A DNA stretch of 44,810 nucleotides from a virus (taxonomy: Duplodnaviria > Caudoviricetes). The translations under genes were made by a program, and so were the position numbers. Under the pieces are notes generated by a model. That model did no database searches, was not told where the DNA came from, and saw nothing but the letters and a program-made list of their open reading frames with translations. This document shows positions 1 to 44,810 of the stretch, in pieces. Position 1 is the first letter of the stretch, and the number at the start of each line of letters is the position of its first letter. Location: IMG/VR virus record IMGVR_UViG_3300008255_000028, positions 1-44,810 of that record; one strand, written 5' to 3'.

Positions 1-123
1 ACAAAATAAGCCTTTCTATCGCTTCGATTTATCGTGATTGGGTTACCATAGCAAACTTGCGCTATGTTTGTTTTATGATCAATATTTAAATAGGGACATC
101 TTTCTTCTAAATACTCTTTAATA
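1..123. repeat. Terminal direct repeat, left copy (circular overlap)
   Basis: 1-123 is identical to 44688-44810. Confidence 0.97.
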
Positions 124-416
124 AACTCAAACAGTGTGGTTAAATGATAATAACAAAATGATCCTAAAAGAGTATCACAATCAACTTCATAACTATCAGG
201 CGTTTCATTTTCAGTCATATGAATAAAGTCATTGATTGACTTCACTTTGTCGTAAAGCTTAAAGACTTCTTCTTTAGCGTTTTTAAGTGCTAAGGCGTGG
301 GCTCCTAAAAGATCGTTAGCCGCTATTTCAGCGTTTTCAATGTCGATCATTAGCGCAACGGCTTCGACTTGTTCAGGCGTTCTAGTATCGTTGTCACTGG
401 TGTCTATATAACTCAT
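1..416 (-). CDS. Hypothetical protein, N-terminal part of a 233-aa ORF spanning the circular junction
   Basis: ATG at 416 after AGGAGG. The frame is open to position 1 (MSYIDTSDNDTRTPEQ...RKAYF) and continues at 44687 into the 44402..44638 ORF. Confidence 0.88.
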   Translation of the reverse strand, partial: MSYIDTSDNDTRTPEQVEAVALMIDIENAEIAANDLLGAHALALKNAKEEVFKLYDKVKSINDFIHMTENETPDSYEVDCDTLLGSFCYYHLTTLFEFIKEYLEERCPYLNIDHKTNIAQVCYGNPITINRSDRKAYF

Positions 417-451
417 GTTTAACCTCCTATGGTTATTTGTTATCGTCGATA

Positions 452-1033
452 TTAGATAAAATCTGTAACGGTCATATTATGATACTCTTCAAGCGTTTGT
501 TTTTCAGGGTTAAAGATCGTTGATTCTCTGAGCTTTTTGTTCGCATGATACTGCTTTACTTTTTCTATACGTCTCTTTTCTCTTTGAGCCATTTTCCCCT
601 CATATCTTGACCATTCCTCCATGATAAACATATACGCAGCTTTATATCGTTGCATATAAGGGTATTCACATAGATAAAATCTACTAGGAACTACAAGCCT
701 GTGATACCCCTTGCCATAAAGACAATACTTGCTTTTCATCGTAGCCGAGGTGAATCCTGCCGCAGACAATAAAGCTCTTATAGCGTCTATTTTTCTTGTA
801 TCGACGACATGAGAGCCTGCTGCCATGATATCATAGTTAAATCCATACTCCTTTTTAGCCCTAAGAATTAAGTCCATTAAGGTCATGCGTGGTTCAGTAC
901 AAACGCATTTAATTAATCCCTGCGCATTGTTGGCTGGATTGGTGATTAATCCCGTCGACATTATTCTCTTATATACTGACGGTGTAACTGTCTTGCCTTC
1001 AGGTGTAATAAAAAGTCGATGTCTGGTTTTCAT
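452..1033 (-). CDS. Hypothetical protein, 193 aa, basic, ends VTDFI
   Basis: AAGGAG SD upstream; first gene of the leftward arm. Confidence 0.85.
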   Translation of the reverse strand: MKTRHRLFITPEGKTVTPSVYKRIMSTGLITNPANNAQGLIKCVCTEPRMTLMDLILRAKKEYGFNYDIMAAGSHVVDTRKIDAIRALLSAAGFTSATMKSKYCLYGKGYHRLVVPSRFYLCEYPYMQRYKAAYMFIMEEWSRYEGKMAQREKRRIEKVKQYHANKKLRESTIFNPEKQTLEEYHNMTVTDFI

Positions 1034-1078
1034 TTATGTTGCTCCTTTATAATTTACTACGTTTTTGTAGCTGTAAGT

Positions 1079-1107
1079 TTTTTAACACTAATTTACTGTG
1101 TGGTCAA
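1079..1107 (-). promoter_or_regulatory. Candidate sigma70-type leftward promoter
   Basis: TTGACC, 17-bp spacer ending TGT, then TAAAAA; imperfect -10. Confidence 0.4.
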
Positions 1108-1600
1108 GTGTCGTTTTGTAATTATTTTAATGATTTTAAAAAAAGTTTTATTCATAGCTGCGCTAGACGCATAGATCTATAGAATTATGCAGCCACGAAG
1201 AGGAATATATGAATTTTAAAAGGAATGTCTCTTCGAGGTTTGAGGCTACACTTATATTATGTAATTGTAGAATGCTTTAAGTGTTTAAAAGTACATTACA
1301 CTTATATGGTTCAATTGAAAGCATTTATTTTTAAGTAATTAAGTTTTTAAGTATCTAAAATCTTTATCTTTTATACTTAATTAATTAAATAAATATATAA
1401 TGTAGTGAAATGTATGTATTAAAGTTTCTGGGTTAAAAAGTGGGAAATATACGAACTTAGTGACTTAGAGCATTAAAACAGTGATTTATGTACCAATCGC
1501 CCAGAAACTCTTCAGCGCAAGAGCTCACATTGCTATAACACTATATGAACAAAACGATATTTAAATAGGGATATACTGAGTAAACACTGTAAGATTCTAA

Positions 1601-2040
1601 ACTCTCCAAACCACCACGACCACAAACCGTCCAGACTCTGCGCATGCCATAACCATCGAAGAGCCGCCAAGCAACGCAGCGACTCAACGGCTAAACGCCT
1701 AAACGCTCTCTAAGCCATTTAACCATTGAGTGGCTACTACCCTAGCGACCACTATGCCCTGAGCGTTCTAAACGAATCCTCGTAAGCCTGACAGCGTGTC
1801 CTGAGCGTACGCTAAGCCTTGGCGAGCGTTTAGGCGTGGTGATCGGGAAAGATGTGTGCGCTAAGGGCATAAAGGTTTTAAGGCTTAGCAGTTGGAGAGT
1901 CGAGGTGAACGTGCAGGCGTGGCGATCGTTGTGGGCGTGGTGATCGTGACGAACGTTGAGGAAAAAAGTTCCGTTTAGTCGTGGAGTTGCGTTAAGGCTA
2001 AACCCCCTTTTTGTTCTGAACGTCGTGGGGTATACCCTCC
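1601..2040. other. GC-rich non-coding array of oriented short repeats (candidate pac site or origin)
   Basis: C/A-rich left half and G/T-rich right half; inverted repeat 1695-1708/1824-1837; GGCGTGGYGATCG three times. Confidence 0.55.
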
Positions 2041-2219
2041 CGTCCTCAAAGTCCACAGCGACTTCAAGGGTACTTACTGCACTAATATACATATTGGAGT
2101 AATATTACTTACTGTATTAACGTACCCAAGGAGGGGGTCTTAAAAATTACAGATATTTAAAACACCAGTACATACTGCACTAAGAGCCCTGTCAACACCT
2201 TTAGCCCTGAAAATAGCTC

Positions 2220-2249
2220 TTGCGCTCCTGTGAAAAAGTTATATAGAAT
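2220..2249 (+). promoter_or_regulatory. Candidate terS promoter
   Basis: TTGCGC, 18 bp, TAGAAT; the ATG lies 7 nt after the -10. Confidence 0.45.
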
Positions 2250-2255
2250 CGAAGG

Positions 2256-2801
2256 ATGACATTATCGAAGAGCGAGAGATTATTTATCGACGCTTACGAC
2301 GGTGATGAGGTAAACGCTATGAGGGTAGCAGGATATATGGGTTCAGATAAATACCTCTCTCAGAAAGCAACTCAGTTATTGTCGAAGCCACAAATTGTAC
2401 AGGCGATCAAAGATCGAAGCCTATACATCGCTACGTCTAAAAAAGCCATAGCTGACAGAGAAGAACGACAGAAGCTTTGGACTGACATCATGAGGAATAA
2501 TGATCCTTATCACAAAGAAGAGTTCGACAGCAACGGGGTTCCTATTAAAGAAACAAATATTCCAATCGTCACCCGATTAAAAGCATCCGAGCTTCTTGGT
2601 AAGTCGGAGGCGGATTTTATCGATAAGCTTGACGTTCAACAGAATGTTACGATCACAGAGCTTATCAAACAATCATACTCAACGACTGACGACATCGATG
2701 CCATTGAGGCAGAGTATGAAGAACTCAGAGAGAAAAAAGAACTTCAGCAAAACATAACAATCGAAGACACAAGTACCAACTCCATCGAAGACTTTTTATA
2801 A
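2256..2801 (+). CDS. terS: Terminase small subunit
   Basis: N-terminal HTH (FIDAY...AGY...ATQLLSKPQIVQAI), RLKASELLGK motif, directly upstream of TerL. Confidence 0.9.
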   Translation: MTLSKSERLFIDAYDGDEVNAMRVAGYMGSDKYLSQKATQLLSKPQIVQAIKDRSLYIATSKKAIADREERQKLWTDIMRNNDPYHKEEFDSNGVPIKETNIPIVTRLKASELLGKSEADFIDKLDVQQNVTITELIKQSYSTTDDIDAIEAEYEELREKKELQQNITIEDTSTNSIEDFL

Positions 2802-4351
2802 TGTCAAACGTACAACGACTGCTCAACAAGCCTGCAAGTCTTCAGCCTCATCAAGTCATGAAGCTATGGAGGGCAAAGCCCAAAATATTCTTTAGGGACG
2901 TATTGGACTTTACTCCACTACCATGGCAGGAGGAGTGTGCAGAGCTATATGTGAATAATGATCGTTTAGCTATGGTGGCATCTAAGGGTGTAGGAAAGAC
3001 TAGATTCTTAGCCTCGATCACATGGCACTTTTTTATTACTCATCACATGGCAAAGATTGCCGCATTGTCGATTACTAAAGATCACTTAATGGCGAACCTT
3101 TGGGCGGAACTTCTTAAAGCTCGTGCAGAGTCACCACTACTTGTTAAGTCGACGAATGAAGGTTTCTCAAAGATAACTCTTAAAGGTCATGAAGGGTATT
3201 GCTTCATTGATGCCAGATCCTTTCCTAAGCAAGCCGACGAGAGTCAGCAGGCGTCAGCACTAGCAGGTCTTCACGCTGACAACGTAGCCTTCGTTATCGA
3301 CGAGGCAGGGACTATTCCCGATGCAGTTATTCAAACGGCGGATGCGGCATTATCGACGGGTAGTGAAGGAAATAAGAAAGCTAGGCTTCTTGTGACAGCT
3401 AACCCTGAAGAACCTAAAGGTACAATATACCGAGCTTGCATGGGCAAGACGAAACAGAAATGGGCAGTTTACCGAGTATCAGGAGATCCCGATGATCCAA
3501 AACGTTCTTCACTGGTTGATAAATTATGGGCGCAAGATCTTATAGATCAATACGGACGTGACGACCCTTGGGTTATGGTGAACGTGCTTGGTAAATATCC
3601 AACGGTTTCGTCGAACCAACTACTCACCGAACAAGAAATATTTGAATCAATGAACAGAGACGTTAAGGAATCTGATATTAAAAATCATCAGCTTCGTTTG
3701 GGAATCGACGTTGCTAGAGGTGGTGTCGACTCTACCGTTTTCGCTATGAGAAGAGGGCTTAAAGCTTATCCTGTTGAACAAATAAGTTCCAACATTATGG
3801 GACCTGAACTTGCGAGTAAGGCTGCCTTCATGGTCGAGGAAAAAAGAATTGAAAGAATCTTTGTCGATAATACAGGGGGCTTTGGATCTTCAGTGGTTGA
3901 CTCTCTTGCATTATTCCCTAACATCGATATAACACCTGTCCACTATTCATCGAAGGCTCAGGATAAAAGGTACTATAACAAACGAACTGAGATGTGGGTG
4001 AGGCTTAGAGATTGGGTTCGTAAAGGTGGATGCTTACCTAAAGACCCTCAACTAGCAGATGAGATACTTATGCCTAAACTTATATTCCATGGTGGAGTAT
4101 TTAGGTTGGAAGAGAAAGAACAAATTAAATCAAGACTTGGGAGATCTCCCGACAGAGCGGATGCGTTAGCTCAAACCTTTGCAGATGTTGAGCAGCCAAG
4201 CTTCTTTGCTGACTATTCGGGGGCGGCAATCGCTAAGCAGTTTCAAGATCCTTTGGACTATTATAGGCATAAAGCAATGTCAACAACTTATTATTCTGAT
4301 GAGACTCAGATTGACAATTATTATAAAGTGTCGCCTAATTATAGATCATAG
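2801..4351 (+). CDS. terL: Terminase large subunit
   Basis: Walker A KGVGKT, Walker B VIDEA, ANP coupling motif, nuclease motifs LGIDVARGGVD and RSPDRADALA. Confidence 0.96.
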   Translation: MSNVQRLLNKPASLQPHQVMKLWRAKPKIFFRDVLDFTPLPWQEECAELYVNNDRLAMVASKGVGKTRFLASITWHFFITHHMAKIAALSITKDHLMANLWAELLKARAESPLLVKSTNEGFSKITLKGHEGYCFIDARSFPKQADESQQASALAGLHADNVAFVIDEAGTIPDAVIQTADAALSTGSEGNKKARLLVTANPEEPKGTIYRACMGKTKQKWAVYRVSGDPDDPKRSSLVDKLWAQDLIDQYGRDDPWVMVNVLGKYPTVSSNQLLTEQEIFESMNRDVKESDIKNHQLRLGIDVARGGVDSTVFAMRRGLKAYPVEQISSNIMGPELASKAAFMVEEKRIERIFVDNTGGFGSSVVDSLALFPNIDITPVHYSSKAQDKRYYNKRTEMWVRLRDWVRKGGCLPKDPQLADEILMPKLIFHGGVFRLEEKEQIKSRLGRSPDRADALAQTFADVEQPSFFADYSGAAIAKQFQDPLDYYRHKAMSTTYYSDETQIDNYYKVSPNYRS

Positions 4352-4361
4352 GAGCTTTTAA

Positions 4362-4757
4362 ATGGCAAGTCTACTCGGCATGACTCTTTACAATGACCAA
4401 GACGAAACGGCAGCACAGCAAGGTGCGTTATCAGGCGCAATGTCGGGAGCGGCAGTAGGGTCAAAGTTTGGCGTAGAAGCTGCTGTTGCAGGGGCAGTCA
4501 TTGGCGGAGGGCTTGGAATGATCCAAGGAGCTAAGGCATCGAAAAAACAAAGACAGGCTGCGGATCAAGCGGCACAGGCGGCGGAGGCTGCAAGAATACG
4601 AATGAGAATAAATGAAGCAGGAAGAGCGGAGCAAGCCACGAACACAATGGCGGCAGGGCTCGCAAGAAACACAAATAAAAATACAAACAATGTCGGCGTG
4701 ATTGGTTCAGGGCTTTCAAATAAAGCGGCTCCAATGTCTTCTGCCGGAACATTCTAA
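4362..4757 (+). CDS. Gly/Ala-rich putative virion or pilot protein
   Basis: Glycine-zipper-like segment plus coiled coil; AGGAG SD; lies between TerL and portal. Confidence 0.65.
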   Translation: MASLLGMTLYNDQDETAAQQGALSGAMSGAAVGSKFGVEAAVAGAVIGGGLGMIQGAKASKKQRQAADQAAQAAEAARIRMRINEAGRAEQATNTMAAGLARNTNKNTNNVGVIGSGLSNKAAPMSSAGTF

Positions 4758-4767
4758 GAGGTATATA

Positions 4768-5232
4768 ATGGCGAAAAAAGCTAAAGTAAAAAGAAAACCT
4801 TCAGGCGATATGGTCACAGCTACAAGGGGTCCAATAGGCGGAATGGTTTCAGCTACAAGATCTGAAGCTCAACCTGTTCTTTCAACTGTTGTATCTGATT
4901 CTACAGGGCTCCCTACTCTTTCAGAAAGTATTCAAATGCGTGAGATGCAAAAGGCTAAAGGACTTGGACCTCAAGAAGTTGCTTCTGCTAAAGGACTTGG
5001 GATTCCACCTCAAGCAGCTTCTTCTGCTAAAGGACTTGGGATTCCACCTCAAGCAGCAAATAGTTCATCAAGAAAAGCTAAAGTAAAAAGAAATAATGCT
5101 AAAAAAGGCGACGACGTTTATGACCCTGAGATAGGCTTTGGTGCTTCTAAAGGACCAAAAGAATCAGGACGTGCAGCCGTTGAGAGAATTAAAAAAGAAA
5201 GAAAAGCTAAAGTAAAAAGAAATAAAAAATGA
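4768..5232 (+). CDS. Basic low-complexity protein with KAKVKR and AKGLG repeats
   Basis: The ATG at 4768 has a GAGGT SD and is preferred over the ORF-track start at 4702; the stop overlaps the portal ATG (ATGA). Confidence 0.75.
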   Translation: MAKKAKVKRKPSGDMVTATRGPIGGMVSATRSEAQPVLSTVVSDSTGLPTLSESIQMREMQKAKGLGPQEVASAKGLGIPPQAASSAKGLGIPPQAANSSSRKAKVKRNNAKKGDDVYDPEIGFGASKGPKESGRAAVERIKKERKAKVKRNKK

Positions 5233-6986
5233 GCAAATTAAATTACGCTGAGGTTACAGCGATACGAAATAGACTTCGAGATGGCATGAGCCGTCAGCTT
5301 CCTTTATGGAGAGAGTTGGCGAGGTTCATAGCTCCTGAACGTCTTAAAGAGAATCCTGACGATAAGAACAATGGATCTCGAAAAGACATGAGGATTATAA
5401 AGAACCAAGCCGGAAGGTCGTTAAGAACTTTCGTATCAGGTATGATGAACGGGGCGACTCCAAGATCTCGTCCATGGTTTAACCTTACTGTTAATTCAAA
5501 GTCGAAGGCTAATTCTTCGGCGGCTAAAAGATTTTTTACAGAGAGTGAGAACGTATTAAACTCTCATTTTCAAGTTTCAAATCTGTATCGTATCCTTCCC
5601 ATGGCATATAAAGACGTAGGAGTATTTTCAAATGCGGCGTTTGCGATGTTACCTCACCCTCGCTTCGGTTTTTATTTTTACCCTTTTGCTATTGGGACAT
5701 ATGCTTTTGCCTGTGACACTGAGGGAAATACCAATATGTTTACTAGGGATTTCTCCCTTACCGTTCGTCAAATCGTTGAGCGATATGCAGGAGTAAAACC
5801 TAACGGCCAGATAGATTGGACGAATATTCCTGTATGGGTGAGAACAAGTTGGGAGCAAGCTAAGTATCTTGAGACCATGGTTCTATCGCAGGTGATTGTT
5901 CCTAATCCTACATATAATCCTGATAAGCCTTCTCTTGATCCTGCTGATAAGAAATTCCAATCATATACTTTTGTTCAGGCGATGGGCTCAAACCTACCAC
6001 CTCAAACGTCTAGCGGTTTTAGAAATGAGAACTCGGTAGGACAAAATGATTTTATTAAGATCAGTGGTTTTGATTATTTTCCTGTTATTACACCTCGATG
6101 GGAGGTCATGCCTGAAGAGGACTATGGCGTGGATGGTCCTGGGCACATCGCTTTGGGTGACGTGCAGACTCTTCAAGAGATGGAGAAGTGGAGACTAGAA
6201 GCTATTGCTAAAAACATTAAACCACCTATGGTTGGTCACTCTTCTCTTAGAAGACACCAAGCTTCGATACTTGCAGGCGGCATCACTTATGTCGATGATC
6301 AAGGAGCGCAAGCAGGGTTTAAACCTGCCTTTCAGGTTGATCCAAAAATTTCAGATCTTATTGCTGATCAACAAGAATATGTTCAGGCTATACGTTCCGC
6401 TTTCTATGAAGACTTGTTTCTAATGCTTTCAGGTACAGAGTCAAAGTCGCATGTAACGGCAAGAGAGATCGATGAGAAAGCTGCCGAAAGAATGTCGACG
6501 TTAGCTCCTGTGCTTGGTCAGTGGGATCAGGACTTATCTTCTAAATTAATTTCTAATGCTCAACTAATACTTGAACAGGCGAAGCGTTTACCTCCAAGAC
6601 CTAAAGAGCTTGAGGGTGAATTGTTACGTCCAGAATATATTTCAATCTTAGCTCAAGCGGCTAAGGTAAGTATGATGAACTCGCTTGAAAGATATTTAGG
6701 GTTCGTAGTTAATATGGCACAAGTAAATCAAGATCCTGCTTTACTTAAAATGCTTAACGCTGAAAGAGCGATACGTATTTATGGTGATTACGTTGCTATT
6801 GATCCGACGATTGTTCCGAGTGAAATGGAGTTTGAACAGATCAGACAAGTGGAAGCTCAGAAGCAAGCGCAGGCTCAACAGATGCAACAAATGCAGGCGG
6901 AAGCGCAAACATCAAAAGATTTATCACAAGCCAAGATAGGAGAGGGGTCTATGCTTGATACATTATTGCAAGCATCGCAGCCGTAA
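5229..6986 (+). CDS. Portal (head-to-tail connector), Bbp21/T7 gp8-like
   Basis: TPRSRPWF, PRW...YG..GPG..ALGD and VTAREI..K..E motifs; Q-rich C-terminus. Confidence 0.93.
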   Translation: MSKLNYAEVTAIRNRLRDGMSRQLPLWRELARFIAPERLKENPDDKNNGSRKDMRIIKNQAGRSLRTFVSGMMNGATPRSRPWFNLTVNSKSKANSSAAKRFFTESENVLNSHFQVSNLYRILPMAYKDVGVFSNAAFAMLPHPRFGFYFYPFAIGTYAFACDTEGNTNMFTRDFSLTVRQIVERYAGVKPNGQIDWTNIPVWVRTSWEQAKYLETMVLSQVIVPNPTYNPDKPSLDPADKKFQSYTFVQAMGSNLPPQTSSGFRNENSVGQNDFIKISGFDYFPVITPRWEVMPEEDYGVDGPGHIALGDVQTLQEMEKWRLEAIAKNIKPPMVGHSSLRRHQASILAGGITYVDDQGAQAGFKPAFQVDPKISDLIADQQEYVQAIRSAFYEDLFLMLSGTESKSHVTAREIDEKAAERMSTLAPVLGQWDQDLSSKLISNAQLILEQAKRLPPRPKELEGELLRPEYISILAQAAKVSMMNSLERYLGFVVNMAQVNQDPALLKMLNAERAIRIYGDYVAIDPTIVPSEMEFEQIRQVEAQKQAQAQQMQQMQAEAQTSKDLSQAKIGEGSMLDTLLQASQP

Positions 6987-6992
6987 TATTTT

Positions 6993-7349
6993 ATGATTGA
7001 TGAAAAAGAAAAGCAAATGAGAGAACGTGCAGACGTTGAGAATGTAATGTCTTCTCCTTCGGGAAGAAGATTTATTTGGCGGATGCTCTGTTCTTGTGGT
7101 ATCTATAGAGACATTGAGGGGAAGGGCGAGGACGTTTTTAAGCAGATAGGCAGAAGACAAGTCGGACTTCAACTCCTAAGTATTATATCAGATGCTTCTG
7201 AAGATCAGTTAGAACTGATGATGAGAGAAGCACGAAACAATGATAAAGAGGAGAAAATAAAGTATGAGCGAGCAATCAAACACGCAGACAACATCGACAC
7301 CTACGTCGGAGAACTCCCAAGCATCTCAGGCGACGGCCCTGACTTCTGA
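6993..7349 (+). CDS. Bbp19-like conserved protein
   Basis: VMSSPSGRRFIWRML...GRRQVGL pattern downstream of the portal. Confidence 0.75.
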   Translation: MIDEKEKQMRERADVENVMSSPSGRRFIWRMLCSCGIYRDIEGKGEDVFKQIGRRQVGLQLLSIISDASEDQLELMMREARNNDKEEKIKYERAIKHADNIDTYVGELPSISGDGPDF

Positions 7350-7971
7350 GCTAAGCAGTTTAAGTAGAGGTGTTCAAGACACTCCTGTTTCAAATGCAGT
7401 CTCATCAGTTGAGCATAAAGCTGATCCTCTTTCAGTTAATACGCCTAAACAAAACGAGCAAGGCAAAGACATTGCTCCTACTCCTGCTACAAATGAAAGC
7501 GAAGAATATGAGATTGAATTATCTGATGACTCTCCTTTATCAGAAGAAGATCTAAACGAAATTGCGGCTGAAGCTTCAAGATTAAATCTTTCTAAAGAAG
7601 ATGCTCAAAAACTTTTAGCTCTTAAAGAATCTACATATAAAAAAGCTTTAACAATCGCAGAGCAAAAACAGTTAGAGAAAATCAATACGGCCAAAAAAGA
7701 AATTCTTAGTCACCCTGATTTTACAGGCGATAACAAGATTAAAACATTTGAATCAATCAACAGAGTGGTTGAGAAATTCGGTGACGAGAATCTTGTCAAG
7801 GCATTAAATACGCCTGAGATAGGGAATAATTTAGCAATAGCTTTATTTTTAAAGAAGATCGGCGACCTTATTGCTCCTGATTCCTTCGAGGGGAAAGGTG
7901 CTTTAAGTGCACAGAATGACAGTAAAGAAGCTGTTTTAAAAACACTATACCCAAGTTTTTATAAAAATTAA
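7264..7971 (+). CDS. Scaffolding protein
   Basis: Acidic and helical, GNN..I..F motif, LYP C-terminus, precedes the capsid gene. Confidence 0.8.
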   Translation: MSEQSNTQTTSTPTSENSQASQATALTSELSSLSRGVQDTPVSNAVSSVEHKADPLSVNTPKQNEQGKDIAPTPATNESEEYEIELSDDSPLSEEDLNEIAAEASRLNLSKEDAQKLLALKESTYKKALTIAEQKQLEKINTAKKEILSHPDFTGDNKIKTFESINRVVEKFGDENLVKALNTPEIGNNLAIALFLKKIGDLIAPDSFEGKGALSAQNDSKEAVLKTLYPSFYKN

Positions 7972-8063
7972 AAATAACTGTTGACGTGCTTTAAGATATA
8001 GTGAAAGCTATTAGTATAGGTAACTATTTTAACGGATTAATTGTTTTACCAAGGAAATAAAAT

Positions 8064-9077
8064 ATGGCACTTTTAAACTCAGACTTCCCTACATTACTTG
8101 ACCTTGCTCAAGCTCCTGAGAATAAAGAAGTATCTGAAGTCATTAACTTACTAGCAGCACACAACCCTATTCTTGAAGACGCTCCAGCTTTTGAGTGTAA
8201 CAAAGGTACTCACCACGAAACGACTGTTTTGACTGGTTTGCCTTCAGTTGCTTGGGGTCGTTTATACCAAGGTGTTCCTGCTTCTAAAGGTACTCACCAA
8301 ACTGTAAAAGACACGACTGGTTTCGTAAACTCTGCGGCTCAGGTCGACAGAAGATACGTTGATATTTATGAGAAAGCGGCTGATAAAGCTTCTGTTCGTT
8401 TAGATATGGCTGCTCAGCACCTTGAAGCTATGGCTCAAGAAGCTGCAAGAGCAATCTTCTACCACGACACAGCAGTTGATCCAAGCAAGCCAATGGGTCT
8501 AGCTCCACGTTTCAACAGCCTTTCGGCTGAGAACGGAAGTCAGATCGTTGATGCTGCAGGTATCGGTAACGACCTTACTTCTATCTGGATGCTAACTTGG
8601 GACAAAAGTTCATGTCACTTGATCTATCCTAAAGGTCATAAAGCTGGTGTTGATAGAAAAGATATGGGATTGATTCCGGTAGCAGATGCTAACGGCGATA
8701 CATACTTTGCATACAGAGAAGAATTTGCTCACCACTTCGGACTTTCAGTTCGTAACTGGCAGTACGTTTCAAGAGTTGCAAACATCGACGTAGGCGATCT
8801 TGAAATCGACGCTTCAGCAGGTGCAAACTTAATCAATACAATGACTGAAATGTACTACAAGCACAAAGGTCGTCGTGTAAATAAAGGTAAAACTTGCATT
8901 TACATGAACACTACAATCGTAAAATATCTCGACTACCAAGCTCGTCTTGCTCAGAATACTAACCTATTCTTGACTTTCGACAAGTACGGTCCTAACGCTA
9001 AAGAAGTGTTAATGTTTAGAGGTATCCCGATTCGTGAGTGTGATGCTCTATTAAACAGCGAAGATCAAGTTTCGTAA
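8064..9077 (+). CDS. Major capsid protein (Bbp17-like)
   Basis: PTLLD, NPILED, GLAPRF and FRGIPIRECDALLNSE motifs; 337 aa; AAGGA SD. Confidence 0.92.
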   Translation: MALLNSDFPTLLDLAQAPENKEVSEVINLLAAHNPILEDAPAFECNKGTHHETTVLTGLPSVAWGRLYQGVPASKGTHQTVKDTTGFVNSAAQVDRRYVDIYEKAADKASVRLDMAAQHLEAMAQEAARAIFYHDTAVDPSKPMGLAPRFNSLSAENGSQIVDAAGIGNDLTSIWMLTWDKSSCHLIYPKGHKAGVDRKDMGLIPVADANGDTYFAYREEFAHHFGLSVRNWQYVSRVANIDVGDLEIDASAGANLINTMTEMYYKHKGRRVNKGKTCIYMNTTIVKYLDYQARLAQNTNLFLTFDKYGPNAKEVLMFRGIPIRECDALLNSEDQVS

Positions 9078-9110
9078 ACAGAACGTTTTAACTTATACTA
9101 GAGGTATATT

Positions 9111-9545
9111 ATGATTTTAGATCAAAATTCACTTTTCTCAGACGCTCAGGCAATTACTGCTACAGCTAACTCTACCAACCACTATGACCTTGGTGAGATG
9201 GGAATTGCTGCATATAACAATATTCAGCTAAAAAGAAACCTTGGTAAAGCTAAGGAATCTCCTCTTTTAATTCAAGTTGTAGAGGCTTTTGACGCTTTGA
9301 CTTCACTTCAAATAATTGTTCAGACAGATGACAACGATTCTTTCTCAAGTGCGAAAGACGTTATGTCTGTAACTGTTCCTTTAGCTGAACTTGTTCAAGG
9401 GTATATCTGCCCTATCGACAGACTCCCAAGAGGAATCGTTGAAAGATTCGTTCGTCTAAGATATGTTGTTTCAGGAACAGCACCAACTGTTGGTAAAATT
9501 ACTTCAGGCTTCGTAGTAGCTGTTGATGGCTCTTACGTAGGCTAA
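9111..9545 (+). CDS. Capsid cement/decoration protein (Bbp16-like)
   Basis: MILD..LFSDAQAIT...STN..DL...RFVRLRY.V.GT...GKIT pattern. Confidence 0.82.
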   Translation: MILDQNSLFSDAQAITATANSTNHYDLGEMGIAAYNNIQLKRNLGKAKESPLLIQVVEAFDALTSLQIIVQTDDNDSFSSAKDVMSVTVPLAELVQGYICPIDRLPRGIVERFVRLRYVVSGTAPTVGKITSGFVVAVDGSYVG

Positions 9546-9563
9546 TAGTTCATAGAGGGGATT

Positions 9564-9800
9564 ATGGAAACTGAAAAAAAGAAAGTACAAAGAAAGATTC
9601 AAAAAGTATCCATCGAAGCCGTAGCGGTCGACGATGGATATTATAAAGGGCAAATTATTCCTACAGGGAAGAAGTTCCTTTTTGAGGGTGTGACCAAGGA
9701 TGGTAAGCTCCCTTTATGGATTAAGGCTGCAAAAAAATCAGCTAAGAAAAAAGTAGAAATCGAAGAAGACGAAGAGTCAGACGTATCTGATCTTATCTAA
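9564..9800 (+). CDS. Hypothetical protein, 78 aa, ends VSDLI
   Basis: GAGGGG SD; in the morphogenesis operon. Confidence 0.75.
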   Translation: METEKKKVQRKIQKVSIEAVAVDDGYYKGQIIPTGKKFLFEGVTKDGKLPLWIKAAKKSAKKKVEIEEDEESDVSDLI

Positions 9801-9813
9801 CTAGGAGGACGTA

Positions 9814-10428
9814 GTGTTGGATAAACTCGACATTGCGAATCTTGCGCTAGGTAAATTAGGTGTATCTTTAGCCATCGCCGACTATACTGAAAATTCTGTT
9901 CAAGCAAAAATAATAAGAAGACATTTCAGGATGACTTTAGATACCCTGCTAGAAAAGCATCCATGGAATTTTGCTACTAAGTTCTCTGCATTATCTCTGG
10001 TATCAGAGGATGCAAAAGAACAGTATCGCTATTTATATTCTCTCCCTTCAGATTGTTTAGTCCTTCAAGAAATTGCAGAAGAAAATAAATTCTCACTTGT
10101 TGAACAATATGAAGACCAGAAATATCGATGGCAAGAACTTTATACAACAGGAAGCGTAAGAGTTCGCTCAAATGTACCAGACGCTTTTGGTAAATACACC
10201 GTAAGACTCGACGAAGATAAAAGCTTTCCTAATTATTTTGGAAGAGCTTTAGCGGCCATGCTCGCTATGGATATTGCTCCATCACTCATCACTAACAACT
10301 TTCCTAAAGTCAAAAGAGAATTAGTAAATGACTTAACGGCTGAAGTGAATGAAGGAATCGCACAAGATATGAGCCGTCAGCCTTTAAGGTTAGACTCGCT
10401 AAATCCTTTTGTTCGTGCGAGAATGTAA
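9814..10428 (+). CDS. Tail tubular protein A / adaptor
   Basis: IANLALGKLG, HPWNFA and YSLPSDCL motifs. Confidence 0.85.
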   Translation: MLDKLDIANLALGKLGVSLAIADYTENSVQAKIIRRHFRMTLDTLLEKHPWNFATKFSALSLVSEDAKEQYRYLYSLPSDCLVLQEIAEENKFSLVEQYEDQKYRWQELYTTGSVRVRSNVPDAFGKYTVRLDEDKSFPNYFGRALAAMLAMDIAPSLITNNFPKVKRELVNDLTAEVNEGIAQDMSRQPLRLDSLNPFVRARM

Positions 10429-10430
10429 TC

Positions 10431-13124
10431 ATGTCATCAGGAAAACAAGTATCTTTTCAATATGGTGAAGTTGCACCTTCTCTTCGTTTTAGATCAGACT
10501 TAGCGTCTTATAGTAATGCTGTCTCTAAACTTAAAAATATGTATGTGAGAAAGACAGGTGGTCTCTCCAACAGAGCAGGCTTCGAGTTTCTCGGTGTTCA
10601 TCCTAATCAAGAAAAGATTCCATCAACTAAAGGTTCTTCAGGGCCGGGGATTAAAAGCGTATTCTTTAAGAACCCTACTAACGGGGTGTTTACATATCTT
10701 GAGTATGGGTACGTTGCAGGCATGACAAATGCTTATAGATTTTCTAAAGCGTTTTTTGTATCTACATTATCGGCGGTGGCAGTAATTCCTGACGATTCTG
10801 TTGAAGCAGAAAGAGTCAATTATACTTTTTTAAAAGATCATGTAATCATTACCCCGTCGATGGAAGCGACTAAAGACGTTAATGGTGTTTACCGATATTC
10901 AACTCAAGACATAGAAAGTTTTGCTAATAAAACTTTTTTTGGTTTTTCTTCAATGACTGGAACTTCTTTTGGTAGGGCTCCTTACTTGCCTGTAACATAC
11001 AAGGTAACGGCAGTAATGGATGATGGTTTAGAGCTTGATGTTGCTTCATTTACGTCAGGCCCTATTGCTGATCCTAGCACACCCCCCGGAACGATTGTAC
11101 TTCCTCATGCAGAAATGACCTTAAGTATTACCGTAAATTTTATAGGGCCTGTAACGGGTGTTAAATTTTTTAATATCTATCGAGGCAACGGCAGAAATGC
11201 TACGTTCTTTAAACTTGCAGGAAGAACTAGAAATGCAGGGGGCTCAAGTTTTGATTTTATAGATTATGGCTCAGAATCATTTGCAGAAAATCCTCCTGAA
11301 GATCTCACACTTCGAGGGGCAGGGTCGGCTGTTTTAGGCGGAGTCAATGTGGCTTCATTCTATCAACAAAGACTTTTTATGGCTTACGATGTTGAGACAG
11401 CTACAAATATTAAGTCAGGTGAGATCGGAGTTTCTAAGCTCGGAGCCCCTGAGCAAATTGTAATGCCTACGATATTTAATAATACAGCAGCCTTTCAGTT
11501 TTCTGTTCCTATTGTTGATGGCTCTAATGTAGTTGGTATGCTTCCTATGGAAAGACTTATCGTCTTGTCTGAGAAAGCGGCATACGTTATTAGAGGGGGA
11601 GAGCAGGGGGTCATCACACCTACTTCAGTAAATCCAGTAAGAATATCTGAAACAGGATGCTCTGAAAACGTTCAGCCTAAAATGAAAGGGAACGTAGGGA
11701 TATATTTAAGTAACGACCATACCAAAATTATGGCAGTACAGTTCGGTGACGATGGTAATTTAGGCATAAGTGAAATGACATTACTCTCAAATCATTTAGT
11801 AGTTGAAAGTGACATTCATAACATCGAAGTTGTATCTTCCGAAACAGATCTAGCAATAGCTGTTAGGCGTGACGGTAAACTCCTCGTTGGTTCTATAGGA
11901 CCAGACTTTGCAGGCTTTGCTGTATGGGAAACTGACGGCTTTATCGAAAACATTTTTACGGCCAAAGATACTAAAAAGATTTATGCCAAAGGTAAAAAAG
12001 TCATAGGCGCAGGGGAAGAACTCTTGTATCGTAAAGATCCTTTAGTTGAAAATATTTATGCTTACGTTATTCGTGACGGTGTTCGTAATATAGAGGTTAT
12101 TCGTTTTAGACAGGACGACGAAAGGAAAGGGGAATTTTTTGCCGATTCTTATCGTATGTTCGGAGAGCGTTTACTTCAAACAGATTTAGGGTGGCACAGA
12201 CTTCACCACGTTGAGCATATTCGTTCGGTTGCAATGCCTTCTTCTTTTAAAACAGTTAATAACCCTTTCCCTTTCATAAATTCTTACGATCCATCAACAG
12301 GTATCTATTCTCCTGCTTCAGCAAGATTAAATATCGTAGGTGGTACAACGTGGGAAGCTAACGAAGTCGTAGAGGTTCAGTCTACTCATGTAATCACTTC
12401 TCCTACAGAAGGAAGAATATTCTTTTACTATGGGGATGAGGACGAAACGAAACAGTCAAAGATTGTTTTTGTTTGCACAGGCACAGGGTCTTCTACTACA
12501 ATTGATTTCCCGTATGCTTACGAAGGATACTTTTTACAAGATATTCCTTCTGAACTTCAAGACGCAGAAACTCAAAACCTACCTGAAAAATTATTCTATC
12601 AGACTCGTTTTGCTAGAGCTTTTGATTCAGTTATAAACCTTACTCATCTTGCGAACAAAGACGTCGCAGTAATGGCTGACGGACTTGTATTGTCTTCGCC
12701 TAATAACCCCGATGCTCCAACTCTTACGGTAGATGGATCAGGTGTTCTTGAGCTAGGTGATTTCTACGCTTATGGATATGTAGGGCTCCCTTATGAGTCG
12801 GAGGTTGAAACATTACCTATCGAGCCTTCAGATGGAAGAACTCTTTCAGATGATCGTAAGTTGATTAATAAGATTGGCGTTGCGCTTGATAAAACTCGTG
12901 GTGGTTTTTATGGCCCTGAAAATGCAGTGATGGACAATATGACCCCGATGCTTGCAGATGAAAATCTAGTAGCTGAAAACGGTATTACCTTAAATTTTAA
13001 CGGCCATAAAAGTATTCATGTTGAATCGACATGGAACGAAACAGGCATTATCAAAATAAAACAAGTTGACCCCCTTCCCATGACTATACTCGCAGTTTAT
13101 CCTAAAGGGGCGTCAAGCAACTAA
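10431..13124 (+). CDS. Tail tubular protein B / nozzle
   Basis: SF..GE.AP, FYQQRL, LTHL....V.V.ADG, VGLPY and QVDPLPMTILAV motifs. Confidence 0.9.
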   Translation: MSSGKQVSFQYGEVAPSLRFRSDLASYSNAVSKLKNMYVRKTGGLSNRAGFEFLGVHPNQEKIPSTKGSSGPGIKSVFFKNPTNGVFTYLEYGYVAGMTNAYRFSKAFFVSTLSAVAVIPDDSVEAERVNYTFLKDHVIITPSMEATKDVNGVYRYSTQDIESFANKTFFGFSSMTGTSFGRAPYLPVTYKVTAVMDDGLELDVASFTSGPIADPSTPPGTIVLPHAEMTLSITVNFIGPVTGVKFFNIYRGNGRNATFFKLAGRTRNAGGSSFDFIDYGSESFAENPPEDLTLRGAGSAVLGGVNVASFYQQRLFMAYDVETATNIKSGEIGVSKLGAPEQIVMPTIFNNTAAFQFSVPIVDGSNVVGMLPMERLIVLSEKAAYVIRGGEQGVITPTSVNPVRISETGCSENVQPKMKGNVGIYLSNDHTKIMAVQFGDDGNLGISEMTLLSNHLVVESDIHNIEVVSSETDLAIAVRRDGKLLVGSIGPDFAGFAVWETDGFIENIFTAKDTKKIYAKGKKVIGAGEELLYRKDPLVENIYAYVIRDGVRNIEVIRFRQDDERKGEFFADSYRMFGERLLQTDLGWHRLHHVEHIRSVAMPSSFKTVNNPFPFINSYDPSTGIYSPASARLNIVGGTTWEANEVVEVQSTHVITSPTEGRIFFYYGDEDETKQSKIVFVCTGTGSSTTIDFPYAYEGYFLQDIPSELQDAETQNLPEKLFYQTRFARAFDSVINLTHLANKDVAVMADGLVLSSPNNPDAPTLTVDGSGVLELGDFYAYGYVGLPYESEVETLPIEPSDGRTLSDDRKLINKIGVALDKTRGGFYGPENAVMDNMTPMLADENLVAENGITLNFNGHKSIHVESTWNETGIIKIKQVDPLPMTILAVYPKGASSN

Positions 13125-13135
13125 TAGGAGTTCAT

Positions 13136-13801
13136 ATGGGCTTTAGAAGAAGAGTACCTGTCAATAATATAGATACCATTCCTGCTGATCAAATTTTCAA
13201 CCAAGATCCTGTTTCTCAAGGAGCTTTTGATTCTAAATTAAGAAGTACGGTTTCAGCCCCCATTACTCTTCAGACAGGGCAAGCTCCTGAATCAAATACT
13301 TACGACGACTTAACTCCCAAAAATAAAGATAAAACGGAAGTAAGCGACGCATATAAAGGACTTAAAATAGGTCTTGCGGCGGCAGAGTTTGGTATTGACA
13401 TGATGAACGCCAACAGCAGGTATAGAACTATTAGTGATCAGGCGCAGTTTAATATCGTTCAAGCCCAAAATCAAAGGGCAGATTCACTATATCGTGGACG
13501 TTTGGCGGCAGGTAGGGCAGAATCTAAGGGTAGACAAGCAGGTGAACAGTCTCTTTTAGCTTTAGCGGCGCAAGGTCAAGATGTATCAGGCGCAGCCGCT
13601 CAGAGAGTTCAGGGATCTTACGAAGCAGTCGGAATTGAAAATGCTCTTCAAGAGGAAATAAATTCGATGAGAGAAGCTTTAGGTTTTGAACTTGAACAGA
13701 TTGGCTACGATTATCAAATAAAAACGGCAGGCATTGAACGTGACGCAAGTGTCATTTCATCAGGGCTTCAGTTCATTTCATCTTCAGTGGGAGTTTTATA
13801 A
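13136..13801 (+). CDS. Internal virion (ejection) protein
   Basis: Ala/Gln-rich with ALAAQGQDVSG; position after the nozzle gene. Confidence 0.65.
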   Translation: MGFRRRVPVNNIDTIPADQIFNQDPVSQGAFDSKLRSTVSAPITLQTGQAPESNTYDDLTPKNKDKTEVSDAYKGLKIGLAAAEFGIDMMNANSRYRTISDQAQFNIVQAQNQRADSLYRGRLAAGRAESKGRQAGEQSLLALAAQGQDVSGAAAQRVQGSYEAVGIENALQEEINSMREALGFELEQIGYDYQIKTAGIERDASVISSGLQFISSSVGVL

Positions 13802-15486
13802 TGGGACTCAGATCACCTCAAGAAATGGAAATAACGTCTGTTCAGCCACAAAGAGCAACACGTTTGCAAGGCGGAAGAACAGGGCAAATAGATCCTTCTT
13901 TCCTAAGAACATTAGAAAGTATTACTGAACAGCGTGAAAAAGAAAGACTTGAAGGGGCTAAGGCTTCAACAAAACTTGCCGAGGATATGGCAGAGCAGCA
14001 GATTAGAGAAAAAGAAATCGAAGCTAAAGCTAAAGCGGCGAGTACTCAGGGCTTAAACGCTTTACAAGAGACTTCTAAACAAAGAGAAGAACTTCTTAAA
14101 CAAGCAAATGATATTGTTTCCAAGATGCCTGTTGAACTCCAAGCAAAGATGCAGCCTAAGATTTTAAAGTCAGTAAACAATTTTAACGTTACAGCGATTC
14201 CTCACCAGTACGGAGAAATAGCTAAAGTTAGAGAACAGGTAGGTAAAGATAAAATCGTGGCAAGAAGAGATGATGCCATTGAAAGATCGGCGGATATGGA
14301 ATGGTTCTCCACTGAAGGGCTTAAAGACGTTGCAGACAGAGCGACTGAGTACGGTCGTTTAAAATATGGAAACGAAGCAAACGTCGATGTCGGAGGTCTT
14401 ACCGCAGGTGAAGCCATTCATGCTATCAGGAAAGAAGCTGTAGCTGAAACCGTCGTAGGCGCAATAGAAGTTCAAGCAAAGACCAACAGACTTTCTACGG
14501 CCCAAGAACTTTTTGCTAAACACGAAAAGGACTTAACTCCTGCCATGAAGGTTAAGGCGTTAAATATTCTTAAGAAAGCGGAAGTAGATACTGCCGACAA
14601 ACTTGGCTTGTCTTTTGCTGAAATGGCAATGAAACAATACCCTGAAGATATGGCCGCTCAAGAAGCGTTCATGAGGGCCAATGCTCCTAACGAAGATGTG
14701 TATAAGTCAGGCGTTGCTTTTGCTAAAAGTATTTCAGGTATCAAAGCACAACAGAAGAAATTTAATGATGAGAAAAACTTAGGTGAAGCTTTGGATGCGA
14801 TATCGAAGGGTCAACCGTTGACGGCTAAATCACTAGAGAATGTAGATCCTAAGTATCATGATAAGGTTAGAACATACGCTATTAATCAGGCGCAAGGGAA
14901 ATATAACCCAACAGACACAAGAGTATTTAATTCTCTTTTAAAACAAGTTCAAGACGATCCTGAAGGTTTTGCTACCAGCTTAAACCTAAGTGCATACGCT
15001 GCGGATCTTAACGAAGAAGACCAAAAGTTTTTTAAAAGAATTAAAACTAATTTAATCGAAGCAGGAAGAAAAGAAGACTTGAGAGTTTACAACAGAGGGA
15101 ACAGAGTGGCTAAAGACGTCACTTCTCAATTCCTAAACGCTAATAAAGTATTTAACCCCGGCCAGAGATCGAAGGTCGAGCTCGCAGTTTTTGATTACGT
15201 TTATGAGATGATCGGTAAAGGCGAAAGAGATGAGTCCAAGATAAGAAGATCTACACTTAAAGCCTTAAGAGACTTTGGATATAAAGAAGAAAAAAGAGAT
15301 ACTTGGTTTGGACTTAGTTCTGAAACTATTAAAACAGTATTACCTTCAGGATCTTTAAAAGGTGAAGTTCACCCTTCGATAATAAATAAAATTAAAACAA
15401 GGTACCCTAAAATGTCGGAGACTGAGATTCAGCAGGTAGTAAGTGATATGCAGAAAAACGGAATTGATATTTATTCTGAACAATAG
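13801..15486 (+). CDS. Internal virion (ejection) protein, helical
   Basis: 561-aa coiled-coil-rich protein; assigned by synteny. Confidence 0.65.
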   Translation: MGLRSPQEMEITSVQPQRATRLQGGRTGQIDPSFLRTLESITEQREKERLEGAKASTKLAEDMAEQQIREKEIEAKAKAASTQGLNALQETSKQREELLKQANDIVSKMPVELQAKMQPKILKSVNNFNVTAIPHQYGEIAKVREQVGKDKIVARRDDAIERSADMEWFSTEGLKDVADRATEYGRLKYGNEANVDVGGLTAGEAIHAIRKEAVAETVVGAIEVQAKTNRLSTAQELFAKHEKDLTPAMKVKALNILKKAEVDTADKLGLSFAEMAMKQYPEDMAAQEAFMRANAPNEDVYKSGVAFAKSISGIKAQQKKFNDEKNLGEALDAISKGQPLTAKSLENVDPKYHDKVRTYAINQAQGKYNPTDTRVFNSLLKQVQDDPEGFATSLNLSAYAADLNEEDQKFFKRIKTNLIEAGRKEDLRVYNRGNRVAKDVTSQFLNANKVFNPGQRSKVELAVFDYVYEMIGKGERDESKIRRSTLKALRDFGYKEEKRDTWFGLSSETIKTVLPSGSLKGEVHPSIINKIKTRYPKMSETEIQQVVSDMQKNGIDIYSEQ

Positions 15487-15494
15487 AGGGGAAC

Positions 15495-18400
15495 GTGGCA
15501 GGAATTACAAAACAAACTAAAGATTTTATTAAGAAGCACGAAGGCTTAAGACTTAAAAAGTATAAAGACTTTAATGGCAAATACGCCGTTGGGTATGGAG
15601 ATACATTAAACGTTAAAGATGAAATATCAGAGCAAGAAGCTGAAGAGCTTTTAGACAGAAGACTTTCACAAGGTTCTGAAGTAATTAACAAACATTTAAA
15701 ACGTGACATACCTCAAAACCAATATGATGTTCTTCTTGACCTTGAGTATAATTTAGGAGCCACTAAGCTTTTAAACTCAGGGCTAATCGACGTTGTTAAT
15801 AAAGGCAATATCGATGAGATAAAACTTGCAATAGGGAAATACACTAAAGCAACTAACGAAAAAGGACAGCTTGTCGAACTTCCTGCTTTAGTTAAAAGAT
15901 CACAAGATCGTTTAAAACTTTGGGGTGGAGCACTTACGACTGATAATACCGTAGACGCTTTCCTCGATAAATATGAACTTCCCGTTGTTCAAGGTCAGTC
16001 AAGCGTTGATTCATTTTTAGATAGCTATAAAAAAGAGGAGGTTCCATCTCCTGAGCAGCAAAGAGTCGCAGGACTTAATACGTCAGAGACACTTGCAGGG
16101 GATAAGCCTGAACTAGAATTTATTAAAAAAGCTAAGCAGCTTGCAAGAGAGGAAAGAATTTCTCAAGCTGATGCAGAAGCTATTCTTTTCGAGCGTGACT
16201 ACGGTTCAGCTAAAGTCGAAGCTCGTAAAGAAACACTAGCTAAAAAATACCCTGCCACTTCTAAATGGGCTTCAAAGCCTGAGAATTTTGAGGTGTTAAA
16301 GTCTTCTCCTGATAATGTGATGAAGATTGAAAACGTTTCTAAGAACTTATCGCCAAGCTATCTTGATGATCTTGGAACGGCAGTAAAGTCAAACATTTTT
16401 ATTTATCAAGAATCTTTTGCCCATATTGCAAACACACTAGGCATAATGGACGTAGATCAAACTGAAAAACTTTTAAATGAAATCGATCAGGAAAAACAGA
16501 AAGCTAAGTTTGTCACGTACCAAAAAGGCGTTGATAAAATAAACAAAGCAGGTCAGACACTTGAGGAAACTTACGGCGAAGGTTTTAATAAAATAGCTGA
16601 AGCATGGGACTCTTTGTTTTATAATCGTAACGATCAAATTGATAAATTAAAAAATGCTTATGATGGTTCAGAGGCAGCACTAAATAGTACCCTCGAATTT
16701 ATTACAACTGCTTTTCAAAATCCTAAAGAGTTTGGATTAGTGGGCGTTCAATCGGCAGGAACTTTTGTTTCTCCATACATCGGAGCCCTCGCAGGTGCGG
16801 CCGTAGGAACTCCTATTGGTATGACCGTTGCAGGCGCATCGGCAGGACAGCTTTTAGGCTCAGGTATTATAGGGTACGGATCGTACCTTCAAGAGCAGCT
16901 TGAAGAATTTAGAGATCCTAATACAGGTAAAATTGATTTAAAGAAAGCATACAGTGATCCTAACCGAGTTGCTAAGTGGAGATCTCAAGCCACTGTCTAT
17001 GGTATTTCACTTGCTCTTTTAGATAAGCTCTTCATGGGTAAAGCAGGTAAAGAAATTCTTAAGCCTGTAAGCGGTGATCTCGTAAAAAAGATTGCAGGTA
17101 AAACGGCTCAACTTGCTAAAGGTACAGTGACTCAAGCGGTAGGTGAAGGAGTCGGCGAGACAGGAGCAACTATTGCCGCCGATCTTACAGGTGTTCCTTT
17201 TGGTGACAAGATGACTTTTGAGAAAGTAGGTCGTGCAGTAGGTAAAGGCTTCGTAGAAGGAGCCGTATCTATTGTGACAGGTGGAATGGCAGAAGTCGGA
17301 GGAGCAGGCGTACGTAAAATTATTTCAAGTACAAATAAACAAGCGGCGGCAAAAACTGCCGATAGTGTAAAGAAAACTAATGAAGCGGTAGGAAGTTTAG
17401 AAACTTTAGCAGAAGTTCGAGAGATCGTAGAAAACGATCCTAACCTAAAAGAAAATCCTGACGCTGTAAAAGAGTTAATCGAAGAGTCAGTAAATCCTGA
17501 ACCGACTGACGTAGAAGAGTCAGATGTTTTTACTGAAGAATTAGACAACGATATTAAAGATGAAATTAAATTAATTGATAACGAGAAGAAAGGCTTCGTA
17601 TCCATCACGCCTTCAGAGTGGAACAAGTATCATATATCGAAGGGCATTGACCCTGCTGATGCCATAATGAATTTAGGTCCATTAGCGGCTGACCAATACA
17701 ATAGAAACAAAACAAGCGACACTAGCTTTTCAGTTCCCATATCTGATTGGGCCGTAGGAACTCTTAGCTCTCCTCCTGATATTAATCTAATACCTAGAGT
17801 GAACGGTAATGATCTTAATGCGGCTGAAGCTATTAAGACAGGACAGGACATTGAGAAAAACCCTTTAGTGTTTTTTAGCCAAGACGAATTACCTCCTACC
17901 CCTGAGCAAGAAGTAAAAGACGTTTCAGGTACACCAATCACAGAGCAGGTCATCGTCGAGGAGGATCAAGACCCCGAGGCTCCAACACTTAGACCCGTAA
18001 AACTTTATGGTAAGTTTAGAGATGCTTTAGAGAAAAAAGCTTTTGATAAAATTCGTAACCAACTTAAAGGTGCTTCAAAGGTAACTAAGAACATTTCACC
18101 TGAAGCCATCGATGTTGTCGCAGAATTACAGTTTAGACATTTAAGAGCTAGAGCAGAGATGCTTAACGTTCCTATATCTAAACTTGCTGACGATCTTGAT
18201 TTTGGTAAAATGATTAAGGCAAAGAGCAGAGGATCTTTTATTCCTGACCAAAGTTTAGCGAGTCCTTATGCTAAAGTTGTTTTAACTAAATCGGCCGACG
18301 AGACAACTGTTCTTCATGAGCTTGGACATTCGTGGCTCCATGATATGTGGGCGGATGCTCCATACATTAATGCTATTGCTGAAGATCAAATTACAGAACA

Positions 18401-21400
18401 GCAAAGAGAATACAAAGAAGCTCAACAAATTTTAGTCGACATGATTAAAGAGCGTGGGTTTCAAATTGAAACAATGGCTGACTTATACAATAGAAAGGCT
18501 GAAGAAGTGCAGGCCATTCATGAAATGTTTGCTCAGACAGCAGAGAAATATTTTTATGAAGGTAAATATACTGACTCAAGAATCACAAAACTTTTAAACG
18601 TATTTAGAAAATATTTAACAAGAGCCCTTGAACTCGTAGGTACGACGTACCCTCAATGGCCAGCACTTGAGATCACACCTAAGATCGAAAGAATCTTTAC
18701 GGCCATACTAGATGCAAGCAACAAGATCGACGAGGTTCTCCCTCCAATGTTCTCTGACCCTATGTTTGATCCTAGCTTTTTAGGTAAAGATGGACAGGAA
18801 TACATCGACGCAATCTTAGACTCAAGATCTGAAGCCGTTGGCGAGGTCTACGCTAAGTCGTTTAATATGTCGATAAGAGATAGAGAAAATGCAATTAATG
18901 CAATCATTGATCAATACTATACGGATGCAACAGACGAAGCTAATCAACGTCTCTCTATGAGGATTAAGAACAACTTCGACGTGCTCTACAATGATTTTAA
19001 AAACGGCTCAGGTGATGACCCTAGAATAAGCTATGAGTCTTTTGCTGAAGCGATGGCAGGCGGAGACGTTAATAAAGCGGATCAGCTTAAAGCCATGATG
19101 CCTAAGAATATGATCAACGGAAAAAAGAAAGGCGGCGTAGATATTAATGATTTTATGGCAGCCGTTGGAATCGCTGACCCTGCTGAGCTTTTCACTTTAC
19201 TCAAAGAAGCAGCAAATATCGATAAGGTCATTGAGGATATAGTGGCTCAGAGAATTGAGAAAGATATGCCTGTCCTTAAAACGGATCAAGAGATTCACAC
19301 AATCGCAGAAGCAGCCGTTCAGAATAAAGGTAAAGAAAAATTAATGCGTAGAGAAATGCAGATCCTTCAGGAAAGATTTCCTACGGAATATGCGAACCTA
19401 GTACGCCAAGGCATGTTGCCTGCCAGCCAATTAGGCACAAAAGCATATAAGAAAGCCATGTTAATGCAGGGCTACAAGATCGTTATGGGTCTTCCTTTCA
19501 ACGCTTTCTCTCCAAGAGCCTTGCTTAAAGACTCCGATTCCTTTGGTCGTAAAGCGGCAGATGCCTTCAGACGTAAGGACGTTCAAGGGGCCATGGAGCT
19601 TAAGCATCAGCAAGCCATACATTTTCAAGCCTATCAAGTCGCCGAATCTGTAAAAGGTGAAGTGGCAAAAGCTAGAGTTTTAATTAAAAAGAAATTTGCA
19701 AAATATGCAACAAGTAAAGATTTCTCTAACAAACTAGATGCAGACACTATGCTCTACGGAGTCGAGGTTATTAATACTTTACTAAATGGATCTTATAACC
19801 TTCCCGACTTTTCAACTGAAAACTTTGACGACGCTTCGGCAGTAAACTCAGATCACGTTAGACTTATAAACGATATGGTCGCTAACGTAAGAGCTCTTGG
19901 CGCAGACAAGAACACAAAGCAGATGAACGTCGTTGAGCTTATGGCCGTTGGAGATCTTCTTGAGACTGTTCTTAAAGTCGCAAGAAAAGCAAAGACACTA
20001 GAACTAAATAATAAAGCTATTGATCGTGAAGTCTTAATCAATCAAGCCATTGTTGAGATCGGAGACAGAAAAGCAAATGACCCGACTCTTACAGCAAAAC
20101 AGCTTGATGAGATGGGAATTATTCTTTCAACTCTTAAAGGTGGAAGAACTTACGAACTTAAAAACATGCGTACACTTCTTTCATCACTCTTTAAAACAGA
20201 TATTGAATTTGAACAGTCAGTGCTAGGGCAGTTATACAATGAGACTTTAAACGCTGAAGCTGAAAGAAATAATGCTCTTGATGAGCAAAGAGCTAAGGTT
20301 GAAAACGCTTTAAAGAACGCTTTCAAGCGTAAAGGTATGTCATACATTTTAGGAGCGGCAGGAAACTTTTTAAAGGCTAAAGATAAAAGATCTCAGGTCA
20401 TCAACTCTCCTGAACTTAAAGTATCCTTTAATAACGTAGGGGAGCTTTACTCTTTCCTTCTTCATTTCTTAGGAAGTGAGTCTGGTGCAGAAAAGATTTT
20501 ACTTGGTGGCATTAATGGTTCAGGACCATTGGTGGCGTTTAATGATGACTTTACAGAAATCGACGAAAGTAATGCTTGGAAGTTTGTAAACAGACTAATC
20601 GAAGAGGGAGTCTTAACTAAAGAAGACTTTGATGCTCTTCAAACGGTATGGGACTCCTTTGATTCGTTCTACCCTAAAGTTAAAAAAGCTATTAGAAATA
20701 CTGACGGCAGAAAAGTAAACTATATCGAAGGTCGAGGGTTCACAAATAAGTTTGGAGCTTATAGAGGAGGGTATATTCCAATCTCTAAGGCTTTAGACTC
20801 ACTTCCTCAAGCGGCAAGAGATCAGCTTTTAAATCCTGATGCTAATGGGTACCAAGTCAATGACCTCTTCCCTCACATGTACACAGGCATGGCTTCGTTA
20901 AGAAAGAAACAATACTACGACGTGAATCTTGATCTCGGTAAGATAACTTCAAAACTCGCAGGAGTGGCGAACGTGGCGTACCTAAGAGAGCCAATGATGA
21001 ACATTGGTAAATTCTTTTCTGATGAAAATCTAAACGTCGTTCTTGAGAACCGTCGTCCTGACATTACTACAAGGGCAATAGTTCCATGGTTTAATAGAAC
21101 TAAACTTCAAGAGTACGTTGCTCCTTCTGACAGCTTCTTAGATACTTTTGCAAAACAAATAAGATCAGTAGCTCCACTAAATTTTTATGTTGGTAACTTA
21201 AAAGTTGTAGGTATGCAGTTCTTAGGTATTCCTCAAGCTCTTCCAGTGGTAGGGGCTAAAGCTTTAACTAAAGGCTTGGCAGCGTACACGACGAATCGTG
21301 AAACTAAAAAATTTATAACTGACAGATCAGTGAGGATGAAGCAGAGATTTAGTAATCATGAAAAGAACATGATTAAAAATACTGAAGAGTTAGACCTAAA

Positions 21401-22214
21401 CTTTACACTAGCTAAAGATGCAGTAAATAAAGGTAATAAATTAGCATTTATCGGTATCTCTCCTGCTCAAAGAATTGTTGACCAGATCGTTTGGCTTGGA
21501 GCCTATTCAGATGCTCAAACAAAAAAGATGACTGAAAAGCAAGCAGTTGCGTACGCCGATAATGCTGTTGAAAAAACTCAAGGATCGTCGACTGTTGCCA
21601 ATATGGCTAACATTCAATTTGGCTCACAATCTAAAAAACTTTTTACTATGTTGACTTCTAACCCTCTTGCAATTAACGGGATCGTTTATGAGAAACTAAA
21701 AAGATCGGAGGGTGCGTGGGAGAAGTTTCAAGTCGTATCCTCTGCGGCCATATTCTTTGCTCTCGTACCTGCCATTGTTCAAACAATGCTAGGAGAGATC
21801 GGAGCTAAAGGAGAGGAGGAAGACGAGGACGAAAAGAAACAAAAGCAAATGGACAAGATAATGCTCAACATGGGGCTTAACGCTATCGACATTGTGGACC
21901 CTGTTTTCTTAAGACCTTTAGGTGGATTGGCTTATAATCGTTTTGAATTGAGTCCGGGGATTTCTAACCTTGGTCAAAGCTTACTTCAAACAAAAGAGGC
22001 TGCGGCTAACCTGTCTAATGGCGTTGAGCTAAATGCTAGAGAAATAAGTGGAATGTTAAATGCGTTTACCTATATCACAGGATTGCCTTTATCTGTTGTA
22101 GGAAAAGGTGTATCATTAAATGAGTTCCTAACAGATGAAGATTTACTGGAGCAACGCAAAGCAGAAAGACGTTGGAGAAAAAGAGAACTTAAATATTTAG
22201 AAAGAGAGGAATAG
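15495..22214 (+). CDS. Giant ejection protein with N-terminal GH24 lysozyme and internal HExxH domain
   Basis: IKKHEGLRLKKYKD..G...VGYG and YNLG; Gly-rich hydrophobic segments; VLHELGH; GTG start after GAGGGG. Confidence 0.85.
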   Translation: MAGITKQTKDFIKKHEGLRLKKYKDFNGKYAVGYGDTLNVKDEISEQEAEELLDRRLSQGSEVINKHLKRDIPQNQYDVLLDLEYNLGATKLLNSGLIDVVNKGNIDEIKLAIGKYTKATNEKGQLVELPALVKRSQDRLKLWGGALTTDNTVDAFLDKYELPVVQGQSSVDSFLDSYKKEEVPSPEQQRVAGLNTSETLAGDKPELEFIKKAKQLAREERISQADAEAILFERDYGSAKVEARKETLAKKYPATSKWASKPENFEVLKSSPDNVMKIENVSKNLSPSYLDDLGTAVKSNIFIYQESFAHIANTLGIMDVDQTEKLLNEIDQEKQKAKFVTYQKGVDKINKAGQTLEETYGEGFNKIAEAWDSLFYNRNDQIDKLKNAYDGSEAALNSTLEFITTAFQNPKEFGLVGVQSAGTFVSPYIGALAGAAVGTPIGMTVAGASAGQLLGSGIIGYGSYLQEQLEEFRDPNTGKIDLKKAYSDPNRVAKWRSQATVYGISLALLDKLFMGKAGKEILKPVSGDLVKKIAGKTAQLAKGTVTQAVGEGVGETGATIAADLTGVPFGDKMTFEKVGRAVGKGFVEGAVSIVTGGMAEVGGAGVRKIISSTNKQAAAKTADSVKKTNEAVGSLETLAEVREIVENDPNLKENPDAVKELIEESVNPEPTDVEESDVFTEELDNDIKDEIKLIDNEKKGFVSITPSEWNKYHISKGIDPADAIMNLGPLAADQYNRNKTSDTSFSVPISDWAVGTLSSPPDINLIPRVNGNDLNAAEAIKTGQDIEKNPLVFFSQDELPPTPEQEVKDVSGTPITEQVIVEEDQDPEAPTLRPVKLYGKFRDALEKKAFDKIRNQLKGASKVTKNISPEAIDVVAELQFRHLRARAEMLNVPISKLADDLDFGKMIKAKSRGSFIPDQSLASPYAKVVLTKSADETTVLHELGHSWLHDMWADAPYINAIAEDQITEQQREYKEAQQILVDMIKERGFQIETMADLYNRKAEEVQAIHEMFAQTAEKYFYEGKYTDSRITKLLNVFRKYLTRALELVGTTYPQWPALEITPKIERIFTAILDASNKIDEVLPPMFSDPMFDPSFLGKDGQEYIDAILDSRSEAVGEVYAKSFNMSIRDRENAINAIIDQYYTDATDEANQRLSMRIKNNFDVLYNDFKNGSGDDPRISYESFAEAMAGGDVNKADQLKAMMPKNMINGKKKGGVDINDFMAAVGIADPAELFTLLKEAANIDKVIEDIVAQRIEKDMPVLKTDQEIHTIAEAAVQNKGKEKLMRREMQILQERFPTEYANLVRQGMLPASQLGTKAYKKAMLMQGYKIVMGLPFNAFSPRALLKDSDSFGRKAADAFRRKDVQGAMELKHQQAIHFQAYQVAESVKGEVAKARVLIKKKFAKYATSKDFSNKLDADTMLYGVEVINTLLNGSYNLPDFSTENFDDASAVNSDHVRLINDMVANVRALGADKNTKQMNVVELMAVGDLLETVLKVARKAKTLELNNKAIDREVLINQAIVEIGDRKANDPTLTAKQLDEMGIILSTLKGGRTYELKNMRTLLSSLFKTDIEFEQSVLGQLYNETLNAEAERNNALDEQRAKVENALKNAFKRKGMSYILGAAGNFLKAKDKRSQVINSPELKVSFNNVGELYSFLLHFLGSESGAEKILLGGINGSGPLVAFNDDFTEIDESNAWKFVNRLIEEGVLTKEDFDALQTVWDSFDSFYPKVKKAIRNTDGRKVNYIEGRGFTNKFGAYRGGYIPISKALDSLPQAARDQLLNPDANGYQVNDLFPHMYTGMASLRKKQYYDVNLDLGKITSKLAGVANVAYLREPMMNIGKFFSDENLNVVLENRRPDITTRAIVPWFNRTKLQEYVAPSDSFLDTFAKQIRSVAPLNFYVGNLKVVGMQFLGIPQALPVVGAKALTKGLAAYTTNRETKKFITDRSVRMKQRFSNHEKNMIKNTEELDLNFTLAKDAVNKGNKLAFIGISPAQRIVDQIVWLGAYSDAQTKKMTEKQAVAYADNAVEKTQGSSTVANMANIQFGSQSKKLFTMLTSNPLAINGIVYEKLKRSEGAWEKFQVVSSAAIFFALVPAIVQTMLGEIGAKGEEEDEDEKKQKQMDKIMLNMGLNAIDIVDPVFLRPLGGLAYNRFELSPGISNLGQSLLQTKEAAANLSNGVELNAREISGMLNAFTYITGLPLSVVGKGVSLNEFLTDEDLLEQRKAERRWRKRELKYLEREE

Positions 22215-22559
22215 ATGGGAATAAGAATCGACGGCGAATTGATAATCATTGACGGCGATATGTCCGGTAATGTGGTTTCAGATCCTATCAATCTTTCAGC
22301 TTTTGTAGGCGCAGCTATTCAAGCAATATATACAGGTTCACCTGATGGAGACTTAGACTTCGAGGGTTCATGCCAACTGACTCAAGATCCAAGCTTAGTG
22401 ACTGAGTGGACGATTCTACATTCAGAACCTATATCCGCCGCAGGCAATAAGATCTTTAATTTCAAAAATACTTTTTATAAATGGGTAAGACTTAATTATA
22501 AATTTAACTCAGGGTCAGGTCAGCTTAACGCTACCGTTGTCCTTAAGGGGGATTGGTGA
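22215..22559 (+). CDS. Beta-rich virion protein
   Basis: YKWVRLNY....GSG.L motif; abuts the previous stop. Confidence 0.65.
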   Translation: MGIRIDGELIIIDGDMSGNVVSDPINLSAFVGAAIQAIYTGSPDGDLDFEGSCQLTQDPSLVTEWTILHSEPISAAGNKIFNFKNTFYKWVRLNYKFNSGSGQLNATVVLKGDW

Positions 22560-23425
22560 GTGATTTAATAGAAATTCCGGGGATTCAAATAACAGGCGTT
22601 GCGACTGAAGCTACACTTTTACAAATTGAAACGGCCGTAGAAAGCGTTGATACTAAGACTCCTGCCTTAGTGGGCGGAAGAACTCCTGTTGATGGCTCAG
22701 GGGTCACACAGCCAATTTCTGCAACGGCTCTTCCTCTTCCAACAGGAGCCTCGACGGAAGCCAAGCAAGATACAGGGAACACAAGCCTTAGTAGCATCGA
22801 CACAAAAACTCCTGCACTTATAGCAGGTAGAACTCCTGTTGATGGCTCAGGGGTCACTCAGCCTATTTCAGCAGCTTCTTTACCGCTACCAACAGGTGCA
22901 GCGACAGAGGCGAAACAAGACACAGGCAATACAAGCCTAGGCAACATTGATACTAAAACTCCTGCCTTAGTGGGCGGAAGAACTCCTGTTGATGGCTCAG
23001 GAGTCACACAACCAATATCAGCAACGGCTCTTCCTTTACCGACAGGAGCGGCGACAGAGGCGAAACAAGACACAGGGAACACAAGCTTAGGCAGTATTGA
23101 TACCAAGACTCCTGCCTTAGTAGGTGGAAGAACTCCCGTCGATGGCTCAGGGGTCACTCAGCCAATCTCTGCAACGGCTCTTCCATTGCCAACAGGGGCG
23201 GCCACTGAAGCCAAGCAAGATACAGGAAACACAAGTTTATCAAATATAAACAGCAAGATTGCATCAAGTTTGGTTTCTGATCCCCATGATGAATTAGTAA
23301 TTTCTTATGTCGGAGCGACCGACGATATTGATACTGTCGTTTACAAAGCTGCGACTGTGACAGTGGCGACTTTAACAATGAGCTATGACGGTAATGGAAG
23401 ACTTTCAGGCGTAGTGAGGTCATAA
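22553..23425 (+). CDS. Repeat-containing virion/fibre protein
   Basis: Four 50-aa repeats; C-terminal LTMSYDGNGRLSGV. Confidence 0.75.
   Translation: MVSDLIEIPGIQITGVATEATLLQIETAVESVDTKTPALVGGRTPVDGSGVTQPISATALPLPTGASTEAKQDTGNTSLSSIDTKTPALIAGRTPVDGSGVTQPISAASLPLPTGAATEAKQDTGNTSLGNIDTKTPALVGGRTPVDGSGVTQPISATALPLPTGAATEAKQDTGNTSLGSIDTKTPALVGGRTPVDGSGVTQPISATALPLPTGAATEAKQDTGNTSLSNINSKIASSLVSDPHDELVISYVGATDDIDTVVYKAATVTVATLTMSYDGNGRLSGVVRS
22649..23248 (+). repeat. Coding tandem repeat, 4 x 150 bp
   Basis: Units start at 22649, 22799, 22949 and 23099 (DTKTPALVGGRTPVDGSGVTQPIS...). Confidence 0.95.
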
Positions 23426-23426
23426 C

Positions 23427-25502
23427 ATGAAACAAGTATTTAACCCACTATCGGGATCTTTTGACCTTGTAGAGGATCAATCAGCAAAAATAAAATACAC
23501 CCCAACAGTCGAAGGCGACTTTGAAGCTCAACCAACTGAAGTAAAATCTGCATTAGATCAAATCGCATCAAGAAAAAATCCTCTTGATATTTTTGTGCAA
23601 TTACAAGCAAGAGAAGATTTAGGTGATTGGTCAACTGGAGATAATGCGACCTTTCTTGGCGGGGGTACATTAGCAGGGACATTTGAAAAAGAAACATCGT
23701 CGCCACTAAACGGTGTAGCATCTTATAAATACACTCAAGCAGCAAGCTCTCTTGACGACTACATTGCCTCGCCTTCTCAGCCAGTACCTTTAAGATTTAG
23801 AGGTCAAACTTGCAGTATTAATTTTCCATTTAATTACAATGGTTCAAACTCAGACATTAACCTAGTTATTTACGACGATACAAATAACGTCGAGCTTTAC
23901 AATCAACCAATCGAAGCAACGAACGGTGGAAATAAGATTCTTAAAGCTAATTTTATAATGCCATTAACTTGCGCTAATTTAATTGTAGGCTTTCATGTTA
24001 AAGTATTAGACTCAGGAAAGATTTTAAACTTCGACGATATTCAAGTAAGTGACGACACTTTAAAGTACACTGACATTTCTAATATTTCTGAATGGCAAAG
24101 CTATACTCCAACCTTTGCAGGGTTCGGAACGGTTTCTACTTCAAACATGGCATGGAGAAAAGTGGGAGCAAATATAGAGGTTAGAGGTAGATTTACAACA
24201 GGAACGCCTACAGCAACAGAGGCGAGAATTAGCTTTCCGCTGAATTATTTATCTATCTCTAATATAACAAACCCTAATATAGTTGGCGTTTTTGCAAAAT
24301 CAACAGGACCGTTTAGTGGTTCATTTAACGTATTAACAGAGCCATCTGTGGGGTATTTTACATTTGGCATTTCTGGTGCATCAAATACGGGGTTAACAAA
24401 GTTAAATGGAAACGGGTTTATCGTAGCGGGAGAAGATGTTTCATTGTTTGCATCTATTCCAATAGCAGGACTTCTCGCTAACTCCCCGTCAATCATAACC
24501 CCGATTGAATCATTCTCATCAGACACAGCGCAATTTACTTACGCTGGTTCATCTCAGTACACGCTTGCTACATTGCCAAACTCACCGATTGGAACTTTTA
24601 TAACTGGAACTTATGCGGCAAGCACAAACACTCTAACTCAAACAAATGCGGCTCCACCAACTCAAACAGTAGCCGACATGAACGTGAATGGAATTAGAGT
24701 GTTTAGTAGGGCTTACAATGCTGCATCGACTTCTGGTAATCCAGCTTACATAGCTATTAATATAGGAAAAGGATTTAAGGGGCATCAGCTAAGTTTGTAC
24801 AAAAGCGTAGGTAAGGCCACTTCTGGAAGTCTTGACTACATGATACAGTCTACCAATTCGTATCAAACAGGGGTCGATCTTAAGGGCTATAATGAGGCTA
24901 CGGGTATATTTTTAATTGATCTAGGATACAAAAGAAATACCACTATAACGTCACACGATTTAAGCTTTGAAGATCGCACTCAGCAAACTGACGGCTATCT
25001 CGTAATCAACGCTAGCAAATCTCCTGCGCTTGTCGGAGTGCCTGAGTTAATTCCAAGGATTGCGACGATAAGCGATGTTAAGGCAAGCGGTTCTTTTGGT
25101 GGAACATTTACAAGCGGTTCATATCAAACAAGAGTACTAAATACCTTAGACGATCCGACCGGAATAGTGACATCTCTTACCTCTAACCAGTTTATTCTTC
25201 CAATCGGAGAATATAATTTTGAAATTTTTGGTACTGCTTATAGAGTGGGAATACATAAACTAAAGCTTAGAAATATAACAGACTCAACAGATGCTTTAAT
25301 TGGATCAACTCAAGTTTCGGGAACTGCTGATTCAACTACAAGTGTATCTTATGTTAGCGGCAAGGTGGTTCTTGCGGCTCCAAAAACTTTTGAGCTTCAA
25401 CACAGATGCACCACAACGGTTGCAACAAACGGATTCGGGGATGCAGCAGCGTTTGGAGACACAGAAAGGTATTCAGAAATTACAATTACAAAAGTTAAAT
25501 AA
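23427..25502 (+). CDS. Tail fibre / receptor-binding protein
   Basis: S/T/G-rich beta domains, WQSYTPT motif, followed by a chaperone-like gene. Confidence 0.75.
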   Translation: MKQVFNPLSGSFDLVEDQSAKIKYTPTVEGDFEAQPTEVKSALDQIASRKNPLDIFVQLQAREDLGDWSTGDNATFLGGGTLAGTFEKETSSPLNGVASYKYTQAASSLDDYIASPSQPVPLRFRGQTCSINFPFNYNGSNSDINLVIYDDTNNVELYNQPIEATNGGNKILKANFIMPLTCANLIVGFHVKVLDSGKILNFDDIQVSDDTLKYTDISNISEWQSYTPTFAGFGTVSTSNMAWRKVGANIEVRGRFTTGTPTATEARISFPLNYLSISNITNPNIVGVFAKSTGPFSGSFNVLTEPSVGYFTFGISGASNTGLTKLNGNGFIVAGEDVSLFASIPIAGLLANSPSIITPIESFSSDTAQFTYAGSSQYTLATLPNSPIGTFITGTYAASTNTLTQTNAAPPTQTVADMNVNGIRVFSRAYNAASTSGNPAYIAINIGKGFKGHQLSLYKSVGKATSGSLDYMIQSTNSYQTGVDLKGYNEATGIFLIDLGYKRNTTITSHDLSFEDRTQQTDGYLVINASKSPALVGVPELIPRIATISDVKASGSFGGTFTSGSYQTRVLNTLDDPTGIVTSLTSNQFILPIGEYNFEIFGTAYRVGIHKLKLRNITDSTDALIGSTQVSGTADSTTSVSYVSGKVVLAAPKTFELQHRCTTTVATNGFGDAAAFGDTERYSEITITKVK

Positions 25503-25511
25503 GGAACGATT

Positions 25512-26120
25512 ATGATTATAGAATTGTTATCACAAAAAGGTTTCGTTGAAGGTGTGGACTTTTCCTTAGAAAACGACACACTAACAGCATTACCCAAGAC
25601 TAGAATGGTCGATCAAGAAATCGAGCATCCTGCCGTAGAGGAAGTTTTAGGAGCTGAAGGAGATGTAATTACTCCTGCACAAGAGGCATACACTGAGACA
25701 ATACAAGTCGAAGAAACATATTACGAGGAACTTCCAAGCCTTGATTCATTAAAGTTTGAAGCCGTAAAGAACAATGATGCGGCAATGGTCATTAATGAAT
25801 TTTTAAAAGGAAAGCAAATTGCAGAAGATGACTCTATAAACATCGATCTTTTTTTATCAGGCGATCAAAGCGGTTGGAGATTTACTAATATCGTTGCACC
25901 AACGGCATCAGAGCTTTTCGATCTAATATCCCTTTCTCAACAAACCAAAAGCCAATTAGAAATAAATGCAGAAGCAAAAGCCTTCTTAAGTGGAAGTGAC
26001 TGGAAAATTCTTAGACACCGAGATCAACTCGAAATGAATATTCCAACAAGTTTAACAAGCATTGAATACGATAATTTATTAGTTCAAAGGCAAGAAGCTA
26101 GAGACAGCATACAGGAGTAG
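25512..26120 (+). CDS. Tail fibre assembly chaperone-like protein
   Basis: C-terminal A.AFL..SDW...R.....RQEAR motif. Confidence 0.65.
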   Translation: MIIELLSQKGFVEGVDFSLENDTLTALPKTRMVDQEIEHPAVEEVLGAEGDVITPAQEAYTETIQVEETYYEELPSLDSLKFEAVKNNDAAMVINEFLKGKQIAEDDSINIDLFLSGDQSGWRFTNIVAPTASELFDLISLSQQTKSQLEINAEAKAFLSGSDWKILRHRDQLEMNIPTSLTSIEYDNLLVQRQEARDSIQE

Positions 26121-26122
26121 AT

Positions 26123-26338
26123 ATGGTAGACTTTTTATTTCAATGGATAAAGGGAATCGTTGCCGCTTTAAGTCTTGTCCTTACAGCTTGGATTTGGCTT
26201 ATAACTCATATAGACAGTAAAGCTGAAGCAGTAGAAAAAAGAGTAATGGAAATACGCCAAAACGACATGGAACATTTGGACAAAAGACTTAATTCAATAG
26301 ATAATAAATTAGACATACTGATAGGGGGAAGAAAATGA
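26123..26338 (+). CDS. Small membrane protein (one TM plus coiled coil; holin/XhlA-like)
   Basis: One hydrophobic helix, then RLNSIDNKLD; AGGAG SD. Confidence 0.6.
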   Translation: MVDFLFQWIKGIVAALSLVLTAWIWLITHIDSKAEAVEKRVMEIRQNDMEHLDKRLNSIDNKLDILIGGRK

Positions 26339-26604
26339 GCAACGATCTTTTTAAAATGTACGGCAAAGGTGAGCTTGACTCTCCTGCTTCTTTTGCGGCA
26401 GCGATAACACCTAATGATAGCACTGATCTTACTATGGCAACAAGAGGCATATACATCGGCGGCGATGGTAACCTATCCGTTGTGACAGTTGGTGATCAGA
26501 CAGTCCTCTTCTCTAACGTTGTGGCAGGGAGCATACTTCCTATCAGAGTTAAAAGAGTGATGGCCACAAATACCACTGCTACTAATCTTGTTGGAATGTA
26601 CTAA
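26335..26604 (+). CDS. Head-spike base protein (RcGTA Rcc01079-like)
   Basis: SPA..AAAITPNDSTDL...TRGIYIGGDGNL.V...G.ILPIRVKRV..T.TTAT.LV pattern. Confidence 0.78.
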   Translation: MSNDLFKMYGKGELDSPASFAAAITPNDSTDLTMATRGIYIGGDGNLSVVTVGDQTVLFSNVVAGSILPIRVKRVMATNTTATNLVGMY

Positions 26605-27974
26605 TGTTTGGAATAGGCATAGGTGTATCTATTTCTAAAATGGGGTCTAAGGGCTCAAGTGCGATAGGCACTCCTACTGCTGCATTTATAGACGACGGTC
26701 TTGTATTATGGCTTGACGGTCGTGACCCTGCCACTATGACTTTAGCAACTTCAAGAGTCGACGAGTGGAGAGATAAACAAGGTGGGTTAAATAAATTAGC
26801 AACTTCCTCTGCCGGAACGGGGTTTAATCCTGCGTATCTCGCAACGTATTTTAACAATCAAGGCGGAGTAAATTTCAACAGTGATATCTTAGAAAGTCCT
26901 GCGGCTTTCACAGATATGAATTGGGAAACAGGGTTTACCGTTTTGGCCGTTGTTGAAAAGACTGCAAGAGCAGGGAACTATTTTTCAGCTTCTTTAGGGC
27001 AGCAAGGAATTTTAGGCTTCGGTTACGGTGAAAGAATTAGTTCAGGAAGTGCAGCCGGAAACGCAGCTTTCGGGGTGTCAAGAAACGTATCTACAATAAT
27101 TGGTTCAAGATATAACGGAGCTTGGAAGTTCTTTAGAAACGACGAGTCTTTTGATCTTGCTCATGGGACGAATCAGGTCGGAACTGGAAACTTTAGTAAA
27201 CTGTCTTTAGGTGGTTGGGTTGGAGTTAATACTGCCAATCATCGAACTGCTTCATACTTCTTTTACAATAAGCCTTTAACAGATACTCAAATAACTCAAA
27301 TGCAATTATGGATGATGAATGAGTTTAGCGTACCTGCGATTCCTGACAATGGATTTAATATCGTAGTAGATGGAAACTCTTTGGCAGTAGGAACGGCAGG
27401 GACTACGAGTGCTACTATTCATGATGGTATTATAGAAGCCAACGGCCCTATCGTTGGAACGGACTATGAGAACTGGTCGATCGGTGGAGCTACGACGGTT
27501 TCACTTGAGTCAGATGCCTCGACGAGGATTGATTCAAGGTTAAGAACTGTGCCCGACACATCAAAGCAGATTTTAATTATTTGGGAGCTTGGAAACGATA
27601 TAGGTCTTAATGCCACTAGAACAGGACTAGAAGCGTACAATAATATTAAGACTTACTGCCAAGCTAGAAAAGCGGCAGGGTGGTCTAACATAATTGTAGG
27701 TACTTGTCTTCCAAGAAAAGCAAGCGCAACGGTAAACGCAAATTATGAAACAGAAAGACTTGCCTGTAATACACTAATAAGAGATGCTCTTACTAATAGC
27801 GAAACTTGGCTAGATGCAATCGCCGACTATGGTGGAAGTGCTACGATAGGAGCAACGGGGGCAGCAGACGTGACAACGTATTATAATGCAGATGGGATAC
27901 ATCTTAATAATACGGGGCATATCCAAGGTAAAGCTATTACGACAGCAGCGATTAACTTGATAACGGGGTTATAA
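26604..27974 (+). CDS. Head-spike fibre with LamG-like and SGNH hydrolase domains
   Basis: MFGIGIGV anchor; LVLWLD...WRDK and YNKPLT; DGNSL, GND and DGIH catalytic blocks. Confidence 0.78.
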   Translation: MFGIGIGVSISKMGSKGSSAIGTPTAAFIDDGLVLWLDGRDPATMTLATSRVDEWRDKQGGLNKLATSSAGTGFNPAYLATYFNNQGGVNFNSDILESPAAFTDMNWETGFTVLAVVEKTARAGNYFSASLGQQGILGFGYGERISSGSAAGNAAFGVSRNVSTIIGSRYNGAWKFFRNDESFDLAHGTNQVGTGNFSKLSLGGWVGVNTANHRTASYFFYNKPLTDTQITQMQLWMMNEFSVPAIPDNGFNIVVDGNSLAVGTAGTTSATIHDGIIEANGPIVGTDYENWSIGGATTVSLESDASTRIDSRLRTVPDTSKQILIIWELGNDIGLNATRTGLEAYNNIKTYCQARKAAGWSNIIVGTCLPRKASATVNANYETERLACNTLIRDALTNSETWLDAIADYGGSATIGATGAADVTTYYNADGIHLNNTGHIQGKAITTAAINLITGL

Positions 27975-27975
27975 T

Positions 27976-28353
27976 ATGTCGGCAGGAAATTATAATATCA
28001 CAATAGAGCAAGGTGCTACTTTCTTCATGACTTTAAATCTTAAAGATGAAGACGGTGTGGCCATTGATCTCACTGGCCATACATTTAGAGGGAAAGTTAA
28101 AAAGACTTTTGCTGACACTGTTGCCGTAGCTACTTTTTCTTTTAATGTTTTGGACCAAACAGCCGAAGCCACCAAAGGAAAAGTCGAGGTCTCTATTTCT
28201 GCAACGGATACTGCGGCCATTGTTCTCACTAATAAAACGGTAGAAAGATCTTTGACAAAAATGGCTTATGACATTGAGTCAGAAGACGTATCAGGATTTG
28301 TGAAAAGATGGCTTCAAGGATCGGCAAACATAAGCCCTGAAATTACTAAATAA
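27976..28353 (+). CDS. Virion protein, BppU-N-like Ig fold
   Basis: ITIEQGATF...IDLTG...YDIE....G.VKR.LQG pattern. Confidence 0.65.
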   Translation: MSAGNYNITIEQGATFFMTLNLKDEDGVAIDLTGHTFRGKVKKTFADTVAVATFSFNVLDQTAEATKGKVEVSISATDTAAIVLTNKTVERSLTKMAYDIESEDVSGFVKRWLQGSANISPEITK

Positions 28354-28364
28354 AGAAGGATACT

Positions 28365-28607
28365 ATGGACAGTATAATCGAAGTAGAAAAAAGCCTTCCC
28401 GATACATTAATCATTGAAGAGTCCGTTGAGAATGTAGTAGCTGAAATAGCTACAGAAATAAAAGTTGAAGTGGTCGACGAGAAAGAAGCCGTTGTTCAAG
28501 TTAAAGACTCTGAGACAATTGACGTCGAGGTGACAGAGTCTTCACCTGCAGTCATTGAAGTTCAAGACCGAGGGACTCAAGGGCCTCCGGGGATTGGATG
28601 GGTATAA
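28365..28607 (+). CDS. Acidic hypothetical protein ending in a short Gly-X-Y stretch
   Basis: E/V-rich; GTQGPPG; AAGGA SD. Confidence 0.65.
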   Translation: MDSIIEVEKSLPDTLIIEESVENVVAEIATEIKVEVVDEKEAVVQVKDSETIDVEVTESSPAVIEVQDRGTQGPPGIGWV

Positions 28608-28636
28608 AATAATTAAATAAAATCCAAGGAGGGTTT

Positions 28637-28801
28637 ATGTTAGAAGTAATTGAGTTTTTAAAAGGTCTTCCAGAAATCTTAGTAAAGTTTGAAGTTCTGC
28701 TTCTTGCAGCTATCGCTTTTTTTATGGTCATTCCGGGCGATCAGCCTGAAAAGTTCCTTCAAAGCGTAGTAGACTTCATCAAAAAGTTTTCTAAGAAATG
28801 A
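28637..28801 (+). CDS. Putative holin, 54 aa (not in the ORF track)
   Basis: AAGGAGG SD; MLEVIEFLKGLPEILVKFEVLLLAAIAFFMVIPGDQPEKFLQSVVDFIKKFSKK; ATGA overlap with the next gene. Confidence 0.7.
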   Translation: MLEVIEFLKGLPEILVKFEVLLLAAIAFFMVIPGDQPEKFLQSVVDFIKKFSKK

Positions 28802-29031
28802 TTCCATCTTTACTTGGTATTCTAAGAGAAGGTCTTAAGGCTTGGAATACCAAGGAAGGTAAAGAAATTTACGAACGTTATAGAAAAGCAGAGGCAGAGT
28901 ATGATGAACAAATGGATAGAAAATCTAGGACGGGTCAGTACTCTCAGCTTGCTGTTGATAGGAGCTTGCGCACAATTAGAGAAGTCTCCGACGCCTATTA
29001 TAAATACATCGTCTCCAATCCAACTGCTTAG
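28798..29031 (+). CDS. Putative i-spanin-like protein
   Basis: Short hydrophobic N-terminus then coiled coil; overlapped by a lipoprotein gene. Confidence 0.5.
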   Translation: MIPSLLGILREGLKAWNTKEGKEIYERYRKAEAEYDEQMDRKSRTGQYSQLAVDRSLRTIREVSDAYYKYIVSNPTA

Positions 29032-29263
29032 CATCGACGAGGTTGGCGGACCTAAGATCCCTTTCAATAACCAAGAAGCTTTCTTCCCTATTCATCCGAG
29101 TGGCGTAGGCGTCTATTATTCGTGGGACGTTTGCGTAAAGAAATTTATCTGGTGTACTAAGTGGGAATACAAAGAGATAATTTTTAGGTTCGATGATGAG
29201 AATGTAATGAGGTGGTTCATTGGCAACAACTTCGGATTCAAAAGACAAGAAAGTCCTAAGTAA
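28901..29263 (+). CDS. Lipoprotein, putative o-spanin
   Basis: Lipobox LLLIGAC; Pro-rich; starts inside the previous gene in another frame. Confidence 0.6.
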   Translation: MMNKWIENLGRVSTLSLLLIGACAQLEKSPTPIINTSSPIQLLSIDEVGGPKIPFNNQEAFFPIHPSGVGVYYSWDVCVKKFIWCTKWEYKEIIFRFDDENVMRWFIGNNFGFKRQESPK

Positions 29264-29387
29264 AAAATCTGATTCACTATCTAATCTCTACGCTCAAAAA
29301 GCATTGGCTCTTTCAAGATCAGATACATTAAATGCTAAACGAATCCAAGCAGTCATTGATTGCATAGAGAAAGGTAAGAAGAAATAA
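29220..29387 (+). CDS. Small basic hypothetical protein, 55 aa (not in the ORF track)
   Basis: TTG start after GAGGT; MATTSDSKDKKVLSKKSDSL...DCIEKGKKK; fills the gap between genes. Confidence 0.5.
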   Translation: MATTSDSKDKKVLSKKSDSLSNLYAQKALALSRSDTLNAKRIQAVIDCIEKGKKK

Positions 29388-29424
29388 CTAGACTTATTTT
29401 AGATATTCCAATGATAATAATTAT

Positions 29425-30363
29425 ATGGACATTCACGAAGCGGTTCAATTAGTAACGAAGCTTTATCACGACACAGGTAAAATACCTGTACGCCACGAGG
29501 CTCAAGTTGCAGGGCTTACTGAATGGCACATGAAAAAACTTGGATGGAAAAACATTCTTAGTTCAGCCGGACTTGATTCAAAAAATATAAGTAGCATTAA
29601 GAAAATAGATAACTCAATATTTGAGAAAGATATTTTTGAGCATGTAGAAAATTATGCGCCTGTTGATTTTAAAAGTCCTAAAACAAACTCAAAGATATTG
29701 GTAGTCGGCGACCTGCATTTTCCTTGGGTGTACAAGAAAGGACTTGAACTACTATATGAGTTTAATAAAACCGAACAGCCTGACTACATTATTCAAGTCG
29801 GAGATGCTTACGATATGTACGCCTTTTCTAAGTTCCCTCGATCTCAGAATATCTATTCTCCAAAAGAGGAAGAGCAACTAGGTCGTGAGGGCTTGGAGTT
29901 GTTTTGGCGCAGGATGCGCCTTGATAACTCTAAGGCTAAATGTGTTATGCTTCATGGGAACCACGACATACGGCCTATAAAAAGAACGCTTGAACATGGC
30001 GGAACTTTTGAACACATTGTTGAAAAACATTTAAAAGAGATCATGACCTTCGAGGGTGTTGAAACTGTTTATGATTATCGTGAAGAGTACGAGATCGAAG
30101 GGATACTATTTCACCATGGATTCCTATCAGGGCTTGGGCAACATAGAGACGCCACGCTTAGAAACTTTGTGGCAGGACATACTCACAAGGGCGGAGTGTC
30201 TTACCGTCGTATTAGAAGTGAAGTTCTTTGGGAATTAAACGCAGGATTTCTTGGAGATCCTGAAGCTAAAGTGTTTAGCTACACAGCGTTAAAGAAAAAT
30301 AACAATTACACTTTGGGTTGGGGCTTTATTGACAAGTACGGTCCTCGCTTTATACATATTTAA
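29425..30363 (+). CDS. Calcineurin-like metallophosphoesterase
   Basis: GDLH, VGD, GNHD, HHG and GHTH motifs. Confidence 0.9.
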   Translation: MDIHEAVQLVTKLYHDTGKIPVRHEAQVAGLTEWHMKKLGWKNILSSAGLDSKNISSIKKIDNSIFEKDIFEHVENYAPVDFKSPKTNSKILVVGDLHFPWVYKKGLELLYEFNKTEQPDYIIQVGDAYDMYAFSKFPRSQNIYSPKEEEQLGREGLELFWRRMRLDNSKAKCVMLHGNHDIRPIKRTLEHGGTFEHIVEKHLKEIMTFEGVETVYDYREEYEIEGILFHHGFLSGLGQHRDATLRNFVAGHTHKGGVSYRRIRSEVLWELNAGFLGDPEAKVFSYTALKKNNNYTLGWGFIDKYGPRFIHI

Positions 30364-30364
30364 T

Positions 30365-30796
30365 ATGAGAACAATCAAAGCAATCTATTTACATTGCAGT
30401 GACTCCGATAGACCTGAGCATGATTCAGTCGAAGTGATACGGGAGTGGCATACTAAACGAGGGTTTACGGGTCCGGATGGCGTTAGTGGAACAAAAGACG
30501 ATATCGGCTACCATTTTTTTATTACCCGAAACGGAGAGTTGAACAAAGGGCGAGACGAAAATAAGATCGGAGCCCATGTTAAGAACCATAACAAGTTCAC
30601 CCTTGGAGTCTGCTTCAGTGGAAGAACCTTCAAAGATTTCCATAGTGAACAGTTTATCGCAGGAAGGAAGTTAGTCCTAGAACTAATTGAGAAATATAAA
30701 CTTACAAAGAAAGACGTTAAGCTTCACCGAGATTCTGACTCAGGTAAGACATGCCCTAACTTCTCTTTAAAAGACTTTTGGCAAGAAGACCCCTAG
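30365..30796 (+). CDS. N-acetylmuramoyl-L-alanine amidase endolysin (T7 gp3.5-like)
   Basis: LHCSD, IGYHF, GAH, LHRD and KTCP motifs; ATG at 30365 preferred over the ORF-track start at 30329. Confidence 0.92.
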   Translation: MRTIKAIYLHCSDSDRPEHDSVEVIREWHTKRGFTGPDGVSGTKDDIGYHFFITRNGELNKGRDENKIGAHVKNHNKFTLGVCFSGRTFKDFHSEQFIAGRKLVLELIEKYKLTKKDVKLHRDSDSGKTCPNFSLKDFWQEDP

Positions 30797-31043
30797 TGCA
30801 ATTAAACCTATGGGGTATAGGCTAAAGGAGAGACCACAGGGCGTACACCTTCTCATTGCACTCAAAGCGAAAAGCTTCCGTACGCTGCCCTTGCTAGAAC
30901 CAGTCTAGTAGTTGGCTTACATAAATCGTATTTATAATTATTGATAAGGTCTACACGCACATATAGAATAAGCTTGACGGTTGACGGCTCTTTCGAGTTC
31001 TTGTCTTCCCCTCAGATTATAAGGGCTCACCTTCAATCGTCGC

Positions 31044-33104
31044 CTAGATAAAAGCGTCCAATGGGTTGTCAAATTTTCTCTTCCATTTATTTCTTTTCTT
31101 AACAGGATCAAAGTCCTGATAGCACCCTAAAGAAAAGAAAGCTTTCTCAATACGATAGTAAATCTGTTGCGTATAGTTCTTAGAAAGAAATCCTGTACCG
31201 ACTAGATATTGAAAGGCGTCAGAAGTTGTCCACTCGGATCCGAAGAAGTCGAGGGCATTTGCCAACGGTTCTCTTAAAGGATCTTCTTGATACTTAGGTG
31301 CAACGACTTGCTCTAAAAGATGATGAGGCATTTTATAAAACTCATAGCCTTCACGAAAGTAATGAACTCCCTCCGCAAATAGTTGGGCCCTATTCATCTT
31401 GATAGAATTAAGATCGATGTGTCGTGCACTCCTTGGAATTTTTACCGGCCAGAACCTTCGCTCTCCCATATCGTACTCAAGATATTTTGTACTGTTAGTT
31501 GTTCCAATGAAAACAAAACTTCTCAAATTCTTCACTGATCTCTTAGCAAAGAGTCCTCTAATGTCGTCGAATCTTTTTGATAGTACGTTCTTAACCTGCT
31601 CAGACTCTTGACCTATGACACCGATAAGTTCAGGCAACTCAACCACAACGGCTTGGTGCATTTGTCTTAAGTCATCAAGGTTCTGGAAAGCCTTAGCTTG
31701 GAAAGGTGCGTATGTATATTCACCTCCTATAACCTCGACGAGTGATGATTTCCTTATGCCTTCATGCCCTTCGATAACTACCATACTGTCAAACTTACAG
31801 CCTGCTTCAAGTCCTCTTGCTGCTAAGGCAGTCCAAAGATTCTTGCCTACGATCCTTATGTACTCAGAGTCTTCGACTCCACAATACTTAACAAAGAACT
31901 CTTCGATTCTAGGTACTCCGTCCCATATAGCTTTAGATAAAAACTCTTTATGAGGGTCAACGGTTCTTGAAGTCATAGCGATCTCAAGACCTGCAACGAT
32001 TGTTTGTTTTCTAAACTTCTCTAATGATAAGCCATCGAAGCCCTGAATTATTGGAATGATTTGATTTACGATCTCTGTATCCGAACATGACTTTCCTTTA
32101 AAGACGTAGTGTCCACTTCTAACGTCAGTGTATAGTTCCTCTTTAGAAAAGATAGCACATATAATTTTAGAGGCGTTAGTTTCTGATGGCTCTATTCTTA
32201 TTGATCCATCTTTCCCCCAACCGATAGGAATCTTAGATCGGTCTAATATTTCTTGAGGTGAGAAGGGGAAAGCTTCACCGTCTTTAACGATAGTTGTGTC
32301 GTGGGCTTTAAGTATTGCGAGTATTGTTCCCGGCCCTACGTTTCCTTGTCGACTTGCTCTGTCTACAATGTCCTTAGCTTTGAACTCATCGCCGACTTGG
32401 TACGATTTATTAAAGGTCCAAAGTAAAGTAAGGTCGTCGAGTGTTTCAGGATCTTCGACTCCTGCTTTCAACGAGAACAATCCGTCTCTCCACTCAGAGT
32501 ATGAGAGTGCTAAGTTTGGACAGATGTACTGCATCTTTTCTTTAATGAATTTAATCTGCTCAGCCGAGAAGGGTTTATGAAGTTCAAGACTTGTGACACT
32601 TGATGAATCAAACTCTTTTACGGGCGCATGGTTTTTGACTTGATGTATGTGCATCATGAGTGAAGGCGGAGCTACCTGTATGCGAGCAACATCAAGGGCG
32701 TAAACGCTATAGCCTTGAGAAGGGGGAGCACCTACCCAACCGTTATACTTTAAGTCCACGCCTTTAGCTAACTGAGAAGGCGGAGAAAAGCTTTCAGGAT
32801 TAATAGAGTCGGGGAGTTTAAAGTAATAATGAAAGCCACCGCTTGGGGATCTTACGGTGTACGTTTCAGGGATACTATTCTCTTTACTGAAAAGGCTCCA
32901 CCATTCACGTCCGTCGTGCTGATGGCTTGGACCTTCGACGTCGACGTCGACGATTATTAAACCGTTCTGTTTCGCAGGAATCCCTATGCACTCAACGCCT
33001 CTTTGGCATAGGTCTCTATAACTGAAAGTGCTAACCACGTTGTCACTATAGTCGTGGGAAATTTTTGTACCTTTAACAAATCGAATAGCTTGTAAGTCTT
33101 TCAT
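31044..33104 (-). CDS. Primase-polymerase / PriCT / VirE(VapE)-type helicase fusion
   Basis: IVDVD and SPSGGFHYYF; YSEW; GHEGIRKS; GTTN...ERRFWPV. Confidence 0.9.
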   Translation of the reverse strand: MKDLQAIRFVKGTKISHDYSDNVVSTFSYRDLCQRGVECIGIPAKQNGLIIVDVDVEGPSHQHDGREWWSLFSKENSIPETYTVRSPSGGFHYYFKLPDSINPESFSPPSQLAKGVDLKYNGWVGAPPSQGYSVYALDVARIQVAPPSLMMHIHQVKNHAPVKEFDSSSVTSLELHKPFSAEQIKFIKEKMQYICPNLALSYSEWRDGLFSLKAGVEDPETLDDLTLLWTFNKSYQVGDEFKAKDIVDRASRQGNVGPGTILAILKAHDTTIVKDGEAFPFSPQEILDRSKIPIGWGKDGSIRIEPSETNASKIICAIFSKEELYTDVRSGHYVFKGKSCSDTEIVNQIIPIIQGFDGLSLEKFRKQTIVAGLEIAMTSRTVDPHKEFLSKAIWDGVPRIEEFFVKYCGVEDSEYIRIVGKNLWTALAARGLEAGCKFDSMVVIEGHEGIRKSSLVEVIGGEYTYAPFQAKAFQNLDDLRQMHQAVVVELPELIGVIGQESEQVKNVLSKRFDDIRGLFAKRSVKNLRSFVFIGTTNSTKYLEYDMGERRFWPVKIPRSARHIDLNSIKMNRAQLFAEGVHYFREGYEFYKMPHHLLEQVVAPKYQEDPLREPLANALDFFGSEWTTSDAFQYLVGTGFLSKNYTQQIYYRIEKAFFSLGCYQDFDPVKKRNKWKRKFDNPLDAFI

Positions 33105-33124
33105 GTGTCACCTTTTAAGACTGA

Positions 33125-33634
33125 TTAAATAAAATCCGCAAGCGGTGTTTTGGTTTCCTCTATTTGTTTAAATGGGGATTCAACTTCTTCCCACTCAACG
33201 GCTATGGCTTCGCTCTGCTTTACAACAGTGTCGAGATGTCTAGTCGTTGATTGTTTTTGGAGAAGAGGACGAAGGCCGTACGCCACCTCAAGAAGGGTGA
33301 CAAACTTCTCAAAGGGAAGTACGGCCATAGCCTCCATTCTGATTCCTTTCGTTATCAGAACAGGAATATCATTATCGGTTTGAGTTCTAACTTCATTGAT
33401 TGTACTTACCGAACAATAGTTCTGATGGTTCTTACACTGAATGAGAAACGGCCATGTGCCTTCGATGTCCACGCCTATCACATTCGATGCCTGATACTCT
33501 AACATTCGCTGAGCTTCAGGGAATATATGGGCTAAAGCATTTGCGATGTCACGCTCGAATTGCTTTCCTTTCTTAATGCCGTTGACTTTCTTTTTCGGTT
33601 TATTAGATGAAGTCGTTAATGTCTTGTTGCCCAC
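33125..33634 (-). CDS. Holliday junction resolvase-like PD-(D/E)XK nuclease
   Basis: KGKQFERDIA...VDI.....IQCK. Confidence 0.8.
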   Translation of the reverse strand: MGNKTLTTSSNKPKKKVNGIKKGKQFERDIANALAHIFPEAQRMLEYQASNVIGVDIEGTWPFLIQCKNHQNYCSVSTINEVRTQTDNDIPVLITKGIRMEAMAVLPFEKFVTLLEVAYGLRPLLQKQSTTRHLDTVVKQSEAIAVEWEEVESPFKQIEETKTPLADFI

Positions 33635-33869
33635 TATGATCCTCCTTAATGTGCTTTATCAAGTCAGTGATGTCTATCCCTAGATGATCAATCATCCATA
33701 ACACTTGATGAAAATAAAAACTGTTCCCCTCTTCAATACTTTGAATAGTATTAAACTGTTCACCTGCTTTAGCGGCAAGCTGCGAGACAGTAATCTTCCT
33801 ATGTTCTCTCGCAACGGTCAAATACCTTCCGACCTTTTTGTATAAACTATTTCGTGATTCCTTAATCAT
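33603..33869 (-). CDS. XRE-type HTH DNA-binding protein
   Basis: AREHRKITVSQLAAKAG...TIQSIEEG. Confidence 0.8.
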   Translation of the reverse strand: MIKESRNSLYKKVGRYLTVAREHRKITVSQLAAKAGEQFNTIQSIEEGNSFYFHQVLWMIDHLGIDITDLIKHIKEDHSGQQDINDFI

Positions 33870-35836
33870 TTCAAATACCTCACTCCATTTTTAAAGTCTG
33901 CGCCAATTTTCATATCGCACCATGATGGATTAACAGTCATTAGTTTATTAAATTCCTCGCCTCTATTAGGTTCAGCCTGTGCCCATATCTCATCATGAAC
34001 AGTATTTAAAACATCGAAGCCTGCGTTCTCTAATCTCCACATGGCAGGGAGAAGTATATCCCTCGACGTTGCAGAAACAATATGTTCAGTAAGGAGTCCA
34101 CCGTAAACAGTCTTGATTCCATACACTCCCTTATCGTCGCCTTCATACGCAAGAACGAAACGATCTTTCCACGCTCCTGTATTAGGATCTTGGAATTGTT
34201 CTTTCCTCATGTGAGCGTGATGATAGTAAAGGTATGAGCCTGAAGGTAATCTAATCATGACACCTTTATGAGGAGCCATCATAGGGCCTACAATAATTCT
34301 ATTGTTACAAACGGCAACAGTCTGCCCCTGTATCGCCGATCTAAAAGCGTTCTCTAATGTGCTCCAAAGATTTACGATCTTAGGGTTTGCCATGCGATAC
34401 CCATACACGGCTTTCTTTGCTTCTTCTAATGGAAGCTTAACGCCTGATTGCTTTTCAATCTGCAACTTAAATTTGTCAGGTCCGCACCCATAACCACAAC
34501 TCAAGGCTGCGGTCTTACCGACTTGTCGTTCGACAGAATCTTTTCCTATCTGATCAGGAGACATAGAGTAAATGGCGGCGGCTGTTTCCTCGTACCATGT
34601 CTTAGGTATTGGACCTAAATCTAAAAGCCAAAACAAAGTCGACGGCTCAACTTTAGAGAAGTCACCACAAAGAAACTCTAAGCCTTCATCGGGAATCCAT
34701 ATACGTCTTAAAAGATTTCTTACAAAACCAATAGGGTCTTTGAGGTGAGGTCTTTTAATTCTTACAAAGTCGGCGAGGTTTGTGACATTCAAATTAAAGT
34801 CAAGCTTATCTTCTTTAGTGTCATCAACTCTTGGAAAGTTGTGAACTTGTATGCCTCGACCTGCCCAGCGTTTAGTCTGAGCGTAGTGGTACGATAGAAT
34901 ATTATAGATCCGCCCATTAAGTTTTTGAGATAGTGCGGTGGAAAGTTTTACGATTGAGGTGGACCCTGCCAAAGATTTAATCTCGATGGCACGTTTAACG
35001 TGAGCAGGTACAGGCGTTGTGTCTTCTAGGAGTTTGTCAACGGTGTCAGACTGCATGTTTTCAAGCCAAGGATACCACTCTTTAAGCCAATCTTTTAATT
35101 TAGGAGAGTTCATTTTTACTTGGAAGCTTACACACTGATCGAACTCAGCGATAAGTTTAGGAAGGTTCTCAGATACAATAGAGGAGAGTTCGTTAAGAAG
35201 ATCCTCATCAAGTCTGAGTCCTCTCATGTTACGCTTAAATGTCCACTCCCAAGCCCAACGTTCAGTAGATGAAAGTCGAGGACATGAATAATAAACATCT
35301 CTAAGCAGTCGGGTATCTGTCTTACCATAGAAAGAAAAACGTTTCCATTCCTCTTCAGTAAGCTCAGGGAATACGCCTTTAGAATTAGGCTTACATTGCT
35401 TAAGCATGATCCTTCGACCTTCAGGGTCTTTACCATACGGAAGCCTTAGAACCTTAGCGGCCGTATCAAGTGCGCCACCTACTCTAAAGTGAGCAGTGAT
35501 GGCAGCGTTATCTTCAAGGTCGTCGATTGATGGACGAACCATTCCTTTAATTAGTTTTGAGAAAACATTAATCCATATCATGTAATCGAAGCCAATGTTG
35601 TGAGCGATCATCCTGTACTTATGCGGATTGTATGCAACATCAAGAACTTCATAAGGTATTGACTGACCTTTACGCCATTCATTTACTACGCCTGTTCTAC
35701 CAAAGCACCAAGTTAAAAGAGTTGCTTCAGTCGAGGGATGAGTGGAGTAAACGGCAGAGCCAACAAGCTTTAAGTCTGCACGACTTCTTGTTTCAAAATC
35801 AAAAAAGAAATCGGTTTTATAGTGCATGGTAGCCAC
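33866..35836 (-). CDS. polA: DNA polymerase family A with 3'-5' exonuclease
   Basis: DFET and AHN..FD; motif A DFSKVE; motif B RQVGKTAALSCGYG; motif C VHDE. Confidence 0.95.
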   Translation of the reverse strand: MATMHYKTDFFFDFETRSRADLKLVGSAVYSTHPSTEATLLTWCFGRTGVVNEWRKGQSIPYEVLDVAYNPHKYRMIAHNIGFDYMIWINVFSKLIKGMVRPSIDDLEDNAAITAHFRVGGALDTAAKVLRLPYGKDPEGRRIMLKQCKPNSKGVFPELTEEEWKRFSFYGKTDTRLLRDVYYSCPRLSSTERWAWEWTFKRNMRGLRLDEDLLNELSSIVSENLPKLIAEFDQCVSFQVKMNSPKLKDWLKEWYPWLENMQSDTVDKLLEDTTPVPAHVKRAIEIKSLAGSTSIVKLSTALSQKLNGRIYNILSYHYAQTKRWAGRGIQVHNFPRVDDTKEDKLDFNLNVTNLADFVRIKRPHLKDPIGFVRNLLRRIWIPDEGLEFLCGDFSKVEPSTLFWLLDLGPIPKTWYEETAAAIYSMSPDQIGKDSVERQVGKTAALSCGYGCGPDKFKLQIEKQSGVKLPLEEAKKAVYGYRMANPKIVNLWSTLENAFRSAIQGQTVAVCNNRIIVGPMMAPHKGVMIRLPSGSYLYYHHAHMRKEQFQDPNTGAWKDRFVLAYEGDDKGVYGIKTVYGGLLTEHIVSATSRDILLPAMWRLENAGFDVLNTVHDEIWAQAEPNRGEEFNKLMTVNPSWCDMKIGADFKNGVRYLK

Positions 35837-36062
35837 TTGATATTACGGCTTTAAGTCTTTCAATCTCATCTTTTAATTTCTTAAAGGTAGAAGGGATGAG
35901 AACATCAATCTCCATTGGAGCTTCGATGTTTAGGTATATCTGATTCGATGTAGTCTTAGCCCAATCAACGGTAATCTTTGCGTGGTATCCGTTAACCTTA
36001 AGAACTAAAGGTTCATGTTTTTCAGCGTGGTTTTTATGGAATGTAGCTTTTACGTTGCTCAC
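35817..36062 (-). CDS. Divergent CsrA/RsmA-like protein
   Basis: NQIYLNIEAPMEIDV parallels CsrA NQVRIGVNAPKEVSV; GTG start after AGGAGG. Confidence 0.5.
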   Translation of the reverse strand: MSNVKATFHKNHAEKHEPLVLKVNGYHAKITVDWAKTTSNQIYLNIEAPMEIDVLIPSTFKKLKDEIERLKAVISSGYHAL

Positions 36063-36081
36063 TGTTCCTCCTATGGAAATA

Positions 36082-36103
36082 GAGGGAGCCTTGCGACTCC
36101 CTC
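36082..36103 (-). terminator. Stable hairpin (terminator, attenuator or processing site)
   Basis: GAGGGAGTC-GCAA-GGCTCCCTC followed by TATTT on the - strand. Confidence 0.65.
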
Positions 36104-36109
36104 GTTAAG

Positions 36110-36571
36110 TTAAATAAAAGACGGGGACTCTTGAACCGCAGGCTTTTTGCCTTTAAGTCCAATGACTTTCTCTTGGAATAAAGGAATGAAAATATTAATC
36201 TGCTCTTGATTAAGCTGACTGATCTTCACGCCTTTAGGTAAACCTGCGATGTCGTAGATCTCGGCGAGGTGTTGAGCAATCTCTGCACCTTCAATCTTTA
36301 ATGCTGTAAGTTGAGCTAACTCTTCAGTCACTAACTTAATAGCATCAGGGATTGCAATGTGAAACTTAGGTTCCTCAATGACTTCAACTTCTTCTACAAC
36401 AGGGGCAGGAGCCGCTTTGGCTTTTGCCTTAGAAGCTTTAGGCTTTTCTTCCTTAACTTCTTCAACTTTAGTTTCCTCTACTGAAATAGTAGAAAGAGTT
36501 TGTGCACCTAAAGTCACAACAAAATCTTTTAATTCTTCTGCATTCTTAAACTCGATTGATAGCTTAAACAT
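36110..36571 (-). CDS. Hypothetical replication-module protein
   Basis: AGGAG SD; E/K/A-rich linker; ends SPSFI. Confidence 0.8.
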   Translation of the reverse strand: MFKLSIEFKNAEELKDFVVTLGAQTLSTISVEETKVEEVKEEKPKASKAKAKAAPAPVVEEVEVIEEPKFHIAIPDAIKLVTEELAQLTALKIEGAEIAQHLAEIYDIAGLPKGVKISQLNQEQINIFIPLFQEKVIGLKGKKPAVQESPSFI

Positions 36572-36582
36572 GTGGTCTCTCC

Positions 36583-37191
36583 TTAAATAAATCCGCCGCC
36601 GTTAGACGAAGGCGTTGATGGTGTTGGGTTCATGTCCTGTACGAATGATCCGAATATCTGATCAACGTTTACTGCGCCTGATCCTACTTCTCTTTCTCCA
36701 CCATTCATTAACATGATGGCATTAAAGTTTACGCCAAGACCTTTCTTTTCTTTATCAATATTAAAGAATGAAATATTAATCACAGCATTTCTGCCTGAGT
36801 AAACTTCAGCCTCACTGATAACAGGCTGTCTTGATTGGTCAACGACTGGTGGTGGAAACTCTGCACCTGACTGAGCGTTTACCCAGTAGCATCCTTGAAG
36901 AAAAGAAGCATTAGGCTTACCGTCTTGACGAACATAAGAGTCAAACTTTTTCATCGGGTTCACAAAGTATTGCATTGGAACTGAAGGGTGAAAAATTGTC
37001 TTAGCGTTCATAAGAAAGTTATTAAGGTCGTGCATAACTTTCTCATTAGATCCTACTTTCCACGCAAACATTGTGTTAAATGTAGATCTTCCGTTCTTGT
37101 TAGTCGTTGGCTTTAAAATGTTTGGATAAAAAATCCTCCCTTCTAAAGTAAATGACTTCCTCCAAAAATCTTTGGCTTCTTGTGCGTTCAT
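36583..37191 (-). CDS. ssDNA-binding protein (DUF2815 / T7 gp2.5-like)
   Basis: GRIFYP, P.VVD, EVYSG.....I.F....KKGLG..FN motifs. Confidence 0.85.
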   Translation of the reverse strand: MNAQEAKDFWRKSFTLEGRIFYPNILKPTTNKNGRSTFNTMFAWKVGSNEKVMHDLNNFLMNAKTIFHPSVPMQYFVNPMKKFDSYVRQDGKPNASFLQGCYWVNAQSGAEFPPPVVDQSRQPVISEAEVYSGRNAVINISFFNIDKEKKGLGVNFNAIMLMNGGEREVGSGAVNVDQIFGSFVQDMNPTPSTPSSNGGGFI

Positions 37192-38468
37192 ACTTCCTCC
37201 TTGCCCTCTTCAGAGCGGTTAATTATAGAGCCGAATACGGCCATCTCTCCGAGAACTGAACGTATCTTCTCATCGAGAACTTTGATTTCTTTTTTAATGG
37301 GTCTAGTACATACAAGATTTAACTTCTCTTTGCCTACTAACTTCTCAAGTTTAGCAAGCGTCTTGATCTTAGTGGTCGTCACTGTCTCACTAACCTCGAC
37401 GTTGGGGAAGTGCGTTTTCAAAAGTTTCTCTTGCTCTTCAAAACCTTCACCATTTATTTTTCTATTGCCTATTTTATCGACGACCATTAAGCCTTCGATT
37501 GACTCACCATTACTCATACGGTACAGGAACTCTTGCTCCGCATCTTCCGCCACACTTTTAATTAAAGGGAATAAAGAAATGATCTTCATCATGGCTTCAT
37601 CTCTTTTAGGCGTTGATACTTGGTTATTTAAAATCACGCTTGGCATGTTCATGTCAGAAAGAAACTTACCAAAATTTTCTTGCGCTAACTTTAAAGGCTT
37701 CTCAAGTATCACAGGACATTTAAGTTTAACGTTGTTAGTTCTTCTAGCAGGACACCAAAAACAATGAGATCCTTCAATTGCTTCAGCATTAACTTCACTT
37801 GATTTCTGTATAGCTTGCTCAATCTGTTTCAAAAAGTCGGCAAGGTCTGATCCCATATAGCTAGTATGTTTCGGAGCCTCTTCCGTTCTTGGTTGATAAA
37901 CAACTGCATGAAAGAGATAGTCTTCAGGTATATTAGTTAAGTGCTTAAAGATCCCTGATAAATAAACTTTCAATTGTAGTGACGTTGCGCTTACGTTCTT
38001 TCCTTTCCCATGTTTATAATCAATAACGGCTGCGCCTTTTGTGCCCACGATTAAACAGTCGGCAGTACCAAAACACCCTTGTTCAGCAAAGACAGGGATG
38101 CCTTTCTCTAAACCAAACCATAAAACCTCGCCGATATTTATCTGATCATTAAGCCATGAAGATAGAACGTAGTAATACCCTTGGGCACATGACATCATCT
38201 CAAGCCCTTGATCAGTGAGCATTGCCATCTTTAAGTTTAAGTCGTTAGGAAATGGAATATCGTAGAACTCTTTTCTAAAGAAAGCTTCGCAAACAGAGTG
38301 AGCAAGTGTGCCCTCTTCAGCATAGACTGAAGTCTCTTCAGGAATATTTTGTATTAGGCGACGTCTAGCAGGGCAAGCAAGCCAAGCGTCTGCGGCTGAA
38401 GGCGAAAAGGTTGAGTGTGCTGACGGTCTAACAAAGTTTGTTAGCGCAGGTAAAATTTTAATTGTCAT
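37188..38468 (-). CDS. DUF2800 Cas4-like PD-(D/E)XK exonuclease
   Basis: HS.FSPSAA..W..CP, EEGTLAH, FGTAD, IDYKHG, QL..Y and HCFWCPA; ATG at 38468 has a GAGGGG SD (ORF-track start 38513). Confidence 0.88.
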   Translation of the reverse strand: MTIKILPALTNFVRPSAHSTFSPSAADAWLACPARRRLIQNIPEETSVYAEEGTLAHSVCEAFFRKEFYDIPFPNDLNLKMAMLTDQGLEMMSCAQGYYYVLSSWLNDQINIGEVLWFGLEKGIPVFAEQGCFGTADCLIVGTKGAAVIDYKHGKGKNVSATSLQLKVYLSGIFKHLTNIPEDYLFHAVVYQPRTEEAPKHTSYMGSDLADFLKQIEQAIQKSSEVNAEAIEGSHCFWCPARRTNNVKLKCPVILEKPLKLAQENFGKFLSDMNMPSVILNNQVSTPKRDEAMMKIISLFPLIKSVAEDAEQEFLYRMSNGESIEGLMVVDKIGNRKINGEGFEEQEKLLKTHFPNVEVSETVTTTKIKTLAKLEKLVGKEKLNLVCTRPIKKEIKVLDEKIRSVLGEMAVFGSIINRSEEGKEEV

Positions 38469-38496
38469 GGTCCCCTCGATTGTTATGGTCTTCGTT

Positions 38497-39822
38497 TTAA
38501 ATAAAAGAGTCAAGCCCTAATTTACTATTGGAAAGCATTAAGGCTTCGACTGTGCTTGTCGCTTCTTCCTTTCGTCGTATCATGCTTAAAAGTCTTGAGT
38601 CGTTTTCTCCTGATGTTAAAAAATAGTGAAGTGTTCTTTTTGTTTGCCCTGATCTTCTTGTCCTTGCCATCGCTTGCTTAATCCCTGCATCATGCCAAAA
38701 CCAACCATGGTACAAACTTATGTGAGCGTTCTGAAGGTTAAGACTTTCGGACCCTGCTCGAAAACTCATTGCGATCACCCTGACTTTACCGTCTTGAAAT
38801 TTTTTCAGGTTGACTGCACGTTCTCCACCTGACTCTGCACCTGTAATAAGTACAACGTCTTTAGGATGCTTATCCCTTAAGTTTCTTAAAGGTTCAACGT
38901 AATTAGAAAAGACGACTAACTGACTTGATCCTGTGGTTAAGAAATCTGCCACCCAATTTAAAAGATAAGGAGTCTTTGCCCTTGATAGCCTTTCAAGCAA
39001 TGCCATATAGGCTTCAGGCTCCTCGATGTTTGCATCTTTTAAAAGAGCATCATCATCAAGCCCTAGATTAATATGAATCTCTTCTTTATCAGGAAGATCA
39101 ATACAATCTTCTGAACGTCTATAATGAGTCAATGGCTTCATGACCTCCATTAGTTTATCTTCATTCGCCACGCCTTCATAAGAAGATCCTGACTGCTCAC
39201 GTCCATATTTCTTTTTCCATGTCTTCGTTTTCTTATTTGTGTAAAGCTTTTTCCAGTTCTCAAAACGCTTAAGATCTAAAACACGTTCCGCACTATCAAC
39301 GATATTAGTCGTCGAGCACAGTGCCCACGTCGTATAAAGTTCGGCTGCACTGTTTGGCATAGGTGTTCCTGTAAGCATGATAAGTTTACCATGTTCAAAT
39401 CTTCCACCTTGAGTACCTAACGCCACTAAGAAATTACAAAGAACTTTTGCCCTGTCGGTTTCCGGTGACTTTAAGTAATGAGATTCGTCGAATATGATCA
39501 TCCTTACGTCAACGTATCTAAGCATATTAGTCGCCTTCGATAGTTGTGAATAGGGATAAACGATCATGTCCTTATAAATGTCAGGCGTCTGTTTATGGCA
39601 CTCAACTTTCCAAGTCGGAACGGCAGATTTAGGCAGAATGATTATAAACTTAGGTGCCATAACGCCTTTCTTTCTTAGGTTCGCTAAGTGTTCTCTTGCA
39701 AGCCACAAAGAAGATAATGATTTTCCAAGACCCATTTCATGCCACAAGAACGTACCGATATAGGGGTTCTTTCTAAAAAACTCCATGGCTTCAGATTGGT
39801 GTTTCCTTGGTTTATAAATCAT
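38497..39822 (-). CDS. SNF2-like SF2 helicase
   Basis: MGLGKS, DESH, LTGTP, SLNLQ and QAMAR..RSGQ motifs. Confidence 0.92.
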   Translation of the reverse strand: MIYKPRKHQSEAMEFFRKNPYIGTFLWHEMGLGKSLSSLWLAREHLANLRKKGVMAPKFIIILPKSAVPTWKVECHKQTPDIYKDMIVYPYSQLSKATNMLRYVDVRMIIFDESHYLKSPETDRAKVLCNFLVALGTQGGRFEHGKLIMLTGTPMPNSAAELYTTWALCSTTNIVDSAERVLDLKRFENWKKLYTNKKTKTWKKKYGREQSGSSYEGVANEDKLMEVMKPLTHYRRSEDCIDLPDKEEIHINLGLDDDALLKDANIEEPEAYMALLERLSRAKTPYLLNWVADFLTTGSSQLVVFSNYVEPLRNLRDKHPKDVVLITGAESGGERAVNLKKFQDGKVRVIAMSFRAGSESLNLQNAHISLYHGWFWHDAGIKQAMARTRRSGQTKRTLHYFLTSGENDSRLLSMIRRKEEATSTVEALMLSNSKLGLDSFI

Positions 39823-40319
39823 TTAATCTTCTCCGACGTGTAGTAAAGAGAGTCGATGTTTTCTCTTGCCCACGCAGCCGCTTGATCCCCCAAGAAATAA
39901 GGAACTGATAGCCTTCGAGTTTTTGTTTTTCTAAAGGGATGGGAGTATCCGCAAGGTTTGTGACAAAATTCGTGGACAGCATTGCCTACCCACATTGGGA
40001 AATCTTTTGCAATAGGTACAAAACGTCTCATATTGATTTCATACCCTTCAGATGTTGTTTGCCCTATTACTGAAGACCATGGGTTTCTTGGTCTAAACGG
40101 AGACACTAAGGCAAAAAGTCTATCGTCCTCATCGTACACTTTTACATTTTGTCTAATAATATTATAAACCTTTTCGCTTGTGTCATCGGTGTAAGCAAAC
40201 TTCTCAACTTTCTTTATGAACTCAAGTTCGTTCAGAAGAAATCTTTCAGCCGCTTTGCACACTCCTGTCATGTACCAATACGTTGTGTTATTAAATCTTT
40301 TACTAAGTGAATAAATCAT
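39819..40319 (-). CDS. Putative zinc metallopeptidase
   Basis: HEFCH...GYSH motif. Confidence 0.6.
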   Translation of the reverse strand: MIYSLSKRFNNTTYWYMTGVCKAAERFLLNELEFIKKVEKFAYTDDTSEKVYNIIRQNVKVYDEDDRLFALVSPFRPRNPWSSVIGQTTSEGYEINMRRFVPIAKDFPMWVGNAVHEFCHKPCGYSHPFRKTKTRRLSVPYFLGDQAAAWARENIDSLYYTSEKIK

Positions 40320-40359
40320 TTCATCTCCTCCCGTATATTTTTTAAATACTCATTAACTC

Positions 40360-40572
40360 TTATGTTTTTATTGCAAAGTTTACAGTATGCTCCGTATCGA
40401 GTGCATATATAATCATGATTGCAAGTTCTTTGCTCTTCTTTTTGTATACCCGAAGTTCTTTTATATACTTTCGTCTCTTGCTGTATCTTTTAATGTCCCT
40501 TAAAAGATCATTAAACCCTCCGAGAATGAGTCCTAGAACAACCGCTAGGCAGCTAACGATTAATTCTTTCAT
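40360..40572 (-). CDS. Small membrane protein
   Basis: N-terminal hydrophobic helix, basic tail. Confidence 0.6.
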   Translation of the reverse strand: MKELIVSCLAVVLGLILGGFNDLLRDIKRYSKRRKYIKELRVYKKKSKELAIMIIYALDTEHTVNFAIKT

Positions 40573-40934
40573 TTCATCTCCTTTATTTTATTTAAAGCCT
40601 CTCTTGCCTTCTCTCCTCCAAGCTCCTCAAAAAACATAAGCGCACCGTCTCGATATTTGTTGGAATTCCAGTTTTGTTCATTGGCATAAAAACCCAACGC
40701 TTCGATCAATAACTTGTTTTGTTCTTTGAGTGTTTCAGTTTTAGCATCTGATTTTTCTTTCTCTCCCTGAATTGCTTTCCAGATAAAAACAGAAATTTCA
40801 TTTATTTTATACTCATCATAACCATACTCTAATTCCATTTCTCGGCATATCTCATCATGGAGCTTTCCACCATACATTTGATTGCCATTTTTTTCTATTT
40901 CTTCTTGTGTATATTCATCTAGCGAGTATTTCAT
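40569..40934 (-). CDS. Hypothetical protein
   Basis: AGGGG SD; EALGFYA...GEKAREAL motif. Confidence 0.75.
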   Translation of the reverse strand: MKYSLDEYTQEEIEKNGNQMYGGKLHDEICREMELEYGYDEYKINEISVFIWKAIQGEKEKSDAKTETLKEQNKLLIEALGFYANEQNWNSNKYRDGALMFFEELGGEKAREALNKIKEMK

Positions 40935-40945
40935 TCTATTCCCCT

Positions 40946-41083
40946 TTAAAAATTATTAACCAACCAGTTTATATCATCAAAAAAACTATAGACTGCATCC
41001 TGAAAAGTATCTGTCGTCAAAAGATACAAATAAAAAACGCCAGTAATTAAATAAAAACCAATGTCGTCAAAAAAATTATTCAT
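40946..41083 (-). CDS. Small hydrophobic peptide, 45 aa (not in the ORF track)
   Basis: ATGA-coupled to the upstream gene; MNNFFDDIGFYLITGVFYLYLLTTDTFQDAVYSFFDDINWLVNNF. Confidence 0.55.
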   Translation of the reverse strand: MNNFFDDIGFYLITGVFYLYLLTTDTFQDAVYSFFDDINWLVNNF

Positions 41084-41904
41084 ACTTTCACCCCAAAAAA
41101 GTTTTTAAAATCTTCATGGCCGTAATGATCTTGGGTAATTTTGATCACATCACTTATTTTCATCTCATTCGGTATCTGTTTTGAGTTAATAAAATCTTTA
41201 ACTCCTTGGCGACAAGCCCCTGTGATGCAGCGATAAGCAAATATTAAATCTTCTTTTGTTTTTACATCGTCGACTTTCCATTCTTTAAATTGACTCAAAT
41301 CTCTTGATTCTGTTTTAAACTTTAAATCTAAAATAGCTTCTGATTCTGTTTCGCCATGAGAGAATATATCGCCTCTTTTTACAACAAAACCTTTTTTAAA
41401 GTTAGTTTCTACTTCAAAAATATCTAAGCCATTTTCATGTTTTTGAGAAATAAGATTAGAATAAATCCCATCCGCATAAACGATTCCACGCCTTAACCAT
41501 TCTTCAAAAGTTGGTGTAATCAAATCTTCATATTCTGTTATTTTTACTTTTTCTCCAAGTTCGATAGGTCTTTTTGCATCTTTAATTTTGTAAATTATTG
41601 AGGCGTTATCAAGAATTTTGTTTAACACTACAAGTGCAGAAAAAACAAAAACGACAGATGTTAAGTAACAGTCGACTCTGCTATTCCCCCGAGCTATGAC
41701 TCTGCTATTTCCCCGAGCTTCGACTCTGCTATTCCCCCGAGCTATGACTCTGCTATTTCCCCGAGCTTCGACTCTGCTATTCCCCCGAGCTAAACCAACT
41801 TGAATCCAAGTATCACTAGGCATTATTTCAATATAAGTAAATTCATCAAACTTTTCTGGTAAGTCGTCTAGCTCTTTCTGTGTTTTAATTACTATTGTTT
41901 TCAT
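41080..41904 (-). CDS. Hypothetical protein with ARGNSRV octapeptide repeats
   Basis: AGGGAG SD; C-terminal HGET...YR.ITGAC..G...YG motif. Confidence 0.85.
   Translation of the reverse strand: MKTIVIKTQKELDDLPEKFDEFTYIEIMPSDTWIQVGLARGNSRVEARGNSRVIARGNSRVEARGNSRVIARGNSRVDCYLTSVVFVFSALVVLNKILDNASIIYKIKDAKRPIELGEKVKITEYEDLITPTFEEWLRRGIVYADGIYSNLISQKHENGLDIFEVETNFKKGFVVKRGDIFSHGETESEAILDLKFKTESRDLSQFKEWKVDDVKTKEDLIFAYRCITGACRQGVKDFINSKQIPNEMKISDVIKITQDHYGHEDFKNFFGVKV
41674..41792 (-). repeat. Coding tandem repeat, 5 x 24 bp (48-bp higher-order unit)
   Basis: Alternating GACTCTGCTATTCCCCCGAGCTAT and GACTCTGCTATTTCCCCGAGCTTC. Confidence 0.95.
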
Positions 41905-42072
41905 TTAAAAATCTCCCTTCAATAATTTTTGTACTTCAGACATTAATGCTAAAATTTTATCCTTAGCCTCTTTTAAATTTTCGCTATATTCGTCATCTCT
42001 TAAATACGCTAAGTTATTGTAAACACTACTTAATTCGCTAAATATTTCATGAAGTCTAATTTTCTTGTTCAT
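41905..42072 (-). CDS. Small helical protein, 55 aa (not in the ORF track)
   Basis: MNKKIRLHEIFSEL...QKLLKGDF; fills the gap between neighbours almost exactly. Confidence 0.7.
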   Translation of the reverse strand: MNKKIRLHEIFSELSSVYNNLAYLRDDEYSENLKEAKDKILALMSEVQKLLKGDF

Positions 42073-42074
42073 AA

Positions 42075-42383
42075 TTAATTACAAACCGTCGTAGGGTAAA
42101 ATGGATTACAGTAGTTTCTAGCTCTTAGTCTTTGCTGATCAATCTGCCACGTCGACATATAATTACATGAGTAAGATCTGGGTAAACTTAAACACCAGCG
42201 ATTCATTTCAGTATCAACGCAGCTTAAAACTGCAATTTCTCTACGGTCACAAGTGTAACCAATACCACTCACATAACGAGTCGTGGTGTCGTATGTTACA
42301 CCACCACTATGGTTCTTTTTAGAATCTTTCCCACAACTAATAAAAGTCGTGGTGATTAATGCTAATAATATTAATTTTCTCAT
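42075..42383 (-). CDS. Cys-rich lipoprotein
   Basis: Signal MRKLILLALITTTFISC; six further Cys. Confidence 0.8.
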   Translation of the reverse strand: MRKLILLALITTTFISCGKDSKKNHSGGVTYDTTTRYVSGIGYTCDRREIAVLSCVDTEMNRWCLSLPRSYSCNYMSTWQIDQQRLRARNYCNPFYPTTVCN

Positions 42384-42584
42384 TTAATTTTCCCCTCTAA
42401 GTTTGTGCCATATTTCTTTAAAATAAGGTGTGTAAAAAGCTAAGTCCCATTCTTCCTCGTTTCTCATAAACTCTAATGATTGGAAGTGTAGAAAGTCCTC
42501 GAATGTGTCGAAGTTCTCAATATTCTGAGAATGTTTAACTTCCCTCATTAAGGCTTTAAGTAGGTGTGCGTCTATTCCGTTCAT
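42384..42584 (-). CDS. Hypothetical protein
   Basis: Coupled ORF in the early operon. Confidence 0.7.
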   Translation of the reverse strand: MNGIDAHLLKALMREVKHSQNIENFDTFEDFLHFQSLEFMRNEEEWDLAFYTPYFKEIWHKLRGEN

Positions 42585-42847
42585 AGTTCTGCCTCGATTT
42601 TTTCTGATATTTCTTTCCCAAAGTTCTTTTCAATATAGAAAAGCATTTGAGTCGTCCATATTTCTCTGAGCTCTTGAAGTTGTCTAGGGCAATTACCTTC
42701 AAGATCCTGAATTTTTAGCATTAGTCTTAGTTTTTCGTGTTGAACGTCAAGCTTGAAATGCTTAGCGATTTCAAGCCTTGCCATAGTGTGAAGATTGAAC
42801 TTAGTGGCATTTCTGATTAAAGGGATTAATATTTCGATGTCATTCAT
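42581..42847 (-). CDS. Hypothetical protein
   Basis: AAGGAG SD; ATGA overlap. Confidence 0.75.
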   Translation of the reverse strand: MNDIEILIPLIRNATKFNLHTMARLEIAKHFKLDVQHEKLRLMLKIQDLEGNCPRQLQELREIWTTQMLFYIEKNFGKEISEKIEAEL

Positions 42848-43404
42848 TTTTTAAGCTCCTTCGATATAAATTTTAACACTTTTTCATAAAGCTCTTTATC
42901 AAGATAAGAAAACTCAATATTATTGTTTTCAGTATAGACTTTAATATATCCACGTTTTCCAACGCTTAAAGATCCGTAAGACGATCCCATGCCAAAACCT
43001 AGCGACCTTAAAAACTCAATACGATTGTTTGTTTTGTTATTAAATTCTCTATGATCATTCACACGCTCTTTAATAATGTCTAGTGCCTTAGTGGCTTCAG
43101 GAGTGAATAGTATGCGTCTTTGAATATCAGAGGCTATTTTGTCTAATGCTTTATCAGGATTAAAACAGATGTCAATCGTCGCCTCTTTGCCGTAGTATAC
43201 GTCTTGATGTCTCACGCCTTCGATGTCATGGGCAGGATGCAATTGAGCAAAGCCTTTATTGCCTCTATATCCAGTAAAGCGTACAAAAAGCCATTGAAAG
43301 TCGTTGACCTTCATACTTAAGCCATATTCAAAATTTCTGTTTTTTATTATTGGAAGATTTAAAAGATCCGAGAGTTTTTTGCCGTCGAGTGTTCGATCAT
43401 TCAT
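42844..43404 (-). CDS. Hypothetical protein
   Basis: AGGAGGT SD; 186 aa. Confidence 0.8.
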   Translation of the reverse strand: MNDRTLDGKKLSDLLNLPIIKNRNFEYGLSMKVNDFQWLFVRFTGYRGNKGFAQLHPAHDIEGVRHQDVYYGKEATIDICFNPDKALDKIASDIQRRILFTPEATKALDIIKERVNDHREFNNKTNNRIEFLRSLGFGMGSSYGSLSVGKRGYIKVYTENNNIEFSYLDKELYEKVLKFISKELKK

Positions 43405-43457
43405 TTTTTACCTCCTATGGTATTAATGATTTTTGCTAAACTACGCTACTAAGAAAA

Positions 43458-43559
43458 TTATTTCTTAGCAACTTTTTTCTTAACTACTTTCTTAGCAACT
43501 TTTTTCTTAGCTACTACTTTCTTAACTGCTTTCTTGGCCGTTTTTTCCATTCCGTACAT
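43458..43559 (-). CDS. Histone H1-like Lys/Ala/Val peptide, 33 aa (not in the ORF track)
   Basis: MYGMEKTAKKAVKKVVAKKKVAKKVVKKKVAKK; AAGGTGG SD. Confidence 0.75.
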   Translation of the reverse strand: MYGMEKTAKKAVKKVVAKKKVAKKVVKKKVAKK

Positions 43560-43600
43560 AATTCCACCTTTTTTAAAGTTAATAACAGAAAATTATAAAA

Positions 43601-43810
43601 TCACTTTCTATTTAATGTTGTCAAGTATCGTTGAGATTCATTTAAAATCTTTCTCATGTCACTTAAATTCATTCTATCTCTTGCACTAAAAAACTTATCG
43701 GTTAAATCATCAGCGATCTTTTCAATCGCAGTACCCTCGACTCTGTTTCTTAATTGTTCGAGCGTTTTTTGTGCCTTAACGTCCACAATATTAAAATAAG
43801 CGTTTTGCAT
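43601..43810 (-). CDS. Hypothetical protein
   Basis: GGAGAGG SD; abuts the upstream stop. Confidence 0.7.
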   Translation of the reverse strand: MQNAYFNIVDVKAQKTLEQLRNRVEGTAIEKIADDLTDKFFSARDRMNLSDMRKILNESQRYLTTLNRK

Positions 43811-44062
43811 TTATGCCTCTCCTAATGAATAAAATTTTACTTGTCCTTTAGCCTTAGCGTTTCCAAGCGTGTAATCGATAGTTAAATCTTTCTCTACAAT
43901 ATTAATGAGAATAATGTCATTTAATTTTATAGGCTTTAAGAGCTTTAAAAACGTGTTGATCTTTTGGGCATTGTAATTTTGCCCTTCGATATTAATCACG
44001 TCTTTTTTCTTAGCTCCTGAGACTTTAGTTATAAGATCTTTAATTTCTATTATATTATTCAT
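43811..44062 (-). CDS. Hypothetical protein
   Basis: GAGGTGG SD; ATGA overlap. Confidence 0.7.
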   Translation of the reverse strand: MNNIIEIKDLITKVSGAKKKDVINIEGQNYNAQKINTFLKLLKPIKLNDIILINIVEKDLTIDYTLGNAKAKGQVKFYSLGEA

Positions 44063-44427
44063 TGTGCCACCTCGATCTCATATTCTTCTATTAAATCTTC
44101 AAGTTCCATGCGGTCCATATTATTTAATGCCTCTAAATAAGCTTCTCGACGTTCATTATCACTCATATAAGACGTATCATCATTAATGTCAGGGTTATTC
44201 ATTTCATACGTTAAGATTTTACTTTTTAAAACGTCCTCATATGTTGGTATTTCTGAAATACACTTTTTACATAAAGTATCGTCAAGACCGTAAGGGTTAG
44301 AACAATGAGCTAGATCAAAATCTGATCCGCATGAAGTGCAAAGAACTTTACCGTAAAATGTAAACTCTTCGATACAATAAATTTTCTTAAGCTCTTTTGT
44401 ATTATTCATCTTTATGATCCTTTTCAA
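44059..44427 (-). CDS. Hypothetical protein with putative zinc finger
   Basis: CTSC...CKKC; the true start may be the second Met (44409, after AAGGA). Confidence 0.7.
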   Translation of the reverse strand: MKRIIKMNNTKELKKIYCIEEFTFYGKVLCTSCGSDFDLAHCSNPYGLDDTLCKKCISEIPTYEDVLKSKILTYEMNNPDINDDTSYMSDNERREAYLEALNNMDRMELEDLIEEYEIEVAQ

Positions 44428-44687
44428 ATTGTTTTATAAATGTCTCAAGTTGTTCGATTTCATCATCCGTTGATATTTCACTAGCAAAAGTCTCTATACC
44501 CTCAACGTCTTTAAGATGGTCTAATACAGAGAAATGGTTAACATAGTGCCCATAATAGTCTAATGTTATAACGTCGTTAAATTCGCCAAGCTTTAACTGG
44601 TGTAAGTGGATAACAGCTAAAATATAAATATCTGTCATCCAAGATTCATACTTTTCAATGATTGGATTACTTGACCCATGATCATAA
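44402..44687 (-). CDS. C-terminal part of the junction-spanning 233-aa ORF
   Basis: Continues from 416..1 as VYDHGSSNPIIEKYESWMTDIYILAV... Confidence 0.85.
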
Positions 44688-44810
44688 ACAAAATAAGCCT
44701 TTCTATCGCTTCGATTTATCGTGATTGGGTTACCATAGCAAACTTGCGCTATGTTTGTTTTATGATCAATATTTAAATAGGGACATCTTTCTTCTAAATA
44801 CTCTTTAATA
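44688..44810. repeat. Terminal direct repeat, right copy
   Basis: Identical to 1-123. Confidence 0.97.

Follow-up and report, generated by a model that had tools for sequence, protein, structure and literature searches.

The window analysed here, a stretch of 44,810 nucleotides, is the 44.8-kb genome of a podophage from an uncultured group of bacterial viruses (an amidase endolysin indicates a bacterial host), and it raises the question why a set of unrelated proteins should share one C-terminal ending. The initial annotation had listed nine such endings, and every one of them is present (Table 1). Within the replication module (31044-39822), six of nine consecutive genes end in Phe-Ile, i.e., those for the primase-helicase, the resolvase, the HTH protein, the 153-aa protein, the SSB and the helicase, the last presumably of the SNF2 type, a label that follows the initial annotation and the motifs of the protein. 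The family A polymerase (PolA) and the DUF2800 protein indeed lack the tail, ending in GVRYLK and GKEEV, respectively.

Table 1. Tailed genes of the window and two tail-less genes of the replication module.
Product	Position	Strand	Tail (position)	Basis
193-aa orphan protein	452..1033	-	TVTDFI (tail codons and stop, 452-469)	
Terminase small subunit (TerS)	2256..2801	+	NSIEDFL (2784-2801)	phrog_51, E 1e-12
78-aa protein, head-gene cluster	9564..9800	+	DVSDLI, looser (9783-9800)	
Prim-Pol/VapE primase-helicase	31044..33104	-	PLDAFI (31044-31061)	PF09250, PF05272
PD-(D/E)XK Holliday-junction resolvase-like nuclease	33125..33634	-	PLADFI (33125-33142)	phrog_244, E 5e-13
Cro/C1-type HTH protein	33603..33869	-	QDINDFI (33603-33620)	HTH_26, E 3.5e-4
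Family A DNA polymerase (PolA)	33866..35836	-	none	PF00476, phrog_17
153-aa protein	36110..36571	-	SPSFI, looser (36110-36127)	
Enc34/T7 gp2.5-type SSB	36583..37191	-	GGGFI, looser (36583-36600)	PF10991, phrog_112
DUF2800 exonuclease	37188..38513	-	none	PF10926
SF2 helicase	38497..39822	-	GLDSFI (38497-38514)	phrog_62, E 2.5e-57

Enrichment and carriers of the ending

The enrichment of terminal Phe-Ile is real: 7 of 52 hand-picked genes end in this dipeptide, compared to 0.15 expected from its internal frequency (binomial p 2e-10), and of 200,000 random draws none had seven genes sharing any terminal dipeptide (the maximum, six, came up 14 times). The pattern [LIV](D.|.D)[FL][IL], which was chosen post hoc with the data already inspected, likewise fits 7 of the 52 genes (0.08 expected).

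Several carriers are poorly characterized. The 193-aa protein has no PHROG match, no usable Atlas family and no homologue in 13 relatives; the idea that it represents a copied C-terminal domain of the primase found no support (E 9). For the 78-aa protein and the 153-aa protein there is no family match, and an Atlas search with the latter returned no usable family; its layout comprises a small N-terminal segment, a low-complexity linker and a helical C-terminal domain. The primase-helicase gene is the final gene of its operon, and the tail codons of the HTH gene fall within its overlap with the resolvase ORF. As for the host, profiles of PolA, primase and helicase found no in-clade prophage in GTDB genomes, matches to DUF2800 reached only 24-33%, and homologues of a 274-aa early protein gave no informative host.

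Conservation and spelling of the tail among related phages

Across 14 records, a terminal hydrophobic pair is present in all 61 orthologues of the helicase, primase-helicase, TerS, resolvase and HTH protein, 57 of which match Phi-[DE]-x-[FL]-[IV] or Phi-x-x-L-G-L. The motif proposed at the outset, 'xxFI', is not the clade-wide form, which is Phi-[DE]-x-[FL]-[IV] with the Phi-x-x-L-G-L variant. The tail is found in 13/13 TerS orthologues (consensus [ST][LI][ED]D[LF]I) and 82/84 in-clade TerS homologues, in 13/13 resolvases, behind a variable linker of 32-199 aa, and in 7/7 HTH proteins; the terminal pair is present in 14/14 primase-helicases and 14/14 helicases, and the tail in 12 of 14 in-clade cluster representatives of the helicase. 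Between the last conserved column and the tail lie 12-199 residues. The net charge of the tails ranges from -1.3 to -3.2, that of the SSB being neutral.

The distribution is selective: the tail is limited to non-virion proteins and is absent from PolA. None of 146 virion/TerL proteins fits the motif, DUF2800 carries it in one of 14 relatives, and PolA (0/14 records) is alone among the core replication proteins in lacking it throughout. Among accessory ORFs, 18 of 320 are tailed (2.5 expected), 16 of these in the spelling of their own genome; the tailed products include HNH nucleases, one HTH protein and a small protein that has a hydrophobic segment. The SSB, 153-aa and 78-aa proteins have a second, looser and shorter ending, which is mostly independent of the genome-wide F/L switch described below: 153-aa orthologues end in F[IV] in 9 of 10 cases and 78-aa orthologues in L[IV] or IV in 9 of 9, such that the former keeps F and the latter L almost throughout the records.

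Conservation acts at the protein level, as had been suspected: residues are conserved, codons are not. Every synonymous codon and each of the three stops occurs among the tails, and 10 of 61 contain TTTATYTA. When non-homologous genes of one genome are compared, their codons are identical at chance level (100 of 272 vs. 101.2 expected), and therefore the tails were not copied as DNA. On these counts, DNA copying, a ribosome-binding or overlap artefact and composition bias were all rejected. Indeed, the reading of the pattern as chance or as a gene-end signal in DNA or RNA (a ribosome-binding or enhancer sequence, an ATGA overlap, a copied repeat) is already largely refuted, and we consider it very improbable. 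ATGA overlaps do constrain the final codon of some tails, and the acidic codons in records G006 and G011 could serve as a Shine-Dalgarno sequence too; however, in 8 of 14 records the primase gene has no gene on its strand within the next 700 nt and yet keeps the tail, and at distant loci the pattern reaches only 29 of 2894 ORFs (1.0%).

A new observation of this analysis is that the penultimate residue switches genome-wide. Its class agrees in 97 of 106 pairs of tails from the same genome against a permutation mean of 42, and in 61 of 70 against 31 after thinning to 10 records, a test that corrects only partly for relatedness. The L-type records (G001/G002/G004, G006, G009 and, in part, G007) do not form one clade, and the switch arose several times on the tree. 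This co-switch points to a single co-evolving receptor and lends fresh support to the common hub that had been postulated. Exceptions exist: the primase stays F in G006 and G007, the resolvase stays F in G009, and the 153-aa and 78-aa proteins do not follow; two receptors are therefore possible. A first column scan returned just five splitting columns outside the tails (portal, tail protein, DUF2800, primase and TerS, the latter at 145/149), which were set aside because relatedness explains such matches.

Candidate receptors of the tail

In the explanation that we tentatively place first, unrelated DNA-handling proteins would each present a five-residue acidic-hydrophobic peptide behind a flexible linker of variable length, and this peptide may dock into one pocket common to all tailed proteins. 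The pocket would lie on the phage's own PolA, the leading candidate, with the host beta clamp ranked second, and docking would tether helicases, resolvase, HTH regulator and small terminase to the replication fork. A fast-changing, genome-specific spelling would be easier to explain with a receptor encoded by the phage than with a conserved pocket on a host protein. The model for such an arrangement is T7, in which, according to published work, the tails of gp2.5 and gp4 bind the gp5 polymerase at a front basic patch. As in T7, a tail-less family A polymerase, a gp2.5-type SSB and a primase-helicase occur in one module, with short C-terminal hydrophobic tips on flexible linkers, so that the precedent invoked by the initial annotation fits in module composition. 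It is weak for the SSB, the tail of which is not acidic. The mean net charge of the last 15 residues is -0.07 in the SSB and -1.29 in the primase, both end in I/V/L, and neither has the long acidic, Phe-terminated tail of the T7 type; the SSB linker of this clade is uncharged and rich in P/Q/N/G. The system further differs from T7 in that its primase-helicase is of the Prim-Pol/VapE rather than the gp4 type, in that the tail is also found on the resolvase, a second helicase, the HTH protein, TerS and accessory proteins, in the hydrophobic pair with a hydrophobic residue at -4 instead of a lone terminal Phe, and in the genome-wide spelling switches. In distant DUF2800 modules, SSB and primase often have acidic DDFL/DDDL-like tails, as in T7. 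Against PolA speaks that no column in 16 PolA sequences separates F-type from L-type records, that the tails are weakly charged compared to the long acidic runs of T7, and that Vibrio phages with an unrelated polymerase have an analogous tail. The PolA alignment contains many conserved K/R columns, among which a tail-binding basic patch may lie; a close relative among solved structures was not found (best E 3e-7).

Alternatively, the tail could be a Gln-less clamp-binding motif for host DnaN, the clamp then serving as the tool belt that carries helicases, nuclease, HTH protein and TerS; we consider this unlikely. A review of the clamp describes subsite I of the beta clamp as taking [L/M], then [F/L/I] directly or past one spacer, within a highly conserved pocket, and reports that a terminal LGL can be replaced by LF without effect and that Gln is not an absolute requirement. 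The final tail residues fit this subsite: [L/M] at position 4 with [F/L/I] at 5 or 6 is found in the xxLI and xxLGL/xxMNL forms, and the clade has these side by side with xxFI, the F-type tails having Phe at position 4, outside the consensus as described. Phage Mu offers a parallel, in that Mu C uses the host clamp in late transcription; Mor does so as well, with DLF alone. For T4, published work describes an LDFL/LDFLF motif for the gp45 clamp on unrelated proteins, including transcription factors; its carriers are gp43, gp33, gp55 and ligase, its short acidic-hydrophobic C-terminal helix shape is like that of the tails here, and the TerS consensus of the clade resembles the motif. However, the beta-clamp motifs Q-phi-x-[LM]-[FL] and Q-phi-x-[LM]-x-[FL] begin with Gln, which occupies position 1 in just 2 of 61 tails, and position 2 is mostly D/E/S instead of aliphatic. 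The PIP-box of PCNA, Qxx[IL]xxFF, shares the Phi-x-x-Phi-Phi spacing, and the HTH tail of this genome, QQDINDFI in full, reads QxxIxxFI, but Gln at -7 is again limited to 2/61, the last residue is I/V/L, and the host is bacterial, with no PCNA-like gene; as precedents, both motifs fail on the conserved Gln. Moreover, none of 18 PolA sequences contains a beta-clamp (CBM5, CBM6), PIP or T4 pattern, although a polymerase is normally the chief clamp client. In agreement with the initial annotation, no phage clamp or loader was found among PHROGs matches of 53 proteins or the core families of 14 records, which sets the system apart from T4, as do the two instead of three consecutive hydrophobic residues. 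A conserved clamp pocket also suits the F/L switch badly, unless the switch tracks host changes.

The cultured Vibrio phages 1.021.A and MZH0603 bear on several of these readings. Their tail, [DE]-[VI]-[SN]-F-[LFM] or PSFF, was observed here, and no description of it was found in the literature searched. The likeness extends to related head genes (capsid 49%), a tail on TerS, the SNF2 helicase and extra DNA enzymes, an SSB-like ending and a tail-free polymerase; the differences are another register, a tail also on DUF2800 and none on the primase. Their polymerase (phrog_1252) is unrelated to PolA (hhalign probability 0.8%) and has an internal QIDLF/QVDLF clamp motif, which, together with tails in clamp register, favours the host clamp as the receptor there. 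A comparable set of tailed DNA-handling genes is missing from 11 of the 13 cultured or annotated records in which polymerase or capsid is related, two of these being covered in part (35/63 kb and 33/58 kb); in RpY1, two genes end in DIFS.

Less likely still is another phage protein as receptor (the SSB OB-fold cleft, DUF2800, or TerL/portal), possibly with two receptors for the two tail classes. The SSB here has no acidic tail of its own, while Enc34 and T7 SSBs are described with one; SSB, DUF2800 and head genes are what the clade has in common with the Vibrio phages, and the looser tails ignore the F/L switch. Yet the SSB and sometimes DUF2800 are themselves tailed, no column in 12 SSB sequences separates F-type from L-type records, and the tails persist in G010/G011, where DUF2800 is without its C-terminal 140 residues. 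A degron or adaptor tag giving short-lived non-virion DNA-binding proteins is an improbable reading: the restriction to non-virion proteins would agree with it, nonpolar C termini being reported substrates of Tsp and FtsH, and the spelling could follow host proteases, but the fixed hydrophobic -4 and acidic -2/-3 residues go beyond the requirements of a nonpolar-end degron, and acidic residues close to the C terminus usually stabilise. Moreover, the primase-helicase and TerS are needed throughout replication and packaging, and the tag is absent from PolA and, with 18 of 320 accessory ORFs, from most small early proteins. The least probable receptor is some other host protein (an RNA polymerase surface, a helicase, a chaperone or a membrane anchor), for which the nature of the tailed accessory proteins may speak, as may the Phi-x-x-Phi-Phi acidic helix, a generic docking shape, but nothing positive supports any single target.

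Implications for replication and packaging

If PolA is the receptor, the polymerase with its one peptide pocket might act as a clamp-free 'tool belt', a doubtful but possible extension of the docking model. Helicases, resolvase, transcription regulator, small terminase and new accessory genes would then each evolve a C-terminal plug to match the pocket, which would tie recombination, the control of late genes and packaging start to the fork. Pocket and plugs would drift jointly as a genome-specific code, and related phages would become incompatible in their replication and packaging modules. The shared tail also predicts a barrier to module exchange among such phages.

The known cases of shared docking tails in phages, those for the T7 polymerase and the T4 clamp, involve two or three partners. 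In the present clade, one tail spans five unrelated core families and accessory genes, including the small terminase, and changes its spelling genome-wide; no account of such a clade-wide tail was found in the accessible part of the literature searched. The F, L and LGL spellings provide natural matched and mismatched peptide-receptor pairs for a receptor search, and the cultured Vibrio phages with their analogous tail a laboratory test system. We know of no study of protein contacts in the widespread DUF2800-SSB-PolA module, and the tail may provide a handle on the coupling of replication and packaging in it.

A C-terminal tail shared by replication and packaging proteins

The window is a complete virus record of 44,810 bases, in which Pfam and PHROGs identify a podophage head and tail gene cluster of the epsilon15/BPP-1-like kind, an endolysin of the amidase type and a replication operon that runs leftward and encodes a helicase (phrog_62), a DUF2800 exonuclease, an Enc34/gp2.5-type SSB, orphans of 153 and 81 aa, a family A polymerase (PolA), a Cro-type HTH protein, a resolvase-like nuclease and a Prim-Pol/VapE primase-helicase (hereafter primase). 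The nearest cultured matches are distant (31% identity for PolA; 49% for the capsid, to Vibrio phages), and no prophage of this clade was found in a GTDB search. The 81-aa ORF ahead of PolA weakly resembles CsrA (PF02599, E 0.03, under the cut-off) and is a possible translational regulator.

All nine protein endings listed in the initial annotation are present, and its proposed enrichment of terminal FI is borne out: 7 of 52 hand-picked genes end in this dipeptide against 0.15 expected (p 2e-10), and no terminal dipeptide of any kind reached 7 in 200,000 random draws. Because the longer tail pattern was picked post hoc, the p-value attached to it (3e-12) is indicative only. Locus scans delineated a clade at 42-72% PolA identity, from which 13 relatives were fetched (12 near complete, G009 about half) and their ORFs clustered with those of the window. 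The tail is kept in orthologues: all 61 helicase (14), primase (14), TerS (13), resolvase (13) and HTH (7) proteins have a hydrophobic pair at the C terminus, with 57 of them matching Phi-x-x-Phi-[IVL] or Phi-x-x-[LM]-[GN]-L (Phi, hydrophobic), per-position counts giving Phi(L,I)-[D,S,E]-[D,S,T,N]-[F,L]-[I,V]. The motif occurs in 0/14 PolA, 0/146 TerL and virion proteins, 1/14 DUF2800 proteins and 29/2894 ORFs (1.0%) across 152 distant DUF2800 loci. The linker before it is variable, extending 12 to 199 residues past the last conserved column. Among in-clade TerS homologues in the protein database, 82 of 84 (counting the window's own sequence and duplicates of fetched records) carry the tail, with consensus [ST][LI][ED]D[LF]I or xxLGL; so do two of 36 weaker matches, both LGL-type and probably fragments from the same clade. 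Helicase representatives fit the motif in 12/14 cases within the clade and 15/134 outside it, where the natural last helix sometimes yields the pattern. SSB, the 153-aa protein and a 78-aa protein end more loosely ([GSP]-F-[IV] or x-L-V, sometimes PY), with a hydrophobic pair in 26/33 and the full motif in 6/33.

As the initial annotation had supposed, residues rather than nucleotides are conserved, TTTATYTA being found in only 10/61 tails. Every synonymous codon and all three stops are in use. Copying of tail DNA between genes is excluded, since, where non-homologous genes of one genome have the same residue at a tail position, 100 of 272 comparisons show the identical codon and codon usage predicts 101.2. 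ATGA overlaps may have shaped some last codons, but as a general cause of the tail they cannot account for the remaining ones; in the 8/14 records that have no same-strand gene within 700 bases downstream of the primase, its tail persists.

Several further features were observed (see table). The DUF2800 protein of the relatives G010 and G011 has only 280 aa through the absence of some 140 residues at the C terminus, and its looser tail reads NALV. An internal EE[VI][EQ]SP[FY] recurs in the window's resolvase linker and in the 153-aa-protein linkers of relatives, and NPF/SPF/DPF is repeated within SSB linkers; these stretches possibly constitute a second short motif. PolA of G010 and G012 (912 aa), TerL of G003 (859 aa) and some helicases (777-803 aa) exceed their orthologues by 250-350 residues, likely inteins. 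An 85-aa ORF of G012 terminates in DDIPF, resembling the tip of bacterial SSB, and is a possible mimic of host SSB.

Coordinates of features in the window and in fetched records (L numbers)
Feature	Location	Remark
Candidate origin or packaging region	window:1034-2255	Long intergenic stretch upstream of TerS, part AT-rich; direct repeats, three of 16 nt and three of 20 nt; inverted repeats (1695-1714/1818-1837)
Resolvase linker, EE[VI][EQ]SP[FY]	window:33125-33200	
153-aa-protein linkers, EE[VI][EQ]SP[FY]	L209:8928-9425; L210:5968-6489; L216:9802-10329	Relatives
PolA	window:33866-35836	
81-aa ORF	window:35817-36062 (-)	
Short DUF2800	L233:4145-4987; L238:17610-18452	G010/G011
Over-long proteins	L235:17254-19992; L240:9321-12059; L214:7497-10076; L273	
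85-aa ORF	L014:1144-1401 (+)	G012
Vibrio phage tail loci	L392:115-1064, 24344-25840, 31564-34395, 42914-43372; L393:9398-11545, 15439-16935, 38518-40546	1.021.A, MZH0603
DIFS-ending proteins	L387:14105-14587, 15937-16503	Ralstonia phage RpY1

Genome-wide switching of tail spelling

The penultimate residue is aromatic (F-type) in the window (G000), G003, G005, G008, G012 and G013, aliphatic (L-type) in G001, G002 and G004, and mostly aliphatic in G006, G007 and G009, while G010 and G011 use LGL. This class is concordant in 97 of 106 within-genome pairs (null mean 42; 0/100,000 permutations) and in 61/70 pairs of a 10-record subset (null 31), in a test that does not fully remove relatedness among records. 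A 3,519-column tree places L-type G006 as sister to F-type G003 (support 0.999), both nested in a group that includes F-type G000/G005. It joins G001/G002/G004 to aromatic G013, and G007 to F-type G008/G012. A simple module swap is spoken against by the helicase tree, in which G006 falls apart from G001/G002/G004. Exceptions are the primase of G006 and G007 and the resolvase of G009, which retain F; the 153-aa protein has F, and the 78-aa protein has L, almost throughout. In several G009 genes, the -4 residue has shifted to Y/F. Of 320 replication-strand accessory ORFs, 18 bear the motif where 2.5 would be expected; among these 18 are HNH nucleases, an HTH protein and members of two or more small families. 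Sixteen of them use their own genome's spelling, and the other two are 153-aa-protein equivalents.

Candidate partners of the tail

A short peptide at the end of a flexible linker, acquired by unrelated folds and altered in concert, would suit a ligand of one pocket, and it is likely that the tail docks onto some partner. Judged from sequence, PolA is the first candidate receptor, because among the core replication proteins it alone lacks the tail in every record, because SSB and primase of distant modules of this type often have acidic DDFL/DDDL-like endings, and because the fast-changing spelling would fit a phage-encoded pocket. The acidic tails of the distant modules are paralleled by the T7 arrangement, as outlined in excerpts of PMC5686142, PMC12339929 and bioRxiv 10.64898/2026.05.20.726333. 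Two findings count against PolA: none of its alignment columns tracks tail spelling, and the tails are weakly acidic. The stretch of PolA at residues 542-564 holds a variable, charge-rich insertion (9-36 residues) ahead of conserved Tyr564, with K/R at position 559 in 15/18 sequences, and is a candidate spot in which to seek a tail-binding patch.

The host beta clamp ranks second. Its subsite I is matched by the adjacent and spaced hydrophobic pairs of the tails. According to the review PMC11139829, LGL can stand in for LF and vice versa in clamp motifs, in which Gln is non-essential. Mu uses the host clamp (PMC12867686), and in T4 the clamp is bound through LDFL/LDFLF (PMC9690074, PMC6212786). 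However, Gln is almost absent from the tails (2/61), and the clamp motif is found in 0/18 PolA sequences. The polymerase of the cultured Vibrio phages 1.021.A and MZH0603 is unrelated to the clade's PolA and contains an internal QIDLF/QVDLF, which makes a clamp a plausible partner there. In these phages, 6/50 and 5/55 ORFs, respectively, end in F[LFMIV] (0.5 expected; one MZH0603 match is likely a false ORF), with tails ([VI][SN]F[LFM], PSFF) on TerS, SNF2 helicase, DUF2800 and others. Thirteen annotated records were examined, two of them in part, and 11 hold no comparable tail set. An HTH-like protein and TerS of RpY1 both end in DIFS, which is similar to the DLF at the core of the clamp motifs in Mu C/Mor. 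Other phage proteins, a degron (titles cited by PMC9382460 concern nonpolar C termini) and other host targets rank after PolA and the beta clamp.

At the level of titles and abstracts, no paper was found to describe a tail that replication and packaging proteins carry throughout a clade and that co-switches among them. The tail observation is confirmed and extended, and docking is the likely mode of action of the tail.
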